Source of the DNA: a virus
Taxonomy: Duplodnaviria; Heunggongvirae; Uroviricota; Caudoviricetes
Virus record (IMG/VR): IMGVR_UViG_2537561935_000012
Direction: 5' to 3' (one strand)
Length of the DNA: 64,000 nucleotides
Shown: in pieces, positions 1 through 64,000 of the stretch
Layout of the letters: every line of letters starts with the position of its first letter
How positions within the stretch are numbered: the first letter of the stretch is position 1
Notes under the pieces: generated by a model
Told to the model about the DNA's origin: nothing
The model's database searches: none
What the model saw: the letters and a program-made list of their open reading frames with translations, nothing else
Made by a program: the position numbers and the translations under genes

Positions 1-286
1 CGATGAAACTCTCCGTGATGGAATCATCATCAACGGTGAATTCGAGAAAGCAAAATTTAGCCTTTATGACTCTATAGAACCGATCATCTGCGACCGCTGG
101 CCGCAGGCAAAAATATATCGCCTGGCAGATATTGAAAATGTAAAAAAACAAATTGCCATCACTCGCGAAGAGAAAAAGGTCAAATCAGCCGCATCAGTTA
201 CGCGCAGCCGTAACACTAAGAAGGGGCAGCCAGTAAACGACAACCCCGAAAGCGCGCAATAGTTTCTATCCGGCATGGTAAATGAG

Positions 287-1771
287 TTATTCATTAAGCC
301 ATGCCAGAGCTTCATCAACCTGCGCTTCGTCTTCGACGCTAAGCACTTCATCCTGGGGAACATAATCAGCCAGCATAGCGAAACAATATGTATCCCAATG
401 GTCTGGTGAGTGCAGGTTGAGTTTTTTCTTCATATCCTCCTTACTCATCACCTTCCATTGACCTGCGGAGTTAATCCCTACAGGGATTTTCGACGCTTCC
501 TCAATAGTTTCATTACCCTTATCCAGTCTCATACGACCAGATTTTACGGCCTCTGCGGCTTGAACGTTGGCATAAGCACGTTTATCAAAGTACAGGCTCT
601 TATCTTCACGGCTATGCATCTTTTTACCCCAGCGTATACGCTGTACGGTAATACCATAATACTCGTACATCAGATCCGCCGTTGCTTTACCCAGGCCATC
701 GCCGTCTATCGCTATGGTGATATTGGGGAATCGCTCAGGATTACATTCTGCGAAAATTTTGGCGGCAAGCTGCGTTTCTGTAACGTCTGTGTATTCCAGC
801 ATTCGATAGTTGATTACACGGCGTTTATTTCGCTGGCCGGACACCATCATGATATTGATAACGGACTTATCCCGTCCCGTACCACCAGCAACGTCCACAC
901 ATGCAAGCCAGCCCCATCCTTTTGCAATCTTGACTTTCCGCCGCGTTGCACGTTCAACCTCATCACGCCCAAGAAGGAAGCCATCCTGTGATTTAGGGAA
1001 TAGGCCGCGTACCTTAATCATGTACATAGGGTTATCACGCCCGCCGTACTCCGCCAGCTTCATTTTGATAAATGCTGGCGTTACCAACGGTGATTCCTCA
1101 CTGTTAAGCGTGATCGCCGTATAAACGCCATCAGGGTTACCAGGACGCTTGGCCAGTTTATGGTGTGTATCGTAGAAATAGCAGCTTGGGCGTGTAGGCT
1201 GTGACAGCAATAAGATGCGGTTATCCTGTCCGGTAAGAGCACCGGTGATGATACCGAAAGCTCTATCACTGACACCGGAGGCTTCATCGATAATATACAG
1301 AAGATGATCTGCGTGTTCACCGGCGAGAGCTTCTTCACTTCCCAGACGAAAGCCCTTCGGTACTACAGTCCATACACCTTTACCAGTAATCTCATAGAAA
1401 GCGGTTTCTGTCAGAACAAAATAATCAGCAAGCCATGGGAAACGGCTGGGGGCAGTAGCCCAGTTTATCTTGATGTACTTGAATATACCGGTCATTACCT
1501 GCTGAATTTTGTTCGCAACGATAATGGCACGGGCACCTGGATACATGATTATGAACAACATGATCATGATAGAAGTCATGTCTGATTTCCCGGTACCGTG
1601 ACCAGACGAAACAGATGTCTTGCTACCCTGTTCCTGCACAGACTCAATAATCAGATCCTGCTGCCAGGTAGGTGTTTTGCCGAACAAAACATCAGCGGCA
1701 GCAATCAAGTCATAACGATATAGCGCCACCAGCTCGCGCCAACGTGGATCCGTTACGCAACTTCTGGCCAT
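287..1771 (-). CDS. pacB: terminase large subunit (PacB)
   Basis: 494-aa ORF; Walker A-like GHGTGKS and DEAS; immediately follows pacA. Confidence 0.9.
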
Positions 1772-2964
1772 TAATCATCATCCCCGTATAGCTTGCGGGT
1801 AACTTCTTCGTCTTCCTCCTCGTCTTCGTCCAGGTCTTGTTCCAGCCATGGGTCGTTTGATACACCTTCAGTATCAACATCTCCATAACCGCCTGTATCA
1901 ACGATATCGGCGATTTCTTCCCTACGCTGCTCAATCCACAATGCGGCATCGGCGCGGCGGTTGGCGGCCCGTTCTCGCGCAACTTTGTCCAGATCTTCAA
2001 GAGAAGGGCCACCGACGGCTGTTTGCCTTTCCTCATCATCGGTATTGGTCTTAGGAGCACGCAGATCGGCTTTGATTTGCTCCAGCATCAGGGGCGGTAC
2101 TTTCCCTCCATGCGCCTCGATGAATTCAGCTGCCTCCAGCACTGACCAGTTGTTTTCACGCTTTCGTTCGTATGCCAGCTTAACAATGCCAGCTTGCCCC
2201 ATAGACAAAGCGTGCTTTTCCGCCTCCCGGCTTTCTTTTCGATAGTTATTCCGGATGCTGTAAATGGTGTTGATCAGGCTGCTTATCTGCGCGGAACAGC
2301 TGTTTAGCATGCTCGCGATACGGTATTCAGGCGGAGTTCCTTCATCATCGTCTTTTTGCTGATCGCGCATTTCCTGAACCAAGCGAATACACGTATCCCT
2401 GGCGTTCTCCAGCATAAGGAGATGAGAGAGAGACTTTTCCAGAAGAGTGGTTTCCAGAACATCAGCCCCGGACCGACGCAACATAGCGCGCGCGGCCTTC
2501 CGCGCTTCAACGTTATCTATCAGGTAATCGCCAGCTTCGAATTCAAAGCGTTCACCATCATCATCCAGGGTGTCGCGTTCCAGGCGATCACGTAAGGTCC
2601 GGTGGGCGCGGGTGATCACGTCATGATCATCAGAACGATCATTTATGCGCTTATTCTGGCGCTTCGCGTTCTCGACTGCGGCACTAACAACAGCATTAAC
2701 TCTTTGTTTTTCAGCCATTTCAGCCACAATGTGATCACCTGCACGTTGATCATTAGCGTGATCAATGATCATGCTTTTTAGTGGTTTTCTGACAGGCTTA
2801 TTTGGCTTACGGCTGTCCGCTGTTCCGGTGTCTTCTTTGAATGCACGGAGATAACGACGTGCGGTGTTTGGGTTGAGATTAAACTCGGCGGCATATTGTG
2901 CGATGGTGTAACCACCATCTCGCGCCAGGCGAGCAAAATTCTTCTTGTGATCGTCCCAGGTCAC
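1771..2964 (-). CDS. pacA: terminase small / pac-recognition subunit (PacA)
   Basis: 397-aa ORF, HTH-like N-terminus, acidic C-terminus; contains the pac hexamer arrays; 1-nt overlap with pacB. Confidence 0.85.
2585..2772 (-). promoter_or_regulatory. pac: pac packaging site: two clusters of TGATCA/CGATCA hexamers with GATC cores
   Basis: four hexamers at 2586-2641 and four at 2732-2771 flanking a ~90-bp spacer inside pacA. Confidence 0.75.
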
Positions 2965-3050
2965 TTATGCTTCCTTTCGTATAAAACTCTTTTTGACGCG
3001 AGGGTAACGAAAGTCACATGTCAAAAGGCCCGGAACGGGCAAGCAATCAA

Positions 3051-3503
3051 TCAGATACGTGCGGATGTGGCATTACCGTAATGACGGTGCTGACGGACCA
3101 CCTTATTGAAAAGTTGACGCGCCATCACCCAAGGCTGGTGCTCCCGGCGTTCCTTTTCGTCCTGCGTCATATAGAGTTCGTTCTGGAGTTTTTCATCAAA
3201 CCGGCGCGGAGCGCGGCTGCGGCGAAAGAATTCAGGATTCAGAGAGTGGATCTGAAATCTACGTGGGCGTGTACTGTCATCAATCAAAACAGACGAATAC
3301 TTAGACACAGCGATAGCCTTTAAGCGCAGATAAACATCGCGCTTATCGACATCCAGATGCGGGTATTCCTTTTCAAGAATTGCTGCAAGTTCTTTCGCTG
3401 ATAGAAGAGATTTAGTGCGGATCATGTAATCCGCAATCTCGTACGATGTTATTCGTGAGTGATTTATTTCCATGAAGTGGCGTCCCTGCCAGTTAAGTAA
3501 CAT
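3051..3503 (-). CDS. lpa: late promoter activator Lpa-like protein
   Basis: 150-aa ORF directly upstream of pacA, preceded by an operator-like site; assigned by synteny and size only. Confidence 0.5.
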   Translation of the reverse strand: MLLNWQGRHFMEINHSRITSYEIADYMIRTKSLLSAKELAAILEKEYPHLDVDKRDVYLRLKAIAVSKYSSVLIDDSTRPRRFQIHSLNPEFFRRSRAPRRFDEKLQNELYMTQDEKERREHQPWVMARQLFNKVVRQHRHYGNATSARI

Positions 3504-3573
3504 CCTGTCACCTACTGATTAGCCCATGTCAACTAATCAACGTGGAATATAATACCCTCGATTAAAGAAATAG

Positions 3574-3590
3574 CAATACATTAGAGCAAT
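3574..3590. promoter_or_regulatory. C1 operator-like site (14/17 to ATTGCTCTAATAAATTT)
   Basis: caatacattagagcaat about 70 bp upstream of the lpa start. Confidence 0.45.
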
Positions 3591-3591
3591 T

Positions 3592-4635
3592 TTATCTAAC
3601 GCTCGACGAGTGACTTGTGATAGCGCCGACTCCAAGCGCGTAATCAAAGAACAATCGTTGATGCATCGCCAGCCTACCGTGCGTCTTCTCCCAATTATCG
3701 CGGTCACGCTCAATATCACGCTGGCATGACTGGCACAGAGGAATAGCATAAATGTCATGCGCGCATAATCGACTATGACGAACGATATAAGGCGTAATGT
3801 GAGCGCCAGCTCCCGCAGCTCCACAGCCACAGCATGGACGGGAAGCCACAAAGTCCATGTACTCGGGCAATTTTAGCGATTGAAGTTTTGGTATTTTGAA
3901 ATGCGCCATACCTGGGTCGGAGTCAACATCCACAGGGCATACTTTTGCACGCATCGGCGCGGCGCGTTCTTCCATCATCTGAACATATGCTGTAGCGCGA
4001 TCGTCATACGGGCGAATATCCGCCTCTTTCAGAGGTCCGCTATCCTGCGGAGTAGCCTTCATCTTATTTATTGATATGCGGCAGACTTCTTCCGGCATCA
4101 GGTGCATCATGTTGCGCATGAAAGCCCACCAGCACAGCTCCTGAATACTTAAATCATGGCTATTTGAAAGGCCCATTTCCTGACGGGCGACATCCAGTAT
4201 CCAGTTAACGCGATTATTGTGCAGCGTTTCTTTCAGCTCATTAAAACCACGCATCCGGTAATGGTTATCGTGATGCCAGCACAACAACACCGCGCTATTG
4301 TCTCGTTCAGCGTGGACAATATGGTTGTCACACCAACTACGATCTGCGGCCTGGCATTGACCCTCTTTCCTACGCAACCACGCCACCAGCGCGTCAATTC
4401 CACCAATACGGCGAAACAGTTCATCGCTGTTAAAAAACGGCTGCAACGCCTCATTTGTTGCCATGGTTTGCTCGGTAACAACGAGGCCGTCTTCCATGTG
4501 CTCGATTAACTCACGCGGCACCGGCTCCATAATAAATTTACGGCCAGCCTCCACCAGCTTTCTGACCTCCTGATCCACTTTGAACGTGGCGAGGCCAAGC
4601 TCTTTCTGTACAAAGGGAGTAATTACGGCTTTCAC
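3592..4635 (-). CDS. pdcB: PdcB-like protein with Cys-rich C-terminal motif
   Basis: 347 aa; sits between doc and lpa; CCGCG and LCQSCQ cysteine motifs. Confidence 0.5.
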
Positions 4636-4846
4636 ATCACACCTTTAATCACTGATTGGGCTTTATCTGCTGCCCGGCATTCTCTGTTTAAGCACAACCA
4701 TTTCCTGACGGCATAACACAGCAATAGCGGTCCTGACTCCAATTTGCTTACCAACCAGGTATTGCTTTACCTTGCGGCGACTCACGCCATCAAGAAGCAT
4801 CTTTAACGCTTCACGGGACAATTTGTTGTATTTGCGTGCCATTAAT

Positions 4847-5227
4847 CTACTCCGCAGAACCATACAATCTACGTAACGTGTCGGCGACAGAAGATACAGA
4901 TATCTCGCCAGTCGCAGCGCCTACAGTAAGGTCTGCCAGTTCAGGTGAATCAAATACCTGCACCCCGTTACGGCGTAGAAATAGCAGCGCACTGTTTAGC
5001 GCGGTACGCTTATTGGCATCATTGAATATATGCCCTCTCGCTGTAGCCACCAGGTAGGTGGCGGAGACTTCGAAAAGGTCGGTGATCTCTTCGTAGGCAA
5101 CTCTGGCCTGAACTCTCCCGATAATGGCCTCTGCCCTACCCGGATCAGACATTCCCGGCAGGCCGCCGTAGCGGCTTATATTCGCATCATGAAGCGCAAT
5201 AAGTTCTTCCGGTGATATATGCCTCAT
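4847..5227 (-). CDS. doc: Doc toxin (Fic fold)
   Basis: 126 aa; Fic motif HIFNDANKR; start overlaps phd stop. Confidence 0.95.
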
Positions 5228-5448
5228 TATCGGTTAACCAGTTCCTTGTTGGTGGAGTCCAGGGTGTCAAACAGGGATGCAAATTCAGCATCCAGCGCCG
5301 CTTTTTTGTAGGCTTCGAAAGTAGCCTTGCTGACAATTACTGCTGGCTCACGGCCTCTGCGGGTGATTTCAACCTCTTCCCCGGCTTCAACATTGTTGAG
5401 CACTTCAGAAAGGTTGCCACGCGCGGTACGGAAGTTAATGGATTGCAT
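5227..5448 (-). CDS. phd: Phd antitoxin
   Basis: 73 aa from the second Met, [16 protein letters not shown]...; translationally coupled to doc. Confidence 0.95.
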
Positions 5449-5455
5449 AAACACC

Positions 5456-5480
5456 TCGTGTACTCGTTATGTGTACACAA
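5456..5480. promoter_or_regulatory. phd-doc operator palindromes
   Basis: cgtgtactcgttatgtgtacac (GTGTAC-type palindromes) just upstream of phd. Confidence 0.5.
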
Positions 5481-5520
5481 TTATAAACTTCACAGGCATA
5501 AAGCACCAGCACTTTGCAGC

Positions 5521-5910
5521 TTAAATAACCGGACAATCATCAAATTCCCCACTTCGGGCATCATTGATGACATGAGTGATCACACCAAAAACAGCATTAC
5601 TGCCCGTGTATCCATCGTCATCTACTGGTAACGCCTCTTTCTTCCCGGTGCTTAAATCCTCCAGGTGCTGGCGCGGATACTTCCTGTATCTCTTTATGCG
5701 ATATTCACCCTCCATAGCGCACACAAGCAGAGAACCATCAACCGGAGTAAGCGAGGAATCAACCACCAGCAAAGCACCCTGCAATATTCCCTCACGGTGA
5801 TGGCTATCAGCTGCCCGCATGAAGTAGGTCGCTGAAGGATGTCTAATTATCTGCTGATCAAGAGAAATTCGGCTTTCAACATAATCCGCCGCAGGAGAAG
5901 GGAAGCCCAT
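5521..5910 (-). CDS. humD: UmuD'-like protein HumD
   Basis: 129-aa ORF downstream of an SOS box; assignment by size, context and recall. Confidence 0.8.
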   Translation of the reverse strand: MGFPSPAADYVESRISLDQQIIRHPSATYFMRAADSHHREGILQGALLVVDSSLTPVDGSLLVCAMEGEYRIKRYRKYPRQHLEDLSTGKKEALPVDDDGYTGSNAVFGVITHVINDARSGEFDDCPVI

Positions 5911-5928
5911 AGCGTTTTACCTCAATGA

Positions 5929-5948
5929 TACTGTTTATTCATACAGTA
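5929..5948. promoter_or_regulatory. LexA (SOS) box
   Basis: TACTGTTTATTCATACAGTA, CTGT-N8-ACAG, 19-38 bp upstream of humD. Confidence 0.75.
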
Positions 5949-6033
5949 TACATTGAAAAGGCATAGTTTGTGAAAGCGGGGTTTGTAGGCGCGCCACGCT
6001 GGGGGCTAATCACATTTCTCCCCCATCTTGCCG

Positions 6034-6285
6034 TTATTTTTTTGGTGCATCCTCGTTCTGATACACCGGATCGCTCCCTTTTGGCAACTGGAGGCTTAAC
6101 TGCCGATAGTGCCGTAACCGTTCCATGAAATAGGTGCGCAGATTCTCTGGTTGCTCGCGGGCTACCTGTTCAGCTATGACAGGTATGTTCAATCGCTCTT
6201 TGTACGCCACACCGCTGGCAGCCAGATCAACGTTAACCTTATCCCGTTCTTCCTGACTTTTAGCTGCAATATTCCAATCGTGCAT
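6034..6285 (-). CDS. hot: DNA polymerase III theta-subunit homolog (Hot)
   Basis: 83 aa from an internal Met; [20 protein letters not shown] resembles HolE. Confidence 0.8.
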
Positions 6286-6734
6286 ATCAAATCCCATCCA
6301 GAACAATTGCGTAACGACTATTATTTAACCAGCAAAGTAACTTTTAATTTTTTTTCTTTTCCCATTGATTTTTGTGCACAGCTTATCTGCCTTGCCGTGC
6401 GCAGAATCAACTTTTTTCTTCCTGATTTATCCACAAAGTTATGCACTTGCAAGAGGGCCATTTTCTAAATATTGTGATGTTTCACAAATGAAATGAATTT
6501 TGATTAATGAAGATAAGGAGAAAATTTGAGATGCAATCATGACGTTAATAGATAGGGTCTGCATTACAGACCCCATCCGCATCAAGGAATTAGCCGTTCC
6601 CTGATGTTGTTCCGAAAACATGTGCCGTAAGCTCACGTTAACGACTTTCTTTCACCGAATCCAACTATATAGGGGTTGGGTTTCTACGTCAACGTGAGCA
6701 AGTGCTCCTTTACATTTGACAAGGAACCACCTTA

Positions 6735-6872
6735 ATGACTGCTTTTTTTCAGTTCCTGAGTGCATTTTTAGATGCGCCTGTTATTAGCCAGATTCTGGCG
6801 ATCATCCTCATCATCGTTTTGATTTTGCTTTTAAGGTCAGTAAAAAATGGAATTATGCACTGGCTTACTTAA
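6735..6872 (+). CDS. small hydrophobic protein, 45 aa (candidate)
   Basis: AAGGA RBS 8 nt upstream; one TM-like helix; opposite strand inside a 640-bp AT-rich gap. Confidence 0.3.
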   Translation: MTAFFQFLSAFLDAPVISQILAIILIIVLILLLRSVKNGIMHWLT

Positions 6873-6946
6873 TGTTCAGTGAAACATTAAAATCTCCTTG
6901 ATGTGGAAACAATCATTTTCTGTATGTGCTGGTGGGTACCTGTAGT

Positions 6947-7309
6947 TCAGCTTTCGTTGGCATTTAACTTCGTCTTTGCTTTCTCCACCAGCAACTTCCA
7001 GATGCCTATTTCATTAGCAGCCGCCTTGATGGCGGCATAAAAAGCATCTTGCTGATCGTAACGCTGAATCTGTTTTTTCAGTTTTGCCTCCACCAATTTA
7101 ATTTCATTACGTGCTTTCTGAAGCCGCAGCGCCGCCCGGTTACGTCTGTTCTTGTATAGCGCGTTAATCTCTGATAATTGCTTTAATTTACCAGCCTGAC
7201 TGCGGATTATCGCCTCTCTGACTTCTGCCGTGCGTCTCATCTGATCTCTTAAGAGTTCACCGTTTTCGATAATTCTTTCAAGGTGTTTGATGTGATCTGC
7301 AACTCTCAT
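6947..7309 (-). CDS. hypothetical coiled-coil protein
   Basis: 120 aa, heptad-rich; 4-nt overlap with upstream ORF. Confidence 0.5.
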   Translation of the reverse strand: MRVADHIKHLERIIENGELLRDQMRRTAEVREAIIRSQAGKLKQLSEINALYKNRRNRAALRLQKARNEIKLVEAKLKKQIQRYDQQDAFYAAIKAAANEIGIWKLLVEKAKTKLNANES

Positions 7310-8238
7310 ACTTCACCCTCGCTTGTATCGCCAGCATCCACCAGCGGCAATAAAGCCCTGGCCATCTTATGAACCAATAGTGCATCAATAATGCCAAGCG
7401 TATGCCCCGGCTTAATGTTTAATGCCGCCTCAAGGTGACACCTTTCCAGGCCACTTTTCTCGGCTTGTTTATGATGATCTGGTGTAATAACGTCGCCCAA
7501 AACACGGCTAATTCTTTCTCGTAATTGCTGGGTGCCAGCACACTTGATCGCTGTATCGTGGAGACGGTTAACCAGTTCGCGATAAACATGCGGCTTAATT
7601 CGGATACGTTCACCGGTGACGCCCTTTCCTGGTGCTGGCACCGAACTATCCGGAATATCCGGATAGTTGCCAGCCTCGTAAGCTACCCGCAGCCAGTGCA
7701 TGAATGTTTCAGTGGACACACAACCACAGTCCACATCGATTTTCCCGCGTTGCTGTTCCAGCCATTGCCCAAAATCCAACCTGTAAGTCTTACTTTCAAG
7801 TTCATCACCATTGAACTCGACTTTCTGCGACGCTATGAGAGCTGATTCGTATTGTTCGCGAGTGACAACTGACTGGTATTCATCGCTATCAAGGTCACCA
7901 ATTGGAAGCTCAATCTCACAACAAAAATTGCGCCCAAAGAAAGTGTCTTTTTTGTGGTCTGAGCCAAAAGCAAAAGTCGCGCATGGTGCCATTAAATTGA
8001 CACTGGGTAGGTAACAATAACTCATTCCATCAGGCCACCCGCCGCACTTAGGCAGTTCCTTCACTAACAAGTCGATAAACTTCATTTTTTTATCATCTTT
8101 GCAAGCCGCCAAAGCCATTTGGGCAAGTGCCAATACTTCATCTGCCGTATATCCAGCACCGTGACCATACATTTCGATACGGGAAATAATCTCTGATATA
8201 CGCTCTTCAGTGATTCTGGTCATTTCTTTTTGCGCCAT
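7306..8238 (-). CDS. hypothetical protein
   Basis: 310 aa, no recognisable motif; overlaps neighbours on both sides. Confidence 0.55.
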   Translation of the reverse strand: MAQKEMTRITEERISEIISRIEMYGHGAGYTADEVLALAQMALAACKDDKKMKFIDLLVKELPKCGGWPDGMSYCYLPSVNLMAPCATFAFGSDHKKDTFFGRNFCCEIELPIGDLDSDEYQSVVTREQYESALIASQKVEFNGDELESKTYRLDFGQWLEQQRGKIDVDCGCVSTETFMHWLRVAYEAGNYPDIPDSSVPAPGKGVTGERIRIKPHVYRELVNRLHDTAIKCAGTQQLRERISRVLGDVITPDHHKQAEKSGLERCHLEAALNIKPGHTLGIIDALLVHKMARALLPLVDAGDTSEGEV

Positions 8239-8594
8239 TTCTTTTCACATTCCTTAGTCCATTTTTCAATGTTCATTTTGGCAATATCAGTCATTCCATC
8301 ACCTAAGAAATACTTTCTCCGGTACGTCTTGCACTTAAACCACACTACAACAGCCACCAGCCAGAAAATAAAAGGCCATACAGCAATACCAACTCCAGCC
8401 GCGATAAAGCCCAATAGCCATAAATGAAGCTCTCCAACTTCTGTTTGCGGCAATATTCTTAAAGAATTAAGCAGCAGACTGAAGGAATAGTCGTATGCAT
8501 TGGCGGTATAAGACATGCAATCCATATAATTAAAGTCATAGCCTGCGGCTGCCGCCCATAATGGGCGGTCAAGAAAATGTTTTAGTGTCATCAT
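8220..8594 (-). CDS. hypothetical membrane protein
   Basis: 124 aa; TM segment LWLLGFIAAGVGIAVWPFIFWLVAVVVWF then Lys-rich tail. Confidence 0.5.
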   Translation of the reverse strand: MMTLKHFLDRPLWAAAAGYDFNYMDCMSYTANAYDYSFSLLLNSLRILPQTEVGELHLWLLGFIAAGVGIAVWPFIFWLVAVVVWFKCKTYRRKYFLGDGMTDIAKMNIEKWTKECEKKWRKKK

Positions 8595-8600
8595 ATAAAT

Positions 8601-8894
8601 TTAAGGTTCAGACCAGTTATCTTCAATAGCAATGCTTAATCTTTGTAGCCATTCTGCTAATTTCAGCATTGCTTCTCTTTCGCTTAAACCACGAGGAAAA
8701 TCATCAAGCGAAATTGTTGGCTTGAAGCCCCCGTAATTATCTATTTCAACAGTCAGATTTTGCTCCAGCACGGTATTCCTTACGCGGCTATTGTGCCGAA
8801 GCAAATATACTGAACGTGATTTATTGGTTTTATGGTCAAACTGATATTCGGTAAGTATCATCTGGCTTTTGCCATGACTATTACCTCTCCACAT
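8601..8894 (-). CDS. hypothetical protein
   Basis: about 97 aa from internal Met (MWRGNSHG) with GAGG RBS; AT-rich. Confidence 0.4.
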   Translation of the reverse strand: MWRGNSHGKSQMILTEYQFDHKTNKSRSVYLLRHNSRVRNTVLEQNLTVEIDNYGGFKPTISLDDFPRGLSEREAMLKLAEWLQRLSIAIEDNWSEP

Positions 8895-8901
8895 ACTTAC
8901 C

Positions 8902-9024
8902 TCACTTAATAAAACAACTCCATGCGTAGTTGATGATTTTTTCCCACGTAATATAAATCTGCACTCCGGCAGTAAAACCAAAGCCAACAATTGCTGAAAA
9001 AATCAAAACATTTACTTTTGACAT
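8902..9024 (-). CDS. small membrane peptide, about 40 aa (candidate)
   Basis: MSKVNVLIFSAIVGFGFTAGV...; stop sits 8 nt before the next start. Confidence 0.25.
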   Translation of the reverse strand: MSKVNVLIFSAIVGFGFTAGVQIYITWEKIINYAWSCFIK

Positions 9025-9072
9025 TATAAATTTTCTCTCGGTGTCGTAGGTGATAGCACCATAATTGATAAT

Positions 9073-9324
9073 TTAGTGAGTTAGCAGTTCCATTTTTTGG
9101 ATGATTTCCGCATGAGCATCATCGTTATCAACACTTAACTCGTTTAATGCCTCTCGCACTACATCAACTTCTTCTGGTTGGAAGAAGTCATCTCGGTAGT
9201 CACCAAATAGAACCGAAACAAGCCTGCCACCAGCAACATCAAGATTGGCGCTAACAGGTGGCTCTTTACCATCCTCAAATTCGACTACAAAAGTTAATTT
9301 TCCCATCGTTACCACCAGCGACAA
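9073..9324 (-). CDS. hypothetical protein
   Basis: 83-aa ORF. Confidence 0.35.
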   Translation of the reverse strand: MSLVVTMGKLTFVVEFEDGKEPPVSANLDVAGGRLVSVLFGDYRDDFFQPEEVDVVREALNELSVDNDDAHAEIIQKMELLTH

Positions 9325-9391
9325 ATTGAATACAAACCCAGTGCTGCCGCCATCACAATTCCTACCGTTGCGAATGCTTCAGGCCAGCTCA

Positions 9392-9652
9392 TTATCTCAC
9401 CTCCAGTCTCCATACCGCCTGACCAATCCGGCTGGCATGGGTATCTTTGGATACTGTTCCATCTTTAGCCATCTCCATAAGAATTTTGCGCAAATCTGCC
9501 GAACGCCATTCTTCATCAGGAAATTCCTTCTCCATTGCCAACCGCAGATTCCAGGTTGCCATCCTGAATGGATATTCCCCGCCGAGAGCTTTATCTTGCA
9601 GGGCAGCCCGGGAACGCATCACCTGCAAAACCTTCTCTTTTACATCCATCAT
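9392..9652 (-). CDS. hypothetical protein
   Basis: about 86 aa from internal Met; ATGA overlap with upstream stop. Confidence 0.35.
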   Translation of the reverse strand: MMDVKEKVLQVMRSRAALQDKALGGEYPFRMATWNLRLAMEKEFPDEEWRSADLRKILMEMAKDGTVSKDTHASRIGQAVWRLEVR

Positions 9653-10452
9653 TTCGCCTCCTGCGGCGGTTCTGGTAGCGGCATCCAGTACAAGGCGTTC
9701 CCTAACCACGATAAAGTGCCGTCGCTCAACTCCACGTATTCCCCTTGTACCTGTCCTGCCATATACTCGCCGTGCTTTGAATAAATTAAAATCCAATCAT
9801 CTTGAGCGGGCATTCGCTCACTACAGCTTATCCAACCATCCGGAGTTACCGGATAGTTGCCATTCACAAGGTCAGCTCGAACATATAGCGTGTCATCATG
9901 GTGCTGATTGTGGCTGCACCACGTTAATTCGCTTAACTCGCCATCTTCTGGCCATACTCCAGCTGTTTGCAGCCAGATATGGGCTGGCGCATCTTGGCAA
10001 GGTGTATTAACTGGCAACTTGTAAGTTTGGCTTACAGGTTGGCTACCCTGAAGCATGGCAGCGTGGCAGGCATCCTCAACGTTCTTCACTGCATCTGCGC
10101 AGTAGTTATAGCGATTGCATTCCACTAATTTCTGCTTGAGGTTTTCAATTGCTAACTCGATTTCATCCGGCACTACCGGCTCTGGTTGGATAGTGACGTT
10201 GGCAAAGGCAGCACGCAAACCGGCCTTAATTTCCTCTACTTCATCAGCGCCTAGCGATGAATCTGACAATGCGTGATGGAATGCGTAAGCCATGTCGTCG
10301 TTTACTGCAACCGGTTCTGCTTCCAGCGATGCCAGAGCAATTCGTGCCAGTTCTTCCGCTTCTTCTGCTGGCAGTACAACGTTGCTACCAGGTCCGTATG
10401 TTTCGCGCCACTGCTTGATTGTCAGCAGTCGCTCTTTGGTAATAGTGATCAT
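9649..10452 (-). CDS. hypothetical protein with DUF551-like C-terminal domain
   Basis: 267 aa; C-terminal W..D.LP pattern common in prophage proteins. Confidence 0.5.
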   Translation of the reverse strand: MITITKERLLTIKQWRETYGPGSNVVLPAEEAEELARIALASLEAEPVAVNDDMAYAFHHALSDSSLGADEVEEIKAGLRAAFANVTIQPEPVVPDEIELAIENLKQKLVECNRYNYCADAVKNVEDACHAAMLQGSQPVSQTYKLPVNTPCQDAPAHIWLQTAGVWPEDGELSELTWCSHNQHHDDTLYVRADLVNGNYPVTPDGWISCSERMPAQDDWILIYSKHGEYMAGQVQGEYVELSDGTLSWLGNALYWMPLPEPPQEAK

Positions 10453-10964
10453 GCCGCGTTTCCTTCTTTCTTATTAACAATTACACCGTCATATATTTCA
10501 TTAAGGTGCCCTCTCAACTCCATGCGCCTTAATGCAGATAACATGTAATCGCATTCAACCTGCTTATTTCCAGTAAATGGCTTATCGTCAGGATTACCCC
10601 AACAGCAATTACCCTTGGGCCACCCATGTACTTTCCGTACTCTTCCGTTAACAACGTGAAGTAATCCCCAGCCAGGTGGTAAATCCTCAACTGAAATAAT
10701 TCCCGGCTCACTAATAAAGAATCGCCAGTCGCCCATTCCAAGAGATGGATTTTTACGAAAACGCTTTTTTCTATCTGCCAACAAGTCAGCACGAGAACAC
10801 TTCGCCTCTATCAGGCATGATGCTGAATTTCTGAATCCCATAGCATCTGGCTGTTCTCCGGTACTGGTTACAGCTATAAAGCGGTCATGAAAACAAACCT
10901 TGAACCCGTTGCGCTTAAGGAACTTATACGCAATCTGACAGAGTTCGCGGTGTGTTAACGCCAT
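10449..10964 (-). CDS. hypothetical protein, possible PD-(D/E)XK-like nuclease
   Basis: about 171 aa from MALTHRELCQ with GGAG RBS; D..IEAK motif; weak. Confidence 0.4.
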   Translation of the reverse strand: MALTHRELCQIAYKFLKRNGFKVCFHDRFIAVTSTGEQPDAMGFRNSASCLIEAKCSRADLLADRKKRFRKNPSLGMGDWRFFISEPGIISVEDLPPGWGLLHVVNGRVRKVHGWPKGNCCWGNPDDKPFTGNKQVECDYMLSALRRMELRGHLNEIYDGVIVNKKEGNAA

Positions 10965-10965
10965 A

Positions 10966-11154
10966 TCACTCTCCTTTAGTGCGCAAGTGGTTTTTCCAGC
11001 GGTTTTGCGCCGCGCTGGGCTTTTTGCAAAAACCACAATCCATCATCCCGTAATATTTCATCAACCCCATCCGTCGGTTGCTGAGTCTCACCCACTGCCA
11101 GACGCCAGGAGCGTTTCTACGAACTAACAGAATCTTTGCTTTACGGTTTTTCAT
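10966..11154 (-). CDS. small Arg/Lys-rich protein, 62 aa
   Basis: starts MKNRKAK; ATGA overlap with upstream small ORF. Confidence 0.3.
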   Translation of the reverse strand: MKNRKAKILLVRRNAPGVWQWVRLSNRRMGLMKYYGMMDCGFCKKPSAAQNRWKNHLRTKGE

Positions 11155-11327
11155 CTTACAGCGTACCCTTTCTTCCGCCTGTTCTGTGACGCAGTAGGCT
11201 TACGCTTTGCGGCAAAAGCCACCTGACCAAATGGATGGAGTACCGCTATCTTATGGTTGCTAATAACCAGCTCCACCACACGCACAGGTCGCTGTAAAAA
11301 AAGTCGTTTTGCCTTACGGTTTTTCAT
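11151..11327 (-). CDS. small Arg/Lys-rich protein, 58 aa
   Basis: also starts MKNRKAK; too short for the ORF track; translationally coupled. Confidence 0.3.
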   Translation of the reverse strand: MKNRKAKRLFLQRPVRVVELVISNHKIAVLHPFGQVAFAAKRKPTASQNRRKKGYAVR

Positions 11328-11500
11328 CGCTTTGCTCTCCTGCGTCTCTTTGCTGCTCGTCGTGCCGCTGCAATACCGGTATGGCGGCGCTTTGGTGCCG
11401 GGATGATGTTGTCAGCCATCAGGACATACGGCTTTGCAATTAGCGCAGAAGCCCAAAAACGAGTCGGGTACGGTAACAAGCCGATACATGCCACACGCAT
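11324..11500 (-). CDS. small basic protein, 58 aa
   Basis: AAGGAGG RBS; TAATG overlap with upstream stop; C-terminal RRAAKRRRRAKR. Confidence 0.3.
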   Translation of the reverse strand: MRVACIGLLPYPTRFWASALIAKPYVLMADNIIPAPKRRHTGIAAARRAAKRRRRAKR

Positions 11501-12120
11501 TACTCACCTCCTTTGATGCGAATGCCAGCGGCGCGTGGCACATTAACTTCCACGATGCGCACAGTTGGTTTGTACATCTCAATCGCAGTCAGCCAGTCAG
11601 CGCCAGTCATGCGCTTTTCTGCATCGCCATTAGTCCACTTAACCGGTACACCAATAGCCTTCATCGCGATTTCTATTTCCCCGGCAATGGCGCTTTTTCC
11701 GCAACCAGTAAAACCAGATACAACGACCAGAACTTCACCTTTGGCTGGTTTTATTCCCCGCGCTTCCAGTTCTGCTATGCGCTTACTTCCATCCGAGATA
11801 ACACCTTCGTAATACTCACGCTGCTCGTTGAGTTTTGATTTTGCCAACTCCAGTTGTTTTGTTAGTTCCGCAATACGGCAAACATCGTTGATACGCGTTT
11901 CCTCTAATGCGTTGATCTCATCCAGTAGTGCCAGCACGGTTTCTGGTCCGGCCAGAAATTTGAAGGCGTTGAGGGCATCAATATCAACACCGCTATCTTT
12001 AAGTTCCTGTTCGCTTATCAGAGCATCATCAACTGGCAACATTAACAGGCGTTCCATTGCCGGAATTGCACGCTCTGCCGCCTCACGCAGTGCCTGATAG
12101 TCAATTGTCATTCTCGCCAT
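11500..12120 (-). CDS. hypothetical protein
   Basis: 206 aa; coiled-coil N-terminus. Confidence 0.5.
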   Translation of the reverse strand: MARMTIDYQALREAAERAIPAMERLLMLPVDDALISEQELKDSGVDIDALNAFKFLAGPETVLALLDEINALEETRINDVCRIAELTKQLELAKSKLNEQREYYEGVISDGSKRIAELEARGIKPAKGEVLVVVSGFTGCGKSAIAGEIEIAMKAIGVPVKWTNGDAEKRMTGADWLTAIEMYKPTVRIVEVNVPRAAGIRIKGGE

Positions 12121-12752
12121 CCTTCACAGTTGTAATCACTACAGCCTTCAAAATCATATGGGCTGTACTGCCAGGTTATTTTTCCGCAATGCGGACAATT
12201 CCAACGCACCTTCCCGCTTCGCGACTTCTTTCTTCTGTTCTGCTCTTTCAACCAGTCAGGCATGACCAAACCTGCGCCCTGAACCATTGTTCTGCGGTTA
12301 AAGTTATTGATATTGAACGTCCGACGCTTTGCTGCATCAGCAATGGAAAATGGCAACCAAACTATTCCTGGTTCGTTTTTGTTGGCGACGCTAAAGATGG
12401 TCGCTTTACTGAAGTCATCTGTTGGCAATCCACCGTGTTGAAGCCAGTAAACATCGTTGCCGTTCCAGCTACCTTTTTTGTAGGCCACATACGCAGTGCA
12501 ATCTGACTCAATCAGGCTTTCTGTGGGGATGTACTGGCAATCAACGTGCCACACAGCCATTGCATCCACGCTATCAGCGCAAACAGGCTGATCGATATCT
12601 CGTCCACAATTCCAGGCTTTTTGGGCTTCTTCCAGCGTGTAAACATGAGCGCGATCGATATCAGAACTGTAACCATTGCCGTTATGGCAATGGAATGAGG
12701 CGTTATTACCCACAGTTTCACGCAAGCACATCATGTAAAAGCGGTTATTCAC
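12108..12752 (-). CDS. hypothetical protein with C-terminal zinc ribbon
   Basis: 214 aa; CPHCG...C..YNCEGW. Confidence 0.5.
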   Translation of the reverse strand: MNNRFYMMCLRETVGNNASFHCHNGNGYSSDIDRAHVYTLEEAQKAWNCGRDIDQPVCADSVDAMAVWHVDCQYIPTESLIESDCTAYVAYKKGSWNGNDVYWLQHGGLPTDDFSKATIFSVANKNEPGIVWLPFSIADAAKRRTFNINNFNRRTMVQGAGLVMPDWLKEQNRRKKSRSGKVRWNCPHCGKITWQYSPYDFEGCSDYNCEGWRE

Positions 12753-13029
12753 TGGTTGCCTCCGCTTCCCACGTTTTCAGACTTTCACCACAGAACGGGC
12801 AAAATGAAACTCGAATAGGCGATTTAGAAAATTCACCAGACCGCAGCATGATCAGGTCTTGTGAATGAATTAATTCATGGTTATAGATTTTGTATTTCAG
12901 CAGACCTTTTCGCGTCGTGTATTCAGCGTCATGCTCCAGGGATTGTGCCAACGCCGCGCACGGTTCTATCTTGTTGCCATTAATTTGGCATTTTGACTCA
13001 CTCACTGGTTGCCCCCTGAATACGCTCAA
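12745..13029 (-). CDS. hypothetical zinc-ribbon protein
   Basis: 94 aa; CPFCG motif. Confidence 0.4.
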   Translation of the reverse strand: MSVFRGQPVSESKCQINGNKIEPCAALAQSLEHDAEYTTRKGLLKYKIYNHELIHSQDLIMLRSGEFSKSPIRVSFCPFCGESLKTWEAEATSE

Positions 13030-13579
13030 ACTCTATTACCCACACCCAAGGATTAGCGTTCCAACTATCTTCGCCATAAATTGATTTCCATAGGCTACGG
13101 AAACCTGGGTAATGCTTATCGCCAATGAGGGTCGATTCTGTTGGTGCGCCCTCAGCCCTTGCATCGCATTCGCTGATATCGTTCAACCGCTCAACGCGCA
13201 CGTTGGTAATTTCCAGAAGAATGCGCGATGCCCAGCGCGGCATGTGAATTGATGGCGTCCACTTTTCTGATACTGGTTTATTACAAACCTCGACCGGAAC
13301 CCGGTGCGTTTGTTCTGTCCAGGAGTTACGCACGCTTGCGCGATAAACCAGCGTTGCGACGTCCGTCGCTTTGCCATGTACCCGGTAGGTTTCGCGAACC
13401 CAAATACGATCGCCCGGTTGACCATATGGACAATGCTTGGCAAGCAACTCTGCGGCCACTGCCCGTCCATAGAATTTTTCTTCAACAATCCTGCGAGTCT
13501 GTGTTTTATTCCCGCCAAGAATTGCCCGGACCATCTCATCGTTAAAAATCATGCCGCGCTCTTTCACTTCGCCTTTCAT
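12998..13579 (-). CDS. ASCH/PUA-like phage protein
   Basis: 193 aa; N-terminal MIFNDEMVRAILGGNKTQTRR...GDRIWVRE. Confidence 0.5.
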   Translation of the reverse strand: MKGEVKERGMIFNDEMVRAILGGNKTQTRRIVEEKFYGRAVAAELLAKHCPYGQPGDRIWVRETYRVHGKATDVATLVYRASVRNSWTEQTHRVPVEVCNKPVSEKWTPSIHMPRWASRILLEITNVRVERLNDISECDARAEGAPTESTLIGDKHYPGFRSLWKSIYGEDSWNANPWVWVIEFERIQGATSE

Positions 13580-13757
13580 GCATCCCCCTTACCCATGTGC
13601 GACGATGCCGCAAAAAGTGATAGAGAACAGCCAGAAATAGATCGCGGCCATAATGATTTTGAATGCCGTGTTCATATTTTCAGCTCCTGTGATTGATTGG
13701 ATACATGCCGCGCCTTGCGGCATGTTTTTATTTTCACTTCCTCTGTTTTAAAAATCA

Positions 13758-13774
13758 ATATTTATTAGAGCAAT
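13758..13774. promoter_or_regulatory. C1 operator-like site (16/17)
   Basis: atatttattagagcaat in an intergenic region. Confidence 0.6.
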
Positions 13775-14280
13775 TATTGTTGATGGAGAAGCGCGTTTTC
13801 ATACTCCCTGACCATTAACGTAAGCACGCCGTGCCTCCTGAAAACACGCGCCACTTCAATCTTATCTTCCAGCGCGAACGCGATTTTACTTAGACCAATT
13901 TTCTTAAGGAGATCAATCTTTGCTGGGCCGTCATTTCTGTCATCGGTGGCAGGACGCATAGATAGCAAAGGCTCAGCCCCGTTTGTTACGTACTTCCGCA
14001 GCCAGGCTCGTGTTTTATCCCTTGCGATCTCACAGCGCCCGGTTACAAACCAGACCGTGTAAACGTTAAATAACTGGCGCACAATATCAATAACTGGAGT
14101 TATGGGAGTATCAGTGTCACAGGCGAGATTAAACTCGTTCCAGTCCTTTGTTAATGCACCTTTACCTGGTGGCGGAAGCAAATGCAGTCTGTCTTCAGTT
14201 GCCTCTGATATTGTTCCATCAATATCAACTATGACGATATACGGACGTTCCTGGTGTGCGTGTTTATTGAAAATACTCAA
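13774..14280 (-). CDS. HAD-superfamily phosphatase-like protein
   Basis: 168 aa; VIVDIDGT (DxDGT) motif. Confidence 0.5.
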   Translation of the reverse strand: MSIFNKHAHQERPYIVIVDIDGTISEATEDRLHLLPPPGKGALTKDWNEFNLACDTDTPITPVIDIVRQLFNVYTVWFVTGRCEIARDKTRAWLRKYVTNGAEPLLSMRPATDDRNDGPAKIDLLKKIGLSKIAFALEDKIEVARVFRRHGVLTLMVREYENALLHQQ

Positions 14281-14352
14281 ATTCCCTCCTCATTGGACGA
14301 AAAAAATGCTGGTGGGCGCACTCCACCAGCATTAAAAGTGACACTGTAACTG

Positions 14353-15615
14353 TCAGCGAACGTAAATAGTTCCGCCGTTCTCTTTTTCCCATGCATCGCT
14401 ACGTGCATAGCAAACATCGAGAAGTCTTCTTGCCGCTGTTTCCTCTAAACCCAATTCGACAACCAACTGCTCATGACGGCGGGTAACCACATCAAACAGG
14501 GTATGCAGCCCTTTAGCTGCCAGCTCATCAATAAATTCCGGTTCGAACGGCAGCTCTGCCTCTGCCAACATAACCTCTTGCGCCCACTCAACTCGACGGA
14601 CCAGTTCCGGGCGGCGGCTTTCCATCTCTTTACAGATCAATTCATGGAAGAACTCTACCCAACCTTCCGGCTGGAACTCGCGGAAAATGGCCAACGGCTG
14701 GAAGTTTGGCATCAACCATTCGTTGATCCGGATATCAATGGCATAGCCCATGTCGCAGCAGAACTGATAAGCAAAGTCCAGCTTAGAAACGATATAAGGA
14801 CGCTCGTTATTGAACTCTTTAGGCGATGAGATCCCATAAGCCAGGAGGCGCGGGAAGAAGGAGATTTGCCCTAACGTCGGATGAAGTTTGCTTGCAGGGA
14901 AACGGCGCTCAGTAATGCCATACATTTCCTTCTTGAGCGTCGCAAATTTGGCATTCTCATTAACCAGCGCGGTAACCTCTGCTTTTTTATTAGCAAATGC
15001 CACGCGCGCCTCGCTTGCATCTTTAATAGTTTTTTTGAGCTGTTGGTTAAGGTCGGCGACCTGCTTACGCAGTTCCTGTCGCTCGCTTTTAGCTTTGTTA
15101 TAGCGTTTCTCAAGGTTAAAAGGATCAAGTTTCATGATCTCTTTATATTGAGATTTTAGCGTTGAAATCTGTGAGTTCCGCAGTTCAACCATCGCGGTCA
15201 TTTCATTGAGTTTTGTTTCCAGCTCAATGCTTATACGTTCGGCATTATCAGCACGCTGGTTGGCGTCATGCGTCGCATCGTCGATCGCGTCCTGTTGCTG
15301 GCGTTTCAAATGTTCAATTTCCAGCTGAAGCTCTTCAATTTCTTTACCCTTCAGACCGAGATCCAACTGCATATTTTCAGCTGCATCTACCAGGGAGTTA
15401 TGGCTATCAGCTTCTGCGTTATAAACATCAATAAGCTGTGCGTGAAGCATCTCCGCTGACTGAACCGCATTATCAAAAAAACGCGCTGTGAGGTCATCAC
15501 AACTAACGCGGCGTTGCGCGGCCCGGATGTTCTGGATAATGGCCGGGATACCGGCATTCAGGACGTCAGGGATAGATACATTTTCGATTGATTGGTTTTG
15601 TGCTGAAGTGCTCAT
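14353..15615 (-). CDS. hypothetical protein, coiled-coil N-terminal half
   Basis: 420 aa; Cys/aromatic-rich C-terminal domain. Confidence 0.55.
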   Translation of the reverse strand: MSTSAQNQSIENVSIPDVLNAGIPAIIQNIRAAQRRVSCDDLTARFFDNAVQSAEMLHAQLIDVYNAEADSHNSLVDAAENMQLDLGLKGKEIEELQLEIEHLKRQQQDAIDDATHDANQRADNAERISIELETKLNEMTAMVELRNSQISTLKSQYKEIMKLDPFNLEKRYNKAKSERQELRKQVADLNQQLKKTIKDASEARVAFANKKAEVTALVNENAKFATLKKEMYGITERRFPASKLHPTLGQISFFPRLLAYGISSPKEFNNERPYIVSKLDFAYQFCCDMGYAIDIRINEWLMPNFQPLAIFREFQPEGWVEFFHELICKEMESRRPELVRRVEWAQEVMLAEAELPFEPEFIDELAAKGLHTLFDVVTRRHEQLVVELGLEETAARRLLDVCYARSDAWEKENGGTIYVR

Positions 15616-15616
15616 T

Positions 15617-15835
15617 TCAAAGTTCCGTATTAGCTTGTGCTTCGGTCATTTTTCCTAAGTATGAAGGAGGAAGGACTACGCAATTTGTATCCAGTCCCTC
15701 ACCTATGGCAGCCTGTAAAATTCTGGCTAAGGTGAGTCTCTTGTTGCGATACCTGGTGATGACATGCCTGATACCGCCGGTCGGCGTAACAAAGGCGATC
15801 AGCCAGTAGTGATATTTCCGTCGGAATGGCCACAT
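15617..15835 (-). CDS. hypothetical protein
   Basis: 72-aa ORF abutting the downstream gene. Confidence 0.3.
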   Translation of the reverse strand: MWPFRRKYHYWLIAFVTPTGGIRHVITRYRNKRLTLARILQAAIGEGLDTNCVVLPPSYLGKMTEAQANTEL

Positions 15836-15849
15836 AGTGCACCTTGTAG

Positions 15850-15915
15850 ATTGCTCTAATAAAAAACGTGATGAGTGTACATCACGTTTTAAAAATATGG
15901 AATTATTAGAGCAAT
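15850..15915. promoter_or_regulatory. pair of inverted C1 operator-like sites flanking a hairpin
   Basis: attgctctaataaaaaa (15850-15866) and ggaattattagagcaat (15899-15915) around aacgtgatg...catcacgtt. Confidence 0.5.
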
Positions 15916-15916
15916 A

Positions 15917-16618
15917 TTATTCTGATTCTCGCTCAAAAAATGAGCTGATAAGGGGAAGCCAATCCTCTGACACTTCGCGAGGTCGCGGTTTGCCGTGGAA
16001 AAAGATTATTCGGCAGTCTTTTGGTAATGCCCCATTCCCCCTGGAGTAACGCGCGCTCGCATATTTTGAACCAGGTTCCACAACATCGGCCTTGTAACTT
16101 ACAAACCATCCTGGATACAGATCCTGAAATGCTGGTGTATCATCGCCCATAACCTTTCGTAAGAACCCCTGGTCACCCCAGCACTCAGTAGTGACACAAC
16201 GAGAAATCCAACCTTCCGGATCTTGCCAGAATGAACTCCAGATATGCGCTTTAACACTATTTGGTATCCACAGGGCACCGCTGCCACGATATTGTGGATG
16301 GTAAAAATCCCTAAGCATGGTGAAGCTGGTTGGTGGATGCTCTAGGATTGGGCGTATATCACCGGCAATAACCGTGTCCAAATCCAGATAGAACAGATCA
16401 TCGGTTATATCCGGTCGGAACAACTCGATTTTCGCCCACCAGCCACGGCACTTTTGCCACTGGTTGATCAATGGGACAACTTTGACGCCAGGTACATGTA
16501 AACGCTTCAGGTCTGTCAGGCAAATAATTTCATAGCCTTTTGGCAGTTGATTAACCAGCCACTGCACATCGGAAGCGTTATAGTCACCACCAGAGCGAAA
16601 AACTAAAGCAATCTTCAT
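15917..16618 (-). CDS. hypothetical protein, possible GT-A-like glycosyltransferase
   Basis: 233 aa; YLDLD (DxD-like) motif; weak. Confidence 0.35.
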
Positions 16619-17307
16619 GCTGCACCATCACCTTTCACTTTCATCAATGTCAGGTTTCCGCAAAATACGGCACCAGTGTCGATATACTGCTGATTCCAGA
16701 ATGTCTTCGGGCTTTTCACCGGAGTGTGACCAAAGATAAAACGATCTGCGCCCGAAATTTCGCCACCAATATCATCCATCGAATCACTGATACGCTCGCG
16801 CGCCCAGACAACGTTGAAAAGCGGCACCTCCTTACCGAATTGGTATTCATTATCCGGATAGTCGGCATGGGCTATAACGATAGTTTCTTGCCCCGTGTTC
16901 AACTCAATGATATAGGGCAGACGCTTTACCAGCTCCACCAGCGCCCAGGCTAATATTTCCTGATCAGTGTCCAGCATGAAGAACCATTGTCCGCCATTCA
17001 TTAGCCAGTTATTCACGTTGCCATCTGGACTTAACGCATCAATCATCAGCCGCTCATGGTTCCCCATCACTGCCCTGAACCAGGGCATCTGCAATAGTTC
17101 CAGACATTCGACATTTTCAGTACCGCGATCGATAAGGTCGCCGACCGATATCAGTAAATCCTGCGCCGGGTCAAAATCCACACGATGGAGTTCGGACATC
17201 AGTCTGGTGTAGCAACCATGCAGATCACCAACAACCCAGACATTCCTGTATTTGGTACCGTCGATACGGTGATAAATTGTGGGTGCCATCATGTATTCTT
17301 CAGCCAT
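16615..17307 (-). CDS. ppp: Ser/Thr protein phosphatase (lambda-PPase family)
   Basis: 230 aa; GDLHG, GDLIDRG and GNHE motifs. Confidence 0.85.
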
Positions 17308-17915
17308 TCTTTAAGAGTCATCTGCGGAATACCTCCCATTTTCCCGCATGAAACAACGTCAATCTGTTCACGCGCAGACTGGAATAACAAAGGCAGGTGA
17401 CTTAGATTTTTTGGCGTGCTGCCGGAGTGAACGCGTAGTTCTTGCGTAGCGTCAACGCCCACCAGAGCTACATGTTTGAATCCGATATGGAAAGCCAGGG
17501 TCAGAGCACCATATGCACTATTGCCGCTGGCAATTTCATTCTCATCTTCGCAAAGGCCGAAATGTGCGGACCAGCGCCACGCCCACCACTCGGGAGAATT
17601 CGTATTTTTTGGCTCCATGCCGCGTTCAGCCACACGACGGAAGCACAGAACGCCATCTCTGACTTCACGTTCTTTAACATCGGGTAGTGCCATGCAATAA
17701 CAAACACCACGGCGACGGCGGCCACGACCAACGCGCCGCATATTGTCTGGCGATGGATCAAGTGTGAAAAAATAAGAAGCGCGGTTCAGCCAGTCGATGG
17801 CCCCATTGACCGCTATAATCGGCACTCCGCGCGGCGCAACAAAGTTTGCGGCGCTTGGGCCACTGCCGACGATAATAACGCGATCACTGCCTCTAAATTT
17901 ATTCTTGGGAAACAT
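17289..17915 (-). CDS. hypothetical Rossmann-like protein (GSGPS motif)
   Basis: 208 aa; VIIVGSGPS...IIAVN; paralog of the next ORF. Confidence 0.5.
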
Positions 17916-18442
17916 TGAATTGCACTGCTCCTACTTGCATTCAAAATATGTAAATCTGCGTGTTTTTTGCGGGTATCCAGGAACTGCTGTTGCCATTTTG
18001 AAATAGACACCTGCGTTGGATTCCGTAGTGCTTGAGGGTGCGCGCCATGCCAATGAAGGCCGTTTTGCAGAGAACAGTCATAGCCGACTAATACCACTAC
18101 TTCAGCCCCTGATTCAGCAGCCAGACTGATAGCCTGCGCGCCGCTATTTACCCCTTCCGCCGGTCCACAATATCTCCTGTACTCCAACGAAAATGATTTC
18201 GCCGCCGCCAGGTTGGCTGTCACTTTGCGGAATCTCCCTCCCGGTATGGTGGATCCGTATTGCTTCCACCATGACAAATCACCGGCGTATAAGGCATAAA
18301 TGTCATCGAACATCTGCCAGGAATTGTTAACCGCGATGATTGAACAGCCAGTTTTTTCTATAGCAGCACAGTCCTCACGAGTGAGTGACGGTCCGCTACC
18401 GACACAAAAAACAGTCCTAGTCGCCCTGGGTGGTATGTTCAT
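17813..18442 (-). CDS. hypothetical Rossmann-like protein, paralog of previous
   Basis: VFCVGSGPSL...IIAVNNSW; start set at internal Met by alignment with paralog; about 100-nt overlap. Confidence 0.45.
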   Translation of the reverse strand: MNIPPRATRTVFCVGSGPSLTREDCAAIEKTGCSIIAVNNSWQMFDDIYALYAGDLSWWKQYGSTIPGGRFRKVTANLAAAKSFSLEYRRYCGPAEGVNSGAQAISLAAESGAEVVVLVGYDCSLQNGLHWHGAHPQALRNPTQVSISKWQQQFLDTRKKHADLHILNASRSSAIQCFPRINLEAVIALLSSAVAQAPQTLLRRAECRL

Positions 18443-18638
18443 TCTCAGCTGCAAATTCAGCCTCCAGGCGAGCATTCATTTCAGCGATTACAGAGTCCAC
18501 TACAGCATCTGTTTCCTGTTCATTACGCGGCATGATCGATGCCAGCGATTCATAATTAGCCTTGGATGACACGACTATTCTCCCGATGTTAATGTGCGCT
18601 ATATCAAATGGCGCATATGTACTAATTAATTTATTATT

Positions 18639-19217
18639 TTAAGCAGCATACAACCACTTGTCGCCGTTCAATACATGCTCAATAGCCTCACCCTTTTTAA
18701 GGCTTATGTATTCCAGGATGGCGGTTATCGCTTGTTCTGCACCATACGCAAGAACGACGTAGTAACCTTCCTCTCTAAGCCTGCGCATCCAGGCGATCTG
18801 CTCTTTCGTCGGGGCTTTACCATTTGGTTCTTTAAGCTCAATTCGCATGCCGTGATAAATACCGCATGCTTTATCGAGACTCATGTCCGGATAACCTTTT
18901 TTCTGCCCTTCAGCTTTCATTTTCCCGGCGGTTGCTTTTGAACGTTTCCCTCCGTTAGGCGTTGCATGCAACAGCTCATAGATGTCAGGGTGCTTGCGTT
19001 CGAAGTAATCAAAAATGAAAACCTGCTCGAAGTGCTCGCAATTTCCGTCGCGCAGGTCTGGGTTCTTTGCCAGTGCTGCAAGTGCCTTCGCATGTGGAGA
19101 AACTTCTTTTACCGGCGCAAGCGATAAGAATGGATCCTTTTTGGTTTTTGGCCTGGACCGCCCCTTATTTCTACGCTCACTAAAAGCCTGAAACTCTTCC
19201 TCAGTAAAGCGCAACAT
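18639..19217 (-). CDS. VRR-NUC domain nuclease
   Basis: 192 aa; GYPDM...IELKEPNGK motif. Confidence 0.6.
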   Translation of the reverse strand: MLRFTEEEFQAFSERRNKGRSRPKTKKDPFLSLAPVKEVSPHAKALAALAKNPDLRDGNCEHFEQVFIFDYFERKHPDIYELLHATPNGGKRSKATAGKMKAEGQKKGYPDMSLDKACGIYHGMRIELKEPNGKAPTKEQIAWMRRLREEGYYVVLAYGAEQAITAILEYISLKKGEAIEHVLNGDKWLYAA

Positions 19218-19219
19218 AA

Positions 19220-19465
19220 TCAGTCAAATCCTGCCGGTCGCATGCCATATTTACGCTGTTTTGCGGCCTGCTCTTCCCTGTGCCATTGCGCACACTCAGC
19301 GTCACAATAGATGCCTGATTCGATCGGTTCATTGCAGTAACGACACTTCCCTGTAAATACCTGGCTCACGACCTGTGCCTGCTTTCTGATGTTATCGATG
19401 GCCATGTCTTTGAGAGCTTCTAACTGATTCATGCTCAGCTCTGCATCATCAACACGTTCTGCCAA
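19220..19465 (-). CDS. TraR/DksA-type C4 zinc-finger protein
   Basis: 81 aa; CRYCNEPIE...YCDAEC. Confidence 0.6.
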   Translation of the reverse strand: MAERVDDAELSMNQLEALKDMAIDNIRKQAQVVSQVFTGKCRYCNEPIESGIYCDAECAQWHREEQAAKQRKYGMRPAGFD

Positions 19466-19522
19466 TTTTGTTTCCTCGTGAAGAACCTACTTAAGGGCAG
19501 AATGATACATTTCACAATCAAA

Positions 19523-19539
19523 ATTGCACTAATAATTTT
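19523..19539. promoter_or_regulatory. C1 operator-like site (15/17)
   Basis: attgcactaataatttt in a divergent intergenic region. Confidence 0.5.
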
Positions 19540-19563
19540 CTTTTATTGAGTTAAATATTCAAC

Positions 19564-19582
19564 AAATGACTAGCGGTAGAAT
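19564..19582 (+). promoter_or_regulatory. candidate late promoter
   Basis: AAATGACTA-gcgg-TAGAAT about 30 nt before the ATG at 19612; matches the motif seen at three other operon starts. Confidence 0.4.
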
Positions 19583-19611
19583 CACCATCATCTATTTCTG
19601 GCAGGCTGACT

Positions 19612-19989
19612 ATGGCTACATCAATCACTACAACCCAAAGCACCCGGCAATATCCTCTGTCGCGGTATGACGACCGCAACATAGCCGATCCAATACTCAG
19701 GGCAGAGCTACGCAAAGAGGTGATGCTTATGTGTGAATCGAACGACAAGAATATGACGATTTATTACGTTCTTCCCGATGAGCAATATCGCCCGGATTTG
19801 CTGGCTTACCGTATGTGGGGCATAGCAGAGCTACGCTGGGTTGTGACGCTCGCCGCCGGGCTTGAGGATGAGTCTCAGGGTATGACTGTTGGCAAAAAAT
19901 TAAAACTCCCACCTGCCACCTGGATCCGCGAAATGATTCGCCATTTCCAATACGACGGCCAGGTAATAGGGACATTATCCATTGCGTAA
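19612..19989 (+). CDS. hypothetical protein (late operon)
   Basis: 125-aa ORF. Confidence 0.5.
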   Translation: MATSITTTQSTRQYPLSRYDDRNIADPILRAELRKEVMLMCESNDKNMTIYYVLPDEQYRPDLLAYRMWGIAELRWVVTLAAGLEDESQGMTVGKKLKLPPATWIREMIRHFQYDGQVIGTLSIA

Positions 19990-19998
19990 GGGAATTGA

Positions 19999-21216
19999 AT
20001 GCCAACTGAATATGCTCGCGACAACCTTGGTCGCTATCAGACCGATGGATTAAGTGCAAAAGACTTTAACAAGGTCTTCGATCTTATCCGTAAACAGCAG
20101 CGTCAGAATCGGCGAAACGCGCGGCGTACACTCACCCCAAGGATTATGGGGATGCGTAACCGCGAACTTGAGGCATTCCTCAGCCTTGGGAAAAAGAAAG
20201 ATGGCACCTACTTTACGCCCGAAGATATACGCAGTTTCAACACCTCAAGGCAGGCTCATAAAACCAAATTCAAGAGCACGGTACCCGGCATTACCTATGC
20301 TCAGCTGGTGGCGCAGTCCACCAGCATTGATATAAAACGCGCTAACAACAAAGTTTCTGATGGCACAGGGATCAAAGCCGCGACATTTCTCGGGCTAAAA
20401 CACAACCTTGCATTGATATCTGTTAATGCCTCGGATGAGTCTGTCCACCAGCATCACCGTGTCAGAATTCGATTTGAGGAATGGGATAAAGCCGTTGAGG
20501 ATATTGCTGAAGACGGTGCGAAAAAAGCCCGAATCGCTGCCGATCTCTGCAAGGGCCGGGTATCTTTCGACTGTGATTGTGGACGCCATCAATACTGGTA
20601 TCGTTATATGGCCACGGCTGGTAACTATGCTGTCGCGCCGCCAAAAGAGTATGCATTCCCCAAAATCCGCAACCCTGATCTGACTGGTGTGGCTTGCAAA
20701 CATGTTTTGCACGCTATGACGCGTTTTCAGTCTCCCACATGGCACAAGGCCATCATTATTGCCCTGGAAAAAGCAGCTGAACAGGTAGCCTTCGGCGATG
20801 ACAAGCGGAAGACAACAACCTATTTCAAAGGCGAACTGGCTAAATCGCTCGCGCGCAACCGGACAACAACGACGGATCAGGCTAAAGCTGCGCGTGAGTA
20901 TGAGCTGTATCTGAAATCTCAGGATGCATTAGGCAAAAAACTACGCGCCAAAGATAGCGCCACGGACAACGTTCGCCGGTTGTTAAAAAAAGCTCGCACC
21001 ACGGCAAACAGGAAGAATGCCGAACTAAAAGCATCGCGGGTGAGGGAAGCCCAGGCTCGCGCTGAAGCCGACGCTCTCAAAAAAGCCCTGCAAACGCAGG
21101 CGAACAACCTCATAAAGTTTTTCATGAGTCAGGGAATGGACAAGACCGCTGCCACCGCGCAGGCGCGAAGCATTCTTGAGACACAAATTAACGAAGCCCG
21201 TAAACGGAAAGGATAA
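19999..21216 (+). CDS. hypothetical protein with SWIM-like zinc finger
   Basis: 405 aa; CDCGRHQYW...CKHVLH; Lys/Ala-rich C-terminus. Confidence 0.5.
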   Translation: MPTEYARDNLGRYQTDGLSAKDFNKVFDLIRKQQRQNRRNARRTLTPRIMGMRNRELEAFLSLGKKKDGTYFTPEDIRSFNTSRQAHKTKFKSTVPGITYAQLVAQSTSIDIKRANNKVSDGTGIKAATFLGLKHNLALISVNASDESVHQHHRVRIRFEEWDKAVEDIAEDGAKKARIAADLCKGRVSFDCDCGRHQYWYRYMATAGNYAVAPPKEYAFPKIRNPDLTGVACKHVLHAMTRFQSPTWHKAIIIALEKAAEQVAFGDDKRKTTTYFKGELAKSLARNRTTTTDQAKAAREYELYLKSQDALGKKLRAKDSATDNVRRLLKKARTTANRKNAELKASRVREAQARAEADALKKALQTQANNLIKFFMSQGMDKTAATAQARSILETQINEARKRKG

Positions 21217-24363
<3,147 letters not shown>

Positions 24364-24364
24364 G

Positions 24365-24388
24365 AAAAGCCCGGCGTTCGGGCTTTTC
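24365..24388 (+). terminator. rho-independent terminator
   Basis: aaaagcccggcgttcgggctttt hairpin after the spike gene. Confidence 0.6.
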
Positions 24389-24409
24389 TGTTATGACGGG
24401 TTCAATTTT

Positions 24410-25408
24410 TTATCCGTTACCGCGCGACGGTTTCTGCGTGATAAACGTCTCAAGCATCTTTTCCGCAATTGCCGACCAGGTGTGACACTGGACCTTTTCA
24501 GCATTTTTCACGCGATCAACGCGAGCAATAACCTCATCCCAATCAATCCGCGACTTGATAACCATATGGTTCACCAAAGCCAGGCGATCTGGCGGAAGGC
24601 AATCGGGAGGCGTTAATACCAACGCCCCGCACATTGCCGCCTCAAGAACAGTTAATCCAAGGCTTTCGGGATGCGTAACGATAAAAACGTCACTCTTACG
24701 CAATTCAGCTGCAAATTCGGTTGCTGGCACCGGCGTCCGCCTGTATGGAGTTACCGAAATATTCCCCGGATCAATGGTAACCAATCCGTCATCAGTCAAC
24801 GTTCTGGCCTCATACGGAACGGTCAGACGCTGAAGGTTCATAAGGATACTTAAGGAGTGATCAAAACCACTAACATCAAATGCAGCGTGGTCTACAAAAA
24901 TACGCAGAACATCGTCCGTTTTGGTTTCCAGATGGAACAGCTCCTGATTCGCTGCCCATCCAACATGTTTGTTAAAGCGATTATGACGTTCTAACCGACC
25001 GGGATTATCCAGGTACCGCCAGGTATCATCGCGGACAGTAAAAGTAATATCGACTGGTGCCGAATCCAGCATAGAACCGTCATATACCTGGGCTACCCAT
25101 CCAGAGAATCGGCGACACAGTTGCATGCCTATTTCCCTGGGTACCGTAGTAAAATACCTCAATCCTGGTGCCAAAATGGCCTTCGCAGAACATGCTGTCG
25201 CAGCAGTCAACACAGCTTCAACATAATCCTCGGGGCTTTCGACGCCAGGGGAATATGGACGATGGTATTGCAATGTAACCCCTGCCTCACTAAAGGCGCA
25301 GGCCAGGTTATAAGACCACATTTCCGTATATGTTTTCACATCACTGATGGCTGCAAATTTTCGCCCAATGATCAGGATGTTCATCGGCTTTTCCTCATTC
25401 CATTGCAT
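24410..25408 (-). CDS. GT-B glycosyltransferase-like protein
   Basis: 332 aa; ESLGLTVLEAAMCGALVL (E-x7-E-like motif); start overlaps ban stop. Confidence 0.55.
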   Translation of the reverse strand: MQWNEEKPMNILIIGRKFAAISDVKTYTEMWSYNLACAFSEAGVTLQYHRPYSPGVESPEDYVEAVLTAATACSAKAILAPGLRYFTTVPREIGMQLCRRFSGWVAQVYDGSMLDSAPVDITFTVRDDTWRYLDNPGRLERHNRFNKHVGWAANQELFHLETKTDDVLRIFVDHAAFDVSGFDHSLSILMNLQRLTVPYEARTLTDDGLVTIDPGNISVTPYRRTPVPATEFAAELRKSDVFIVTHPESLGLTVLEAAMCGALVLTPPDCLPPDRLALVNHMVIKSRIDWDEVIARVDRVKNAEKVQCHTWSAIAEKMLETFITQKPSRGNG

Positions 25409-26778
25409 TAATAATCCTCTTGCCAGTCAGCACCGGCATAGTTATCAAACCGTGAGTATTGGCCGTTAAAAGCCAATCTCACCGTGCCAATTGGGCCATT
25501 TCGTTGCTTTCCGATAATTACCTCGGCAATGCCCTTCATTTCGCTATCCGGGTGATAAACTTCGTCGCGATACAGAAACATAATCAGGTCTGCGTCCTGC
25601 TCAATTGCTCCTGATTCACGTAAATCTGAATTTACCGGTCGTTTGTCCGCACGCTGTTCAAGCGATCGATTAAGTTGTGACAATGCCACCACCGGTACTT
25701 GTAATTCCTTCGCCAACGCCTTCAGTGAGCGAGAAATCTCGGCAATTTCCAGCGTTCGGTTATCTTGCAGCTCGGGGACGCGCATAAGTTGCAGGTAGTC
25801 GATCATAATCATGCTCAAACCACCATTTTCTTTATAAACACGACGAGCGCGGGAACGTAGCTCTGTCGGCGTCAGGGCGCTTGAGTCATCAATAAAAATA
25901 TTCTGCTTGTCCAACAGAATACCCATTGCGCCAGAAACCCGCGCCCAATCCTCGTCGTTAAGTTGCCCTGTCCGAATACGAGTCTGATCAACGCGTGCAA
26001 GAGAAGCCAGTGAGCGCATCATCAGCTGGTGGCTCGGCATCTCAAGGCTAAAAACCAATACGGGCTTATCGTTACGAACTGCGGCATTTTCGACGAGATT
26101 CATCGCAAACGTGGTCTTCCCCATAGATGGGCGGGCGGCGACAATGATGAGATCGGACGGCTGAAGCCCTGCCGTCTTCTTATTGAGATCGGTAAATCCC
26201 GTATCAAGCCCCGTTACACCATCATGTGGTCGCTGAAACAACTCTTCTATGCGAGATACCGTTGCATCGAGAATGCTGGCGATATCTTTTGGACCACTAC
26301 CGCTCTTTTGTCGTTTTTCAGCTATTTCAAAAACGCGGCGCTCGGCCATATCCAGCAATTCATTGCTGCCCCTGCCATCCTGCGCATATCCAGCTTCGGC
26401 TATTTCATTTGCGACGGAAATCATTTCACGAACAACCGCGCGTTCACGAACAATATCCGCATAAGCACAAATATTTGCCGCGCTGGGCGTGTTCTTTGAC
26501 ATCTCCGCAAGGTACGCAAAACCACCGGCGCGTTCTAATTTACCGTTCTGTTCAAGTGCTTCAGCAAGTGTTATCAAATCAATCGGTTTGCCATGACTTA
26601 ATAACCTCTCCATCTCACTGAAAATTTCACGATGAGCACTGGTATAAAAATCATCAGCAACTATACGATCTGCAACTTCATCCCAGCGGCAGTTATCAAG
26701 CATTAAGCCACCAAGTACAGCTTGTTCTGCACTAAGGGAATTTGGCATGGATTCAAGAGGGGATGCAGACATTAGCAC
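25408..26778 (-). CDS. ban: DnaB-type replicative helicase (Ban)
   Basis: 456 aa; Walker A GKTTFAMN. Confidence 0.9.
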   Translation of the reverse strand: MLMSASPLESMPNSLSAEQAVLGGLMLDNCRWDEVADRIVADDFYTSAHREIFSEMERLLSHGKPIDLITLAEALEQNGKLERAGGFAYLAEMSKNTPSAANICAYADIVRERAVVREMISVANEIAEAGYAQDGRGSNELLDMAERRVFEIAEKRQKSGSGPKDIASILDATVSRIEELFQRPHDGVTGLDTGFTDLNKKTAGLQPSDLIIVAARPSMGKTTFAMNLVENAAVRNDKPVLVFSLEMPSHQLMMRSLASLARVDQTRIRTGQLNDEDWARVSGAMGILLDKQNIFIDDSSALTPTELRSRARRVYKENGGLSMIMIDYLQLMRVPELQDNRTLEIAEISRSLKALAKELQVPVVALSQLNRSLEQRADKRPVNSDLRESGAIEQDADLIMFLYRDEVYHPDSEMKGIAEVIIGKQRNGPIGTVRLAFNGQYSRFDNYAGADWQEDY

Positions 26779-27058
26779 TCCACCCAGGCGTGCTGAATGT
26801 CAGATATAATCGGCATACTCAAATCACTCCTAACGATATGAGTCATCACCAGAAAATCAGGATTAATGCGCCGGACTCTTCCCGGCTGTCACACCGAATC
26901 GCCAGGATGGTGAATCCCTTTACCCGAGAAACAACAAACGGTGGCTTGCACATTCCGGCTACCTGGTTCGTTGCCTGAGCTAGGGGCAAGGTTCCCCCCT
27001 TTTAACGTCACCAGACCGCTAACGACGCATGTGCCAGACGCCGTGTTACAACCAAATA

Positions 27059-27134
27059 TGGTGGCCCCTACCGGACTTGAACCGGTGACCGTGCGATTAT
27101 GAGTCGCCAGCTCTAACCACTGAGCTAAAGGGCC
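27059..27134 (-). tRNA. tRNA-Ile2/Met-like, anticodon CAU
   Basis: 76-nt cloverleaf; loop CTCATAA; GGTTCAAGTCC T-arm; encoded CCA; close to E. coli ileX. Confidence 0.85.
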
Positions 27135-27137
27135 GGA

Positions 27138-27245
27138 TTACTGTTTCCTGAGTGCTTCTATGACGCCAGCAATACCGCCTACAACTATGCCAGCAATGAC
27201 AACGAGAACAATTGGATACTTGTCAGCAAAATCCCAGAAGCCCAT
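27138..27245 (-). CDS. small membrane protein, 35 aa (TciC-like, candidate)
   Basis: MGFWDFADKYPIVLVVIAGIVVGG...; TGATG overlap with upstream ORF. Confidence 0.3.
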   Translation of the reverse strand: MGFWDFADKYPIVLVVIAGIVVGGIAGVIEALRKQ

Positions 27246-27409
27246 CACTGATCCTTAGAAGCTGTTTTTAATATCGGCCATACCAATGTTACAGCTACTG
27301 CTACCAACGCCCCGTCGGATAAAACCGACAGGATTGTGCTGGTGAAATCCACCAGCACAGATAGCACGAGAAAAACCAAAGCCAGAATTAGACGTGCTTT
27401 TATAACCAT
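27245..27409 (-). CDS. small membrane protein, 54 aa (TciB-like, candidate)
   Basis: hydrophobic ORF coupled to the TerB-like gene. Confidence 0.3.
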   Translation of the reverse strand: MVIKARLILALVFLVLSVLVDFTSTILSVLSDGALVAVAVTLVWPILKTASKDQ

Positions 27410-27834
27410 CAGATATACTGTTCCAGTGGCAATTGAAGAGCCTGGGCAATTTTCTTCAATTGCTCCTGCTCTTCTGCCCCAATGCCATCCTGGTCAGCAA
27501 TATCAATGCATAGGCACAGAACATCTACCGCATCATTAGTTCCAGACACGTCAGCCAGTTCACGTAAAGCCTGGGCATTCGCTCGGCGCGGCGAGGCTTC
27601 ATATTGAGCGCGAATATTGGCGCTCATCTGGGCAATTTCACCGGAGAACGGCGCAAAGGCAGGAAGTGCTGCAATGGTTTTTTCCAATACTGCAATTTCT
27701 TTCGCATCGCAGGTGCCGTCAGAGTATGCAATGGAATATGCGCCCCAGACAGTCGCTTCCACCGCATCACGGTTTTCCATCTTCTTGACTCCGCCAGCCG
27801 CTTTGCGGAATTTCTTTTTGAGAATGCCGAGCAT
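27409..27834 (-). CDS. tciA: TerB-like domain protein (TciA-like)
   Basis: TerB-like pattern; true start may be the internal Met at 27780. Confidence 0.55.
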   Translation of the reverse strand: MLGILKKKFRKAAGGVKKMENRDAVEATVWGAYSIAYSDGTCDAKEIAVLEKTIAALPAFAPFSGEIAQMSANIRAQYEASPRRANAQALRELADVSGTNDAVDVLCLCIDIADQDGIGAEEQEQLKKIAQALQLPLEQYI

Positions 27835-28565
27835 TTATTAACCTCATTACTGGTTGGGAAATAAGGTTGCGGTGCCGGGTGCTTCCCGGTGTCCTTTAGC
27901 TGGTTATCCACCGTGGACGGGGAAATAAGGAGAAATAATGGACAGATATAACCATTTCCCCGCGTGCGCTTAGCCGCATTCACCGCAACGGAAAGAGCAT
28001 TCCTGGTGGACCTGTAGATTGGGATATGAACCCGTTACAGGAGAATGCTCTTACCTGTTACGTGCTCCGTTTCGTGGAGCTAACGGCGGGGGATCGGGCC
28101 GCACCAGACTGGACTTATTTCAGCGTTATGCTCATGCCAGAGAATCAAACTGTGATGGTCGGTGCTGAACTCCGACACAGGGTTGTAGCAAGCCCCGCAA
28201 AGCGCGCACTACTGTAGTTGCGGCACATCAGCCTGTGCATTCACCACAATGTTGAGAACACTGGTTGTCACGCTGCAACGCAACATTTATTCGTAGATTG
28301 GGATATGACCCCGTTACGCCAGTGTTCTCAACGTTGTAGTGCCGGTTACGGTTCCGGCCAGGCCTCTTCCTCAACGGGGTGTTCTCCATACGGACTACCG
28401 TTTATTGGTCGTTCCTGCGGTTTATGTTGTGAAGCCAGATGCTTATCTTCTGGTTGCTTCAAAGAGCTGCACTTCATCACAACGGTAAGGGTACTTCGTA
28501 GGGATTCGAACCCTCTGCCAAGCTCGGCGATCTCCGACGTCGCAAAATACCCTTACCTGTTGTGC

Positions 28566-28641
28566 TGGTGCCGATTAACGGACTCGAACCGCTGACATCC
28601 TGCTTACAAGGCAGGCGCTCTACCAACTGAGCTAAACCGGC
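28566..28641 (-). tRNA. tRNA-Thr, anticodon UGU
   Basis: 76 nt; D-arm GCTCAGTTGGTAGAGC; loop CTTGTAA; encoded CCA. Confidence 0.85.
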
Positions 28642-28643
28642 AT

Positions 28644-28719
28644 TGGCGATGGTGGATGGATTTGAACCATCGACCCGTTGATTAACAGTCAACCGCTCTA
28701 ACCGCTGAGCTACACCATC
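28644..28719 (-). tRNA. tRNA-Asn, anticodon GUU
   Basis: 76 nt; loop CTGTTAA; T-arm GGTTCAAATCC; encoded CCA; 2 nt from tRNA-Thr. Confidence 0.85.
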
Positions 28720-29384
28720 ACTTGCCGGGTACGTCTCCGGCGAGGGCTTCCACCTCCGTATGCTTTTCGGCGCACCGCGCCCTGGCTGCAATTCGGTAAC
28801 AGGGGATGCACAACCCTGGCTTCCAGCGTGATTAGCGCCTTCAGCATGACGGGATATACCCGTAAATTCGTGGAACTGTACCCAAAGTGCTGTTAAGCAC
28901 CGCTGTTACGCTGAAAAGAAAACGCAACAGGAAAGGACGCTGACCAACAGATGGCCCCTTCTCGTTCATCTGGTTAATCACACCAGCGCCCTTACCTGTT
29001 GTGCCTCCCCGTTCCCTAATACACAGACGGGGACACTCTGCGGTCGATTTTTTGACGGGGGACGACTCATACCCCGTGGCATCTGGCTTCTTAGGCCGCT
29101 ACCATCATCAGATCATCGTTTGCATTTACTTTAATGGTCAGTTTCTAAACCGCCGCAAAGTCGCTAACCATGACGAAAACCCTGAAAAAAACGCCCACCC
29201 GAAGATGGGCAAACTGGAAGCTCGTAACGCACTTCGGCGTTGCCACTTAGGCGCATGGTCAACCTGGCAACTCGGTGTTTTGTCTGGGAGGACTAGGCCC
29301 AGCCATGCTTACCGCCGCGCCTGTCGCGGCTAACAGCTAAATCGCTCTATAAATCACGATTCATTGAGGCGATATTACACTAAT

Positions 29385-29401
29385 AAATTTATTAGAGCAA
29401 T
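29385..29401. promoter_or_regulatory. C1 operator, perfect 17/17 match
   Basis: aaatttattagagcaat overlapping the dmt stop, at the head of the tRNA-tci-ban transcription unit. Confidence 0.75.
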
Positions 29402-31656
29402 ATACCCAAAACGTCATGAGCTACACCTCGAGTGTCCCCCTTACAAGACACAGAACGTCTGGCAAAAAGAGGTTCCACTCTGAAGCCACTGTCATGATAA
29501 AGCTCTCTGATGTTTGGCGCGCCACTGTTAGTAATGAGAACCTTTGCACCTCGACGATGAGCATCCGTCAACAGAGACACCAGGCGTTTTTGCTCTTCAA
29601 ACTTAAAGTCATGACCGGAATAGTTCGTGAATCCCTCTGTATTTGGAAGCGGTTCATACGGCGGATCGCAAAAGATGACATCTCCTTCTCCGGCAGCTTC
29701 AATCACCGCTGCAAAATCACCGCATACAAACTCAGACCGCCCTTCCGCACCGAGGAAGGCTTCCATCTCCTGTAATGGGAAATACGGAGTTTTATACTTC
29801 CCGTAACCGACATTGAACTCACCGGCCTGGTTGTAACGCGTCAATCCGTTAAAACAATGTCGGTTCAGGAACAAAAACGCCGCTGCGCGATGTAAATCAT
29901 CATAGACTTGTTTGTTAAACGCATTCCGTACTGCCAGGTATCCTTCCTGTGTGTTGTAGCCCTGGAAGAAACGATGCGCCAGTGTGATAAGTGAATGCGC
30001 CTCGCGTTGCAGAGTCTTGTAAAAGTTAATCAGGTCAGCATTCACATCATTTAGCAGATTTTCCTGGTATCCGGCATTCGTGAAGACAGCTCCGCCACCG
30101 ACAAAAGGTTCGATCAGGCGCTTCCCTTCTGGCAAATAGCGAAAGATTTGTTCCAGAACACCAAATTTTCCACCAGCCCATTTGAATATGGACCGTTCGA
30201 ATTCTGCCGCTGGTTTAACTTTTCGCTCTTTTGTTTCACTTCCTTCTTTCTGCCGACATACGGCCTTAGTAATCCGATCGCCAATCCAGCGCATTACTGG
30301 TATTGCCATACTATTGCCGATCGCTTTGTAACGCGGTCCGTCAGCTGCAAGCATCGCGGCCTCTTCTTCGCTTAAATATGGATAGTGATTGCGAAGATAT
30401 GCCAGTTCATCTGAATTAACTTTTTTACGCTTTTCCGTCGGGATCAACGTATGCCCATCAGGAAAACCTTGCAGCCTTTCACATTCGACAGGGGTAAGAC
30501 GGCGGACAGCTACTTCTGCGTTTCTTACTTCATAGCAAACAGCTGTTGGATTTTTAGCCATTAGAGATGGTGAAGTATTCTTAGTTGCAGCATGTTGTGT
30601 ACCGCTCATACGCTCAGGAAAAGCCAATGTAACAAGATGCTCATGGCTTTCTTGCTCACGTGCCCGCAATGTACCATGCCCTTCTGACCAAAAACCTGCT
30701 CCTGTGCTGCTAAAAACGGCAAGGTCAGTGGCATCTTTAAAATCTCTTGCCTTTACTGTCGATGCGGTTTCATCGTCAATATATTCCCCAAATGCTGCCA
30801 TCCTGAAAGCGTTTACGGCTTTCGTCGATTTCATACCGGGTGGCATGTCAGCGTGTAGGCATGGATTTAGGCTTTCGCCACTGATTGCAGCGCCATTTGC
30901 AATAATGGCGGAAGCGATTTCCTTCTTTTTTCGGCTCGGCGCAATATTCCGACGCACGCCTTCGAACTCAAAAAGTACCGTTGCGGGATCGAGGTCTGTT
31001 CGAGCACTTGCGACAACAAACACGCGTCGGCGTCGTTGTGCCACTCCGAAGTATTGGGCATCAAGGATTCTCCAGGCCACCTTTCGCTGCGGTCCATAAA
31101 TACAACCACACTGCGGCCACTTTGGAGCATGGCAACCGGTTTTGCCATCCCACCGCCAGAACGCGTTACTTTTTCCTGATTCAGGTCGATCACCTGGTTC
31201 AAATGGCGCATCTTCTCCAGCCAATCCGGCAAGGAAACATCCGAAGGCGTTATCTGCCGATGACAGGACTCCTGGGACATTTTCCCAGACGATAACTGTC
31301 GGTTTGAGGAAGGACTCAGACCGTTTGTCGTCAATTGCATTTGCAAGCTCCACATACTTCAAAGTTAGCGCGCCGCGTTCATCATCAAGCCCACCACGTA
31401 AGCCCGCGATACTGAATGCCTGACAAGGCGTACCCCCGACGAGCACATCAGGGGATTCGATTTCCCCAGCCAGGACTTTTTTGGCAAGTTTTGTCATGTC
31501 GCCAAGGTTGGAGACATGGGGCCAGCGGTGCGCAAGAACGGCAGATGGAAAAGGCTCGATTTCAGCAAACCACGCCGGACGCATACCCAACGGTTCCCAG
31601 GCAATACTCGCGGCTTCAATTCCACTGCAAACAGATCCATAGCACAGCTCTTTCAC
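29392..31656 (-). CDS. dmt: bifunctional DNA methyltransferase (C5-cytosine N-terminal, N6-adenine C-terminal)
   Basis: 754 aa; PCQ and ENV motifs in the N-terminal half; DPPY and FxGxG in the C-terminal half. Confidence 0.9.
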
Positions 31657-32558
31657 TGCTTAGCCTCTCCACCAAGGGCATTTACCAGAGCATCAACCAG
31701 GCACGAAATTTCACTGGTCAACAGGAAGAAATCTGCGTCCAGTCGCTGCGCAACATCTTCACTATCAATATCAGAGTTCTGCTCAAGCAATTCATCCGCA
31801 AATTTGACGCTGGTAAGGTTGAAGTTATGGTCCAGTGTAAATTTAATGCGGTTCTGCCAGTCGAGTGCCAACTTAGTAACGAGCTTGCCAGCTTCCAGGT
31901 GTGTGGAAATTTCATCGCTTCCCAAATCCTGCTTTTTCACTCGGGCAATACCGCCATCCTCAAGCACTGCCTTAAGTTCTGCCGCATCCCCCATTTGAAA
32001 TCCCTGTGGAGCACTACCATCACGTACCCAGTCGGTCAGCGTTAATTCAATGGGATTTTCAACACTCAGGGGAACAACAGGAAGAGAACCCAGAGACTTA
32101 CGCATAAGCGCGAGCATATCCTCTGCCTGCCGCGCGCTGGCATTGATATAGATACGTTTAGTTGAACCGTCGTAGATCGCCTGGATAACAGAAAACTTTG
32201 AAAAAGCCCGTGGCAGAAGAGAATGCAGAACTTCGTCTTTCAGGGAGTCCTTCTCTGTTTTCTTCAGTTTACGCGCTTGTTCTTGCTCAAGTTTTTCAAT
32301 TTTTTCTTGAATAGCTCGCTGGATAACCGGCGGGGGAAGAATTTTTGTTTCGCGCTTTGCTTCAACAAGGATAAAACCATTTCCATGCATAGCGATAACT
32401 TCGGAATTATCACCAAATGGAGATACAAAACCGAACTTGGCCATATCCTGACTACCGCATGGCGTGAAAAGGATCATTTTCTTTTTATCTTCTAAGTCGG
32501 TCAGATCCGCCTCACGAGAAAGTTTATAAATAGTAATGTTTTTCCAGTGCTTAAACAT
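31653..32558 (-). CDS. hrdC: RdgC-like recombination-associated protein
   Basis: about 301 aa from internal Met; long collinear similarity to E. coli RdgC ([35 protein letters not shown]). Confidence 0.85.
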
Positions 32559-32907
32559 GTTGTAACCCTTGAATATCAACCACAGAAAGCTCGTCTTTGT
32601 AGAAAAAGGCCAGGTTGTGGCACCCCCTCGTTTGAGCGTATGAGCTGGGACCAATTTCGTTCTTCCAGACAAATGGCTTCAAATCCGTACGGCGAAGCAT
32701 AAAAACGCGATTTGTTCCGCTCTGATTCCCAATGAGGCAAAAGCCTTCTTTCACCTTGATAGCCTGCAAGTTGTCGAGTTCACCGCTGGTTACACGGCTA
32801 TCGAACTCCTTGCGGCTTATTAGCTCCATCTGCATCTGACGACTCCAAACAAATGCCCATTGAAGGGCGATGGCTGAATGGTACCGAAAATACGACATAA
32901 AAAACAA
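32551..32907 (-). CDS. hypothetical protein upstream of hrdC
   Basis: 118-aa ORF; start region overlaps an operator. Confidence 0.4.
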
Positions 32908-32923
32908 TATTTATTAGAGCAAT
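32907..32923. promoter_or_regulatory. C1 operator-like site (16/17)
   Basis: atatttattagagcaat at the head of the hrdC-dmt operon. Confidence 0.65.
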
Positions 32924-33004
32924 TTTGCAATAGTTGAACTCCATGTAGACCACAAACAACCTGAGTTAAAATAACGAAAATCAGAGCAAATAATTGGTGA
33001 TGAC

Positions 33005-33289
33005 GTGGCAAGTATTGCAACAAAAGACAGCATTTGTTCGGGGCACGGAGGATTCCCATCCAGGCCTCCTGTAGAGAGTGAACCACTACTTAAAGTCAAC
33101 GGAGTCGAAGTGTTAGTTGATGGTAAGCAATATGCACAGCATACCGATGGAAACAGTACGCACGGTGGGCAAGCTATATCAACCAGGGCATGGTTTACCG
33201 TCAATGGTAAAGGGATCGTATGCGTTGGTGACCCTGTTTCATGCGGATCTACCGTAGCGTCCGGAGACGGCCTGGTTCAGGTAAGTTAG
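33005..33289 (+). CDS. PAAR-like Gly/Cys-rich small protein (candidate)
   Basis: 94 aa, GTG start; SGHGG, THGG, CVGDPVSCGS motifs. Confidence 0.4.
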   Translation: MASIATKDSICSGHGGFPSRPPVESEPLLKVNGVEVLVDGKQYAQHTDGNSTHGGQAISTRAWFTVNGKGIVCVGDPVSCGSTVASGDGLVQVS

Positions 33290-33297
33290 GAGATATC

Positions 33298-34086
33298 ATG
33301 CTGGAAAAAGACTACCAGTTATCCGCATATAAAAAATTGGCCGCCGCCGGTGGGATGAAAACACCTGGTGCCATAACATCGGCACGAAACAGTGCTAACA
33401 CAGCAAAACTGCTTGCAGAAGAATTGACCGGATTAATTCTGGATACAATTGTCTATCCCGACACTATTACCAGCTATGTTTCAACGATCAGAACAACCAC
33501 AACCGGCTTAACGAACATTGGAGAACTGGCAACTAAGCACGCGGACCTGTTGGCTGGTTATGCAGATCTGTCAATGCTGCTTCAACTCGATATTGGTTGG
33601 GATGTTTACTGCCGTGCTAATGAGCGAGAAGTATCAGAACTGCCGATCTCTATTGCCATTGGTGATGTGACTATTACTAAATCGCTTGAGGACGCTGTAA
33701 ACGCGCTTAATACATCAAGTTTAATCGCTGCTATGGGGGAGATTAACCAGACCCTTAACACTGGCTCAGGAAGCTCGTCAGGCTCTGGTTCAGGCGGCGG
33801 CACTGCCACTCCCCCACCAGCACTAACAGAAGAGCAAATTGAATCTCTGAAAGTAGCAACTGAACAGTTTGGGGTTGTTTTCAACCAGACAACAGCGCCC
33901 ACAACTGCGTTACAACAGCAGTATGAACGAGCGAATGAAAGCGCCAATGTAGCCATAACTGCTTATAACCATGCTATCGGTACTGCGCTTGCGGAAGCAT
34001 CAGCAAATAAGGCCAGCACAGCCAGCGCAGTTGCTGCTTTGGTTCCTGATTCTGTTCTTGATGAATTAAACAAAGCGGCACAGTAA
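33298..34086 (+). CDS. hypothetical protein with Ser/Gly linker
   Basis: about 262 aa from ATG after AGGAG RBS; GSGSSSGSGSGGG linker. Confidence 0.5.
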   Translation: MLEKDYQLSAYKKLAAAGGMKTPGAITSARNSANTAKLLAEELTGLILDTIVYPDTITSYVSTIRTTTTGLTNIGELATKHADLLAGYADLSMLLQLDIGWDVYCRANEREVSELPISIAIGDVTITKSLEDAVNALNTSSLIAAMGEINQTLNTGSGSSSGSGSGGGTATPPPALTEEQIESLKVATEQFGVVFNQTTAPTTALQQQYERANESANVAITAYNHAIGTALAEASANKASTASAVAALVPDSVLDELNKAAQ

Positions 34087-34125
34087 CAAAGGACTTCATT
34101 GATAATTTTTCTTCAGGAGGAAGAC

Positions 34126-34548
34126 ATGTCATTCTTTTCTACGTTAAAAACAGCTTTGTCTTTGAAGGAGAAACTTGCTGCTACTGGTGTTCTTGTTCTG
34201 ATTTGCGCACTTGTTGGTGCTGGGTTTGCATGGGAACGTCATCAGCTAAAGCAAGCCATCGAGAAAATTGGCAGTCTTGATCAGGCTGTTAAGGAACGTG
34301 ATAAGTCAATAATGGATCTTAACCAGACCATTGAGACGATGAACAAAGCAGATCAACATTTTCACAGCCAGGAAGTGAAAAATGAATCAGAGCAAGCCAA
34401 GTATGCTGACAGGCAAATGGAACGAAAAGCTGAAGTTCAGAAACAACTGGTTGCGGCGGGTAATGTTCGCCAGCGTATTCCTGCTGACACTCAGCGGTTG
34501 CTCCGGGAGTCGATCAGCGAATTTAACGCCGACGCCGACAAAGGTTAA
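34126..34548 (+). CDS. Rz-like inner-membrane spanin (candidate)
   Basis: N-terminal TM helix then coiled-coil domain; AGGAGG RBS. Confidence 0.45.
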   Translation: MSFFSTLKTALSLKEKLAATGVLVLICALVGAGFAWERHQLKQAIEKIGSLDQAVKERDKSIMDLNQTIETMNKADQHFHSQEVKNESEQAKYADRQMERKAEVQKQLVAAGNVRQRIPADTQRLLRESISEFNADADKG

Positions 34549-34714
34549 CCACCCTGCCCCCAAAAGTGCATTTATGTGCAGGATGCCAGAGTTTAGCAGT
34601 GAATATTTTGATGATCTGCCAGCGTATATCCTCGATACAGAAACGATGCTGATGGGGATTAACAGGAAGAATCGCAACGTTAATGATTACAACCGAGCTA
34701 TTAGCGGTAACTAA
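34463..34714 (+). CDS. Rz1-like outer-membrane lipoprotein spanin (candidate)
   Basis: starts inside the Rz-like gene in another frame; lipobox LTLSGC. Confidence 0.4.
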   Translation: MFASVFLLTLSGCSGSRSANLTPTPTKVNHPAPKSAFMCRMPEFSSEYFDDLPAYILDTETMLMGINRKNRNVNDYNRAISGN

Positions 34715-34725
34715 AAGGGATTTTT

Positions 34726-35118
34726 ATGTCTGATAAAGTAACAGTAAAGCAAACTATCAACAAAGCGACTTCAATCTACAAAATTGAGCAAATCACTGTT
34801 GGCAAGCCAGGATCTGAACAATACCGTCGTGCTTTCGAGCTTGCCGATCAGCTTGGTTTAAAACACCCGGATTGCATTGAGCATGTATTTCCGACCTATG
34901 CTGATGAGCAATGTACTCATGTTCTTACCGAAGAGGATTTTTTCAGCACTGAAGAACGAGAAGGCGTTGATCGCTGCATTGGTGTGATTTGTTCTTCGGT
35001 AAGTGATGAGTTATTCCCTAATGTGCCTGAATATGGTGGTATTGGATACCAATTCCTGTACGAGGGCGATGAGCTTAAATGCTATGAACATGGTCTTCTC
35101 ATCGAAAGCGTAGAATAA
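34726..35118 (+). CDS. hypothetical protein
   Basis: 130-aa ORF followed by a terminator. Confidence 0.5.
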   Translation: MSDKVTVKQTINKATSIYKIEQITVGKPGSEQYRRAFELADQLGLKHPDCIEHVFPTYADEQCTHVLTEEDFFSTEEREGVDRCIGVICSSVSDELFPNVPEYGGIGYQFLYEGDELKCYEHGLLIESVE

Positions 35119-35126
35119 TACGACTC

Positions 35127-35157
35127 CCTTCCAACCGGCTACGTTGGCCGGTTTTTC
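35127..35157 (+). terminator. rho-independent terminator
   Basis: ccggctacgttggccgg hairpin plus T-run. Confidence 0.6.
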
Positions 35158-35159
35158 AC

Positions 35160-35420
35160 TTATCCACATTATCCACTGGATAGATCCAATAATCAGGTCC
35201 ATACAGATCCCAATTAGATCCATATAGATCCCTGATCGTTGCAGGCCGCGCCACGTCTGGCTTAGAAGTGTATCGCGATGTGTGCTGGAGGGAAAACGAT
35301 GTGTGCTGGAGGGATAAAAATGTGTGCTGACGGGTTGCTAATGTGTGCTGGCGGGATATAGGATGTGTGCTGACGGGAAAGCCTGGGTAGTTATCACCAC
35401 TTATAAAAACTATCCACACA
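35160..35420. other. oriR: plasmid origin oriR: DnaA boxes, GATC cluster, five iterons
   Basis: tandem TTATCCACA/TTATCCACT; five GATC in about 60 bp; five 19-bp iterons; DnaA-like boxes on the repA side. Confidence 0.85.
35277..35378. repeat. incC: incC iterons (5 x 19-bp RepA sites)
   Basis: gatgtgtgctggagggaaa and four variants at about 21-bp period. Confidence 0.9.
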
Positions 35421-35436
35421 ATTCGGAAAAAGTAAT

Positions 35437-36297
35437 ATGAATCAATCATTTATCTCCGATATTCTTTACGCAGACATTGAAAGTAAGGCAAAAGAACTAA
35501 CAGTTAATTCAAACAACACTGTGCAGCCTGTAGCGTTGATGCGCTTGGGGGTATTCGTGCCGAAGCCATCAAAGAGCAAAGGAGAAAGTAAAGAGATTGA
35601 TGCCACCAAAGCGTTTTCCCAGCTGGAGATAGCTAAAGCCGAGGGTTACGATGATATTAAAATCACCGGTCCTCGACTCGATATGGATACTGATTTCAAA
35701 ACGTGGATCGGTGTCATCTACGCGTTCAGCAAATACGGCTTGTCCTCAAACACCATCCAGTTATCGTTTCAGGAATTCGCTAAAGCCTGTGGTTTCCCCT
35801 CAAAACGTCTGGATGCGAAACTGCGTTTAACCATTCATGAATCACTTGGACGCTTGCGTAACAAGGGTATCGCTTTTAAGCGCGGAAAAGATGCTAAAGG
35901 CGGCTATCAGACTGGTCTGCTGAAGGTCGGGCGTTTTGATGCTGACCTTGATCTGATAGAGCTGGAGGCTGATTCGAAGTTGTGGGAGCTGTTCCAGCTT
36001 GATTATCGCGTTCTGTTGCAACACCACGCCTTGCGTGCCCTTCCGAAGAAAGAAGCTGCACAAGCCATTTACACTTTCATCGAAAGCCTTCCGCAGAACC
36101 CGTTGCCGCTATCGTTCGCGCGAATCCGTGAGCGCCTGGCTTTGCAGTCAGCTGTTGGCGAGCAAAACCGTATCATTAAGAAAGCGATAGAACAGCTTAA
36201 AACAATCGGCTATCTCGACTGTTCTATTGAGAAGAAAGGCCGGGAAAGTTTTGTAATCGTCCATTCTCGCAATCCAAAGCTGAAACTCCCCGAATAA
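35437..36297 (+). CDS. repA: plasmid replication initiator RepA
   Basis: 286 aa flanked by iteron arrays. Confidence 0.95.
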   Translation: MNQSFISDILYADIESKAKELTVNSNNTVQPVALMRLGVFVPKPSKSKGESKEIDATKAFSQLEIAKAEGYDDIKITGPRLDMDTDFKTWIGVIYAFSKYGLSSNTIQLSFQEFAKACGFPSKRLDAKLRLTIHESLGRLRNKGIAFKRGKDAKGGYQTGLLKVGRFDADLDLIELEADSKLWELFQLDYRVLLQHHALRALPKKEAAQAIYTFIESLPQNPLPLSFARIRERLALQSAVGEQNRIIKKAIEQLKTIGYLDCSIEKKGRESFVIVHSRNPKLKLPE

Positions 36298-36298
36298 G

Positions 36299-36600
36299 TG
36301 TGTGCTGGAGGGAAACCGCATTAAAAAGATGTGTGCTGCCGGGAAGGCTTGTCCAATTTCCTGTTTTTGATGTGCGCTGGAGGGGGACGCCCCTCAGTTT
36401 GCCCAGACTTTCCCTCCAGCACACATCTGTCCATCCGCTTTTCCCTCCAGTGCACATGTAATTCTCTGCCTTTCCCTCCAGCACACATATTTGATACCAG
36501 CGATCCCTCCACAGCACATAATTCAATGCGACTTCCCTCTATCGCACATCTTAGACTTTTATTCTCCCTCCAGCACACATCGAAGCTGCCGGGAAAGCCG
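36299..36600. repeat. incA: incA iteron array (about 9 sites, both orientations)
   Basis: three direct then about six inverted copies of the iteron downstream of repA. Confidence 0.85.
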
Positions 36601-36853
36601 TTCTCACCAGTTGATAGAGAGTGAAGCTTGGCTGCCCATTGAAGCAGGAAATCACCAAAATGATTCAGGCTACAACCTGAACGTAGAAGAAATCCGCGTC
36701 CTTTATGCGTGGAGGATGCCAAAGCATGTTGTGACACACTTGGCAAAGGAGTACGCATGCAGAGAATGCTATGTACAAGCATCTACGCATACATTATTAT
36801 TTTATGCAGCATTTTTAATTAAATTCAAAAATACAGCATAAAGGATGACTTCG

Positions 36854-38050
36854 ATGAGTGATTCCAGCCAGCTTCACAAGGTTGCTCAAAGAGCAAACAG
36901 AATGCTCAATGTTCTGACTGAACAAGTACAGTTGCAAAAGGATGAGCTACACGCGAACGAGTTTTACCAGGTCTATGCGAAAGCGGCACTGGCAAAATTG
37001 CCTCTACTGACTCGAGCGAACGTTGACTATGCCGTAAGTGAAATGGAAGAAAAGGGTTATGTTTTCGATAAACGCCCTGCTGGCTCTTCAATGAAATATG
37101 CGATGTCAATTCAGAACATCATTGACATATATGAACATCGCGGAGTGCCAAAATACCGGGATCGCTACAGCGAAGCGTATGTGATTTTCATCTCCAATCT
37201 TAAAGGCGGTGTGTCAAAAACTGTATCGACGGTTTCTCTGGCGCATGCAATGCGTGCTCACCCTCATCTTCTTATGGAGGATTTAAGGATTCTGGTTATT
37301 GACCTTGATCCGCAATCTTCAGCAACGATGTTTTTAAGCCATAAACACTCTATTGGTATCGTAAACGCAACATCTGCACAGGCTATGTTGCAGAATGTAA
37401 GCCGTGAAGAGCTGTTAGAGGAGTTTATTGTTCCTTCTGTTGTACCTGGGGTTGACGTTATGCCTGCGTCGATTGACGATGCCTTTATTGCATCCGATTG
37501 GAGAGAGCTGTGCAATGAGCATCTACCGGGTCAGAACATCCATGCTGTCCTGAAAGAAAATGTGATTGATAAGCTGAAGAGCGATTATGACTTTATCCTC
37601 GTTGATAGTGGTCCTCACCTTGACGCCTTCCTGAAAAATGCTTTGGCCTCGGCCAATATACTGTTTACACCTCTGCCGCCAGCAACTGTCGATTTCCACT
37701 CATCGCTTAAATACGTTGCCCGCCTTCCTGAGTTGGTAAAACTCATTTCGGATGAAGGCTGCGAGTGTCAGCTTGCGACTAACATTGGTTTTATGTCCAA
37801 GTTGAGTAATAAGGCAGATCATAAGTATTGCCATAGCCTGGCTAAAGAAGTGTTCGGTGGGGATATGCTCGATGTCGTCCTCCCTCGCCTTGACGGTTTT
37901 GAACGTTGCGGCGAGGCTTTTGACACTGTTATTTCAGCTAACCCGGCAACGTATGTTGGTAGTGCTGATGCATTGAAGAACGCGCGAATTGCCGCGGAAG
38001 ATTTTGCTAAAGCAGTTTTTGACCGTATTGAATTTATCAGATCTAACTGA
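36854..38050 (+). CDS. parA: partition ATPase ParA
   Basis: 398 aa from second ATG; deviant Walker A KGGVSKT. Confidence 0.95.
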   Translation: MSDSSQLHKVAQRANRMLNVLTEQVQLQKDELHANEFYQVYAKAALAKLPLLTRANVDYAVSEMEEKGYVFDKRPAGSSMKYAMSIQNIIDIYEHRGVPKYRDRYSEAYVIFISNLKGGVSKTVSTVSLAHAMRAHPHLLMEDLRILVIDLDPQSSATMFLSHKHSIGIVNATSAQAMLQNVSREELLEEFIVPSVVPGVDVMPASIDDAFIASDWRELCNEHLPGQNIHAVLKENVIDKLKSDYDFILVDSGPHLDAFLKNALASANILFTPLPPATVDFHSSLKYVARLPELVKLISDEGCECQLATNIGFMSKLSNKADHKYCHSLAKEVFGGDMLDVVLPRLDGFERCGEAFDTVISANPATYVGSADALKNARIAAEDFAKAVFDRIEFIRSN

Positions 38051-38066
38051 GGAGTAAGAACCCCCC

Positions 38067-39068
38067 ATGTCAAAGAAAAACAGACCAACAATTGGGCGAA
38101 CCCTTAATCCTTCAATATTAAGCGGATTTGATAGTTCTTCAGCCTCTGGCGATCGAGTCGAGCAGGTATTCAAGTTATCAACTGGTCGCCAGGCCACATT
38201 TATTGAAGAGGTAATACCTCCGAACCAGGTAGAAAGCGATACCTTTGTTGATCAGCATAACAACGGGCGTGACCAGGCATCTCTTACGCCAAAATCATTA
38301 AAAAGTATCCGAAGCACTATTAAGCATCAGCAATTTTACCCTGCAATAGGTGTTAGACGGGCTACAGGGAAAATTGAAATTTTGGATGGTTCCCGGCGTC
38401 GAGCTTCTGCCATCTTAGAGAACGTAGGGTTGCGGGTTTTAGTCACGGACCAGGAGATCAGCGTTCAGGAAGCGCAAAATTTAGCGAAAGACGTTCAGAC
38501 AGCATTGCAGCACAGCATTCGAGAAATAGGTCTGCGTTTGATGCGAATGAAAAATGATGGGATGAGTCAGAAGGATATTGCAGCCAAAGAAGGGCTGTCT
38601 CAGGCGAAGGTCACGCGTGCTCTCCAGGCAGCGAGTGCTCCGGAAGAATTAGTCGCCCTTTTCCCTGTGCAGTCGGAATTAACCTTTTCGGACTACAAAA
38701 CGCTTTGTGCTGTTGGCGACGAAATGGGGAACAAGAATTTAGAGTTTGATCAGCTTATTCAAAACATATCCCCGGAAATAAACGACATCTTATCCATTGA
38801 AGAAATGGCCGAAGATGAAGTTAAAAATAAAATCCTGCGCTTGATAACAAAGGAAGCCTCACTACTCACGGATAAAGGTTCTAAAGATAAGTCCGTAGTT
38901 ACTGAATTATGGAAATTTGAGGACAAGGATCGCTTTGCAAGGAAGCGCGTGAAAGGCCGTGCATTTTCTTATGAGTTTAATCGACTTTCAAAAGAGCTAC
39001 AGGAAGAACTCGACAGGATGATTGGGCATATCCTTAGAAAGAGCCTCGATAAAAAGCCGAAGCCTTAA
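38067..39068 (+). CDS. parB: partition protein ParB
   Basis: 333-aa ORF directly after parA and before parS. Confidence 0.95.
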   Translation: MSKKNRPTIGRTLNPSILSGFDSSSASGDRVEQVFKLSTGRQATFIEEVIPPNQVESDTFVDQHNNGRDQASLTPKSLKSIRSTIKHQQFYPAIGVRRATGKIEILDGSRRRASAILENVGLRVLVTDQEISVQEAQNLAKDVQTALQHSIREIGLRLMRMKNDGMSQKDIAAKEGLSQAKVTRALQAASAPEELVALFPVQSELTFSDYKTLCAVGDEMGNKNLEFDQLIQNISPEINDILSIEEMAEDEVKNKILRLITKEASLLTDKGSKDKSVVTELWKFEDKDRFARKRVKGRAFSYEFNRLSKELQEELDRMIGHILRKSLDKKPKP

Positions 39069-39070
39069 AC

Positions 39071-39158
39071 TTTCGCCATTCAAATTTCACTGTTAACCTA
39101 CTGTTTTTAAAGTAAATCAATCTAAAATTTCAAGGTGAAATCGCCACGATTTCACCTT
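39071..39158. other. parS: partition site parS
   Basis: ATTTCAC heptamers and TCGCCA hexamers on both sides of an AT-rich IHF-like spacer. Confidence 0.8.
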
Positions 39159-39223
39159 GGATTTTACCTTCCTCCCCTCCTCCCGAAAAAAATAAAAAAT
39201 TTGCTTGTCACGAGAAAGTCAAC

Positions 39224-39242
39224 AAGTGACTTTCAATAAAAT
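39224..39242 (+). promoter_or_regulatory. candidate late promoter
   Basis: AAGTGACTT-tcaa-TAAAAT about 50 nt before the structural gene start. Confidence 0.45.
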
Positions 39243-39293
39243 CTCTTCCGAAAAGGGATTCACACAAGTGCCTTGTGTTTAAGGAAGAGTAAA

Positions 39294-41000
39294 TTGAGTA
39301 ACTTACGCGAATACCAGAATCGTATTGCAGATATCGCAAAACGCTCTAAAGCTGTGCTTGGCTGGGCAAGCACTGCGCAGTTCGGTACTGATAACCAATT
39401 CATTAAAGATGATGCCGCGCGTGCCGCATCTATCCTTGAAGCTGCACGTAAAGACCCGGTTTTTGCGGGTATCTCTGATAATGCCACCGCTCAAATCGCT
39501 ACAGCGTGGGCAAGTGCACTGGCTGACTACGCCGCAGCACATAAATCTATGCCGCGTCCGGAAATTCTGGCCTCCTGCCACCAGACGCTGGAAAACTGCC
39601 TGATAGAGTCCACCCGCAATAGCATGGATGCCACTAATAAAGCGATGCTGGAATCCGTCGCAGCAGAGATGATGAGCGTTTCTGACGGTGTTATGCGTCT
39701 GCCTTTATTCCTCGCGATGATCCTGCCTGTTCAGTTGGGGGCAGCTACCGCTGATGCGTGTACCTTCATTCCGGTTACGCGTGACCAGTCCGACATCTAT
39801 GAAGTCTTTAACGTGGCAGGTTCCTCTTTTGGTTCTTATGCTGCTGGTGATGTTCTGGACATGCAATCCGTCGGTGTGTACAGCCAGTTACGTCGCCGCT
39901 ATGTGCTGGTGGCAAGCTCCGATGGCACTAGCAAAACCGCAACCTTCAAGATGGAAGACTTCGAAGGCCAGAATGTACCAATCCGAAAAGGTCGCACTAA
40001 CATCTACGTTAACCGTATTAAGTCTGTTGTTGATAACGGTTCCGGCAGCCTACTTCACTCGTTTACTAATGCTGCTGGTGAGCAAATCACTGTTACCTGC
40101 TCTCTGAACTACAACATTGGTCAGATTGCCCTGTCGTTCTCCAAAGCGCCGGATAAAGGCACTGAGATCGCAATTGAGACGGAAATCAATATTGAAGCCG
40201 CTCCTGAGCTGATCCCGCTGATCAACCACGAAATGAAGAAATACACCCTGTTCCCAAGTCAGTTCGTTATCGCGGCTGAGCACACGGTACAGGCGGCGTA
40301 TGAAGCACAGCGTGAATTTGGTCTGGACCTGGGTTCCCTACAGTTCCGCACCCTGAAGGAATACCTGTCTCATGAACAGGATATGCTGCGTCTTCGCATC
40401 ATGATCTGGCGTACTCTTGCGACCGACACCTTTGACATCGCTCTGCCGGTTAACCAGTCCTTTGATGTATGGGCAACCATCATTCGTGGCAAATTCCAGA
40501 CTGTATATCGCGACATTATTGAGCGCGTTAAATCTTCTGGTGCGATGGGGATGTTTGCTGGTGCTGATGCAGCATCTTTCTTCAAACAGTTGCCGAAGGA
40601 TTTCTTCCAGCCAGCCGAAGACTATATCCAGACTCCGTATGTTCACTACATCGGTACCCTGTTCGGTAACGTGAAAGTGTACGAAGTACCTGCTGGTATT
40701 TGTAAGAACTTAACGACAGAGAACATTCAGTTCAGCTCGATGGATGTGCTGTGCTACGTCCGTGATGAAAATCCGGGTAAAGCAGGCTTCGTGACTGGTG
40801 ATGCTGTCCCGGCTATCCCGTTCCAGCATCCGACCACTCCGGCGCTGGTCAACCGTACCACACTGTGGGGTTCGGCTATCAACGATATGCACCCACGCAA
40901 CGGCGCTGATTACTTCACTCGTGTAACGCTGACAATGGCCAAAAAAGGCGGGCTTAACTTCATTAGCGGCGACACGATTGATGCCGGTGACTCTGAGTAA
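39294..41000 (+). CDS. phage structural protein, possibly major head protein
   Basis: TTG start after AAGGAAG RBS; first gene after parS; function by context only. Confidence 0.4.
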   Translation: MSNLREYQNRIADIAKRSKAVLGWASTAQFGTDNQFIKDDAARAASILEAARKDPVFAGISDNATAQIATAWASALADYAAAHKSMPRPEILASCHQTLENCLIESTRNSMDATNKAMLESVAAEMMSVSDGVMRLPLFLAMILPVQLGAATADACTFIPVTRDQSDIYEVFNVAGSSFGSYAAGDVLDMQSVGVYSQLRRRYVLVASSDGTSKTATFKMEDFEGQNVPIRKGRTNIYVNRIKSVVDNGSGSLLHSFTNAAGEQITVTCSLNYNIGQIALSFSKAPDKGTEIAIETEINIEAAPELIPLINHEMKKYTLFPSQFVIAAEHTVQAAYEAQREFGLDLGSLQFRTLKEYLSHEQDMLRLRIMIWRTLATDTFDIALPVNQSFDVWATIIRGKFQTVYRDIIERVKSSGAMGMFAGADAASFFKQLPKDFFQPAEDYIQTPYVHYIGTLFGNVKVYEVPAGICKNLTTENIQFSSMDVLCYVRDENPGKAGFVTGDAVPAIPFQHPTTPALVNRTTLWGSAINDMHPRNGADYFTRVTLTMAKKGGLNFISGDTIDAGDSE

Positions 41001-41060
41001 TCAGGGGAAGTTCTCCGTTTAACATAGCGCCCCCGTGCGGGGCGCATAACAGGGAAAGTT

Positions 41061-42650
41061 ATGTCTCAATATTCAATTCAACAGTCATTAGGTAATGCAT
41101 CCGGCGTCGCGGTTAGCCCGATCAATGCCGATGCGACGTTATCTACCGGTGTTGCATTAAATAGCAGCTTGTGGGCTGGTATTGGCGTATTTGCGCGTGG
41201 CAAGCCGTTTACTGTTCTTGCGGTTACTGAGTCCAATTACGAAGATGTTCTCGGCGAACCGCTGAAGCCGTCTTCCGGCTCACAGTTCGAACCAATTCGC
41301 CATGTATACGAAGCTATTCAGCAAACGTCTGGTTATGTTGTTCGCGCTGTTCCGGATGATGCGAAGTTCCCGATTATTATGTTCGATGAATCAGGCGAAC
41401 CGGCTTACAGTGCGTTGCCATACGGTTCTGAAATTGAACTTGATAGTGGCGAAGCCTTTGCTATCTACGTTGATGATGGTGATCCGTGTATTTCACCTAC
41501 CCGTGAGTTAACCATCGAAACGGCAACAGCGGACAGCGCGGGTAATGAACGCTTCCTCTTAAAACTGACCCAGACGACTTCGCTCGGCGTGGTAACGACC
41601 CTGGAGACACACACTGTGTCTTTGGCGGAAGAAGCGAAAGATGACATGGGCCGCTTGTGTTATCTGCCTACGGCTCTGGAAGCCCGTTCTAAATATCTGC
41701 GCGCGGTTGTTAATGAAGAGCTGATTTCGACAGCGAAAGTAACAAACAAAAAATCGTTGGCGTTCACTGGCGGTACCAACGGCGATCAGTCGAAAATCTC
41801 AACCGCTGCGTACCTGCGTGCGGTGAAAGTGCTGAACAATGCGCCGTACATGTACACCGCTGTTCTCGGCCTGGGGTGCTATGACAATGCGGCGATCACT
41901 GCGTTAGGTAATATCTGTTCTGATCGCCTGATTGATGGCTTCTTTGATGTCAAACCGACATTGACGTACACGGAAGCGATCTCTGCTGTTGAAGATACCG
42001 GTTTACTTGGTACCGATTATGTAAGCTGTGCTGTCTATCATTTCCCGTTCTCCTGCAAAGACAAATGGACCCAATCCCGCGTGGTCTTCGGTCTGTCTGG
42101 CGCGGCGTATGCGGCGAAAGCTCGTGGCGTCAAGAAAAACTCCGATGTCGGCGGTTGGCATTACTCACCGGCTGGTGAAGAACGTGCCGTCATAGCTCGT
42201 GCATCACTTCAGCCGCTGTATCCTGAAGACACCCCGGACGAAGAAGCTATGGTCAAGGGCCGACTCAATAAAGTATCTGTAGGTACTTCGGGCCAGATGA
42301 TCATCGATGATGCTTTAACTTGCTGCACGCAGGACAACTATCTGCATTTCCAGCACGTCCCATCCCTGATGAACGCAATCAGCCGTTTCTTTGTCCAGTT
42401 AGCCCGACAGATGAAGCATAACCCGGACGGCATTACTGAGTCTGGCCTGACTAAAGGGATGACCAAACTTTTGGATCGCTTTGTCGCCTCCGGCGCTCTG
42501 GTGGCTCCTCGTGATCCTGATGCTGACGGTACAGAACCGTATGTGCTGAAAGTTACGCAGGCGGAATTCGATAAATGGGAAGTAGTCTGGGCCTGCTGCC
42601 CGACTGGCGTAGCCCGTCGTATCCAGGGCGTACCGCTGCTTATTAAGTAA
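41061..42650 (+). CDS. phage structural protein, possibly tail sheath
   Basis: 529-aa ORF; size and context only. Confidence 0.35.
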   Translation: MSQYSIQQSLGNASGVAVSPINADATLSTGVALNSSLWAGIGVFARGKPFTVLAVTESNYEDVLGEPLKPSSGSQFEPIRHVYEAIQQTSGYVVRAVPDDAKFPIIMFDESGEPAYSALPYGSEIELDSGEAFAIYVDDGDPCISPTRELTIETATADSAGNERFLLKLTQTTSLGVVTTLETHTVSLAEEAKDDMGRLCYLPTALEARSKYLRAVVNEELISTAKVTNKKSLAFTGGTNGDQSKISTAAYLRAVKVLNNAPYMYTAVLGLGCYDNAAITALGNICSDRLIDGFFDVKPTLTYTEAISAVEDTGLLGTDYVSCAVYHFPFSCKDKWTQSRVVFGLSGAAYAAKARGVKKNSDVGGWHYSPAGEERAVIARASLQPLYPEDTPDEEAMVKGRLNKVSVGTSGQMIIDDALTCCTQDNYLHFQHVPSLMNAISRFFVQLARQMKHNPDGITESGLTKGMTKLLDRFVASGALVAPRDPDADGTEPYVLKVTQAEFDKWEVVWACCPTGVARRIQGVPLLIK

Positions 42651-42659
42651 GGAAATACA

Positions 42660-43475
42660 ATGAGCAAAAACTTTTTTCAATCCGGGGCATTTTTGGGGAA
42701 TGGACTGTCTCGTTTCGCTTTGAACTCTGATCCTGTGCAGTTGATGGAGTCTGCCCGAGCAAGCGCCGAACCGACAACAGATCCGGTTATTAATAATAAT
42801 CCGGAACCGGAGGCACAGACTAACGATAACGTTCCATCTGCCACGGCTCCTGAGCAAATCCTGGAAGGGAAAGACGGTAAAGAATGGACCGTCGAACAGG
42901 CGCACCAGATGATTCTGGAAGCTGCAAATCGAAGTGCTATGCAGAATGCGTTGAGTGATGCGGCCGACGCCGTTTTCGCCTGGGCTGATAGCGGTGATCT
43001 GACTTTCGACTCCCTTGATGGTTTCGTTCAGGCTATCGCTGGTATCTCTGATGACGACGACTCCGAAGTTACAGAAGAACAGGACGATGCCTATAACGAA
43101 GCATGGGCAAATGTTGCTGACTTCCTCGCAGCATGCGGTGTAGATGATGACCTGATCGAAGCACTGGCTGACGATGAAGACGACGACGCAGCTGCTGATG
43201 TTGGTGCCTCTATCGCTGGTTTAGATAGCGACGACCGTGACGAACTGGAAGCGGCGTTTGTTGTTGCTGGCACTTCTGATGAAATGCTGACTGAAGCATT
43301 TAAGAAGGTTGTTCGTAACGGTGAGATCAAACTCATCCGTAAACGCCTGCGTAAAAAACGTCTGACTGCGGCTCAAAAATCGGCGCTGAAAAAAGCGCGT
43401 CGAAAAGCCCAGACCGGTGCGGCAAAACTTGCCCGCAAAAAGTCAATGAAACTGCGCCGTAAGCGCCTTGGCTAA
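42660..43475 (+). CDS. acidic protein with strongly basic C-terminal tail
   Basis: 271 aa; Asp/Glu-rich core, last about 45 aa Lys/Arg-rich. Confidence 0.5.
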   Translation: MSKNFFQSGAFLGNGLSRFALNSDPVQLMESARASAEPTTDPVINNNPEPEAQTNDNVPSATAPEQILEGKDGKEWTVEQAHQMILEAANRSAMQNALSDAADAVFAWADSGDLTFDSLDGFVQAIAGISDDDDSEVTEEQDDAYNEAWANVADFLAACGVDDDLIEALADDEDDDAAADVGASIAGLDSDDRDELEAAFVVAGTSDEMLTEAFKKVVRNGEIKLIRKRLRKKRLTAAQKSALKKARRKAQTGAAKLARKKSMKLRRKRLG

Positions 43476-43510
43476 AGGAGGAGGCCGGAGAACTCCGGCC
43501 TTTAACTTGA

Positions 43511-44092
43511 ATGGCACCTATACCTTATGGGGTTTACAGCCAGGCTGACGGTGTATCGCCATTTCTGAAAGTTACTTTAACGAACTCTCAGTACCAGGTT
43601 ACCGGATATATCAGCCAGGGGGCAGCAATGAACATGGCCCAGAATTGGGAAGCGCCGTTTACCGGTATGTCCATGGGGTCTGTTGCTGGTGCCTTCAGTG
43701 GTTTTGCGCAGGTTGGTACTGAAACAACGTCGGTTGCCCGTTGGAATAGCTTAATGGTATGGGAAGGGGGGACACCGCCGACTTTCACGCTGCCAGTAAC
43801 TTTCATCGCTTTGTTTGACCCATTCACGGAGGTTTCAGGAGCTATCGCCGCATTGTCAGCGATGATTAGCCCGGAACTTAAAGATGCCAGTATTGGTGGT
43901 CGAATCCCGGAGCGTGTGACGCTAAACATTGGTCGCCGGATCAACATCATTGATGTCGCTATCCAGGACATAAGTTTCGATCTCGATGCGCCCAGGGACA
44001 GCAATGGGCATTTCCTGAAAAACACCGTCAACCTCCAGTTGACCGGTTCTTCGATATATAACAGCTCCGATATTGTTCGGGCGTTCCAGTAA
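43511..44092 (+). CDS. phage structural protein
   Basis: 193-aa ORF. Confidence 0.45.
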   Translation: MAPIPYGVYSQADGVSPFLKVTLTNSQYQVTGYISQGAAMNMAQNWEAPFTGMSMGSVAGAFSGFAQVGTETTSVARWNSLMVWEGGTPPTFTLPVTFIALFDPFTEVSGAIAALSAMISPELKDASIGGRIPERVTLNIGRRINIIDVAIQDISFDLDAPRDSNGHFLKNTVNLQLTGSSIYNSSDIVRAFQ

Positions 44093-44103
44093 AAGGATTT
44101 TAT

Positions 44104-44613
44104 ATGGGGCACAATAACACTAAGGGAAACCGTAAATTTATTAAGGGCCGCTATACTGCCAACGCGGCCAAAGGCGAACGACTGGTATCTTCTGAATTCC
44201 AGCTCACTTTTGCAGGCCATGAAGATATCAGCGTACTGGTTCGCACGTCGCAAATTCCTGAAATGACCCGCGAGGATGTGGAGGACTATGGTCCGAATGG
44301 TGTGAAGTTCAACCAGCACGGTCCAATTCGAAACTCTGGGGAAATCCAGGTCCAGTGCGTGGAGACTATCGAAGGCGATATTCTTCAGTTCATTAAAGAT
44401 CGCATTGCGGCGAAGGACTATGTTGATATCACGATGGCTGCTACCCCTGAATCCAAATCTTCCGGGGTTAACGCTGTGACAAAAGCTGCTACAACAATTG
44501 AAATGTTGGACTGCAAAATCTACAGTGATGCAATCGACTTTAGTACCGAAGATGTGACTGCCGCTGTGCGCCCGTCACTTCGTATCGTCTACAACTGGAT
44601 TGAGTGGGATTAA
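44104..44613 (+). CDS. phage structural protein, possibly tail tube
   Basis: 169-aa ORF followed by a terminator. Confidence 0.4.
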   Translation: MGHNNTKGNRKFIKGRYTANAAKGERLVSSEFQLTFAGHEDISVLVRTSQIPEMTREDVEDYGPNGVKFNQHGPIRNSGEIQVQCVETIEGDILQFIKDRIAAKDYVDITMAATPESKSSGVNAVTKAATTIEMLDCKIYSDAIDFSTEDVTAAVRPSLRIVYNWIEWD

Positions 44614-44633
44614 GAGTCATCCCTTGTATTTTA

Positions 44634-44660
44634 AAGCTCCTTCGGGAGCTTTTTTATTTG
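44634..44660 (+). terminator. rho-independent terminator
   Basis: aaagctccttcgggagcttt hairpin plus T-run. Confidence 0.65.
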
Positions 44661-44729
44661 GAGAGGAAAGGGTGCATTGAGGATACCTGACACACGAAGA
44701 GTGGCAGGGATCTCTCCCCGCCAGGTCTC

Positions 44730-44885
44730 TTACCTTTCAGATTCGTAGGCTGTGAAGACAGTGACCTCCGTCTGGCCGGTTCGGATTCGTACCTCGCAGA
44801 GGTCTTTCCTCGTTACCAGTGCCGTCACAATGACGGTTAAACAGATGACGATCAGAGCGATTAACATCGCTTTTTGCTGCTTCAT
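44730..44885 (-). CDS. hok: Hok/Gef-family type I toxin
   Basis: 51 aa, MKQQKAMLIALIVICLTVIVTALVTRKDLCEVRIRTGQTEVTVFTAYESER; matches Hok pattern ..TRK.LCE.R.R.G..EV..F.AYES; below track size cutoff. Confidence 0.7.
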   Translation of the reverse strand: MKQQKAMLIALIVICLTVIVTALVTRKDLCEVRIRTGQTEVTVFTAYESER

Positions 44886-44943
44886 AGCCTGCTTCTCCTT
44901 GACCTTTTGGTCGGTAAGAGGCTAATCTACGTATGCTAAGCAT
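44737..44943 (-). CDS. mok: Mok-like overlapping reading frame
   Basis: 68-aa ORF that starts upstream of and overlaps hok in another frame. Confidence 0.45.
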   Translation of the reverse strand: MLSIRRLASYRPKGQGEAGYEAAKSDVNRSDRHLFNRHCDGTGNEERPLRGTNPNRPDGGHCLHSLRI

Positions 44944-45066
44944 AGATATGGCCTCAGATTAATGTTAAGCGTCTTGCAGGACGCGTAATGTTATCTGGGG
45001 CTTTCTTCTATCTGCTTTTCGGGTAATGCCTGAAGCAGATAGCCTCAAGCACCCGCAACGATTGTA

Positions 45067-45312
45067 TCAATGTCTGGCTTTTTTTCTATAGAAATCACCT
45101 GGAAGGGTGAATATCCACATCAGAAGAAATGTTGCAGCAAACATGATCCCTAATGGCCAGACCGCGCCAAAGAAAATCCATACTAAGATCTCCTCTGCTT
45201 GTTCTTTGCGGTCGATATCGACAAGCATTTTTCGGCTGATCATGTATACACAGAAGCCAATACAAACATATCCTGCAAAAGCGATCGCTAACTGTAAAAA
45301 ATCAGATTGCAT
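45067..45312 (-). CDS. small membrane protein, about 81 aa
   Basis: two hydrophobic helices; start set at an internal Met downstream of repL. Confidence 0.4.
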   Translation of the reverse strand: MQSDFLQLAIAFAGYVCIGFCVYMISRKMLVDIDRKEQAEEILVWIFFGAVWPLGIMFAATFLLMWIFTLPGDFYRKKARH

Positions 45313-45362
45313 CTCCGACCTCAAACTGAAAACGCCAGGTGACTCCAGATTAGAGCAATCTA

Positions 45363-46208
45363 TCACCCTCTGAATCCTGCCGGTATACCCCATTGTTCGT
45401 TATCTTTATTTTTGGCTAAAACCGCATTAAGAGCTTCGTTTACCGTCATGCAATGCGGCAGATTATCGAAGTTTGATACCCCGCCAATATCAGGAGAACG
45501 CTTGTCCTTCAGGTAAGCATATTTCCGCGCTGCCGCCTCTACCTTCTGCTTGAACTCATGTTTTTGAGCGCGTTTTTTGGATAACCGCAGATTGTCAGCC
45601 TTTGCTTTTGCCTCAGCGATCCATGAAGTCAATTTTTTGAGTCTGGTCGTTCCGGCACCGCCGGAAACTGATCTTTTTGTTTTTTTAACTTGTGACTTCT
45701 TATTCTTTATTGCCACGTCATCCTGACAGGGGGAGGGGGTATCATTTTGACATGGGGGTGTGGATAAAAAATTAAATAAAGCCAATGTCTTAGCGAGAAC
45801 AGCTTTAACCTTGGTTGCCGCTGAAGAGATCTTTAATTTGCTTTCAATCAGCGCATTTTTGGCTTGTTGTGCGAAGGCCAAAAAGGATGGTGTAAACCGG
45901 TACAGGTTAGCGCGACGTTCACGGTGATCGCCGATAACAATCTCTACAGACAGGATTCCTTTGTTTACAGCTTCACGGAATGCACGAACGACGGTTGATT
46001 GGCTATAACCAGTTTCTGCCGCGATCAGGCGGTGAGGCTTGTGAATGAAGTATTCACTGGTTGTTGCCGCGAGATTTGCACATTGCGACAGGATATGCCC
46101 GGCGCTACGGGATAGACCGGAGTGTGTTACAAAGCAGGCCAATTCATAGCCAGAAAAAGTAAAATCGCTCATCGTTATACAGCTCAGGAAAGTGACTTTA
46201 GCCAGCAT
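45363..46208 (-). CDS. repL: lytic replication initiator RepL
   Basis: 281 aa directly downstream of kilA. Confidence 0.8.
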   Translation of the reverse strand: MLAKVTFLSCITMSDFTFSGYELACFVTHSGLSRSAGHILSQCANLAATTSEYFIHKPHRLIAAETGYSQSTVVRAFREAVNKGILSVEIVIGDHRERRANLYRFTPSFLAFAQQAKNALIESKLKISSAATKVKAVLAKTLALFNFLSTPPCQNDTPSPCQDDVAIKNKKSQVKKTKRSVSGGAGTTRLKKLTSWIAEAKAKADNLRLSKKRAQKHEFKQKVEAAARKYAYLKDKRSPDIGGVSNFDNLPHCMTVNEALNAVLAKNKDNEQWGIPAGFRG

Positions 46209-46237
46209 TACAATGCTGGTGGTTCTTACTACGTCTG

Positions 46238-47038
46238 TTAGCGCGTTGCCGCGACAGGTACCAGCACACCAGCATCAAGCAATCGCTTCATCAGCCACTG
46301 CTGACCTTTGCCGGTTATACGAGTCGTGAAAGAAATCCTGCTTCCATTGCTTGTATCGATCACGGTTTCTTTAAGGGTGAAATACCCACGGGATATGTAT
46401 TCTTGTTTGGGGACGTTTCTGCGTTCACCGGTTGCGATCAGAATTCCGTTATCACGCAACCAGGTGAAGAGATAGTTTTGGCCCAGGCCGAGCACTTTGG
46501 CATAGTTGCCGATTAGAACCCCGCTGGCGGTAGCAACGCGTTCGGCGAATTCGACTTTAGGTGCATCCATCAGCATTTTTTGCTCCAGCCGTTGCTTTTG
46601 CTCTGCCAGGTCAGCAGCCAAACGGAGAGCTTCTGGGAGGCTCTTCGGAATAGCAGGTTGTAATCTTCCAGCTCGATAGTCGATAAATGTCTGGTTTACC
46701 TTCAGCCGAAACGCGGGAGAAATCCAACCAGCGTACTCCACTGCGAGCAATTCATGGGCAAAAGTGCCGCCGCCACGGCCTTCGAACGAAACTATGCAAT
46801 TCTGCATAGTTTCTTTTTCAAGCTCTTCGATGAGCTGTTTGGCTGACAGCGTTCTTAGCCATTGAGCTGGCGCTTTATGGGCACCGAGTCCGCTCGCTCT
46901 GTGTAGAGCATTAAGGTTATAACGGCCAGCGCGGTCGGTCGTAATTTCAACACCACAAATAACGGGCAGAGTGGTTGAAGGATCGACATTTTGATGAAGG
47001 TTTGATATATTCATATCCGCATTGAATGTTTGTTGCAT
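46238..47038 (-). CDS. kilA: KilA (KilA-N plus antirepressor-like C-terminal domain)
   Basis: 266 aa; C-terminal domain paralogous to that of the adjacent Ant. Confidence 0.75.
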   Translation of the reverse strand: MQQTFNADMNISNLHQNVDPSTTLPVICGVEITTDRAGRYNLNALHRASGLGAHKAPAQWLRTLSAKQLIEELEKETMQNCIVSFEGRGGGTFAHELLAVEYAGWISPAFRLKVNQTFIDYRAGRLQPAIPKSLPEALRLAADLAEQKQRLEQKMLMDAPKVEFAERVATASGVLIGNYAKVLGLGQNYLFTWLRDNGILIATGERRNVPKQEYISRGYFTLKETVIDTSNGSRISFTTRITGKGQQWLMKRLLDAGVLVPVAATR

Positions 47039-47107
47039 TTTTTCTCCAAATTTGCATCAACCTTCAATCACCAGCTCGAAATGGTGATTATTTGCACTTA
47101 GAAAACG

Positions 47108-47124
47108 AAATTTATTAGAGCAAA
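47108..47124. promoter_or_regulatory. C1 operator-like site (16/17)
   Basis: aaatttattagagcaaa about 70 bp upstream of kilA. Confidence 0.65.
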
Positions 47125-47203
47125 TTTTTCTGACCCGATCCAGATCGGGTTGGACGATCTGCTCAGAAACCTGCCAGTTTGCTGGCAGGTTTTTTTTCTT
47201 TTG

Positions 47204-48250
47204 TTAACCTATTGCTACTGGTTTTAACAAACCAGCATCAAGTAGCTTGCGAGTTAACCACTGCTGGCCTTTACCCGTTAATTGGGGCGTCAGCCGTATC
47301 TGGTAGCCATTTTCATCATCCAGCACCACTTCTTTCACCGTGAAATACCCGGCGTTAATGTACTGCTGGCGCGGTACGTTTTTGCGCGCACCAAAAGCCA
47401 TGAGAATGCCGTTCTGGCGCAACCATGAGAAAAGGGCGTTTTGCTTAAGTCCAACGACCTTTGCAAAGTTCCCGATCAGGATTCCATTAGCCGCTGATAC
47501 CCGGTCGGCAAAATCGACTTTAGGGGCTGCGGCCACCAGCTGTTGTTCCAACTGCATTTTCTGTTCTGCCAACTCGGCAGCCAGGCGTAGAGCTTCTGGT
47601 AATGTTTGGGGGATCGATGGGGTAGGGGAGTTTGCCTGCTGCAATTCTTCCAGTTTGTCGATCAGCGAACGGCGGACCGCTTTCGATTCGCGAGCAGCAA
47701 CGCGCAGGGCTTGTTTGTATGTCATTACTATAACTACCTGATCCGCTCCACCTTTTTTCTTATCCATAGGGGTTACGAAGATTTCGTAACCCTCCCCATC
47801 AAGCTCATCCTTAACTCTGGCAATGAAATCATTGTTGCGAACTGGTTTTTCGCTACATAATTTCCGTGCCTCATTGACCATCTTTAACAGTGTCAGGCTG
47901 TCGATTGTGTCTCCGGTGTTGGGGATAATATTCACGGCTGGTGCTGGCGTAGCTGACGTAACAGGGGCTGGTTTTTCAACATTCAAATTATTACCGGTCA
48001 TTCTATGTGCCTCCTTTCTCATTTCTGCTGCCACTGTTGCGTAACGTAGACGTCCTTGTTCAATCAAATAATCCCTGATCTCGGCTATCAGTAGCCTGTT
48101 GATCACAGCCTTATCTGTTCGGGTATAAAAACGCCTGGTTATCATGAAATAGTTAGCAATTGCGCCGGGGATCTCCCGTGTCGGCATACAGGCAGTATGC
48201 AGGGCGATCGCTTCGGCTATGTCATTACGGGTGACGAGAGGTTTTTTCAT
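47204..48250 (-). CDS. ant: antirepressor Ant
   Basis: 348 aa; C-terminal antirepressor domain; follows icd. Confidence 0.7.
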   Translation of the reverse strand: MKKPLVTRNDIAEAIALHTACMPTREIPGAIANYFMITRRFYTRTDKAVINRLLIAEIRDYLIEQGRLRYATVAAEMRKEAHRMTGNNLNVEKPAPVTSATPAPAVNIIPNTGDTIDSLTLLKMVNEARKLCSEKPVRNNDFIARVKDELDGEGYEIFVTPMDKKKGGADQVVIVMTYKQALRVAARESKAVRRSLIDKLEELQQANSPTPSIPQTLPEALRLAAELAEQKMQLEQQLVAAAPKVDFADRVSAANGILIGNFAKVVGLKQNALFSWLRQNGILMAFGARKNVPRQQYINAGYFTVKEVVLDDENGYQIRLTPQLTGKGQQWLTRKLLDAGLLKPVAIG

Positions 48251-48468
48251 AAACCCCCCTGAACGTCGGCAGAGAAGGGGAGGCTCCAGTAACTAAGTGA
48301 ATTGCGCGAGTTAGTTGAAAAACGGGCAGTAAAAATGCAGGGGCCATCAGGCAATTGAGAGCGTGCTTCGTCTTCTGTTGCAGCGATAACGAAGTGATAG
48401 TGGTGTTTTTTACAGGAATAGAAACGCCAGATGAATTCTTGGCGTGCGCAAGGATTGGCATTAACCAT
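48247..48468 (-). CDS. icd: Icd-like small protein
   Basis: 73 aa, 4-nt overlap with ant; by position and size. Confidence 0.55.
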   Translation of the reverse strand: MVNANPCARQEFIWRFYSCKKHHYHFVIAATEDEARSQLPDGPCIFTARFSTNSRNSLSYWSLPFSADVQGGL

Positions 48469-48479
48469 AGTTACGGCCT

Positions 48480-48640
48480 CGTAAGTTGATAAACAACCTG
48501 CGACCCGCTGCTAAACAGGTGGCAGGACGTGACGGGGTTAGCAGACTGGCACTTACGAAACCAGCAGGCCGAAGCCTCCCCATCACGCCCCACCATAATT
48601 CGGGCGTAACGTGGTTTACGGACACAAAAATACCGCAATA
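48480..48640 (-). ncRNA. c4: c4 antisense repressor RNA region (approximate)
   Basis: GC-rich hairpins between the operator and icd; boundaries not resolved. Confidence 0.3.
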
Positions 48641-48780
48641 TCGGAAATCTGCGGTTGTCCGCGTAAGTATTCAGGCTGCTAAACCCGGTCGCAGAATTTG
48701 CTACGACGGCGGAACTATAAGCCTGAACGATTAAAAGGTCAATATGATGCGAAAAGATAGCATTCGCGACTTAAAAATAC

Positions 48781-48797
48781 AAATTTATTAGAGCATT
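48781..48797. promoter_or_regulatory. C1 operator-like site (16/17)
   Basis: aaatttattagagcatt between immI and the divergent AT-rich cassette. Confidence 0.6.
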
Positions 48798-48893
48798 GCT
48801 TGTTTAATAAATGCACAATTGGATCTAATAACCTCTTTTTTTTAAAGGCGAAAATATGTACCCTAAATGAGTTATAAGGCAGGTGAGGTTATA

Positions 48894-49385
48894 ATGAGAA
48901 AACTATTACTACCGTTATTATTTATGGCTGGGACTGTTAATGCAGCATCAAGCGTGAAGGAGATTTGTACCGATTATACGAAATACCTTGGGCACGTTTA
49001 CGGCTTTGCTGTCAGTCAAGACGAATCCATGCGCAAGAAGTTACTGTCAGATATGAAACGTCTTAAACTTTCTGAAGCGATGGTGCAGCAAGAACTATAT
49101 AAAGTCGCAACCAACGAAAATGCTAAATATCAATATTCTCGCCTATTAAATCCCGACGCAAACGAGATCAATCGAAGCACTTTCGATTATATGGTAAAGG
49201 CATGCGAAACCGCTCCTGATTTTGCTATCCCTAGCTGGGGTGTGCTGGTGGCGAGCAATGCCGTTAATAAAGAAGATGTTGGAAGAAATGGCATTGACTC
49301 AATAAGAAATGCCCCAGGAATGCGCCATCAAAACGTACAGGGTACGCTTGAAGAACGAGCCAGGGGGCCGGGTGTAGCCCCATAA
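48894..49385 (+). CDS. secreted protein with Sit-like C-terminal motif
   Basis: signal peptide MRKLLLPLLFMAGTVNA; C-terminus NAPGMRHQNVQGTLEERARGPG; low GC. Confidence 0.55.
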   Translation: MRKLLLPLLFMAGTVNAASSVKEICTDYTKYLGHVYGFAVSQDESMRKKLLSDMKRLKLSEAMVQQELYKVATNENAKYQYSRLLNPDANEINRSTFDYMVKACETAPDFAIPSWGVLVASNAVNKEDVGRNGIDSIRNAPGMRHQNVQGTLEERARGPGVAP

Positions 49386-49473
49386 TTTAATAAATAATAT
49401 TAAATTCTCTGGGCATAGTGGATCTAACAATATGGACTATGCCTATAATATCTAAAAACAAAAGGATAAAAAT

Positions 49474-49980
49474 ATGAAATTGTATAAGTCATTGTATAGC
49501 TTTTTATTAATGTCCTCTTTTCTGCCATTATCAGCAATGGCAGGTTCTACCGTTTGGACGGTAGGAGGGGAGCAAGGGTGGAGAGAAATCTCTGCAACCA
49601 ATGACGATGGTTACACAATTAACTTTTCTTGTGATGCTGGAGCAAGGGAAGGTTCAGAAGATCATATCGCTGGAAGAAATTTGTATGTAAGCGGAGGAAA
49701 AGAGAATGCCGATTTTTCTACACGCGACACAATATCACGTAAAGCAGATGTAATTACTTTAATTGTTGGCCCGGATAGTTTTAATATTGGCACGCAAAAC
49801 ACTGCTCCTAATCGTAGGGAATGGTATTCATTTTGGAAGGCAGTGTCATCTACAAATGAAAAAAACATAGATGTATATATCGGTTCGAGTCGAATCACAT
49901 CATTCACTCTGGATGGTATTTCCAGTATTTATACAGAAGCTAAAAATGACGGGTGTTTAAAACAAGATGACGGTGAATAA
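49474..49980 (+). CDS. secreted/periplasmic protein
   Basis: 168 aa; signal peptide ending SAMA; low GC. Confidence 0.55.
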   Translation: MKLYKSLYSFLLMSSFLPLSAMAGSTVWTVGGEQGWREISATNDDGYTINFSCDAGAREGSEDHIAGRNLYVSGGKENADFSTRDTISRKADVITLIVGPDSFNIGTQNTAPNRREWYSFWKAVSSTNEKNIDVYIGSSRITSFTLDGISSIYTEAKNDGCLKQDDGE

Positions 49981-51040
49981 AGTGAAGGATATTAAACACA
50001 TTTCGCTTAACTCTAATAATAAAGCTGAAGGCACTGCCTTTTATGATTATTTAAATGAAATTAAAGGAGTGAGGCATAAAAAGATAAGTGGTTTATTAAA
50101 TTCAGAATATATTTACAAGAGTTTAGTTAAACAGTTTGGAACAGTTAAAAAACAAGAATTAATTAATGATTGTTTTCGAAAAGAACTTGAGTCTTTACCA
50201 AAAGTTACGAGAATTGCACACCAGTTTCGTGAACAAATGGTATTTTTACAGAAACAGTATCAGGCGGCTTTTCCCAGTGATGCAAATGAGCATATTCAAA
50301 TAATTAAAAATCAAGCTGAAATGGCTATGCCGTTACGAAAACACTCAGAAGCCATTAATAAGATAGCTGGCTTAAATAATATGGAGGAGGTATTTAAAGA
50401 ATTACACTCTAATATAAATTACAAAATTAAGATAAGCAAAGATATTAAAGAAATAATAAAGCAGTATAATAAAACAAGAAGTGTATTATTAGAGCAAGTA
50501 GTAGAGCTTGGGCTTGTTACTATCGCGCAGGCTTATGCTAATGATTCTATAAAATCAGCGCATACCGAAAGTGAGCATCAAAACAAAGGATTTAATAAAT
50601 CTAGTTCGACGTTTTTTGATTCATTTAAGGCGCTTCCTTCTCCTATTCAGATCTTCCTTCTGTGGATTTTTTATCAAGTGGTGCTTGGCGCTATAACTGA
50701 TTATGCAAAAGAAAAGACATTATCGCAAATTTACAAGATGGAATCATATCTTCTATCTCTAAATGAGGATAAGCCAATATCTAAGCAAAAGCTAACACAA
50801 GAAAATAAAGATATTCAGTGGGAGGATCTTAATAATTTTAGAGCTATAACAGGTGATAACGTAAGGTTGCATGTCGGCCCTTCTTTAAATAGTGAAGTGA
50901 TTGAATGCATTGGCAAAAACACAATTGTTGCTATTTTAGATAAGAAAGATCGTCAATGGCTTTACGTGCAGGTTAAATCAGGGGATGAGTTTATTACTGG
51001 TTGGATTACACGAACATACACAAAGCCTCTTAAGGCTTGA
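49967..51040 (+). CDS. membrane-anchored protein with C-terminal SH3b-like domain
   Basis: 357 aa; TM helix IQIFLLWIFYQVVLGAI; C-terminal NVRLHVGPS...WLYVQV...GWI. Confidence 0.55.
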   Translation: MTVNKVKDIKHISLNSNNKAEGTAFYDYLNEIKGVRHKKISGLLNSEYIYKSLVKQFGTVKKQELINDCFRKELESLPKVTRIAHQFREQMVFLQKQYQAAFPSDANEHIQIIKNQAEMAMPLRKHSEAINKIAGLNNMEEVFKELHSNINYKIKISKDIKEIIKQYNKTRSVLLEQVVELGLVTIAQAYANDSIKSAHTESEHQNKGFNKSSSTFFDSFKALPSPIQIFLLWIFYQVVLGAITDYAKEKTLSQIYKMESYLLSLNEDKPISKQKLTQENKDIQWEDLNNFRAITGDNVRLHVGPSLNSEVIECIGKNTIVAILDKKDRQWLYVQVKSGDEFITGWITRTYTKPLKA

Positions 51041-51144
51041 ATTTTATCTCCGCATCTTCGGATTGGGTGTTGATGACGATGTGCTACTTGAAGCACTTGA
51101 GTTGTTTTAACGTAGTATCTGAAATGTGTAGACTGACCGGTAAC

Positions 51145-51163
51145 AAATGACAACTCGTAGAAT
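51145..51163 (+). promoter_or_regulatory. candidate late promoter
   Basis: AAATGACAA-ctcg-TAGAAT about 30 nt before the ATG at 51195; followed by a 5'-UTR hairpin. Confidence 0.4.
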
Positions 51164-51170
51164 CGGTTAA

Positions 51171-51761
<591 letters not shown>

Positions 51762-51771
51762 GGGGGCTGAT

Positions 51772-52383
51772 ATGGGGCTTAATGTTGCTTCAGTAAAGTC
51801 TTATGTCTCTTCGGCATTAACGACGACATTATTTGGCTCCGGCGTTGGTGAGCGGGAAGTTGGTAAGCTGACGTCAATCATCATGAACAAAATGCTGTTC
51901 GCGCAAGGATGGCAGTTCTCTGTCGAAGTTGATGGACTGGAGGGGGCAGATTTCTTTGCCAAAGATATTACCTACCACGATTACAGCATCGAATATGAAA
52001 CGATTAAAATCGGCGGAGGGAATATCCTTCAGCCAACGGAGCGTTCGCCTGGGCAGATAACGATGATGGTCAGGGATACCGTTGATGGCCTCGTTTTGGA
52101 CTGGTTTAAGACGGCAAAAAGTCGGGTGATCAATCCGGACGGTACCGGGAATATACCGTCTAAATATTTGCTCAATGTGCGTATTTATCGGTTGCTGTCC
52201 TCCGGTTTAACCAAACTGGAAAATGAGATGACGGTATTCCCGGTCACTACCGGCGATGTCACCTATGCGCGAGATCAGGTTACTGAATTTAAGTCATTCC
52301 CAATGACCTTCGCATTGCACAGCACGTTTAACCAATCCTCAAGTTCTTTGGCTTCCCTTCTGGGCTTTAGCTTTTCTCTTTGA
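51772..52383 (+). CDS. phage tail morphogenesis protein
   Basis: 203-aa ORF. Confidence 0.45.
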   Translation: MGLNVASVKSYVSSALTTTLFGSGVGEREVGKLTSIIMNKMLFAQGWQFSVEVDGLEGADFFAKDITYHDYSIEYETIKIGGGNILQPTERSPGQITMMVRDTVDGLVLDWFKTAKSRVINPDGTGNIPSKYLLNVRIYRLLSSGLTKLENEMTVFPVTTGDVTYARDQVTEFKSFPMTFALHSTFNQSSSSLASLLGFSFSL

Positions 52384-52397
52384 ATTAAGGAGCAAGG

Positions 52398-53279
52398 ATG
52401 CTTTTACCTCTTTTCCCGCTACCATCGCGGCCAACTGAATTGATCCAGTTCCGTCAGCCAAATATTGCTGATGCGATGCGTTTCAACTCGATAACACCGG
52501 AGGAACAAGAACAACAGACAACGGCGTATTTAAAAGCCTTGCTGGCTGAACCCGCGAAACATGATCCCCTGACATGGACGGCGCAGGACCGGATTACCGC
52601 GTTATGGTGGATATTTACCGGCTCCCGTGAAACACCGGTCGAGACATTCACCTACACCTGTAAACATTGCGGTAAAGAGCATTATTACGATTGCGATATG
52701 AATGCTCTGGCTGAAGATATCCAGGTCCTGGAAGTGGAACCGTTCATTGACGATATTGAGGTGTCTGTAGAGGGAGTGCCTTATCAATGGCGTATCGTGC
52801 CGCTTGATGGTTGGGCAATGGAAATGCTGGAGATGCGCCGTGCAGCATTGCCACCTGAAGACGACGCGGAATTCAAAGAAGCGATCGTTGATTTGCGTTT
52901 TTGGGAATTCGCTTATCAGTGTGAGCTTTATAACGATGTTAGTGGTACTCGTGAAGATCAGGCTGAGCGTCGTTATGAAACGATTAAACGGATGGCCATT
53001 GATACTGAATTTATGAAGCTGGCGGCACACATCCGACTGGCTCATGAAAAGCTCGAACATGGTTTACCATGCTACATCGATAAAGGTGAAATGCGTCTTC
53101 GTCTCCCGCCGCACAAATGCCCAAACCAGGATAAAAAGGAGTCCACAGAGGGTGCGTTTACCCGTCTGTGGGTGCCCTTTCGGGCTACCGACTTCATTCC
53201 ACAGGTGGGGATTGAAAAGCTATCAGACCTTAGTATCCAACCTGGTTTTGTATGGGGGTATACCGATTCAGGACGCTGA
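52398..53279 (+). CDS. phage tail morphogenesis protein with Cys motif
   Basis: 293 aa; CKHCGKEHYYDCD. Confidence 0.45.
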   Translation: MLLPLFPLPSRPTELIQFRQPNIADAMRFNSITPEEQEQQTTAYLKALLAEPAKHDPLTWTAQDRITALWWIFTGSRETPVETFTYTCKHCGKEHYYDCDMNALAEDIQVLEVEPFIDDIEVSVEGVPYQWRIVPLDGWAMEMLEMRRAALPPEDDAEFKEAIVDLRFWEFAYQCELYNDVSGTREDQAERRYETIKRMAIDTEFMKLAAHIRLAHEKLEHGLPCYIDKGEMRLRLPPHKCPNQDKKESTEGAFTRLWVPFRATDFIPQVGIEKLSDLSIQPGFVWGYTDSGR

Positions 53280-53360
53280 AAGGCTTACTGAATCCTATGC
53301 GTTTTTCCTGTTGGAGAAACTGGAAGAAAAACTTAAACCGAAACGGTAGGCGATAAGATC

Positions 53361-56300
53361 ATGGAAAGAAAAAACGCCAACATTGACGATGTTATAAGGA
53401 CAGTTGAAACCGCCAGCGCAAAAGAGCTGGAAGAGCTTGCAGGTATCCGGGAAGCTGTTGAAGATTTGAAAGGGGGACGCGTTGCAACTGTTGATCCTGT
53501 CTCTCACAGTGTGTCGGCATTAAATCGCACAATCGAAAATTCCAGGCCAGACTTTGTGGCCAATGCGCCATCAGTGGCCCCTATTGTTGAGGCAATGAAA
53601 CGGCTTAATTTAGGGGACGTTTCTCGTGTAGTTCAGGAGGATGTTGCTCTACAGGAACCGCAGGCCAAATCAACTACGCGAAAGGGTAAAAAACGACGCA
53701 AGAAGGCTATAACAGAAGATGTAAAGGCGCAACGGACCGAAGCAGCCGAACACGCTCGCGAAATGTTCGGTCAAAAAGGCGGTGCGCAAAAAAGCCAAAA
53801 CCAACGCGATGCGCGTGGTCGTTTTATTGGAAAGCCAGGGAGTAAGGCCGCAGCGGAAGATGCCCGTGCTGAACGTGCTGAAAAGGCCAGGCGCAAAGAG
53901 GATGATGAGCGTCTAAATGCTGAATCAGGTTTATTAAAAAAACTGTCAAAAGTAGCTGAAGGCATAGGTAACCCTTCAGAGACTCGCGCCGTCGATGCGT
54001 TAGGTTATGCCGTTGCTGGTCCATTGTGGGCCGCAGGGAAGGAGCTTGGCGGGATATCAAAAGAAGTTGGTGGATCGCTTAATGGTGCCAGAAAGTCTAT
54101 TGCCGATGTGATTCGTGGCAATGACGATAACAGCCGTAGAAAAGGTTTTTTTAGGCGTAAATCGCAAAATAGTGCCGATGTCGTTCAGGTTAACACCCAA
54201 AAACGGACGGTTCAGGAACTTCAGGATCAGACCAGCGAAATTAAAGAGGGCAATGACAAGATTCTCAGCGCCCTTGATCAGATAGCCAAAAACACCGGGA
54301 AAAAGAAGGGCGGCTTGCTGTCCAAATTATTTAGCCTGTTAGGGAAGGGGGCCGGTGGCGTCGCGTCGTTGTTAATGGGGCGTGGCATGCTGAAAAAAGC
54401 TGGAGCACTCGCTTTTGGCGCTCTGGGGGCAAAGAAACTTGTAGGAATGCTACGCGGTGGTGGCAAGAAGACTCTCGCCCATGAAGGCGGAGATTTGGCT
54501 GCCCGGGCAGCAGGTAAACTTGGATTAAAGGCAGTTGGTAAAGGGGCGTTACGCGCAATTCCCCTAGTCGGCACAGTGGCTGGAGGGATTTATGATGCGG
54601 TAACCGGTTGGAATGATACAGAAGCGCAACGTCGAGCGTTTGGGCTTAAATCAGGACAAGATCCATCATTCCAGCAAAAAGCCGCTTATACGTTAGCCAA
54701 TGTTCTTGATTTGGGGGGACTGGTATCTGGTATTAGCAGTGCTATTGGTGATGTTCTCAAATCACTTGGATTTGAGGATATCGGCAATATGTTGCAATCA
54801 TTTTCGACGGAAAGTATTGCCCAGGCCATTGATAGTGGGATTACCAACTTAGAAACATATATTTCTAACCTTGGCGACACCATTTCTACCAAGTTCGATG
54901 ATTACACAGCAAAGATTGGTGATGCTGTTTCAGCATGGTTTAGCGATACATCTAATAAGCTGCTTGAAAAGCTGGATGCCATCAAAGACTTCTTTACTGT
55001 CGATAACCTGAAACAGGTTTTCAGTGATGCAATTGATAGTGCAATTGATTTCATTAAGAACCCAGGGAAACACATTAAAGAGGCAGCTAGTAATATTTGG
55101 GATGGGGTTAAAAATTTACCAGGTAAAGCATTAGATGCAGCGGTTGATGCCGTTAAAAATACCCCTGCGGCAATGATTGTATCAAAAATACCCAATCCGA
55201 TCGGCGAGGCTAATGCGAAAGAAATCACTCCAGAGTTAAAAGCTCCGGTTAATAGCCAGCAGGGGACATCTGATTCTAAAGCTGAATCCGATGCCAAACA
55301 GACTAATATTGCTGCCCGCGTGATAAATGCGGCCCTGGATATGGCGAAAGATAGCAATAAAACAGTTAAAGAAACTGCTAATCAGATTATCAATGCAAAT
55401 GCCGTAGAAACAGGAAATAAAGCAGCACAAACAATTGATGCTGCCTTGGGCCAGTCTGCTACAGGTAAGGAGGAAGCATTAAGTGCATATGAGATAGATA
55501 AACGTCGATTTAACAATGGCAAGGATGTTTCTTTGCCAAAATTAAATGCTGCCGGATACCAATGGATTTCTGACAATGCCGATTATTTTGATGAGCTTGA
55601 ACGTAAGTATGGGCTTGAAAAAGGGATTCTGTCAGCAGTTGCATCCGCAGAGTCTAGTGCAGGCCAGAGAACTGGAAATCCAGTAGACAAAAACGGGAAC
55701 AAACTTTCATCTGCCCTTGGGGCTTTTCAGATCACTAAAGGTACAAGGGAGGATCTTGGACTCAGCGATGCTGATGCCATGGATACACGAAAAGCAGCTG
55801 ATGGTGCCGCCAGATACCTAAGTATGCTGATGAACCGTTATAACGGTGATCAGGGTCGTGCAATAGCTGCCTATCATGCTGGTATGGGGCATGTTGATAA
55901 GGGGAGAGTAGTCGCCGGTACCGGCGAATATGTTACTCGCGTCAGAGGGTATCAGCAGATGCTCAATAATGGTGCCGTTTATGGCTCTAAGGTAGATCAT
56001 AGCGCACCAGCAATTCACGAAAAGATACCTGATAACGCTGTTATCGATCAGTCTACTGGCCTGGCGTTTACCCCTGGTGATAGCCCGTTTGAGAAAGGCG
56101 GTCTGGTAGACAAAATTGGCAATGCTGTTGGTGTTAACGATCTGGTCAACAAATTCATGAATGGCCGGGGTATGCGTCGGGAAGTCGTTCAGGGAACGCT
56201 CGAAGAACGTGCACGAGGGAAGGGGACCGCAACAGCAGCTGGCAATGTGTATGTTGATACTCCGATGCCAGTTGAAGAGGCGCGTCCGGTGGCCAGCAAC

Positions 56301-56735
56301 TCAAGTTACTTTGACCAACTCGGCGCACAAATGGGGATTGATGGACTATTCTATAAACTCCGCAACTCGCCGGGGATGCGGAAAAATAATGCGCCTGAAC
56401 CAGCCTCCACGTCCCTGGTGACGACTGCCGCCAACGATTTGCAGCAACCAACCGGTCGTATGCAGATAGACGGACAGGTTATTAGTGATCTTGGCGGCTC
56501 CGGTGCCAAGCCGACAATGCAGTTGGCTGATAATACCGTTTCACTTGATGGTGAAACGAAGCGGCTGTTTGCGCAGATGACCTCATTGCTTGCCAGGATT
56601 GAAGAGCACACTAAAGACTCGGCGAAAGGCCAGGGAACTGTCGTAAAGGTCAGCACGCCTCAACCGGGCGTTATGCGCACGGTGCCACTGTCAATTGATG
56701 ATCCGTTGATGAATGACTACGCGAGAGTTGATTGA
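53361..56735 (+). CDS. sit: tape-measure/injection protein with lytic transglycosylase domain (Sit)
   Basis: 1124 aa; Gly-rich segments; SLT-like region AFQITKGTREDLGL...AAYHAG. Confidence 0.85.
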   Translation: MERKNANIDDVIRTVETASAKELEELAGIREAVEDLKGGRVATVDPVSHSVSALNRTIENSRPDFVANAPSVAPIVEAMKRLNLGDVSRVVQEDVALQEPQAKSTTRKGKKRRKKAITEDVKAQRTEAAEHAREMFGQKGGAQKSQNQRDARGRFIGKPGSKAAAEDARAERAEKARRKEDDERLNAESGLLKKLSKVAEGIGNPSETRAVDALGYAVAGPLWAAGKELGGISKEVGGSLNGARKSIADVIRGNDDNSRRKGFFRRKSQNSADVVQVNTQKRTVQELQDQTSEIKEGNDKILSALDQIAKNTGKKKGGLLSKLFSLLGKGAGGVASLLMGRGMLKKAGALAFGALGAKKLVGMLRGGGKKTLAHEGGDLAARAAGKLGLKAVGKGALRAIPLVGTVAGGIYDAVTGWNDTEAQRRAFGLKSGQDPSFQQKAAYTLANVLDLGGLVSGISSAIGDVLKSLGFEDIGNMLQSFSTESIAQAIDSGITNLETYISNLGDTISTKFDDYTAKIGDAVSAWFSDTSNKLLEKLDAIKDFFTVDNLKQVFSDAIDSAIDFIKNPGKHIKEAASNIWDGVKNLPGKALDAAVDAVKNTPAAMIVSKIPNPIGEANAKEITPELKAPVNSQQGTSDSKAESDAKQTNIAARVINAALDMAKDSNKTVKETANQIINANAVETGNKAAQTIDAALGQSATGKEEALSAYEIDKRRFNNGKDVSLPKLNAAGYQWISDNADYFDELERKYGLEKGILSAVASAESSAGQRTGNPVDKNGNKLSSALGAFQITKGTREDLGLSDADAMDTRKAADGAARYLSMLMNRYNGDQGRAIAAYHAGMGHVDKGRVVAGTGEYVTRVRGYQQMLNNGAVYGSKVDHSAPAIHEKIPDNAVIDQSTGLAFTPGDSPFEKGGLVDKIGNAVGVNDLVNKFMNGRGMRREVVQGTLEERARGKGTATAAGNVYVDTPMPVEEARPVASNSSYFDQLGAQMGIDGLFYKLRNSPGMRKNNAPEPASTSLVTTAANDLQQPTGRMQIDGQVISDLGGSGAKPTMQLADNTVSLDGETKRLFAQMTSLLARIEEHTKDSAKGQGTVVKVSTPQPGVMRTVPLSIDDPLMNDYARVD

Positions 56736-57091
56736 TGGCCAACAATAATGAAATTGATCCTTTACTGACGCTGGAGTTATCCGGCGTAAAAACGTATGAG
56801 TCCCAGGAGGAGGCCTGGGGCGCTCGTTTATATGAGTGGCTAAACACTTATCAGGGTGAGGTATACGGGGATCCGTCATGGGGCAATGTTTTACCGCAGT
56901 TTAAACACGAACCAACCAACTTGTCGCATGTTCAAATTGCGGTTGAGGCAATGCTGTTGCAAAAACTGACGGTAGATTTACCTGACATACCGATTTCTGG
57001 TTTGTCAGTAGCCGAGGGAGATGCTTTTGATAAGTTGAAAATATCCATTCGTATCAGGGATATAACTATCACACAGGACGTGGTGCTATGA
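56732..57091 (+). CDS. baseplate wedge protein (gp25/W-like)
   Basis: 119 aa, coupled to sit and the downstream gene. Confidence 0.5.
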   Translation: MMANNNEIDPLLTLELSGVKTYESQEEAWGARLYEWLNTYQGEVYGDPSWGNVLPQFKHEPTNLSHVQIAVEAMLLQKLTVDLPDIPISGLSVAEGDAFDKLKISIRIRDITITQDVVL

Positions 57092-58521
57092 GTAAAACAA
57101 CACCGACTAAAGACAGTATTCGTGCAGAGTTTGAAGAGCTTGTCGAGAAAGATTCATTCTGGTCGAAGTTTGTCGGCTCTCAATTTGTCTCGATGCTGAC
57201 ATTGTTTATTACCCAGATTGTCTACAGGTGCTTTCAGTATGCCGATGCGGCGCTGGCTGAAGGCTTTATATCGACCGCGACGCGGCGTTCCTCTATCCTG
57301 GCAGCGGCAGAAACGAATAGTTACGTTGGTACCAAGCCAACACCGTCATCGGGGATGATTGAGATCACTGCCACAAGTGAAGATGCCCCAGCGGTAATCC
57401 CCAAAAACATGCCTTTAATATCTGACGACCAGTACCCTTACATGACTATGGATGTATGCAGGTTGGTTGACGGCACCGGTACGGTAGAAGTGGCACAGTT
57501 GGAAATCCAGGAGGTGACATATACCGTTACGGCAGCCAAAGAATTTCTGGAAGTCGTGTTATCAAAGGCTCTCACTGCTGTCTGCTATAAGCTGGAAGTA
57601 TTCGTGACGACCGATGGTAAGACCACGCAGTGGTCTTCCAGCACTATGTTCCGGTTAGCCGGTAGTAAAAGCCAGGTCTACGTTGAGTTTTATAAACCAT
57701 CCGAGCAGTTGGGGGTTCGATTCGGCGATGGGCTAATTGGGCAAATACCGCCAGAAGGCTCGACAATTACGCTTAAGGTATGGTGCACCAACGGCGATAT
57801 AACCCTGGTTGCTGGCCAAAACCTGACGCCTGTCGATTCTGCGGCTAATTTAGCTAATTTGATTTCAGTTAAGACAACGACACCTATAACCGCAGGTACC
57901 GATGCCGAAACAACGGAGATCACACGTAACCGTGCACAATATTACCTTGCCTATGATGATCAGGTCGTATGGGGCGGGGACTATACGTATTTTCTGGTGC
58001 GTAACATCCCGGGACTGTCCTGGGTAAAGGCATGGGGCGAAGGCCAGCAAGAGAAATTAGATGGTGCTTATAATGTTCGGAATATCAATAAGATATTTAT
58101 TTCAGGGTGGCATCCAAATAAAAGCCAGTCAGAGCTTGAAGAAATGATCCTGGCTGCCTTTAAGAAGGTGCCGAATGAGTTGAACAAGAAATTCTCGTAT
58201 AAAGAGGTCAGAAAACTACCCTTTAAGATCACCATCACCGGGCGGATATCGGCAAGCCTGACCATTGAGAACGTGACTGATGAGCTGAAGTCGGCACTGG
58301 AAACAAAATTTGGGCGTGACTCAACTTTCTTTGATCCGAGCCGTGTCGGCAAGTACATCCTGATTAAGAAAAAAGACGTTTGGGCATTTATCGAAACGCT
58401 GGGTTATTTCCGCGACTTTTATCTGGAATTTGTCGAGTGGAATGAGTCCAACGGCTTTTACGATTTCGTTTATCTGGATACAGAAAACTCCACCTTTAAT
58501 ATTTCGTATGAGGAGGAGTGA
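57088..58521 (+). CDS. baseplate J-like protein
   Basis: 477 aa in W-J-I order. Confidence 0.5.
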   Translation: MSKTTPTKDSIRAEFEELVEKDSFWSKFVGSQFVSMLTLFITQIVYRCFQYADAALAEGFISTATRRSSILAAAETNSYVGTKPTPSSGMIEITATSEDAPAVIPKNMPLISDDQYPYMTMDVCRLVDGTGTVEVAQLEIQEVTYTVTAAKEFLEVVLSKALTAVCYKLEVFVTTDGKTTQWSSSTMFRLAGSKSQVYVEFYKPSEQLGVRFGDGLIGQIPPEGSTITLKVWCTNGDITLVAGQNLTPVDSAANLANLISVKTTTPITAGTDAETTEITRNRAQYYLAYDDQVVWGGDYTYFLVRNIPGLSWVKAWGEGQQEKLDGAYNVRNINKIFISGWHPNKSQSELEEMILAAFKKVPNELNKKFSYKEVRKLPFKITITGRISASLTIENVTDELKSALETKFGRDSTFFDPSRVGKYILIKKKDVWAFIETLGYFRDFYLEFVEWNESNGFYDFVYLDTENSTFNISYEEE

Positions 58522-59357
58522 TGCAGCGTTCCTGGTTTAATAACCGGCTTACATCAGCTAAGCAAAAGTCATTGCTCTATAAATCATTGGCTGATTTGGT
58601 TCAGTCAATGATGGATACCTTTGTTGACCCATGGTTGGAGCGAATTACCAACCGGAAGTCTATTTTTTCCATGAGCAAGGAGGATCTGGAGACCAGGACA
58701 AATGAACTTGGCCAGTTCTTTACTATCAGAACGTCGAACTCATCTTCCGTTCCGATGTTGTTACAACAGCGTCTTGATGAGATTCACTTTAAGGGGACTG
58801 AACGCCCTATAAACCAGACAATTTACCGCGAATTTAACGGTATTTCTGTTTTATGGGATCCGATATATGCACCGGTGGACCTTGAGCGTCATCCCTATGG
58901 CACGGTTCTAATACCTGAAAGCACACTGGAGACTACCGGCGGCACATTCGGCGAGATGTTTCTGACTTCCAGAGGGATGATCAGTATTCCCATAAACGAC
59001 CTGGCCCGGACAATGGGGATTACTGGCACGATAGATCAGTCCGCAATTACAGAAGAAATTCTCAGAAAGTTTAATCAGTTCGTAAAGCCTCTACTGCCAC
59101 TGCATATAGTGTTTGATGGGCTTACGCTCTATTTGTCGGTTGTTGTAAATGAACACGCCGACATGATCACTTTGAACGAGATTTCTGATACCGAAAAAGC
59201 GTACTGCTGGTTTGAAACTTCGGATACAACTTCGCTTACTGGAGTTACGTCGATTAGCGCTCCGATCACTGCAACGCCGGGCGGCACTATTGTGAAAGCA
59301 ACGCCTACGTTTGATCGCACCCGCGCAGATGATTTGCTGCTGGATAGTGATGCCTGA
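58518..59357 (+). CDS. baseplate I-like protein
   Basis: 279 aa; followed by a GC-rich hairpin. Confidence 0.45.
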   Translation: MMQRSWFNNRLTSAKQKSLLYKSLADLVQSMMDTFVDPWLERITNRKSIFSMSKEDLETRTNELGQFFTIRTSNSSSVPMLLQQRLDEIHFKGTERPINQTIYREFNGISVLWDPIYAPVDLERHPYGTVLIPESTLETTGGTFGEMFLTSRGMISIPINDLARTMGITGTIDQSAITEEILRKFNQFVKPLLPLHIVFDGLTLYLSVVVNEHADMITLNEISDTEKAYCWFETSDTTSLTGVTSISAPITATPGGTIVKATPTFDRTRADDLLLDSDA

Positions 59358-59386
59358 TAATCACCCCGTCCGCAGGGCGGGGTGAC

Positions 59387-59405
59387 AAGTTACTTATCTT
59401 ACAAT
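59387..59405 (+). promoter_or_regulatory. candidate late promoter of the tail-fibre operon
   Basis: AAGTTACTT-atct-TACAAT about 30 nt before the ATG at 59436. Confidence 0.45.
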
Positions 59406-59435
59406 GAGGCTTCACAACATTGATTAGGGAAAATC

Positions 59436-59870
59436 ATGTCTGACGTCTCAACAAACCTCTATAAGAGTCAGTTGTTGGACTATTACTATCAGCGGCGCGC
59501 TGAATCGTCCATTAACAAAGGCTCTCGATTTTTAATCAGCAAGGCCGTTTTCGGTACCAGTTCGCTGGTTACTAAGAAAGGAGATGGCACTTATGAGATT
59601 GGAGAACTGCCAAAGGCTTTCGAACTGGCAGAACTGACCAGTCAATTTTGCACCATCAACCTCGTCCCAACCTACTCAGGCGGGATAATTACTGTCCGAA
59701 TGGACCTTGATCAAAGCCAGTTGCAGGAAGGGAAAAACTACCCATTCAACACTCTGGTTGTTCTGGATAACGAGAACAAGCCAATCGCCATTATTTGTGT
59801 CCAGGAAGACTCGCTGTATGTGGGCAAAACATATACCGCAGTTATGGCCATAAACACGACTACAGCATAA
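59436..59870 (+). CDS. R: tail-fibre-associated protein R
   Basis: 144-aa ORF immediately upstream of S. Confidence 0.5.
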   Translation: MSDVSTNLYKSQLLDYYYQRRAESSINKGSRFLISKAVFGTSSLVTKKGDGTYEIGELPKAFELAELTSQFCTINLVPTYSGGIITVRMDLDQSQLQEGKNYPFNTLVVLDNENKPIAIICVQEDSLYVGKTYTAVMAINTTTA

Positions 59871-59881
59871 GGATATGCTTG

Positions 59882-62800
59882 ATGAATGACGTTACAGTTG
59901 TTACATCGGTTACTTACCCATCATCCGAGTCGTTGGCTCTGGTGGCCGATGTGCAATACCACGAACCATATCTGTCAGCCGCGCTAAACCGAAAATTCAG
60001 GGGGATTGTTGACCCGGGATTTTATGCCGGTTTCTTACCTAAGCCTGGCGGTGGGATGAACCTGTTAATTACCTCAGTGGATGGTGATAAAACCGCAGGC
60101 GCGGCGTCGGTGGATATTGGTGAATTTTACCAGGTAACTATTCAGCAACGTAAGGATATTTCTCTTGCACTTAGTGCAGGCAAGAAATATGCAATTGTGC
60201 TGAAGGGAAGATACCTCCTTGGAGAAGATACCTACCAGGTGAATACCGCGTCACATATTCATGCGGCTGAATTTGTTGCCAGAACCTATACCGATTCATA
60301 TCAGTTAGGAGATGGGGAGCTGCTTGTTTGTACGGTGAATATCCCTGCTAGTGTATCTGCCATTACCCAGGAGATGATTGATACATCCGAGCGTATCAAC
60401 CGCTCGATCGGCATTGATATTTCAGACTCTGTAACCAGTACCAGAAGTGATGTTGCTGCAAGTTCGCTGGCAGTTAAAAAAGCCTACGATCTGGCGAAAA
60501 GCAAGTATACGGCACAGGATGCAAGCACAACGCAAAAGGGATTAGTTCAGCTCAGTAGCGCAACTAACAGCGACAGCGAAACAATGGCGGCTACCCCTAA
60601 AGCTGTTAAGTCTATAAAAGATCTGGCTGATACCAAAGCGCCAATAGAAAGCCCGAGTCTGACAGGAACGCCAACCGCGCCGACGGCAGCGCAAGGTACA
60701 AATAGCACGCAGATCGCAAATACAGCCTTTGTTAAGGCAGCTATAACGGCACTTATCAACGGTGCACCTGGCACACTGGATACGCTTAAAGAAATAGCTG
60801 CTGCGATCAATAACGACCCGAATTTCAGCACAACTATCAACAATGCTCTGGCTCTTAAAGCTCCTTTAGCAAGTCCTGCATTAACGGGAATACCTACTGC
60901 GCCTACCGCTGCACAGGGTACGAATAACACGCAGATCGCAAATACAGCCTTTGTTAAGGCAGCTATAACTGCACTTATCAACGGTGCGCCTGGCACACTG
61001 GATACGCTTAAAGAAATAGCTGCTGCGATCAATAACGACCCGAATTACAGCACAACTATCAACAATGCCTTGGCTCTCAAAGCGCCTTTGGCAAGCCCTG
61101 CATTAACGGGTGTCCCTACTGCGCCTACCGCTGCACAGGGTACGAATAACACGCAGATTGCTACGACCGCTTATGTAAGAGCTGCCATATCCGCATTGGT
61201 TGGTTCATCACCAGAAGCTCTTGATACCCTGAATGAGCTTGCCGCAGCACTTGGCAATGACCCGAACTTTGCGACAACAATGACAAATGCGCTGGCAGGC
61301 AAACAGCCTCTGGATGCAACTTTAACCGCTCTCGCTGCCCTTGCGACTGGTGCAAACAAACTGCCTTATTTCACTGGTAAGGATACGGTAGCTCAGACTG
61401 ATTTAACGTCAGTCGGTCGCGATATTCTGGCTAAAACAAGCACACTGGCCGTTATCCAATACCTTGGTTTAAGAGAACTCGGTACCAGCGGTGAAAAGAT
61501 CCCCCTGTTGAGCACGGCTAACACATGGAGGGCGCGCCAGACTTTCAACGGCGGGATCACCGGGGCACTGACAGGGAACGCCGACACCGCGACGAAATTG
61601 AAAACAGCCATAAACATTAATGGCGTCAGGTTCGATGGTTCTGGTGACATTAATATCAATACTCTGGTATCGCGCGGTCGCGTAACGGCCTTGGAGGCGA
61701 ATGCACAGGGAACATCTGGGATTCAGCTGTATGAGGCATACAACAATGGCTACCCTTCCCCCTATGGCAATGTGCTTCACCTTAAAGGTGCCACCGCTGC
61801 TGGCGAAGGTGAGTTATTCATTGGCTGGAGTGGCACGAGCGGTGCCCATGCGCCCGTACATATCCGTTCGCGACGGGATACTGATTCTGCCAACTGGTCT
61901 GAATGGGCGCAGGTCTATACGTCAAAAGATTCAATTCCCGGCGTCAATGCCAAAGGGGATCAGGATACCTCCGGCAATGCTGCTACGGCGACCAGATTGC
62001 AGACGGCGCGCACTATTAACGGTGTTTCGTTTGATGGTTCTAAAAATATTGAGCTAACGGCTGAAAATTTAAATCTTGAGCAAACCGTAGAACTAGCCGC
62101 TGGATCATTGCAGAAAAACCAGAATGGCGCGGATATTCCTGGAAAAGATACCTTCACTAAAAATATTGGTGCATGTCGCGCTTTTCACAGTTCTATTAGT
62201 ACAGGTGCAGGGAACTGGACAACGGCACAATTGATTGAATGGCTGGATTCTCAAGGGGCATTCAATCACCCATACTGGATGTGCAAATGTTCATGGTCGT
62301 ACGGCAATAATAAAATTATAACCGATACTGGCTGTGGAACTATTCATCTTGCAGGTTGCGTTATTGAGGTTATGGGTAATAAAGGTGCCATGACCATCCG
62401 TGTAACAACACCAAGCACTTCCACCGGAGGTGGCACCACTAATGCGCAATTTACTTATATAAACCATGGTGCAGATTACGCCCCAGGCTGGCGGCGCGAC
62501 TACAGCACAAAAAACCAGCAACCTGCATTTGCTTTAGGGCAGACAGGAAGCACAGTTGGAAATGACAAAGCTGTTGGATGGAACTCGATTAGCGGGGTTT
62601 ATAACGCTAATATTGGTGGAGCATCTACGTTGATTCTCCATTTTTATATGGGAGCTGGTAGTTGTCCGGCTGTTCAGTTCCGCGTGAATTATAAGAACGG
62701 CGGTATTTATTATCGTTCTGCGCGTGACGGTTATGGTTTTGAAGCCGACTGGTCGGAATTTTATACTACAACACGTAAACCATCTGCGGGAGATGTTGGG

Positions 62801-63022
62801 GCATATACCAAAGCAGAATGTAATTCACGATTTATTACAGGTATTCGATTAGGTACAAAATCGTCTGTGCAAACATGGAATGGTCCTGGATGGAACGATA
62901 AATCTGGTTATGTTGTTACTGCCTCAATTAACTCAAATAAGGACGAACTTATTGATACAACTCAGGCAAGGCCGGTGCAGTATTGTATCAATGGTACATG
63001 GTATAACGCGGGAAGTATTTAA
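59882..63022 (+). CDS. S: tail fibre protein S
   Basis: about 1046 aa from ATG after AGGA RBS; three 74-aa tandem repeats; cix site inside. Confidence 0.85.
60650..61320 (+). repeat. three tandem 222-bp repeats inside S
   Basis: [17 protein letters not shown]...KAPLAS repeated; first two copies near-identical at DNA level. Confidence 0.85.
61452..61477. other. cix: cix-type inversion crossover site (cixL-like)
   Basis: ttatccaataccttggtttaagagaa, 26-bp imperfect dyad, 12-bp half-sites around a central 2 bp. Confidence 0.6.
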
Positions 63023-63024
63023 TT

Positions 63025-63558
63025 ATGCAGCATTTAAAAAACATCAGATCAGGTAATCCAAAAACTGTTGAACAATATGAATTGACGCGACAATTTGGTG
63101 TTGTCTGGTTGTATTCTGAAGACGGTAAAAACTGGTATGAGGAACAAAAGAACTTCCAGGATGACACTATAAAAATTGCTTACACATCAGATGGAGTTAT
63201 TGTGGCTATAAATAAAGACGTATCTACAATAAATCCAGAAGGTTTAAGTGTGGTTGAGGTTGCTGACATTACTGCAAATCGCCGTGCTGACATTTCTGGT
63301 AAATGGATGTTCAAAGATGGCGTAGTGATAAAGCGAACTTATACCGAGGAAGAACAGAGGCAACAAGCTGAAAATGAAAAGCAAAGCCTATTGCAACTTG
63401 TCAGGGATAAAACCCAACTGTGGGACTCACAGCTACGGCTGGGCATCATTTCCGATGAGAATAAACAGAAATTAACCGCGTGGATGCTATATGCGCAGAA
63501 AGTAGAATCTACAGATACCTCCATCCTGCCAGTAACGTTTCCCGAACAACCAGAATGA
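63025..63558 (+). CDS. U: tail fibre assembly protein U
   Basis: 177 aa directly after S. Confidence 0.85.
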
Positions 63559-63560
63559 GA

Positions 63561-63580
63561 AAAGGCCCGTTATCGGGCCT
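63561..63580. terminator. bidirectional terminator hairpin between U and U'
   Basis: aaggcccgttatcgggcctt with T-runs on both sides. Confidence 0.6.
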
Positions 63581-63585
63581 TATTT

Positions 63586-64000
63586 TTACTCAGGTTTTTG
63601 TGGCCATTCTGGCTTTGCCGTATCCACGCGGCTTACAAGAACGCTGTAGCGTTCCCATGCTTCCAGTCGGCTGTGGTCCTCATCCGTTGCCATATTCAGC
63701 CTTACTGCACGCTCTAGTAGTTGAATGACTGATTCAGCATCAGCAAGAAGTCTGGCTTTCTGATTTTCTACCTGCTGCTGTAATTCCTCTTCCGTATAAA
63801 TACGTTTAATAACTGCGCCATCCTTAAACATCCAGTTACCAGAAATGTCGGCACGTCGGTTAGCAGTAATATCCGGCACTTCAACAACACTTAATCCATC
63901 CGGTCTGATAGCTGTTACATCCTTTTCCACATAGCGGATGATGTTATCTTTGTCATACGCTAATTTTATCGTGTCATCCTGGAAGTTCTTTTGTTCCTCA
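63586..64000 (-). CDS. U': alternative tail fibre assembly protein U', 5'-partial
   Basis: convergent paralog of U ([33 protein letters not shown]); N-terminus beyond the window. Confidence 0.7.

Follow-up and report, generated by a model that had tools for sequence, protein, structure and literature searches.

The closest described counterpart of the locus analyzed here is in phage P1, where the upfC-upfB-ppfA-mlp cluster has already been reported. In cryo-EM of P1, monomeric UpfC is modeled on the tip of the trimeric gp5 needle (PMC12810830; bioRxiv 2025.07.21.665459), and UpfB is assigned as a baseplate "tripod" joined to UpfC (PMC12810830, PMC13611949). The tripod itself is an AlphaFold3 model fitted into medium-resolution density only (PMC12810830), and HHpred links P1 UpfC to gp5.4 (PMC9024508). 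The defining signature of spanins is a type II inner-membrane helical protein paired with a +1-frame overlapping outer-membrane lipoprotein (Kongari 2018), and the curated spanin census lists P1 gp064 (PpfA) as OIS and gp063 (Mlp) as OOS, with the arrangement "ovl" (Kongari 2018 Table S1). The census family "P1" holds P1 and P7 only, both with overlapped spanins (Kongari 2018 Table S1). Moreover, mlp, ppfA, and upfC are among the 21 "extremely conserved" genes in a comparison of 77 P1-like plasmids (PMC9603915).

Here, we analyze a stretch of 64,000 nucleotides (the window) that comes from a P1-like phage-plasmid (Punavirus) and carries the same cluster. We conclude with high confidence that upfC-upfB-ppfA-mlp, together with upfA, form a P1-like cluster in which UpfC and UpfB belong to the spike tip and PpfA and Mlp most likely constitute a two-component spanin. 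Nothing in the gene content is new. All of its elements are already named, listed in the spanin census, or structurally solved in P1, and the locus carries little weight as a discovery. The comparative data nevertheless add some support to the published predictions, as the mlp frame, the long signal peptide, and the upstream start are all conserved in relatives whose PpfA is as little as 30% identical.

The P1-like locus and its layout

The cluster and its flanking elements are arranged as follows.

32907 to 32923, minus strand: operator for the C1 repressor (Op68/Odmt), belonging to the divergent promoter Pdmt and placed by carrying over the P1 annotation; minus-strand sequence ATTGCTCTAATAAATAT
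33005 to 33289, plus strand: upfC, 94 aa, GTG start; PAAR-like/T4 gp5.4-like spike-tip protein
33298 to 34086, plus strand: upfB, 262 aa; all-alpha, apart from an unstructured Ser/Gly loop (residues 158 to 169) that is modeled at low confidence
34126 to 34548, plus strand: ppfA, 140 aa, predicted i-spanin, preceded by an AGGAGG Shine-Dalgarno sequence
34382 to 34714, plus strand: mlp, 110 aa, in the +1 frame relative to ppfA; predicted o-spanin, made as the precursor of an outer-membrane lipoprotein
34382 to 34548, plus strand: 167-nt stretch read in two frames, in which the last 55 ppfA codons also encode the Mlp signal peptide and first mature residues
34726 to 35118, plus strand: upfA, 130 aa, phrog_1453, function not assigned; last co-oriented gene, just beyond the four-gene stretch
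35133 to 35163, plus strand: terminator-like hairpin of 9 pairs with a T-rich tail, a pattern match only, just 3' of upfA at the edge of oriR

Nucleotide identity to phage P1 is 96.6 to 97.9% here, and the P1 annotation transfers gene for gene with a constant offset of 29699. The gene set, order, orientation, and neighbors all match those of P1 (NC_005856 P1_gp066 to gp063), and the P7 counterparts of upfC, upfB, ppfA, and mlp are upf63.8, 63.6, 62.7, and 62.4, respectively. Across the four genes, nucleotide identity to P1 and P7 is 95.7 to 97.9%, and at the protein level identity to P1 is 93/94 for UpfC, 99.3% for PpfA, and 99.1% for Mlp. The differences from P1 are point substitutions with nothing structural among them, for example, S86 for A86 in UpfC, D76 for E76 in PpfA, and S4 for N4 in Mlp. 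One segment of the window, the par region at 36585 to 39123, failed to match isolate OP279344 and was considered as non-P1 DNA, a reading that is ruled out. The window is 99.3% identical to canonical P1 there, and thus OP279344 is the odd isolate at that position.

The cluster is flanked by the divergent uhr-hrdC-dmt operon on one side and by oriR/repA on the other. A preliminary description of the sequence had placed these genes next to a plasmid origin, and indeed, the transferred P1 annotation puts oriR and repA (35437 to 36297) directly downstream. The hairpin beyond upfA probably marks the end of an upfC-to-upfA transcription unit, to judge from the sequence pattern. The upfA gene is swapped for a Gp49-family gene in many relatives, and the order upfC-upfB-ppfA-mlp is kept in all three clades of relatives that we found. 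Gene callers often miss or shorten upfC and mlp, and a practical point for annotation is that both genes are frequently absent or truncated in gene calls.

UpfC and UpfB, probable spike-tip proteins

UpfC is a homolog of phage spike-tip proteins. A search of PDB sequences with UpfC returned the P1 protein (9VYI_A "UpfC," E value of 1.7e-60, 93 of 94 residues identical), followed by 9F4B_BA (4.8e-10), T4 gp5.4 (5IV5_ZA, 8.6e-8; 4KU0_D, 1.2e-7), and the PAAR protein 4JIV_D (3.7e-4). These matches bear out the likeness to PAAR spike tips that had been proposed from the letters alone. The motifs on which that proposal rested are all present in the 94-residue frame, with SGHGG at residues 12 to 16, THGG at 52 to 55, and CVGDPVSCGS at 73 to 82, while the accompanying label "Gly/Cys-rich" overstates the cysteine content: glycine accounts for 14 of the 94 residues, and cysteine for only 3. 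The literal PAAR tetrapeptide is absent from all 94 residues of UpfC and likewise from the aligned part of T4 gp5.4. In T4 gp5.4 and 9F4B, the positions aligned with H14, H46, H53, and C80 of UpfC are likewise three His and one Cys. The same four residues are retained in clades 2 and 3. Shneider et al. reportedly described in 2013 a His/His/His/Cys set near the apex as the metal site of PAAR proteins, and we regard the four aligned residues of UpfC as putative metal ligands.

PAAR proteins also occur in type VI secretion, and UpfC might instead be a T6SS-type PAAR protein or a host-acting "moron" with no part in the virion. UpfC matches phrog_281 (2e-30), a family that PHROG classes as "moron, auxiliary metabolic gene and host takeover," and it matches the NCBIfam T6SS_PAAR_dom model (NF033420) over its full length with an E value of 4.5e-9. 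The score of that match, however, is 36.3 bits against an equivalog cutoff of 124, and the score against Pfam PF05488 PAAR_motif is 26.4 bits, just under the gathering score of 27. Thus, UpfC is a PAAR homolog but not a T6SS PAAR equivalog. Virion LC-MS/MS also did not detect UpfC (PMC9024508), which could speak for a role outside the particle; the protein was likely missed, however, because it is present in one copy per virion (PMC9024508). Moreover, the closest solved relatives of UpfC are phage spike tips, two cryo-EM studies model it on the P1 needle, and inspection of parts of the window, which is otherwise P1-like, turned up no T6SS genes. We consider a T6SS or host-takeover role highly improbable, and the placement of UpfC at the spike tip is preferred. 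Deletion of upfC gives normal plaques (PMC9024508).

The gene that follows upfC had been described as encoding a protein with a Ser/Gly linker. The linker is present (GSGSSSGSGSGGG), and the protein is UpfB. The original P1 annotation starts upfB at 33241 (281 aa), but the best start is the ATG at 33298, which has an AGGAG Shine-Dalgarno sequence ahead of it and gives a protein beginning MLEKDYQL, a start that is conserved in divergent clades. An AlphaFold2 model of UpfB is confident and all-alpha, with 11 helices (pLDDT of 82.8, pTM of 0.77). A fold search with UpfB gave no significant match, as the PDB offered generic helical bundles with TM scores below 0.3; a weak resemblance was seen to phage DUF7217 proteins (TM of 0.46 to 0.49, E value of 0.03). 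PHROG places UpfB in phrog_1559, which has no assigned function, and PDB sequence searches with UpfB, as with PpfA, returned nothing meaningful. The P1 assignment suggests that UpfB forms the tripod here as well.

PpfA, Mlp, and the reading-frame overlap

PpfA has the architecture of an inner-membrane spanin component. It carries a single transmembrane domain at residues 17 to 35 (nucleotides 34174 to 34230; Kyte-Doolittle score of 2.35), an N terminus with a net charge of +2, and a periplasmic domain of about 105 residues, 35% of them charged, that contains no cysteine. The AlphaFold2 model (pLDDT of 69.8) consists of a helix from residue 13 to 110, a hinge or loop from 111 to 119, and a second helix from 120 to 137. 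One N-terminal transmembrane domain with a mostly helical periplasmic domain is what is expected of an i-spanin, and the predicted orientation is N-in/C-out. PpfA matched three PHROG families, phrog_89 (1.1e-24), phrog_739, and phrog_214, all annotated "Rz-like spanin." The match to the TIGR03495 LysB model was weak (E value of 0.003, 17.9 bits against a cutoff of 92.75), and Pfam Rz/Rz1 models matched neither PpfA nor Mlp at an E value of 1 or below.

Mlp has the signals of an exported lipoprotein. Residues 1 to 39 form a signal peptide with an n-region charge of +6, and the lipobox LSGC (residues 37 to 40, within the motif LTLSGC) is predicted to be lipidated at Cys40 (nucleotides 34499 to 34501), with Ser at position +2, a residue that, unlike Asp, directs sorting to the outer membrane. 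The predicted mature form is 71 residues long and contains one further cysteine, C66, which is invariant among relatives. The spanin census likewise places the LipoP cleavage at 39 and flags the signal peptide as "too long" (Kongari 2018 Table S1). Mlp matches phrog_30284 and phrog_456, both "Rz-like spanin," and no lipobox open reading frame other than mlp occurs in the window or anywhere in the P1 genome.

The preliminary description had read these two genes as a spanin pair in which an Rz-like membrane protein contains an embedded lipobox frame. The membrane protein is as described, with its transmembrane domain, helical remainder, PHROG families, and i-spanin row in the census, and the pairing agrees with the census, which lists P1 gp064/gp063 as a predicted overlapped i-/o-spanin (Kongari 2018). 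The lipobox LTLSGC does lie in the +1 frame, but "embedded" needs correction: mlp and ppfA have 167 nt in common, after which mlp continues for 166 nt past the ppfA stop (34548), and thus the genes are overlapped.

The mlp frame might in principle be open by chance and no gene at all. Most records skip mlp or call fragments of 45 to 52 aa, and a signal peptide of 39 aa is unusually long, as the census flag indicates. An open reading frame of 109 to 111 aa is intact, however, in every relative found, with the lipobox Cys and the second Cys invariant, whereas the control +2 frame at the same site is open for only 35 to 51 codons. The ATG is preceded at 8 nt by an AGGA Shine-Dalgarno sequence. 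Past the overlap, substitutions among relatives fall at 0.135, 0.09, and 0.418 in codon positions 1, 2, and 3, the pattern of a coding sequence. Within the overlap, total divergence is 0.169, compared with 0.265 in the ppfA-only and 0.214 in the mlp-only portions, and ppfA third-position variation falls from 0.442 to 0.286. The frame is conserved across clade 2 (about 60% identity), clade 3 (PpfA at 30% and Mlp at 51%), and one 1.2-kb orphan contig, and it is Mlp that keeps 51% identity where PpfA keeps only 30%. These patterns indicate that the mlp frame is under purifying selection in all relatives found, down to 30% PpfA identity, and the comparative data already refute a chance open frame, to which we give practically no credence. 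The conserved frame, the PHROG Rz-like families for both proteins, and the PDB matches for UpfC all run counter to the outcomes that would have undone the preliminary description, namely, a lipoprotein frame that is not conserved and a lack of PAAR or spanin similarity.

Lysis, expression, and comparison with known systems

The preliminary description called a spanin pair away from any visible endolysin or holin unusual. The separation is real, as mapping to P1 places lyz and lydC/A/B about 32 to 43 kb away, outside the window, but it is a documented P1 peculiarity (PMC9025707). Relatives in a lysis cassette were not found by any search. An exhaustive HMMER profile search returned PpfA relatives only in P1-like elements and the 1.2-kb orphan contig, tblastn against phages and a word-indexed protein search gave no distant PpfA relatives in lysis cassettes, and a scan of viral contigs with the family alignment recovered only near-identical P1-like loci.

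PpfA and Mlp might be an envelope-spanning pair that is not, or not only, a lysis spanin but a device for entry or superinfection exclusion with a functional tie to the spike-tip and tripod genes. The pair is syntenic with upfC and upfB in all three clades, is unlinked to lyz and lydAB, and has no relative in a holin/endolysin cassette. Synteny, however, says little on function because gene order is kept throughout P1-like genomes. CRISPRi knockdown of mlp, ppfA, upfB, or upfC leaves plaque formation unimpaired, and ppfA and mlp were scored nonessential in an assay that scored lambda Rz essential; under many laboratory conditions, on the other hand, phages can do without spanins (PMC9025707). 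Unlike the short, Pro-rich lambda Rz1, mature Mlp is a longer domain (71 aa), and it is far better conserved than PpfA (51% against 30%). Against this, PpfA and Mlp carry the defining spanin signature (Kongari 2018), and they are the only candidate spanin in P1.

Expression also bears on the choice. The P1 annotation predicts sigma-70 promoters ahead of ppfA, which would favor an entry or exclusion device, but RNA-seq log2 fold changes at 10 and 20 min resemble those of late genes and differ from those of the early neighbor uhr, and the profile is neither prophage- nor early-like. Late expression of the cluster is suggested accordingly by its profile. The annotated promoters LPdar and LPlyz served to define an Lpa late-promoter motif, to which no sequence near upfC comes within 2 mismatches. 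A 3-mismatch site at 34088, just ahead of ppfA, is too weak to claim. When the region upstream of upfC was aligned across clades, only the strongly conserved C1 operator stood out, together with TAAAAT at 32967 to 32972, which resembles a -10 element. On balance, we think it unlikely that PpfA and Mlp are an entry or exclusion device. Equally unlikely is its fuller form, in which the pair would be no conventional lysis spanin but part of an "envelope-crossing" module with UpfC and UpfB, and the UpfB tripod, which is without a fold relative among solved structures, would be a new accessory class on a PAAR tip.

The two-component spanin is the preferred reading, and the cluster may work as follows. 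UpfC would be a single-copy PAAR-like cone that caps the trimeric gp5 baseplate needle and sharpens its membrane-piercing tip, and UpfB, a helical protein, would sit on UpfC as the reported tripod. PpfA would be anchored in the inner membrane by its one N-terminal helix, with the helix-hinge-helix domain reaching into the periplasm. Mlp would be exported, receive its lipid at Cys40, and end up in the outer membrane, and the two proteins may bind one another across the periplasm. After murein degradation by Lyz, PpfA and Mlp would complete lysis by fusing or disrupting the outer membrane.

At the spike tip, UpfC can also be compared with the system of T4. T4 gp5.4 and PAAR-repeat proteins (5IV5, 4KU0, 4JIV) are, like UpfC, single domains of about 95 aa with near-full-length homology to it, and both gp5.4 and UpfC sit as monomers atop a trimeric beta-helical needle (PMC12810830, PMC12407873). 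The needles and tips differ, however, in that P1 gp5 is without the lysozyme domain present in T4 gp5, and the P1 tip is reported with an UpfB tripod that T4 does not have (PMC12810830).

Among spanins, P2 LysB/LysC share with PpfA/Mlp a type II protein of the inner membrane whose periplasmic domain is helical, as well as a +1-frame gene for an outer-membrane lipoprotein that starts inside the first gene and overruns its stop. PpfA/Mlp differ from P2-type overlapped spanins in being a sequence family of their own, with a weak LysB profile match, in the periplasmic cysteines (none in PpfA and one in Mlp), in a 39-aa signal peptide, and in a holin and endolysin that are not adjacent. Lambda Rz/Rz1 resemble PpfA/Mlp in predicted topology, in the helix-hinge-helix layout, and in an o-spanin encoded in the +1 frame. 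Rz1, however, lies wholly inside Rz, whereas mlp overruns ppfA by 166 nt. PpfA, unlike lambda Rz, has no periplasmic cysteine, and mature Mlp is a 71-aa protein with a well-conserved C-terminal region, whereas lambda Rz1 is a short, Pro-rich peptide.

Gene map and variable segments

Window positions 32700-35200 align with the opposite strand of phage P1 (NC_005856, 62868-65368) at 96.6% identity; for P7 and further P1-like phages, the identity is 95.7-97.9%. Local mapping on the complete P1 genome showed that the window runs from the end of c1 round to the invertible tail-fibre segment, and the P1 annotation was carried over at a constant offset.

Genes and sites, transferred from the P1 annotation apart from the preferred upfB start
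29392-31656, minus strand: dmt
after dmt, minus strand: hrdC and uhr
32907-32923: Pdmt promoter with C1 operator Op68
33005-33289, plus strand: upfC
33298 (preferred start; 33241 in the P1 annotation), plus strand: upfB
34126-34548, plus strand: ppfA
34382-34714, plus strand: mlp
34726-35118, plus strand: upfA
oriR, followed by repA at 35437-36297

Thus, the region singled out in the preliminary description is exactly upfC to mlp, and every motif quoted there was found in the window sequence. The identity of upfC, upfB, ppfA and mlp is certain, and all of the elements here have already been described for phage P1. Public annotation often omits or shortens upfC (33005-33289) and especially mlp (34382-34714; 4260-4592 in L002), as seen in loci from relatives (L002, L003-L007, L010 and L097). 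Neither gene is annotated in P1 isolate OP279344, JK004 carries only a 135-nt mlp fragment, and metagenome gene calls are limited to fragments of 46-52 aa or are absent.

Elsewhere in the window, a 7.8-kb segment (5672-13487) without a match to OP279344 codes for DUF551 and Ead/Ea22-like proteins, shows mosaic relationships to SJ46, P7 and lambdoid/Stx phages, and is the counterpart of pmgT-humD, a variable region already known in P1-like plasmids. Positions 49034-51141, where sim (superinfection exclusion) would lie, have no match to P1 and hold ORFs of 168 aa and 357 aa, the latter ending in a C-terminal bacterial SH3 domain (PF08239). The parA/parB genes (36585-39123) are 99.3% identical to canonical P1 (NC_005856) and have no match in OP279344; that isolate evidently has another par module. 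Finally, many P1-like plasmids, and the divergent clades as well, have a Gp49-family gene (PF13876) in place of upfA (34726-35118), as at L003 3601-3966, L006 3600-3953 and L097 5864-6226, and therefore the interval between mlp and oriR is a swap point.

UpfC and UpfB, assigned to the spike tip

UpfC had been portrayed as a Gly/Cys-rich, PAAR-like protein of 94 aa. It is rich in glycine (14 of 94 residues) but not in cysteine, of which there are three, and the likeness to PAAR was borne out by a PDB sequence search that returned T4 gp5.4 (5IV5, 4KU0; E ~1e-7), the gp5.4-like chain 9F4B and the canonical PAAR protein 4JIV_D (E = 3.7e-4). In the two gp5.4-type alignments shown, H14, H46, H53 and C80 of UpfC are identical in T4 gp5.4 and 9F4B. 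Assignment as a T6SS PAAR was rejected, as UpfC fell below the curated thresholds of both Pfam PAAR_motif (26.4 bits versus 27) and NCBIfam T6SS PAAR (36 bits versus 124). Homology and the missed thresholds together place UpfC among the phage spike-tip proteins of the PAAR superfamily. Moreover, 93 of the 94 residues are identical to PDB chain 9VYI_A, named UpfC, and because a structure has been solved for an essentially identical protein, we conclude that UpfC is the predicted spike-tip protein of this phage. UpfC has been assigned to gp5.4 by HHpred, with no plaque phenotype upon deletion (PMC9024508), a BLAST match joins T4 gp5.4 and P1 UpfC (PMC12407873), and monomeric UpfC sits on the gp5 trimer in two cryo-EM studies, one of which is PMC12810830. 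Chain BA of 9F4B, a 97-aa gp5.4-like spike-tip chain, has "Phospholipase" as its molecule name, apparently an inherited misannotation.

UpfB, previously noted as a Ser/Gly-linker protein, falls in phrog_1559, to which PHROG assigns no function, and its family is confined to P1-like elements. The older P1 annotation starts the gene at 33241 (281 aa, with a 49-nt overlap with upfC). The 262-aa model starting at the ATG at 33298 appears better and the upstream start less likely, because a strong AGGAG Shine-Dalgarno sequence precedes 33298 and the MLEKDYQL start is kept in all divergent clades. An AlphaFold2 model from an alignment of 13 sequences was confident (pLDDT 82.8, pTM 0.77) and wholly alpha-helical, with the Ser/Gly stretch (residues 158-169) at very low confidence and devoid of secondary structure. 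A fold search of PDB and BFVD with this model gave no significant match. An AlphaFold3 model fitted into medium-resolution density led to the assignment of UpfB as a novel tripod attached to the spike tip (PMC12810830), and PMC13611949 repeats this assignment.

Reading frames and expression of ppfA and mlp

A lipobox ORF does lie in another frame of ppfA, as the preliminary description held, but it is not embedded. Instead, mlp lies in the +1 frame, overlaps ppfA by 167 nt and extends a further 166 nt beyond the ppfA stop, such that the pair is "overlapped" in spanin nomenclature. Each start has a good Shine-Dalgarno sequence upstream.

The lipobox ORF had been staked on conservation of its frame, and the frame is conserved. 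Relatives were grouped as a second clade (Salmonella, Cronobacter and Klebsiella; ~60% protein identity), a third clade of 90-94 kb P1-like contigs, and one orphan 1.2-kb contig. In every relative collected, a +1 ORF of 109-111 codons runs open over the ppfA stop; the control +2 frame at the same place is open for 35-51 codons only. The lipobox reads LTL[SN][AG]C, LLTLSAC or LSLSSC, and the second Cys (FMC.MP) and the C-terminal motifs DDLP.YILD and INRKN.NVN.YN are kept in all of them. Past the overlap, mlp substitutions were 0.135, 0.09 and 0.418 at codon positions 1, 2 and 3, and total divergence in the overlap was 0.169 versus 0.265 and 0.214 in the flanks. Of the two frames in the shared stretch, that of PpfA is better conserved (identity 0.67-0.78), and the n-region of the Mlp signal varies freely (0.32-0.39); in the third clade, identity is 51% for Mlp versus 30% for PpfA. 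At 39 residues, the Mlp signal peptide was marked in the spanin census as perhaps too long (Kongari et al. 2018 Table S1). The upstream ATG, however, is the sole start conserved in all clades, and Met28 internal to P1 Mlp is absent elsewhere, which argues that the long signal predicted from sequence is real.

The third clade (L097-L099) is far more divergent than the others; it has three extra genes between uhr and upfC and a TTG start for upfC, and it keeps the order upfC-upfB-ppfA-mlp. In L008, an E. coli contig of 4.7 kb, a PpfA variant (59-481; 83% identity) lies at one end; its first ~24 residues, to mid-TMD, are replaced by unrelated sequence, possibly at a junction produced by recombination or assembly.

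In a P1vir RNA-seq table (log2 fold change at 10/20 min), the profiles of ppfA (0/3.1), mlp (0/1.5), upfB (0/4.0) and upfC (0/0) resemble those of the known late genes lyz (0/3.2), lydA (0/1.5) and prt (0/4.0); the early neighbour uhr stood at 6.9 at 10 min. The profiles hint that upfC to mlp may be expressed late. With a late-promoter motif derived from the annotated LPdar and LPlyz promoters (AAGTKAYTT-N4-TANNNT), no Lpa-type promoter was found near upfC within two mismatches, and strong conservation upstream of upfC was confined to the C1 operator of the divergent promoter, with a -10-like TAAAAT in addition. A terminator-like hairpin lies downstream of upfA. A weak three-mismatch match to the late-promoter motif, AAAGGACTTCATTGATAAT, occupies 34088-34106, ends 20 nt before the ppfA start, and is near P1ppfA, a predicted sigma-70 promoter annotated in P1.

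PpfA and Mlp as a predicted spanin pair

The original P1 annotation (NC_005856) called mlp a membrane lipoprotein precursor with a possible lysis role and gave ppfA a "possible periplasmic function". Later, Kongari et al. (2018, Table S1) classed P1 gp064/gp063 and P7 Upf62.7/62.4 as overlapped i-/o-spanins that form a separate family. The P1 genes have also been described as partially overlapping, in an operon unlinked to other lysis genes, and picked by predicted features (PMC9025707). That study, and Table S1 of bioRxiv 10.64898/2025.12.28.696737, which follows it, name ppfA the o-spanin and mlp the i-spanin. The sequence reverses this assignment, as ppfA encodes the TMD and mlp the lipobox, in agreement with Kongari et al.

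A spanin pair remote from any endolysin or holin had been called unusual. The distance is real, and scattered lysis genes were already known for P1: a lyz-lydD-lydE late operon, lydA-lydB in the dar operon, lydC apart and spanins elsewhere (PMC9025707). No endolysin or holin had been seen because lyz and lydCAB, 32-43 kb from ppfA in P1 coordinates, fall outside the window. When the window and the complete P1 genome were scanned for lipoboxes, mlp was the sole hit, and ppfA/mlp is therefore the one candidate for a two-component spanin.

PpfA and Mlp are very probably a spanin pair, a prediction that draws on architecture, topology signals, dual-frame selection and the lack of another candidate. 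The main rival, less likely and with only circumstantial support, is that they form an envelope pair for entry or exclusion jointly with UpfC and UpfB. Knockdowns of ppfA and mlp indicated that they are non-essential for plaque formation. In favour of the spanin reading, three of the PHROG families labelled "Rz-like spanin" match PpfA (phrog_89 at 1.1e-24) and two match Mlp. Neither protein matched the Pfam Rz and Rz1 models, and the P2 LysB model gave a sub-threshold match only. In Mlp, a basic n-region and a hydrophobic core precede the lipobox LSGC (Cys40, Ser at +2), and the mature part of 71 residues contains one further Cys. PpfA has a net positive N-terminus, a single strongly hydrophobic segment (residues 17-35; Kyte-Doolittle 2.35) and a periplasmic part of 105 residues that is 35% charged and free of Cys. 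The original observation was confirmed and its interpretation was essentially right. In the AF2 model of PpfA, a long helix extends to residue 110 and is joined by a loop (111-119) to a second helix (120-137), and this helix-loop-helix is the layout known for Rz-type i-spanins.

Follow-up and report, generated by a model that had tools for sequence, protein, structure and literature searches.

Gene 21 of a P1-like phage-plasmid encodes a charge-segregated protein that may be a tail-assembly factor left out of the virion

We here present the analysis of a gene whose product, gp21, is probably, if by no means certainly, a chaperone or scaffold that helps to assemble the P1-type contractile tail but does not stay in the virion. 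The gene is an open reading frame running from ATG to TAA at positions 42660-43475 on the plus strand of the 64-kb window (the whole stretch of DNA analyzed here), encoding 271 amino acids plus the stop, and its sequence identifies it as gene 21 (P1_gp056, YP_006524.1) of phage P1, here carried by a P1-like phage-plasmid. We favor a role in assembly because the gene is late, is probably well translated, is situated between the sheath and tube genes and is tied to tail formation, and because its product is missing from virions. P1 serves as a model phage whose virion has been inventoried both by proteomics and by near-atomic cryo-EM. Gene 21 itself has long been known and is no new element. The novelty is modest: a tail gene that looks essential in a model phage has a product that is absent from the virion, is mislabeled 'tail tube protein' in databases and belongs to a large family of orphans sharing a conserved basic module.

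At the DNA level, the gene is 97-99% identical to gene 21 of P1, P7, SJ46, RCS47 and further P1-like phage-plasmids (19 P1-like records), and the protein matches PHROG 1053 ('unknown function') over residues 10-270 with E=6.9e-99. Compared with the reference P1 gp21, the window protein has equal length, the same neighbors and ~96% identity; compared with gp21 from other P1 isolates it is 98.8% identical; the window represents a P1 variant, and nothing of substance differs. A word-index search recovered 85 homologues, and an HMM scan of 1.84 billion cluster representatives (clustered at 50% identity) gave 601 matches at E<=0.001, including 391 at E<=1e-10. The representatives are almost all 190-300 amino acids long, and in nearly all of the 150 matches listed the profile match reaches the C-terminal end.

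Acidic and basic residues are segregated along gp21 far beyond chance, to a degree that is statistically striking. The entire protein has a pI of 4.5; residues 1-220 contain 50 Asp/Glu versus 10 Lys/Arg (net -40), and residues 226-271 contain 22 Lys/Arg and not a single Asp or Glu (net +22). Among all open frames of at least 80 amino acids on both strands of the window, gp21 holds both the most basic 45-residue stretch (+22, with the runner-up at +15) and the most acidic 100-residue stretch (-33, with the runner-up at -23). In 20,000 shuffles of the gp21 sequence the corresponding maxima were +13 and -27, none attaining the observed values. An earlier note on this DNA had described a strongly acidic protein with a polybasic tail inside the structural operon. 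Both Asp/Glu strings on which that description drew were located, at residues 131-143 (DDDDSEVTEEQDD) and 169-179 (ADDEDDDAAAD), and the description holds for the charge pattern as well as for the operon, which runs from the late promoter LP23 through genes 23, 22, 21, pmgG and bplB to a terminator. The same plan is found in relatives: in 131 further representatives the body has a median net charge of -26 and the last 45 residues a median of +18, nearly always without an acidic residue. To judge from these homologues, an acidic body followed by a basic tail is a property of the family.

An AlphaFold2 model built on a 33-sequence alignment predicts a disordered N-terminus (residues 1-74), an acidic helical domain, a strand pair and two basic helices. 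Residues 1-33 (42660-42758, plus strand) form an N-terminal peptide that is predicted to be flexible (pLDDT ~50), and residues 34-74 (42759-42881) a Pro/Ala/Glu-rich linker of variable length, predicted to be disordered (pLDDT 46-61), in which only 10 of the 41 columns are filled in half or more of the homologues. They are followed by the acidic domain with both Asp/Glu runs (residues 75-211, 42882-43292), which is predicted with high confidence (pLDDT 84-95) to be all-helical, its helices spanning residues 78-111, 116-126, 139-158, 163-171, 175-186, 190-203 and 207-211. Within this domain G160 is invariant in the alignment, and W108, D171 and D175 are nearly so. The basic C-terminal module (residues 212-271, 43293-43472) would consist of a short strand pair predicted at low confidence (VVRNGEIKLI), a Lys/Arg run and two helices (237-249 and 253-270). 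No other part of the protein is as well conserved as these basic C-terminal ~60 residues (mean majority fraction 0.71, versus 0.19-0.52 elsewhere in gp21), the consensus of the module being KVxRxGKV...SxAQKxALKKARxKAxTxxAKxxRxKSMKxRKxxG. Its net charge is between +16 and +24 in almost all full-length homologues. Such conservation suggests a specific partner rather than generic charge or stickiness. The module is present twice in three relatives (P0188, P0217 and P0220), which indicates that it is a discrete, separable unit.

Neither the whole protein nor its parts could be linked to a known family. There was no Pfam hit for gp21 and nothing consistent across the 33 homologues, PHROG scans of the homologues returned PHROG 1053 only, and Foldseek searches with the AlphaFold2 model, whose helical core has pLDDT >90, against PDB and BFVD gave none at E<=0.001 (best E=1.7 and E=0.2). 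When the PDB was searched with sequence profiles, either of the entire family or of the C-terminal module alone, the only matches were at chance level (E>=0.59), namely bL21m (E=1.1) and RNase P Rpr2 and INO80B (E=0.6-0.8). When the basic module was searched for as a profile in other protein contexts, only fragments or short versions of the gp21 family were retrieved, and a module HMM run across the window found no paralogue besides gp21 itself. Two further sets of matches for the family were rejected, one to phrog_1346 'tail protein' (E=0.041) as compositional, and two to single-member 'head scaffolding protein' PHROGs (E ~0.02) as compositional or not significant. Structure prediction, which the earlier note had proposed as a check, gave an acidic helical domain and a basic two-helix end, with no fold match in PDB or BFVD.

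Gene 21 is the third of five genes in the late operon, all on the plus strand. The 19-nt P1 late promoter LP23 (-22 box and -10), as annotated in NC_005856, is unchanged here at 39224-39242. It is followed by gene 23 for the major capsid protein (39294-41000; P1 annotation, PHROG 1014, E=1.6e-252), the operon's first gene, which has a TTG start with a Shine-Dalgarno (SD) sequence, and by gene 22 for the tail sheath (41061-42650; P1 annotation, PHROG 1036 'tail sheath', E=1.5e-231), whose product is represented by a cryo-EM model (PMC10304247). The ATG of gene 21 lies 9 nt past the stop of gene 22, which is directly 5' of it. Downstream come pmgG (43511-44092; PHROG 1114), encoding a hexameric tube-linking protein of the baseplate-tube junction according to cryo-EM (PMC12810830), and the operon's last gene, bplB (44104-44613; PHROG 1120 'tail tube'), encoding the major tail tube protein, as seen in the cryo-EM model (PMC10304247). 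A strong intrinsic terminator at 44633-44660, with an 8-bp G+C-rich stem (AAAGCTCC TTCG GGAGCTTT) followed by TTTTATTT, closes the operon. Between LP23 and this terminator we found no convincing internal promoter or terminator, and since both outer signals are kept, gene 21 should be expressed late and co-transcribed with the genes of the most abundant virion proteins. Its SD sequence, AAGGAA, sits 7 nt 5' of the ATG and is strong, on a level with the one of bplB and superior to the one of pmgG. This suggests that gp21 is probably well translated and its synthesis substantial.

The position of the gene is strictly maintained. We compared 20 related loci from Enterobacterales, Vibrio, Thaumasiovibrio, Shewanella, Vreelandella, Marinobacterium, Kiloniella, Desulfobacteraceae and Mailhella, many of them on contigs of ~75-95 kb, like P1-type plasmid prophages. 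In all 20 the gp21-like gene stands directly after a P1-type sheath gene and directly before pmgG/bplB, and the module has the order capsid, sheath, gp21-like, PmgG, BplB, PmgC, Tub and PmgB, followed by the tape measure gene. In deposited phage genomes searched by tblastn, gp21 and BplB were each found in 22 records, with identical counts by organism and host. Judged by this gene order and co-occurrence, gp21 is a core gene of the P1-type tail module and not a variable or mobile accessory gene. Mobile accessory genes are the usual carriers of anti-defense functions.

Published inventories of the P1 particle do not contain gp21. LC-MS/MS of CsCl-purified virions lists 23 structural proteins, including ORFs 54 (BplB), 55 (PmgG), 57 (gp22) and 58 (gp23), but ORF 56, that is gp21, is missing from that list (Table 1 of PMC9024508). 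By our computation gp21 would yield 4-5 tryptic peptides of suitable size, so that gp21 would have been detected if it were an abundant virion protein. In the tail structure of 2023 and the virion structure of 2026, BplB forms the tube, Tub is the tube initiator and PmgG the tube-linking ring, and gp21 appears nowhere, nor is it in the protein list of the 2026 whole-virion model (PMC10304247, PMC12810830). The texts of the proteomics and whole-virion cryo-EM papers do not mention P1 gp21 (PMC9024508, PMC12810830). The earlier note had judged from the charge pattern that a typical capsid or tail subunit fits less well, and had named virion proteomics as a check; the published inventories agree with it.

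The involvement of gp21 in tail formation is suggested by genetics. In the GenBank annotation of P1, gene 21 is noted as 'baseplate or tail tube', a label that presumably reflects amber mutants producing heads but no tail structures. In a genome-wide CRISPRi screen, which refers to a mutant study of 1983, the gene scored as essential, with an efficiency of plating <1.2e-7 (PMC10695390). The genetic evidence, whether from CRISPRi or amber mutants, could be affected by polarity, as pmgG and bplB further downstream are themselves essential and CRISPRi is polar by nature. Both database labels, 'baseplate or tail tube' and 'tail tube protein', claim more than is known; the actual tube is formed by BplB. 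If gp21 were shown to be a non-virion assembly factor, this would correct a misleading 'tail tube protein' annotation that has spread through databases.

How might such a factor work? We propose that gp21, made late on one mRNA with the capsid, sheath, tube-linker and tube proteins, would act during the building of the baseplate and tube and would then be left out of the finished particle. Being bipartite, it may work by charge complementarity. For docking, the basic C-terminal module would use an acidic surface on one of the tube-family proteins BplB, PmgG and Tub, and the acidic helical domain might cover a basic surface of a partner, either the N-terminal rim of the tube or the tape measure protein Sit. 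In the P1 tube the lumen is reported to be negative and the stacking of rings to be electrostatic, with an acidic beta-hairpin 'plug' set against an N-terminal 'rim' (PMC10304247). Candidate docking surfaces would be the negative lumen and the acidic hairpin with its conserved RExVE, by which each ring plugs into its neighbor. The N-terminal arm of BplB has a net charge of +5 and its hairpin contains REDVED, an RExVE motif being kept in relatives. Other tail proteins encoded in the window are all acidic (pI 4.4-5.4), with Sit (pI 9.0) as the only exception. Bound to its partners, gp21 could prevent the premature polymerization of subunits or deliver them to the baseplate, and the stacking of rings would presumably displace it. 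Any specific choice of binding partner is tentative, and we would regard each as doubtful. The mechanism is inferred, and the practical impact of the finding is modest; a role of gp21 in assembly, if true, could bear on how a tube of ~53 rings assembles without runaway polytubes.

Chaperones of the lambda gpG/gpGT type (and E/E+E' of P2) offer a functional precedent for such a role, being required for tail assembly and absent from the virion, with one part binding the tape measure protein and the other the tube subunit. With these, gp21 shares the non-virion status, the tail-gene context and the two-part build. It differs from them in having no sequence or fold similarity (Pfam, including the 33 homologues, and Foldseek against PDB and BFVD), and apparently in being a single product, its basic module lying in frame and the longest alternative same-strand frame within the gene being 42 amino acids. 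It also differs in location, as gene 21 lies between the sheath gene and pmgG and not in the slot between tube and tape measure genes, which is occupied by pmgB, 5' of sit. Since the slot directly 5' of the tape measure gene is held by pmgB, gp21 need not be a tape-measure chaperone. PmgB, the proposed tape measure chaperone of P1, is essential for tails and likewise undetected in virions (PMC9024508). The two proteins are both acidic and conserved in one module, but they are unrelated (BLASTP E=0.64): PmgB (~290 amino acids, net -18, pI 4.8) falls in PHROG 1854 and lacks a polybasic tail. If true, the proposed role would add an apparently frameshift-free type of chaperone or scaffold to the known routes by which contractile tails are built.

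An alternative, which we consider unlikely but the most serious of those weighed here, is that gp21 is a low-copy component of the virion itself, lodged in the tail lumen or baseplate cavity beside the tape measure protein, with the basic module on the acidic wall, and ejected at infection. The tube lumen is indeed acidic (PMC10304247), the long N-terminus of gp21 is predicted to be disordered, and the tape measure protein and lumen contents are unresolved by cryo-EM, with only low-resolution density in the baseplate center (PMC12810830). [quoted passage not shown] Against a place in the lumen stand the absence of gp21 from purified virions despite its suitable peptides and from the cryo-EM model, and also its strong ribosome-binding site and position among high-copy genes, which suggest an abundance at which a virion protein would have been seen.

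It could also be that the basic tail, like the extension of a ribosomal protein, binds RNA or DNA and, for example, tunes translation and stoichiometry of the late tail operon, the tail defect then being indirect. This we judge quite improbable. The 22 Lys/Arg among 46 tail residues would suit nucleic-acid binding, and the sole weak sequence matches, to bL21m, Rpr2 and INO80B, are to nucleic-acid-binding proteins; all three, however, have E>0.5 and are at chance level, and the attached acidic domain, with its net charge of -40, would oppose the binding of a polyanion. In addition, genes that keep so strictly to their place in the tail module across distant lineages typically encode assembly factors.

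Scaffolds of the P22 gp8 type are elongated, acidic and helical; they bind the structural subunit electrostatically by a basic C-terminal helix-turn-helix and are expelled rather than kept in the completed particle. They serve in the building of heads, and their genes are found immediately 5' of the capsid gene. One could assume that gp21 is such a protein, the missing internal head scaffold of P1 that leaves before DNA packaging, since it is an acidic protein predicted to be helical and to end in two basic helices, is missing from the mature virion (PMC9024508) and is encoded in the same operon as the capsid protein, and since no separate P1 scaffold has been identified (PMC9024508, PMC12810830). 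The resemblance, which comprises the same charge logic, is one of predicted build only, with no homology detected, and we hold a head function to be very improbable. The gene follows the sheath gene and precedes the tube genes in 20/20 loci and never adjoins the capsid gene, from which it is parted by the sheath gene; the phenotype-based GenBank label points to tail or baseplate; and the published work, which states that P1 lacks a separate head scaffold, proposes the cleaved N-terminal ~120 residues of gp23 for this task (PMC9024508, PMC12810830). [quoted passage not shown] Thus gp21 belongs to neither the tail-chaperone nor the P22-scaffold family.

Two further readings would connect gp21 with host defense. 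In the first, a long shot, the lumen of the unusually long P1 tube would carry a few copies as cargo, held to its acidic inner wall by the basic module. Ejected before the DNA, the acidic domain would serve as a polyanionic decoy for host DNA-binding defenses; if true, gp21 would correspond in a phage to the effectors that contractile injection systems load into their lumen. The second was the leading idea of the earlier note, namely a DNA mimic with anti-restriction or anti-defense activity. Ocr of T7 and ArdA, either early or transferred proteins, form dimers that imitate bent B-DNA. Although gp21 is like them in strong acidity and low pI, has an acidic domain of very high negative charge density and comes from a phage known to invest in anti-restriction through its Dar proteins (PMC12810830), we find such a mimic very unlikely, because gene 21 is transcribed from the late promoter LP23 and belongs to the syntenic core of the tail module rather than to the variable accessory genes, because the protein carries a +22 tail and in our sequence and fold searches (Pfam, PDB and BFVD) matched neither Ocr nor ArdA nor any other structure, whether solved or predicted for viruses, and because a protein made late and not found in virions would come too late to forestall restriction. 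In purified P1 virions the six Dar proteins were detected, but gp21 was not (PMC9024508). Late expression, non-detection in virions and strict synteny as a core tail-module gene also tell against the packaged internal protein that the earlier note had also envisaged.

A minor observation concerns the N-terminal peptide of gp21. In the alignment, residues 1-33 contain two semi-conserved motifs, F.SG..L....FA and hydrophobic-[LF]-E-S-A, and E30 is nearly invariant. Mimicry of the N-terminal arm of the sheath protein by this peptide, both having 'LGN', was considered and rejected, as the likeness is not kept in relatives. The N-terminal motif is repeated several times in some relatives (P0179 and P0189).

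A second strongly acidic protein is encoded in the tail region, namely PmgB, whose gene (52398-53279, + strand) lies directly upstream of the tape measure gene sit. The predicted net charge of PmgB is -18, and a 100-aa stretch of it ranks as the fourth most acidic in the window. Since PmgB is in addition essential for the formation of tails and was undetected in virions (PMC9024508), tail modules of the P1 type appear to hold two unrelated acidic proteins, gp21 (the product of gene 21) and PmgB, neither of which is kept in the virion.

Among the relatives of gp21 (P0188, P0217, P0220, P0179 and P0189), some carry the basic C-terminal module in duplicate, and other members of the family harbor four to seven copies of the N-terminal hydrophobic-[LF]-[ED]-[SN]-A motif inside long acidic linkers. 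These repetitions suggest multivalent binding to an oligomeric partner.

The sole basic protein of the tail module is the tape measure protein Sit (53361-56735, + strand), with a pI of 9.0. Its helical part comprises ~750 residues (PMC9024508) and would span ~1,100 Å as a straight alpha-helix by our own arithmetic (1.5 Å per residue), whereas the P1 tube is built of 53 rings of ~40 Å each and thus measures ~2,100 Å (PMC10304247). Sit alone may therefore not be sufficient to account for length measurement in the very long tail of P1.

A number of other features were recorded in the window. The interval between the tail tube gene bplB and repL contains a complete hok/sok toxin-antitoxin module on the - strand (44730-45054), consisting of a Hok ORF (44730-44885; Pfam HOK_GEF, E=2.4e-22) and a sok RNA (44880-45054; Rfam RF01794, 114.9 bits), in a slot that is occupied by pmgF, rlfB and rlfA in reference P1. 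Downstream of the C4 antisense RNA (48515-48600, - strand), the region 48867-51040 (+ strand) encodes ORFs other than the simA, simB and simC found at this position in reference P1; one gives a weak match to PTP-like phytase (26.8 bits, slightly below the cut-off) and another encodes a 357-aa protein with an SH3_3 domain at its C-terminal end. The - strand also carries three genes for tRNAs (27062-27134, 28569-28641 and 28647-28719; Rfam RF00005), in line with what is expected of a P1-like phage.

Follow-up and report, generated by a model that had tools for sequence, protein, structure and literature searches.

Does the short interval between repL and the structural-operon terminator of a P1-like phage-plasmid hold a genuine hok-type toxin gene together with its controlling RNAs, and if so, what would such a locus do for the element that carries it? 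The question was raised by an earlier note on the window (the whole 64,000-nt stretch of DNA analysed here), which had proposed a hok/mok-type type I toxin locus at this place from a 51-aa minus-strand ORF and a 68-aa ORF overlapping it in another frame. The window is recognisable as a P1-like element by kilA (Pfam KilA-N, ANT), repL, C4 RNA with its a1b1 targets, three tRNAs and bplB/pmgG. Our reading, to which we give a probability of roughly 0.85, is that the variable region between repL and bplB carries hok/mok/sok as an apparently intact type I toxin-antitoxin cassette, which belongs to the hokD/hokW (prophage) subfamily. The placement proposed in the earlier note holds, with repL upstream and the terminator that follows bplB downstream. 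The features are collected in Table 1, and all element positions were checked by exact string search.

Table 1 Features of the repL-bplB junction in the window, with the basis or context of each.
Feature	Position	Strand	Basis or remark
repL	45363..46208	-	upstream of ORF81 and hok
Replaced segment, 693 bp (ORF81 + hok/sok)	44656..45348	.	blastn breakpoints versus NC_005856
ORF81, small hydrophobic protein	45067..45312	-	between repL and hok; in replaced segment
hok/mok/sok locus	45088-44633	-	profile, Rfam, fold and alignment evidence
Candidate hok promoter	45061..45088	-	-35 TAGAAA 45088-45083, 16-nt spacer, TG-extended -10 TACAAT 45066-45061
Putative full-length hok mRNA, ~422 nt	44633..45054	-	5' end from Rfam start and promoter; 3' end from hairpin
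hok mRNA leader	44880..45054	-	Rfam RF01794 'sok' match
tac box	45043..45054	-	GGGTGCTTGAGG; 5' end of hok mRNA; corresponds to R1 tac
Candidate Sok RNA, ~71 nt	44935..45005	+	ends mapped from annotated sokW of 933W by alignment
Candidate Sok promoter	44899..44928	+	-35 TTGACC 44899-44904, 18-nt spacer, -10 TAATCT 44923-44928
mok SD	44955-44952	-	GAGG; 9 nt upstream of mok AUG (44943-44941)
mok, 68 aa	44737..44943	-	ORF list; overlaps hok out of frame
hok SD	44900-44883	-	AGGAG inside AAGGAGAAGCAGGCTATG; precedes hok AUG at 44885
hok, 51 aa	44730..44885	-	MKQQKAMLIALIVICLTVIVTALVTRKDLCEVRIRTGQTEVTVFTAYESER; Pfam and PHROG matches
fbi box	44670..44682	-	CCTCAATGCACCC; downstream of hok stop; tac complement with one bulged base
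Terminator hairpin	44633..44652	both	AAAGCTCC-TTCG-GGAGCTTT; common to convergent bplB operon (+) and, putatively, hok (-)
bplB	44104..44613	+	convergent with hok; terminator follows

For the toxin gene, profile searches bore out the assignment to the Hok family. The 51-aa ORF matched Pfam PF01848 HOK_GEF across profile positions 1-42 of 42 (E = 2.4e-22; 78.7 bits, with the cutoff at 22), as well as PHROG 251, 'MokW-like host killing', with E = 4.9e-32. Against the narrower NCBIfam Hok subfamily model NF007279 it scored 49.5 bits, below the cutoff of 73. At the protein level, Hok of the window is identical to HokW at 47 of 51 residues, to the Hok of the Rac-type locus also at 47 of 51, and to R1 Hok at 23 of 51. 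The overlapping frame likewise proved to be mok-like, as had been suggested: 62 of its 68 residues are identical to the annotated Mok of the Rac-type locus MN652886, and it matched PHROG 37205 with E = 8e-21. Since mok starts 58 nt upstream of the hok start, the two genes lie in different frames. Judging from the sequence, these frames and the two Shine-Dalgarno sequences are arranged as coupling of hok translation to mok would require.

Upstream of the hok frame, a whole-window Rfam scan, which the earlier note had proposed as a check, matched RF01794 (sok) along model positions 1-157 of 157; the score of 114.9 bits, where the gathering score is 59 (E = 2e-25), is far above what chance would give. 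The same model scores 113.5 bits on 933W, 111.1 on the Rac locus and 87.2 on the R1-type locus. Because it runs in the hok sense and stops at the hok AUG, the match describes the hok leader containing the Sok target. A promoter scan yielded the candidate hok promoter, which has 9 of 12 consensus matches plus the TG; its -10 has TAGAAT as its aligned counterpart in the 933W and Rac loci and lies 7 nt upstream of the Rfam model start. The interval first proposed for the locus, 44634-45066, agrees very closely with the putative transcription unit, in which the -10 ends at 45061, transcription would start near 45054 and the terminator hairpin closes the unit. This hairpin was called by the terminator scan as a clear plus-strand terminator with a long T run, and it belongs to the conserved backbone, as P1 homology resumes at 44655. 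On the hok strand it is followed by just 3 U, so the hok 3' end is uncertain; we infer that hok uses the same hairpin, at which its transcript most likely ends.

The two boxes on which folding of the hok mRNA would depend are both present. The tac box is invariant across the window, 933W and Rac loci, and reads GGCGCTTGAGGC in the R1-type locus. Its best partner more than 300 nt downstream is the fbi box, with a pairing energy of -21.0 kcal/mol and a spacing of 371 nt; the corresponding spacing is 373 nt in 933W, 375 nt in Rac and 377 nt in the R1-type locus. Between the subfamilies tac and fbi covary, with GGGUGC/GCACCC in the hokD type versus GGCGC/GCGCC in the R1 type. In the minimum free energy (MFE) fold of 45054-44633 (-165.8 kcal/mol, z = -8.4 versus shuffles), nt 1-12 are paired with fbi, and the fold-back structure that a hok mRNA was expected to show is therefore found. 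When the last 50 nt were deleted, the predicted fold of nt 1-34, as an MFE prediction only, changed from long-range pairing to a local hairpin. The predicted rearrangement of the 5' end upon 3' trimming is of the kind that the R1 model requires.

On the opposite strand, the candidate Sok RNA consists of a 15-nt single-stranded 5' tail, a hairpin at 44950-45002 and a U-rich tail. It folds with -33.2 kcal/mol (z = -5.05) and covers both the ATG and the SD of mok. By its sequence and predicted fold, we consider a Sok RNA to be present. The antisense gene also has a candidate promoter at the position homologous to those of the R1-type, Rac and 933W loci, where the corresponding elements read TTGCGC-17-TATCCT (R1-type) and TTGCCT-17-TAACCT (933W), and where the Rac sequence is identical to that of the window. 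A strict sigma-70 scan of the plus strand did not call this promoter, whose -10, TAATCT, agrees with the consensus at 3 of 6 positions; we kept it because of the positional homology and regard it as probable. For sokW, mutations introduced at and near the -10 element served to validate the promoter (PMC8621323).

Promoter, tac, mok, hok, fbi and Sok are thus all in place and in register, and the frames contain neither frameshifts nor premature stops. A chance ORF and a decayed relic were considered as well and were rejected, on account of the strong profile scores and the intactness of every element.

The closest system that has been studied by experiment is hokW-sokW of the Stx2 phage 933W and the Sakai prophage Sp5, which shares 87.6% nucleotide identity with the window locus over 388 nt. 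Its fbi differs from that of the window in one base, and its Sok hairpin and promoter position are as in the window. The two loci are both prophage-borne, although 933W is an integrated lambdoid prophage whereas the window element is a P1-like plasmid prophage. Through the loss of 1 nt, mok of 933W has become joined in frame to hok, so that the 70-aa MokW results, while mok of the window is out of frame, like that of R1. This difference in frame would fit the view that translation of mok matters rather than the sequence of its peptide. Over the initial 16 nt of the 5' tail of Sok, the window and 933W disagree at 6 positions, so cross-neutralisation between the two may be limited. Experiments established hokW-sokW as a toxin-antitoxin system of type I in which HokW halts growth, and sokW expressed from its own promoter prevents this arrest, an antitoxic effect that depends partly on RNase III and Hfq (PMC8621323).

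Outside the P1-like elements, the nearest relative at the DNA level is the Rac-type hok/mok locus (MN652886), with 91% nucleotide identity. Beyond fbi, the Rac-type locus is closed by a strong terminator of its own; the window locus instead continues into the terminator of bplB, which is part of the backbone. The comparison with plasmid hok/sok loci that the earlier note had called for held in part. The window has the same architecture as R1 hok/sok (parB): a promoter is followed by tac, by mok and hok in overlapping frames and by fbi, which lies some 375 nt away from tac, and the antisense Sok has a promoter of the form TTGnnn-N17/18-TAnnCT that overlaps the region of the hok SD; the subfamily, however, is the hokD/hokW prophage type and not the R1/F type. 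The R1-type reference record is a conjugative IncF-type plasmid, and R1 hok/sok is the paradigm of a plasmid-stabilising system. A further relative is E. coli hokD (relF), and PGAP gives the P1-like copies the name HokD. In work by Pedersen and Gerdes from 1999, K-12 hokD is said to lack the upstream mok/sok/tac region; the window locus has this region entire.

We then located the cassette relative to the P1 backbone. In blastn against canonical P1 (NC_005856), homology covers 46300-45349 and 44655-43500, with 98% identity for repL and 95% for bplB and its terminator. From these breakpoints, the 693 bp of the replaced segment stand for 1,826 bp of P1 that hold rlfA (DUF3800), rlfB and pmgF, and this rlfA-rlfB-pmgF block was not found by blastn between repL and bplB of the window. 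On the left, homology breaks off within Orlf, a C1 operator of P1; its first 11 nt, ATTGCTCTAAT, are left at 45359-45349. On the right, the break comes immediately outside the terminator of bplB. Canonical P1 has no hok at this junction, as had been suspected, and neither does P7, which likewise has rlfA-rlfB-pmgF there (rapA-rapB in P7). Other P1-like phages have yet other cargo there: RCS47 has a transposase of the IS605 family and an unknown gene, and SJ46 and 673R5 have different ORFs. The junction is a hotspot at which at least four alternative cargos are swapped. Among P1-like phage-plasmids, eight regions have been described as highly variable, and the rlfA-rlfB-pmgF block is one of them (region 5; PMC9603915). 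The suspicion that hok had been acquired is right insofar as canonical P1 is without it, but the cassette is not private to this element, being a widespread allele of a known variable region.

The breadth of this distribution became clear from database searches. The 501-bp locus is found in six phage records at 99% identity or more and full coverage, one of which (MH422554) labels the Hok ORF 'MokW'. In PLSDB, at least 229 plasmids contain 80% or more of the locus, with the toxin called HokD by PGAP; in all 30 plasmid matches listed, the locus identity is at least 99.6%, and the plasmids listed are mostly 85-105 kb in size. Among 5,426 complete E. coli genomes, at least 80% of the 861-bp repL-bplB junction is covered in 235, and a match at 100% identity occurs once, on a 93.9-kb plasmid. 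The cassette is thus common, ordinary and already annotated in hundreds of related plasmids. Several phage records give the locus only as 'hypothetical protein' or leave hok unannotated, and Sok RNA, tac, fbi and the promoters are annotated in none of the P1-like records inspected.

In the literature, hok at the P1-like variable region is noted in passing (PMC6906374; PMC9603915). A 10-mer published for the cassette is present a single time in the window, at 44708-44717, which places it in the 3' UTR of hok, past the stop codon and ahead of fbi; the published cassette is therefore very likely the same as that of the window. Our search for work on hok in P1-like elements, phage-plasmids, IncY and Punavirus retrieved no paper dissecting the locus. 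As no paper dissecting the RNA elements in P1-like elements came to light, the coordinates given here add annotation detail and not a new kind of system.

How the locus would act can be proposed from the R1 hok/sok paradigm established by Gerdes-lab work, together with the experiments on hokW-sokW. A constitutive promoter would give a stable hok mRNA of ~420 nt, which pairing of the 5' tac with the 3' fbi would keep shut to ribosomes and to Sok alike. Slow trimming from the 3' end would take off fbi and let the 5' end refold. In plasmid-bearing cells, the short-lived Sok RNA from the opposite strand would pair with the ribosome-binding region of mok; by blocking translation of mok, it would also block the coupled translation of hok, and the Sok-hok mRNA duplex would be marked for RNase III. 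Upon loss of the plasmid prophage or a halt in transcription, Sok would be expected to be the first to decay; mok and hok would then be translated, and the 51-aa Hok would kill the cell by depolarising its inner membrane.

Acting in this way, the locus would be a post-segregational killing module. The window also encodes Doc on its minus strand, near 5032, and hok/sok would therefore be the second addiction module beside phd-doc, in line with what the earlier note had supposed. P1 prophages are low-copy plasmids (PMC8546580), and a low-copy plasmid prophage is the kind of setting where addiction modules are thought to matter. Several points speak against this role. By consensus, the Sok -10 (3 of 6 positions) and the hok-strand terminator are both weak. 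Of the 5,426 complete E. coli genomes, 4,748 have loci of the hokD type, mostly on the chromosome; Sok RNAs from such loci could act in trans to neutralise Hok of the window and so weaken the killing that follows plasmid loss. The element can also dispense with hok, which 125 related plasmids have lost at this site. Against a role in maintenance, the nearest studied homolog has instead been tied to phage release (PMC8621323).

This last point leads to another role for the same locus, in which selection would have acted mainly in the lytic cycle and less on plasmid maintenance. Induction would lower Sok, Hok would accumulate in the inner membrane, and lysis would be faster and the phage yield higher. 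In Sp5, hokW-sokW doubles phage release after mitomycin C, and released phage are halved without it (PMC8621323); this is the locus that shares 87.6% of its nucleotides and 47 of 51 toxin residues with the window, and hokD-type loci are typical of prophages. The position also fits: kilA and repL, the genes of lytic replication, come directly upstream of the cassette, set off from it by no more than ORF81 and a weak hairpin at 45110-45095, and the 11-nt remnant of the C1 operator Orlf lies upstream. The Sp5 effect, however, is modest (about two-fold), P1 already has a complex set of holin, antiholin and endolysin (PMC9025707), and canonical P1, P7 and 125 hok-less plasmids manage without hok. 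We consider it unlikely that lysis or release is the main selected role.

The surroundings of the cassette are of some interest here: the C1-repressed kilA-repL operon and a partial C1 operator lie upstream, and the terminator is shared with the convergent late tail operon. On this positional reading, read-through from repL or antisense late transcripts escaping the terminator could upset the balance between hok and Sok upon induction. That Hok in a plasmid prophage would then serve, in addition to its addiction role, as a timed aid to lysis or release, or else as a commitment switch, is a speculative extension that we consider a long shot.

Defence against other phages is a further role that the cassette might have. 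A lytic phage that halts host transcription would stop the synthesis of Sok, and Hok would then kill the cell early and protect sibling lysogens. According to Pecota and Wood in 1996, R1 hok/sok reportedly reduces the growth of T4, although this effect was partial. Toxin-antitoxin modules are widely linked to phage defence (PMC8621323), and the variable regions of phage-plasmids often hold defence genes (PMC13221032). ORF, Pfam and PHROG searches, however, found no other defence genes flanking the locus, and abortive infection as the role of the cassette appears quite improbable. A contribution to lysis or to abortive infection is possible all the same, and neither would exclude the addiction role.

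That the locus is instead recently recombined and effectively inactive, hitch-hiking in the hotspot like the decayed chromosomal hok genes of K-12, is very hard to credit: such a passenger would suit a junction with at least four alternative cargos, the truncated hok loci at the same site and the weak consensus of the Sok -10 and the hok-strand terminator, but every known element is present, in register and without frameshifts or stops, Hok is identical at 47 of 51 residues to a toxin proven active (PMC8621323), and identity is at least 99.6% across all 30 plasmid matches listed.

The practical value of these results lies mainly in annotation. Since canonical P1 is without hok, annotation transferred from P1 misses the locus. 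Many P1-like phage-plasmids carry resistance genes (PMC9600943), and an RNA-controlled killer beside phd-doc may help to explain the stable carriage of such elements. With this locus one could also conveniently study whether hok/sok of prophages is there for maintenance, for lysis or for defence. To a specialist nothing here will be surprising, as this is a standard cassette in a known variable region.

Two further observations concern the neighbours of the cassette and the alleles that have replaced it. ORF81 matched PHROG 3772 (unknown function) with E = 7.9e-54 over residues 28-108 of the 108-aa ORF, and no match to Pfam or NCBIfam was found for it. Because the PHROG match begins at residue 28, its start is probably at 45312. 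The candidate hok promoter overlaps the 3' end of ORF81. The possibility that ORF81 forms part of the hok module was rejected, as it is also present in 673R5, which is without hok.

In 125 related plasmids, hok has been lost at the junction while the leader is kept, so hok is dispensable for the element. Sok is 86% identical in both SJ46 and RCS47, and the promoter/tac region is 60% identical in SJ46 and 94% in RCS47. In a reading that we consider a long shot as well, these hok-less alleles, which keep the Sok gene, could be 'anti-addiction' alleles by which one P1-like plasmid ousts a hok-positive competitor while the host survives. We make no claim of selection for an orphan Sok, as the pattern is mixed and mosaic recombination explains it equally well. 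The gene found in the place of hok in 673R5, SJ46 and RCS47 had no Pfam match; in SJ46, its copy carries the RefSeq label 'Lom outer membrane protein'.

At the junction between repL and bplB, where the window carries its hok/mok/sok cassette, we found that the hok coding region and fbi, the 3' box that pairs with tac, were absent from three P1-like phages, 673R5, RCS47 and SJ46. The hok leader was retained in all three, comprising the promoter, tac (the 5' box of the hok mRNA), the mok start and the entire stretch encoding the antisense RNA Sok with its hairpin, and a TTGCTC-18-TAATCT arrangement was still present upstream of the Sok stretch. Past window position 44920, these phages had a different sequence in common, with a gene of 171-210 aa on the opposite strand. 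Among PLSDB plasmids, the hok-less allele was found in 125, compared with 229 for intact hok. This allele may represent an orphan sok, or it may be a mere remnant; its conservation pattern was a mosaic, which fits both readings alike.

Downstream of hok, fbi is followed in the Rac-type hok/mok locus (MN652886) by a strong terminator belonging to that locus; the P1-like cassette instead appears to borrow the backbone terminator, the hairpin that follows bplB. For pSvP1, the target duplication of IS186B has been reported to be GGATCTCTCC (PMC6906374). This sequence was found once in the window, at 44708-44717 (+), within the GC-rich hairpin that forms part of the hok 3' UTR, with the stop codon on one side and fbi on the other. 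An insertion at this position would cut hok off from both fbi and the terminator. The reading frame of mok also differs among the loci: in 933W (516-728 of locus L006), the spacer between mok and hok has a 1-nt deletion that brings the annotated mokW into the frame of hokW, so that the product is a 70-aa Hok with an N-terminal extension, whereas the window and the Rac-type locus both have an out-of-frame mok.

The breakpoint relative to canonical P1 (45349) was located within the C1 operator Orlf (formerly Op55; window 45343-45359, minus strand), of which the initial 11 nt (ATTGCTCTAAT) were retained and the other 6 were changed compared with canonical P1. The only match of ORF81 was PHROG 3772, a family of unknown function (E = 7.9e-54), and, judging by its sequence, the protein probably has two membrane helices. 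Translation probably starts at Met28 of the listed 108-aa ORF, which is preceded by a GAGG..GGAG site. Since the promoter scan found no promoter specific to ORF81, this gene may be transcribed by read-through out of kilA-repL.

Coordinates of the hok-less leader alleles and of features in the window
Feature	Sequence	Coordinates	Strand	Remarks
Hok-less leader allele	673R5 (L003)	1744-1918		equivalent to window 45182-44920
Hok-less leader allele	RCS47 (L005)	2935-3108		as for 673R5
Hok-less leader allele	SJ46 (L004)	~2246-2498		as for 673R5
Hairpin after bplB	window	44633-44652		long T run on + strand only; UUUAAAA next on hok strand
ORF81	window	45067-45312	-	small hydrophobic protein, between repL and hok
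P1 immunity C4 antisense RNA and a1/b1 target	window	48515-48600, 48668-48720	-	Rfam, above gathering scores
Three tRNA genes	window	27062-27134, 28569-28641, 28647-28719	-	Rfam, above gathering scores

Elsewhere in the window, the C4 RNA, its a1/b1 target and the tRNA set are consistent with a P1-like element. In the closest phage record, MH422554 (locus L001), two successive KilA genes (104-898 and 1063-1863) are annotated upstream of repL.

What the first reader, a model, noticed from the sequence alone, without database searches (positions are those of the whole stretch)
48781..51040. AT-rich cassette of secreted proteins beside immI, first protein ends in a Sit-like motif
Three plus-strand genes have much lower GC than the rest of the window and sit divergently between the immI operator and the tail operon. 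Two encode small signal-peptide proteins and the third a membrane-anchored protein with an SH3b-like domain. The first ends in ...NAPGMRHQNVQGTLEERARGPG, which matches GMRREVVQGTLEERARGKG and SPGMRKNNAPEP inside Sit (56155-56410) at protein but not DNA level. A periplasmic mimic of an injection-protein epitope is what a superinfection-exclusion decoy would look like. The canonical P1 sim locus maps near immI, so this could be a divergent sim-type module or a replacement.
Basis: partly seen in the sequence, partly recalled or inferred. Interest (0 to 1): 0.7.

Follow-up and report, generated by a model that had tools for sequence, protein, structure and literature searches.

The report
Variant P1 sim-slot envelope-protein cassette
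This is an uncharacterised but common version of the variable "sim" (superinfection-exclusion) slot of P1-like phage-plasmids, whose first, exported protein carries a conserved peptide copied from the phage's own tape-measure/injection protein Sit, which suggests an entry-blocking role that nobody has tested.

Summary
Window 48781-51141 lies between the C1 operator Oc4 and the late promoter LPsit/pmgC. That is exactly where P1 carries simA-simB-simC, in the same orientation.

- **ORF1** (163-172 aa, signal peptide) is a longer form of SimA. P1's 52-aa SimA is only the first 50 codons of this family, which reaches 224 aa in phage Ro157c2YLVW.
- **ORF2** (168 aa, signal peptide) belongs to the YfjT/YkfB family.
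- **ORF3** (357 aa) has a variable helical N-terminal region, one membrane helix and a C-terminal SH3b domain.
- There is no SimB or SimC homologue, so the experimentally defined Sim protein is absent.

The Sit-like motif is real: 11 identical residues in a row, and none of 2000 shuffles reached the alignment score. It is the best-conserved part of SimA-long, even in a relative only 40% identical. It is also conserved in P1-like and D6-like Sit. Codons differ mostly at synonymous sites, which indicates selection rather than recent copying.

The cassette is widespread, on about 31 of 5426 complete E. coli genomes and in hundreds of assemblies, and the slot's variability is published. The decoy function remains an untested inference. 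The Sit–SimA motif appears to be unreported and is worth an experiment.

The parts
48781..48797 (-). C1 operator Oc4 (Op51) of immI; left edge of the finding
   Evidence: It aligns base for base with the annotated P1 Oc4. The reverse complement reads AATGCTCTAATAAATTT.
48803..48829 (+). Position equivalent to P1's predicted sigma-70 promoter PsimA
   Evidence: Taken from the P1 annotation. The alignment across this stretch has a mean column identity of 98%. The promoter is a prediction, not a demonstration.
48867..49385 (+). ORF1 = SimA-long, truncated form (172 aa from 48867; probable true start 48894, 163 aa). Exported protein with a helical core plus a Sit-like tail.
   Evidence: - phrog_3933, E 2e-114, covering profile positions 1-162 of 213.
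- The first 50 aa are 94% identical to P1 SimA, and aa 1-169 are 99% identical to the 224-aa Ro157c2YLVW protein.
- Sources name the family 'simA domain protein'.
48894..48944 (+). Predicted Sec signal peptide of ORF1 (MRKLLLPLLFMAGTVNA|A)
   Evidence: Read from the sequence. Most family members start at this Met, and a GGTGAGG Shine-Dalgarno-like sequence lies upstream.
49308..49373 (+). Sit-like motif NAPGMRHQNVQGTLEERARGPG at the C-terminus of ORF1
   Evidence: It is 16/22 identical in the most divergent family member, P0074, which is 40% identical overall.
49374..51133 (+). Low-GC segment (34.4%) that replaces the 3' end of simA-long and the neighbouring gene of Ro157-type phages. Relative to P1, the replaced interval is 49034-51141.
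   Evidence: BLASTN breakpoints come and GC content.
49474..49980 (+). ORF2, a YfjT/YkfB-family exported protein (168 aa; signal peptide 49474-49542; two conserved Cys)
   Evidence: - phrog_3429, E 2e-71.
- Precomputed PF27224 (YfjT) on P0066, which is 95% identical.
- RefSeq name 'YfjT/YkfB family phage-associated protein'.
- 29% identical to the Ro157 ORF2.
49967..51040 (+). ORF3, a bitopic membrane protein (357 aa). It has a variable helical N-terminal region, a membrane helix at about 50630-50704 and an SH3b domain at 50855-51019. Its start overlaps the end of ORF2 by 14 nt.
   Evidence: - phrog_7086, E 1e-225.
- SH3_3, E 3e-6.
- The family alignment shows a near-invariant C-terminal 140 aa and a variable N-terminus.
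- dN/dS is about 0.55 in the N-terminal part and 0.2-0.3 in the C-terminal part.
51145..51163 (+). Late promoter LPsit (-22 box AAATGACAA, -10 TAGAAT); right boundary of the variable slot
   Evidence: It aligns to the annotated P1 LPsit with one mismatch.
51195..51761 (+). pmgC, first gene of the conserved pmgC-tub-pmgB-sit operon
   Evidence: The 188-aa protein is 98.9% identical to P1 pmgC by tblastn.
53361..56735 (+). sit: tape-measure / injection transglycosylase (1124 aa; SLT domain aa 742-847)
56160..56225 (+). Sit motif 1, NGRGMRREVVQGTLEERARGKG; counterpart of the ORF1 tail
   Evidence: It is conserved in D6-like Sit as APGMRHQVVQGTLAERAYGRGT.
56334..56402 (+). Sit motif 2, GIDGLFYKLRNSPGMRKNNAPEP. 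It is a partial repeat of motif 1 inside an insertion of about 43 aa that D6-like Sit lacks.

Best explanation
**Shown, about 0.95 confidence.** The region is one allele of the hypervariable sim slot of P1-like phage-plasmids.
- The slot is bounded by Oc4/PsimA on the left and LPsit/pmgC on the right.
- Every allele examined encodes exported or membrane proteins.
- The ancestral-looking content is a pair: SimA-long plus a YfjT-like protein. P1 simA is a 5' remnant of SimA-long.
- In this window a low-GC segment carrying a different YfjT-like allele plus an SH3b membrane protein has replaced everything after codon 169 of simA-long. The cut falls immediately after the Sit-like motif.

**Inferred mechanism.** The cassette is expressed from the prophage and acts in the cell envelope against incoming P1-like phages, at the step between adsorption and DNA entry.
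- After export, SimA-long displays a 22-36-residue copy of a conserved segment of the tape-measure/injection protein Sit, on a C-terminal tail with no secondary structure in the (low-confidence) AlphaFold model.
- The copy either competes for whatever that Sit segment binds in the periplasm or inner membrane, or binds the ejected Sit itself. Either would block wall penetration or channel formation.
- ORF2 and ORF3 overlap at their junction and may be translationally coupled. They would act with SimA-long or in parallel, with ORF3 anchored in the inner membrane and its SH3b domain facing the peptidoglycan.
For: **Position and orientation.**
- They are identical to P1 simABC.

**Relation to SimA.**
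- P1 SimA equals the first 50 aa of ORF1.

**Survey of 69 IMG/VR loci**:
- SimA52-SimB-SimC: about 19 loci.
- SimA224-YfjT-like: about 23.
- SimA172-YfjT-like-SH3: about 15.
- D6-like SimA-long plus YfjT-like: 5.

**Other alleles.**
- P7 carries a lipoprotein plus DUF5384. The L074 type carries a multi-TM protein, a YfjT-like protein and an SH3 protein. All are envelope proteins.

**Motif.**
- Identical residues are encoded by different codons (40/57 nt).
- It is 16/22 conserved in a family member only 40% identical overall.
- The Ro157 SimA-long tail is 21/29 identical to D6-like Sit.
- The tail has no secondary structure in the AlphaFold model, which is low confidence.

**Precedents.**
- P1 Sim blocks superinfection and may prevent DNA injection (Devlin 1982 and Kliem & Dreiseikelmann 1989, as cited in PMC8546580).
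- T4 Imm binds the tape-measure protein (bioRxiv 10.64898/2026.03.06.709160).
- T4 Spackle is a periplasmic inhibitor of the tail lysozyme (PMC7677548).
Against: - There is no functional data for SimA-long, the YfjT-like proteins or the SH3 protein.
- The only protein of this slot annotated with the superimmunity function itself (SimC) has no homologue here.
- P1 has lost the motif-bearing part of simA without apparent cost, and simA knock-down does not affect plaque formation (PMC10695390).
- One SimA sub-lineage keeps only NAPGMR[HQ]Q and replaces the rest with a Cys-containing tail.
- There is no tight co-variation between a prophage's SimA motif and its own Sit motif in P1-like elements.
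- No hits were found in PADLOC, NCBIfam or the PDB.
- Both structure models were unusable (pLDDT 40-45).
Confidence: 0.4

Rival explanations
1. The cassette is generic envelope cargo. The slot collects lysogenic-conversion or anti-phage genes that act on other phages or on host physiology. For example, ORF3 could be a membrane sensor or abortive-infection protein, and ORF2 a YfjT-type periplasmic protein as found in cryptic E. coli prophages. On this reading the cassette does not exclude P1, and the Sit motif is incidental to its function.
For: - The slot is a published low-GC variable region (PMC9603915).
- It takes up unrelated cargo: DUF4760 in L004, lipoprotein plus DUF5384 in P7, and a multi-TM protein in L074.
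- By its family name, ORF2's relatives include chromosomal cryptic-prophage genes (YfjT/YkfB).
- The N-terminal domain of ORF3 evolves fast, as arms-race proteins do.
Against: - No PADLOC hit.
- SimA-long, ORF2 and ORF3 were found essentially only in P1/D6-like elements and always in this slot.
- This reading does not explain why the Sit-derived peptide is the best-conserved part of SimA-long.
Confidence: 0.3
2. The motif is a relic. A fragment of sit was once captured into the neighbouring slot, and ORF1 in this window is a decaying remnant like P1 simA, with no present function.
For: - P1 retains only 50 codons of the gene, and the window allele is itself truncated at codon 169.
- A few database members carry frameshifts (P0003, P0007, P0008).
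Against: - The 163/172-aa ORF is intact in all 15 window-type IMG/VR loci and in hundreds of assemblies.
- Motif residues are kept while codons diverge.
- The motif survives at 73% identity in a homologue that is 40% identical overall.
Confidence: 0.12
3. The proteins serve the phage's own lytic cycle rather than exclusion. They might modulate peptidoglycan or lysis, or neutralise free Sit transglycosylase in the periplasm of the producing or lysogenic cell. The motif would then be a shared docking peptide for the SLT domain or for peptidoglycan.
For: - The motif lies about 90 residues after the SLT domain of Sit.
- ORF3 carries a peptidoglycan-type SH3b domain.
- The cassette sits directly upstream of the late operon that encodes Sit.
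Against: - The slot lies upstream of LPsit, and in P1 it has its own predicted sigma-70 promoters.
- Sit is assembled in the cytoplasm, so it cannot meet a periplasmic protein before lysis.
- The P1 sim genes are dispensable for plaque formation.
Confidence: 0.1

Closest known systems
Phage P1 sim operon (simA-simB-simC; superimmunity / superinfection exclusion)
   Same: - Same slot, orientation and upstream region (mean column identity 98% across Oc4/PsimA).
- Same right boundary at LPsit.
- The first 50 codons of ORF1 equal simA.
- All products are exported proteins, and the DNA is low in GC.
   Different: - No SimB or SimC homologue.
- ORF1 is more than three times longer than P1 SimA and carries the Sit-like tail.
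- ORF2 and ORF3 belong to unrelated families.
- No exclusion phenotype has been shown.
SimA-long + YfjT-like pair of phage vB_EcoM-Ro157c2YLVW (NC_050153) and D6-like plasmid prophages
   Same: - ORF1 is 99% identical over aa 1-169.
- ORF2 belongs to the same family (phrog_3429).
- Same slot.
   Different: - Here ORF1 lacks the last 55 residues or so.
- ORF2 is a 29%-identical allele.
- ORF3 is an addition.
T4 Spackle (periplasmic inhibitor of tail-spike lysozyme gp5), PMC7677548
   Same: It is a small signal-peptide protein made by the resident phage. It acts in the periplasm on the wall-degrading part of the incoming tail (abstract). Sit carries the equivalent SLT domain.
   Different: - No sequence relationship.
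- Spackle binds the enzyme domain as a folded inhibitor, not through a copied peptide.
- No binding has been shown here.
T4 Imm binding the tape-measure protein (bioRxiv 10.64898/2026.03.06.709160); Ltp of Streptococcus phage TP-J34 (PMC3952083) and HK97 gp15 (own knowledge)
   Same: T4 Imm, a virus-encoded superinfection-exclusion protein, binds the tape-measure protein. That Ltp and HK97 gp15 also act through the tape-measure protein is from my own knowledge.
   Different: - Those proteins are unrelated in sequence and do not resemble their target.
- Here the candidate carries a segment homologous to the target itself.
E. coli K-12 cryptic-prophage proteins YfjT/YkfB (PF27224)
   Same: ORF2 belongs to this family according to precomputed Pfam hits and RefSeq naming.
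   Different: The family has no known function (literature search). The local Pfam copy lacks the model, so the assignment could not be recomputed.

Membership tests
P1 Sim superinfection-exclusion system (SimC-based) | Located between the immI operator Oc4 and LPsit/pmgC, and transcribed away from c4 | tested here: met
P1 Sim superinfection-exclusion system (SimC-based) | Encodes a homologue of SimC, the processed periplasmic Sim protein | tested here: not met
   BLASTP gives no hit. hhalign probabilities are at most 1.7% for SimA-long, ORF2 and ORF3 against SimB and SimC.
P1 Sim superinfection-exclusion system (SimC-based) | Blocks P1 infection after adsorption when expressed | not testable with these tools
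   This needs plating, adsorption and DNA-entry assays.
SimA family (phrog_3933; 'simA domain protein') | Full-length similarity to the family profile, including the SimA N-terminus | tested here: met
   E 2e-114 over profile positions 1-162 of 213, so the protein is C-terminally truncated. It is 94% identical to P1 SimA over 50 aa.
YfjT/YkfB family (PF27224) | Match to the family model | tested here: inconclusive
   A precomputed PF27224 hit exists on P0066, which is 95% identical to ORF2, and RefSeq uses the family name. The local Pfam copy gave no hit and seems to lack the model.
Bacterial SH3 domain (SH3_3, PF08239) | Score above the Pfam gathering cut-off | tested here: met
   27.7 bits against a cut-off of 27, for aa 297-351. 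This is marginal, but the same domain is recorded across the family.
PTP-like phytase domain (PF14566) | Score above the cut-off and a CX5R catalytic loop | tested here: not met
   26.8 bits against a cut-off of 27. The invariant Cys113 sits in CETAPDF, with no Arg. The PDB profile search found no phosphatase.
Sit / tape-measure family (phrog_2533) | Similarity along the protein, not only a short segment | tested here: not met
   ORF1 matches only profile positions 928-963 of 1130. It shares a motif but is not a member.
Known anti-phage defence systems (PADLOC-DB 2.0) | Match to any component model | tested here: not met
   No hit for ORF1, ORF2, ORF3 or the Ro157 homologues.

The most novel reading that the evidence does not exclude
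SimA-long is a periplasmic mimic of the phage's own tape-measure/injection protein. A prophage exports a copy of a conserved Sit segment, and that copy titrates Sit's envelope partner or poisons assembly of the ejected Sit. This would be superinfection exclusion by target mimicry, a mechanism not described for any phage. The textbook P1 simA would then be the stump of that gene, with SimC a later replacement.
Probability: 0.2. Interest if true: 0.7.

Novelty: new variant of a known kind. Interest (0 to 1): 0.45.

Why it matters
P1 is a model phage, and how its DNA enters the cell and how Sim blocks that entry are still unknown. Three points follow from this analysis:
- simA turns out to be a remnant of a conserved exported protein.
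- That protein carries a selected copy of a Sit segment.
- Together these give a concrete, cheap experiment that could identify both a new exclusion mechanism and the functionally important part of Sit.

P1-like phage-plasmids also spread resistance genes in Enterobacteriaceae. Exclusion alleles at this slot would influence which of these elements can co-infect and recombine.

Tried and rejected
- **Structure prediction.** AlphaFold2 models of ORF3 (pLDDT 40) and ORF1 (pLDDT 45) were too poor. No fold search was run, because the matches would be meaningless.
- **Family and structure libraries.** NCBIfam and PADLOC gave no hits. PDB sequence and profile searches for ORF1, ORF3 and Sit gave nothing usable.
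- **Remote homologues of SimA-long.** An exhaustive HMM search of 1.84 billion representatives found only 11 clusters, all from the same narrow family.
- **Link to SimB/SimC.** hhalign found no relationship between SimA-long, ORF2 or ORF3 and SimB or SimC.
- **PTP-like phytase.** The hit for ORF1 was rejected: it is below the cut-off and there is no catalytic motif.
- **Motif elsewhere.**
  - The stricter pattern found only 5 loci in 185,579 species genomes, all P1-like.
  - So the motif is lineage-specific rather than a general tape-measure feature. The pattern is narrow, however, and would miss divergent copies.
- **Context of the most divergent SimA (P0074).** The contigs are only about 1.2 kb, so its Sit partner could not be read.
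- **Promoter scan.** The consensus scan of the cassette found no more sites than shuffled sequence.
- **Slot allele versus Sit SLT allele.** There is an association, but I attribute it to linkage between sites 5 kb apart in related genomes, not to function.
- **Literature.**
  - No paper on this cassette or on a SimA–Sit motif was found.
  - The P1 genome paper (Lobocka 2004) is not in the held library.
Full report
**What the window is.** The window is a P1-like phage-plasmid. The stretch around the finding matches P1, P7 and related Punavirus genomes at 95-98% identity on both sides. In the middle it matched none of the 50,697 phage records. On the left lie ant (47204-48250, minus strand), icd, the C4 antisense RNA (48515-48600) and its a1/b1 targets. 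The C1 operator Oc4 follows at 48781-48797. On the right lie the late promoter LPsit (51145-51163, one mismatch to P1) and pmgC-tub-pmgB-sit. In P1 the interval between Oc4 and LPsit holds simA, simB and simC, transcribed in this same direction. The finding is therefore the sim slot.

**Check of the observation.** Three plus-strand ORFs are present.
- GC content is 43.7% for ORF1, 38.7% for ORF2 and 32.6% for ORF3, against 47.4% for the window. The drop is marked for ORF2 and ORF3 and slight for ORF1.
- ORF1 and ORF2 begin with canonical Sec signal peptides (…TVNA|ASS and …SAMA|GST).
- The start of ORF1 is probably the Met at 48894. It has a Shine-Dalgarno-like sequence, and most relatives and RefSeq use it.
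- ORF3 has no signal peptide. It has one hydrophobic helix (about aa 222-246) and a C-terminal SH3_3 domain. Charge distribution around the helix suggests the N-terminus is cytoplasmic and the SH3 domain periplasmic; this is an inference.

**The shared motif.** ORF1 aa 148-169 and Sit aa 934-955 share 11 consecutive identical residues.
- BLASTP gives E 2e-7.
- None of 2000 shuffles reached the alignment score.
- ORF1 independently hits the Sit family profile at the same place.
- At the DNA level the core is 40/57 identical, and most differences are synonymous.

**What the genes are.**
- *ORF1.* It is 99% identical over aa 1-169 to a 224-aa protein of phage vB_EcoM-Ro157c2YLVW. Its first 50 residues are 94% identical to the whole of P1 SimA, which is 52 aa. 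P1 simA is thus the 5' stump of a longer gene, which I call SimA-long (phrog_3933).
- *Size of the SimA-long family.* It is very small: 23 clusters at 90% identity, and 11 representatives at 50% identity among 1.84 billion proteins. Wherever context could be read it sits on P1- or D6-like elements.
- *ORF2.* It belongs to phrog_3429, that is the YfjT/YkfB family. It is 29% identical to the gene that follows SimA-long in Ro157c2YLVW.
- *ORF3.* It belongs to phrog_7086. Its last 140 residues or so (membrane helix plus SH3) are nearly invariant across 42 clusters. The N-terminal 220-320 residues are helical, repeat-rich and highly variable, with dN/dS about 0.55 against 0.2-0.3 for the C-terminal part.
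- *SimB and SimC.* None of the three proteins is related to SimB or SimC.

**The slot as a whole.** I fetched 69 IMG/VR loci through the SimA N-terminus and classified the content between simA and pmgC.

| Architecture | Loci |
|---|---|
| SimA52-SimB-SimC (P1 type) | about 19 |
| SimA224 + YfjT-like | about 23 |
| SimA163/172 + YfjT-like + SH3 protein (window type) | about 15 |
| D6-like SimA-long (179-261 aa) + YfjT-like | 5 |
| SimA221 + SimC | 1 |

- Further alleles exist.
  - A multi-TM protein plus a YfjT-like protein plus the SH3 protein.
  - A lipoprotein plus DUF5384 in P7.
  - The window type with an added DUF4760 gene.
- All of these alleles encode exported or membrane proteins.
- Breakpoints are sharp. 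Against P1 they fall at 49033 and 51142; against Ro157 at 49373 and 51134. The right boundary is always just before LPsit. The left breakpoint of the window type falls immediately after the motif, leaving ...RGPG followed by VAP and a stop codon.
- The window-type cassette is common.
  - 34 PLSDB plasmids hold at least 80% of it.
  - 31 of 5426 complete E. coli genomes hold at least 80% of it.
  - The ORF2 cluster is listed in about 1800 blocks of the assembly index.
- The variability and low GC of the simABC region have been published (PMC9603915).

**The motif in depth.**
- In Sit, motif 1 lies about 90 residues after the SLT domain (aa 742-847). It is conserved between P1-like and D6-like Sit, whose C-terminal regions are otherwise about 55% identical.
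- The D6-like version, APGMRHQVVQGTLAERAYGRGTTTTMGN, is 21/29 identical to the Ro157 SimA-long tail. The homology therefore runs beyond the truncation point of the window protein.
- Motif 2 of Sit sits in a 43-aa insertion specific to P1-like Sit and repeats the first half of motif 1.
- Within SimA-long the motif is the best-conserved segment. The most divergent member, P0074, is 40% identical overall but 16/22 identical in the motif.
- A second SimA sub-lineage keeps only NAPGMR[HQ]Q and continues with a two-Cys tail. One member (P0072) has both the full motif and the Cys tail.
- A strict motif pattern occurs in only 5 loci among 185,579 species genomes, all P1-like. The motif is lineage-specific.

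**Mechanism.**
- *Shown:* the slot identity, the mosaic history, the predicted envelope location and the selected Sit-derived peptide.
- *Inferred:* the cassette acts in the envelope against incoming P1-like phages, and the SimA-long tail interferes with Sit or its partner.
- *Precedents:*
  - P1 Sim itself (references in PMC8546580).
  - T4 Imm binding the tape-measure protein.
  - T4 Spackle inhibiting the tail lysozyme.
  - Ltp targeting a tape-measure protein.
- *Against:*
  - SimC, the protein annotated with the superimmunity function, is absent here.
  - P1 has lost the motif-bearing part of simA.
  - The sim genes are dispensable for plaque formation.
  - No co-variation between SimA and the resident Sit is seen.
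  - No structural model could be obtained.
- *My estimates:* about 0.4 that the cassette has an exclusion or entry-blocking function, and about 0.2 for mimicry specifically.

**Novelty and verdict.** The cassette and the variable slot are known as sequence, and the cassette genes are annotated only by domain or family names or as hypothetical. The interpretation of simA as a remnant is implicit in the database name 'simA domain protein'. My searches found no paper describing the SimA–Sit shared motif or its pattern of conservation. I rate the region a new variant of a known kind, of moderate interest, with a clear experiment attached.

Noticed in passing
L004 4363-5325 (CP057476.1 42311-43273), minus strand: One plasmid with the window-type cassette has an extra DUF4760 gene (Pfam E 1e-13) inserted between ORF3 and LPsit on the opposite strand. 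The slot is still gaining cargo.
   Followed up: partly
L074 7077-9035 (GCA_011828725.1 contig AAQXWD010000017.1): Another slot allele has no simA. It carries a 116-aa multi-TM protein, a YfjT-like 158-aa protein (36% identical to the Ro157 ORF2) and an SH3 protein of 344 aa (62% identical to ORF3).
   Followed up: partly
window 55584-55901 (Sit SLT domain, aa 742-847) and the Sit genes of loci L005-L073: The SLT domain of Sit exists as two very different alleles among P1-like elements. The window-type cassette goes mostly with the P1-type allele (11:2), the Ro157-type slot with the other (21:0), and simABC mostly with the other (14:2). This is probably linkage.
   Followed up: partly
window 56334-56402: The second PGMR motif of Sit lies inside an insertion of about 43 aa that D6-like Sit lacks. 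It looks like a partial internal duplication of motif 1.
   Followed up: partly
window 44730-45054, minus strand: A hok-like 51-aa ORF (44730-44885) and a sok antitoxin RNA (44880-45054; Rfam 114.9 bits) lie next to repL, in the rlf variable region of P1-like elements.
   Followed up: no
window 49967-50611 (ORF3 aa 1-215): The N-terminal, presumably cytoplasmic, part of ORF3 is only 43-46% identical between alleles, while the flanking cassette is about 95% identical. dN/dS is about 0.55 there against 0.2-0.3 for the TM+SH3 part.
   Followed up: partly
L079 1-913 / L080; window 33005-33289: The most divergent SimA-long (P0074, on metagenome contigs of about 1.2 kb) does not lie next to immI. 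It lies divergently beside a 72%-identical homologue of a 94-aa, PAAR-like ORF of this window.
   Followed up: no
L088 and L092: Two metagenome-assembled 'genomes' labelled Paenibacillus and Bacillota contain P1-like simA or sit sequence on short contigs. This is probably mis-binning.
   Followed up: no
window 49400-49455 and 51148-51194: Two inverted repeats were seen. One (20-nt arms, 75% complementary) lies in the ORF1-ORF2 spacer just past the recombination junction. The other (17-nt arms, 88% complementary) spans the LPsit -10 region to the pmgC ribosome-binding site.
   Followed up: no
window 27062-27134, 28569-28641, 28647-28719, minus strand: Three tRNA genes, as expected for a P1-like genome.
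   Followed up: no

Follow-up and report, generated by a model that had tools for sequence, protein, structure and literature searches.

Since the early 1980s, the Cin/cix C-segment of phage P1 has served as a textbook case of how programmed inversion of DNA switches the host range of a phage. In P1, the recombinase Cin inverts the segment and the host range switches with it (PMC6906374, PMC10999674), and the dependence of this inversion on Cin has been established (Iida et al. 1982, as cited in PMC6906374). The S fiber of P1 binds the LPS outer core, and the S' fiber binds O-antigen (PMC13172314). The order of elements in P1 is LPs-R-Sc-cixR-(Sv-U / U'-Sv')-cixL-cin-lydC (AF234172; Iida et al. 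1982; Lobocka et al. 2004), and phage P7 (AF503408) has the same architecture. The G-segment of phage Mu (Gin/gix) follows the same principle: Sc stays constant, and Sv-U behind it is exchanged for Sv'-U' by a serine invertase from the Hin/Gin/Cin/Pin group. In plasmid p15B, a P1-related plasmid prophage, a Cin-like invertase shuffles the 3' ends of the tail-fiber gene by the Min multiple-inversion system, which was reportedly described by Sandmeier and colleagues in 1992. There are six crossover sites in p15B and several invertible segments. The P1 record notes 96% identity between the Sc region of P1 and p15B.

Here we describe a tail-fiber locus at the right end of a viral contig, analyzed over a stretch of 64,000 nucleotides that we refer to as the window. 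We are highly confident that this locus comprises the constant part of S and, following it, the right-hand 2.5 kb of a Cin/cix invertible C-segment belonging to a P1-family phage-plasmid. For the annotation of P1 and P7 we relied on the GenBank records and on papers that cite the primary work. By its gene content and order, the window as a whole is a P1-like phage-plasmid (Punavirus). It is collinear genome-wide with P1 and P7, with agreement in the order sit-pmgA-bplA-16-R-S-U, P1-like plasmids match positions 1-25000 at 97-99%, and it encodes the C4 antisense RNA with its a1b1 targets as well as three tRNAs.

The tail-fiber operon and its crossover site

Table 1. Features of the tail-fiber locus, in window coordinates.
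Feature	Position	Strand	Basis
Late promoter LPs of the R-S-U operon	59387..59405	+	Exact 19-nt match to annotated P1 LPs
Gene R, 144 aa, tail-fiber structure or assembly	59436..59870	+	ORF; Pfam Phage_P1_tail_fiber_R
Tail-fiber gene S as assembled (Sc + Sv), 1046 aa	59882..63022	+	ORF; Pfam
Sc, constant N-terminal part of S, 527 aa	59882..61464	+	Homology to P1 Sc
Three tandem 222-nt (74-aa) units, 'b' repeated elements of P1	60635..61300	+	TRF
cixR, 26-bp Cin crossover site	61452..61477		Identity to P1/P7 cixR; central TT at 61464-61465
Window part of the invertible C-segment, 2536 of 4550 bp	61465..64000		Comparison with relatives
Inner inverted-repeat arm, 188 bp, common start of Sv/Sv'	61465..61652		Match to the far segment end
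Sv, variable C-terminal part fused to Sc, 519 aa; P1 Sv' type	61465..63022	+	Homology
U, tail-fiber assembly chaperone of the putatively expressed cassette, 177 aa; P1 U' type	63025..63558	+	Caudo_TAP
Bidirectional terminator hairpin between the convergent chaperone genes	63562..63581		Terminator-like on both strands
U', chaperone of the putatively silent cassette, P1 U type, 3' 137 codons	63586..64000	-	ORF; cut by the contig end

The features of the locus are listed in Table 1. The match to LPs covers the -22 box and the -10 and lies at the same distance upstream of R as in P1, and R itself is collinear with the annotated gpR of P1 and P7. S carries the Pfam domains Phage_fiber_2 (E = 5.6e-30) and gp37_C (aa 886-981), and near-identical plasmids carry the same S CDS annotation. 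Over aa 1-403 its constant part has 94.5% amino acid identity to P1 Sc; beyond that point one additional 74-aa unit shifts the alignment, and the constant part ends at the cix crossover as annotated in P1 and P7. The extra unit belongs to a tandem array with a period of 222 and 92% matches (repeat family D1). P1 b1 and b2 have their counterparts in units 1 and 3, respectively, and unit 2 resembles b2 at its 5' end and b1 in its body; unequal crossing-over between b1 and b2 appears to have produced the extra unit. The window has three copies of the 74-aa repeat where P1 and P7 have two, and some relatives have four, which supports the suggestion of the initial annotation that the repeats could vary in copy number.

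The initial annotation had also placed a 26-bp cix-like dyad within S, just after the repeats and at the junction of the constant and variable parts. The sequence of this site, TTATCCAATACCTTGGTTTAAGAGAA, shares 26/26 bases with the annotated cixR of both P1 and P7, and it was found once in the window when up to 3 mismatches were allowed, against an expectation of 0.00 from shuffled sequences. It is an imperfect dyad, with 8/12 half-site positions symmetric about the central TT, and it is located within the S ORF 152 nt past the third repeat unit, where similarity to P1 Sc stops and the variable part starts. Read in the frame of S, it encodes ..IQYLGLRE.., and the crossover falls in codon 528.

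The variable part that follows is 93.6% identical in amino acids to P1 Sv' over 518 aa, and its match to P1 Sv is limited to the first 218 aa. U is a Caudo_TAP protein (E = 6.5e-36) with 83.6% identity to P1 U' and 60% to P1 U. Among the P7 proteins, Sv is 82.6% identical to the window Sv and Ua/Ub are 84.7% identical to the window U. The 3' half of Sv and U have 79% nucleotide identity to S'/U' of Mu in its G(-) orientation, and the same value holds for positions 62106-63903 against Mu S'-U'-U. By homology, then, the cassette joined to Sc is of the P1 Sv'/U' type, and the element is therefore captured in what would be a P1 C(-)-like state.

Convergent with U is the truncated U' gene, and the two products share 56% identity across the 137 aa of U' present in the window (E = 3e-52; 56-59% is the overall range). 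The full-length U' in plasmid CP063732.1 has 175 aa, is likewise a Caudo_TAP protein (E = 6.8e-34), and shares 77% identity with P1 U. The gene anatomy given in the initial annotation, with S, U and a convergent paralogous U', stands, and it is only the naming relative to P1 that shifts: the annotated S end and U correspond to P1 Sv'/U', and the annotated U' is of the P1 U type. Between the two genes there is a hairpin, AAGGCCCG-TTAT-CGGGCCTT, already described in that annotation as bidirectional, with free energies of -20.4 and -18.0 kcal/mol on the two strands (z = -4.7 and -4.4). Its stem is kept in P1, P7 and plasmid NZ_CP074369.1.

The segment past the window end and its two orientations

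We found no second cix site in the 64-kb window, either when the exact site was searched with up to 3 mismatches allowed or with a relaxed core pattern, and no cin-like gene in the same 64 kb by tblastn with Cin. This agrees with the earlier expectation that the window contains neither the second crossover site nor the alternative S' end nor the recombinase. The source contig, AQCL01000073.1 of assembly GCA_000354615.2, retrieved through an exact match to the S protein, and the window share the same end, inside U', at an exact 30-nt inverted repeat between U and U', and this stop is an assembly break and not biology. We also considered whether the contig end could be a sign of mixed orientations and rejected this, as such heterogeneity would break an assembly at the cix site and inverted repeat and not in U'.

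Two plasmids, CP063732.1 and NZ_CP030784.2, differ from window positions 59800-64000 at 3/4201 bases and continue past the window end through U', a 632-aa alternative S end, cixL and cin, so the partner site and recombinase that the initial annotation proposed to look for downstream are found there. The segment in both plasmids measures 4550 bp from the center of cixR to the center of cixL, and the 188-nt arm at its left end is 97.9% identical to the reverse complement of the other end in CP063732.1. The cixL sequence, TTCTCTTAAACCAAGGTTTAGGATTG (15203-15228 in CP063732.1, and also present in NZ_CP074369.1), is the same as P1 cixL; the 4 positions that distinguish it from cixR are in the outer half-site. 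Cin of CP063732.1 has 186 aa with Resolvase (E = 5.7e-51) and HTH_7 (E = 2.6e-18) domains, keeps the YVRVS serine motif, and is identical to P1 Cin at 184/186 aa (98.9%). The stop codon of cin falls within cixL, and the counterpart of the annotated P1 enhancer is identical at 70/72 nt. The silent cassette in these relatives is a mosaic with a P2-like tip and not P1 Sv.

Because the contig ends in U', the presence of cixL, the silent Sv' and cin in this genome rests on its relatives, and we think that the genome probably still has cixL and cin. The locus could instead be a frozen relic in which cin or cixL has been deleted, truncated or mutated, leaving the fiber locked in the S' type and the cix site as a coding remnant; both elements would lie past the end of the sequence, and lost or crippled switches are documented in some P1-like plasmids (PMC6906374). 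One such plasmid may be NZ_CP021729.1, in which a different assembly gene and a serine acetyltransferase come after S. No recombinase is annotated in that stretch and no cix-type site was found there, and the layout resembles the replacement described for phage JL22 (PMC9603915). However, the 3' 137 codons of U' in the window are intact and agree with intact relatives, the closest relatives that we examined have a complete U'-Sv'-cixL-cin, and a contig break at an exact 30-nt inverted repeat is typical of short-read assembly and is not a deletion end. On balance we regard a frozen locus as quite improbable here and favor a complete C-segment that continues past the window.

That the segment is invertible, as the initial annotation had proposed, is borne out by plasmid NZ_CP074369.1, which holds the 4550-bp segment in the opposite orientation with 2 mismatches, next to a left flank that differs at 1/3000 bases. 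Window positions 61465-64000 compared to the reverse complement of that segment have 5 mismatches in 2536, and the protein accessions of U and U' in NZ_CP074369.1 are the same as those in NZ_CP030784.2. When we inverted the segment of CP063732.1 in silico, the result was an uninterrupted S' of 1159 aa, and NZ_CP074369.1 encodes a 1159-aa S as this inversion predicts. The reading frame survives inversion because the two ends of the segment resemble each other in their inner half-sites and in the first 188 bp further inward. The flipped Sc-Sv' junction occurs in nine plasmid records, and in at least 20 records the silent Sv' adjoins the recombinase on the other strand, which is the unflipped arrangement. 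Since a near-identical segment is present in both orientations among plasmids, both orientations occur in nature, as represented in public records.

Alternatively, RecA-dependent homologous recombination between the 188-bp inverted repeats, and not Cin at cix, could be the main route of inversion. The segment arms are identical over the first 102 nt inside the segment, so the exchange in NZ_CP074369.1 can be placed only within ~106 bp of identical sequence, with the cix core at the outer edge, and the flipped relative taken alone is compatible with this route. In addition, the arms of NZ_CP074369.1 have been homogenized at positions 103 and 136, which means that homology-driven exchange or conversion between arms does occur. 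A single homologous crossover (positions 136-178) as the origin of NZ_CP074369.1 was rejected, as it predicts A and G at left-arm positions 103 and 136 and we observed G and A. Against homology as the main route, both sites are base-for-base P1 cix sites, they adjoin a Cin 98.9% identical to that of P1 and a conserved enhancer, and C inversion in P1 itself depends on Cin, as noted above. We therefore give this route hardly any credence and retain Cin-mediated inversion at cix. A multi-site shufflon like that of p15B was rejected, since CP063732.1, NZ_CP030784.2 and NZ_CP074369.1 have exactly two sites each; unlike p15B, this is therefore a simple two-state switch.

Proposed switch and comparison with P1, P7 and Mu

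Based on these observations and by analogy with P1, we propose the following model. The R-S-U late operon would be transcribed from LPs and end at the hairpin between the chaperone genes, with Sc joined in frame at cixR to whichever variable cassette faces it, and each cassette would supply its own chaperone, U or U'. Cin, a serine invertase predicted to be encoded directly outside the far end of the segment, with its stop codon inside cixL, would pair cixR with cixL, aided by an enhancer that lies within the 5' part of cin and is bound by FIS, cut the central 2 bp, rotate the ends and rejoin them, thereby inverting 4550 bp. One orientation, that of the window, would produce the 1046-aa S and the other the 1159-aa S' with a different receptor-binding tip, and a lysogen population would therefore release virions with two host ranges. 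In the state captured here, the S'/U'-type cassette of P1 would be expressed, which in P1 is the O-antigen binder. Catalysis by Cin, the requirement for FIS, and the receptor specificity of the fibers at this locus are presumed from P1.

With the parts beyond the window taken from the relatives, the locus has the gene order of P1, from LPs to lydC: cixR, cixL and LPs are identical, the hairpin, Cin and the enhancer are conserved to the extent given above, and one cassette matches P1 Sv'/U' at 93.6% for the S end and 83.6% for the chaperone. There are also differences. The element was caught in the orientation equivalent to P1 C(-), its segment is 4550 bp compared to 4256 bp in P1, and the inverted repeats are 188 bp, whereas those of P1 are 625 bp at 98.6% identity. 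The other cassette has a 632-aa mosaic end, in contrast to the K-12 LPS-core fiber encoded by P1 Sv. The inverted repeats of P7 are also short (~190 bp), but P7 differs in that its U is split into Ua and Ub and its Sv' has 447 aa, unlike the 632-aa cassette that is silent here. Mu differs in its phage family, Sc part, gix sites and recombinase gene.

Known biology, record annotation and host range

The Cin/cix switch at this locus is already known biology, and near-identical copies of the locus are already in public plasmid records. What the comparison adds is a specific reading, as Sc/Sv, U, U', Sv' and Cin, of the generic labels in these records ('tail fiber protein' and 'recombinase family protein'). 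This segment and its internal inverted repeats break short-read assemblies, and the orientation in a finished record is a mere snapshot of a mixed population.

The number of 'b' repeats, 2, 3 or 4 in elements that are nearly identical in other respects, could be a second, slower, homology-driven layer of fiber variation beside the Cin switch, one that tunes shaft length and might co-vary with the cassette pair. We offer this as a tentative idea and consider it rather doubtful. If it were true, shaft length would fit the surface layer that the tip must reach through, e.g., the thickness of O-antigen or capsule, and the cassette pair possibly co-varying with the repeats here would be the S'-type tip and the mosaic P2-like tip, not the K-12 core-binding tip of P1.

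The element probably lacks the K-12 LPS-core fiber of P1, and it probably transduces a different range of hosts than laboratory P1 does. The fibers it is predicted to carry, an S'-type fiber (the O-antigen binder in P1) and a mosaic with a P2-like tip, bear on the prediction of its host range.

The crossover site in S and its surroundings

We found the cixR-type site TTATCCAATACCTTGGTTTAAGAGAA, one of the two Cin crossover sites, once in the window at up to three mismatches; shuffled sequences are expected to have none. By the P1 annotation the crossover falls between the two central bases, here 61464/61465 in codon 528 of S, and 61452-61477 encodes ..IQYLGLRE.. in the S frame. The site lies 152 nt after the tandem repeats, in agreement with the initial annotation of a cix-like 26-bp dyad inside S just past them.

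Features of the tail-fibre region and of other modules in the window
Feature	Position	Strand	Description
hok/sok-type toxin-antisense module	44730-45054	-	between bplB and repL; Rfam sok 114.9 bits (44880-45054); 51-aa Hok-like ORF (44730-44885); overlapping 68-aa mok-like ORF
Phage tRNA genes (ARAGORN)	27059-27134, 28566-28641, 28644-28719	-	Met/CAU, Thr/UGU, Asn/GUU
P1 immunity (ImmI) C4 RNA and a1b1 targets	48515-48600 and 48668-48720	-	Rfam
Late promoter LPs	59387-59405		exact match to 19-nt P1 LPs
R		+	144 aa
Tail-fibre gene S		+	1046 aa
Three tandem 222-nt units	60635-61300		'repeated elements b' of the P1 annotation
cixR-type site TTATCCAATACCTTGGTTTAAGAGAA	61452-61477		26/26 bases identical to the site at the annotated cixR of P1 (AF234172) and P7 (AF503408)
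U	63025-63558	+	177 aa, Caudo_TAP protein
Hairpin AAGGCCCG-TTAT-CGGGCCTT	63562-63581		T-runs after the stem on both strands
U'	63586-64000	-	137 codons (3' part) in the window; Caudo_TAP protein

On the + strand, the last 10 kb of the window encode a 1124-aa SLT-domain protein (sit), four baseplate/tail genes, R, the tail-fibre gene and a chaperone gene, the same order as in the P1 and P7 annotation (sit-pmgA-bplA-16-R-S-U-U'). The first 25 kb match P1-like IncY phage-plasmids at 97-99%, and the P1 immunity RNA and three phage tRNA genes are present. The hok/sok-type module is common to several P1-like phages at 99.5%, with 'MokW' annotated in one. We also noted that the S-U-U' region recurs at 99.9% identity in E. 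coli APEC17 (NZ_CP178203.1, 3,535,784-3,539,984), a record labelled as a 5.2-Mb chromosome; this is either a chromosomally integrated P1-like element or a misassembly.

The 74-aa b units number three in the window and in the plasmids CP063732.1 (L001), NZ_CP030784.2 (L002) and NZ_CP074369.1 (L005), two in P1 and P7, and four in NZ_CP021729.1 (L006) and NZ_CP148988.1 (L008), so the suggested copy-number variation in the fibre shaft is supported by comparison among relatives. Among plasmid hits sampled at even spacing, most of the ones that cover the full query are 222 nt shorter than it, indicating two b units in these. The middle unit of the window combines the 5' end of b2 (11 residues) with the body of b1, the hybrid that an unequal crossover of b2 with b1 would be expected to give.

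Downstream of S, U and U' are 56% identical, and the hairpin between them, whose stem is also found in P1 and P7, scores as a terminator both ways (folding against shuffles, z = -4.7 and -4.4), so the convergent paralogs facing each other across a bidirectional hairpin that were first proposed are indeed there.

Partner site, invertase and silent cassette in near-identical plasmids

The second site, alternative S' end and recombinase had been predicted to lie beyond the window, and all are found past the window end in L001 and L002, which differ from window 59800-64000 at 3 of 4201 bases. In both plasmids the rest of U' (175 aa) is followed by a - strand ORF for the alternative S end, then by TTCTCTTAAACCAAGGTTTAGGATTG, identical to P1 cixL, and by the gene of a 186-aa 'recombinase family protein' that has its stop codon within TTCTCTTAAACCAAGGTTTAGGATTG, with lydC and lydA next, as in P1. 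This protein, with its Resolvase and HTH_7 domains, keeps the serine motif and is identical to P1 Cin, a serine invertase, at 184 of 186 aa; the annotated P1 cin inversion enhancer is identical to the relatives' stretch at 70 of 72 nt.

The silent cassette encodes a 632-aa end (Sv'; L001 13319-15215, - strand, outside the window) whose likeness to the other cassettes is limited to the first 65 aa and some short internal repeats. Its last ~170 aa are ~91% identical to P2-like (Peduovirus) fibre tips, and over a longer C-terminal stretch the identity to Mu-like Yersinia phages is ~83%; among phage records, none covering 80% of the 632 aa was found. Such a mosaic reflects the well-known horizontal swapping of fibre tips.

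Both orientations of the segment among relatives

The segment measures 4550 bp from crossover to crossover, and inverting it in silico gives an uninterrupted S' of 1159 aa. Using as probe a 1500-nt chimera in which the constant part of S (Sc) passes at cix into the start of Sv', we found the junction continuous in nine plasmid records, while in at least 20 other records this Sv' adjoins the recombinase on the opposite strand. In L005, the best example among these nine, a 1159-aa S is followed by U' on the + strand and by U on the - strand, and the accessions of these two proteins are those found in L002. Its 4550-bp segment differs from the reverse complement of the L001 segment at two positions, with one differing position in the 3 kb to the left. 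The two positions, L005 12015 and 12048 (L001 segment 103 and 136), are the sole flipped/unflipped differences and fall where the inverted-repeat arms differ; L005 carries the Sv'-arm alleles on both arms, which suggests gene conversion between them. Because the segment ends are identical over their first 102 nt, the comparison maps the exchange only to a ~106-bp interval with the cix core at its outer edge, and not to the central dinucleotide.

That the switch is dead in this genome is very improbable. The contig ends inside U', so the rest of the switch would lie beyond the window, and crippled switches do exist (PMC6906374): L006 (5088-9633) is an apparently frozen form in which another assembly gene and a serine acetyltransferase come after S. 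No recombinase is annotated there, no cix-type site was found, and the layout resembles the JL22 replacement (PMC9603915). Against this, the part of U' inside the window is intact, and the switch is complete in L001 and L002, the closest of the relatives examined. Position 64000 is, moreover, the final base of contig AQCL01000073.1 (GCA_000354615.2, 94,029 bp; exact-protein match of S), and 63971-64000 is the exact reverse complement of 63138-63167 in the 5' part of U (30 nt; wider repeat 45 nt at 91%), so the end looks like a typical short-read assembly break at an inverted repeat within the invertible segment. That inversion proceeds mainly by homologous recombination between the 188-bp arms is less likely still: this route is compatible with the mapping interval and with the homogenised arms of L005, but the L005 allele pattern misfits a single homologous crossover, and the intact set of Cin, cix and enhancer favours the known enzyme.

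Relation to the P1 C-segment and proposed working

In the window we found the site sequence, its in-frame place in S and convergent cassettes each with a chaperone, and in relatives 99.9% identical the partner site, invertase, enhancer and both orientations. The locus is the same system as the P1 and P7 C-segment, and Mu G/Gin works alike. The expressed variable part shares 93.6% identity with P1 Sv' over 518 aa; P1 Sv matches only the first 218 aa of that part and is not the silent cassette. P1 U' is 83.6% identical to the expressed-cassette chaperone and P1 U 77% to the convergent one, and the hairpin orientation agrees with a C(-)-like assignment. Together these identities and the hairpin orientation indicate that the element was sequenced in a state equivalent to P1 C(-). 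The names U and U' in the initial annotation are therefore sound as positions but not as homology, the expressed one being of the P1 U' type. The inverted repeat is 188 bp here, compared with 625 bp in P1 and ~190 bp in P7. Among other relatives, the segment of L008 (7375 and 9230) is far shorter and its inner half-sites are variant (GGTTTGGGAGAA), and in NZ_CP142945.1 (6996 and 9534), which falls in another replicon cluster, the recombinase gene lies on the opposite strand. The Cin/cix switch is already known; the cassette pair and three-unit shaft are minor variants, and a variable region of this sort has been noted before in P1-like phage-plasmids (PMC9603915).

Given the exact LPs, late transcription would read R, then Sc, then whichever cassette faces Sc, and stop at the hairpin. 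By analogy with P1 and the Hin/Gin/Cin/Pin group, Cin together with FIS at the enhancer would pair the inverted cix sites, and Cin would cut the central 2 bp, with rotation and rejoining. The inner half-sites and the next 188 bp (97.9% identical) are alike on both arms, so the reading frame is kept. For P1, the binding targets are the LPS outer core in the case of S and O-antigens in that of S' (PMC13172314), and C(-) phage adsorb to Shigella flexneri and E. coli O3 (PMC10999674). A lysogen population of the present element would yield two kinds of particle that differ in their receptor-binding tip, with a separate chaperone folding each tip, the same two-tip output as described for P1 (PMC6906374, PMC10999674).
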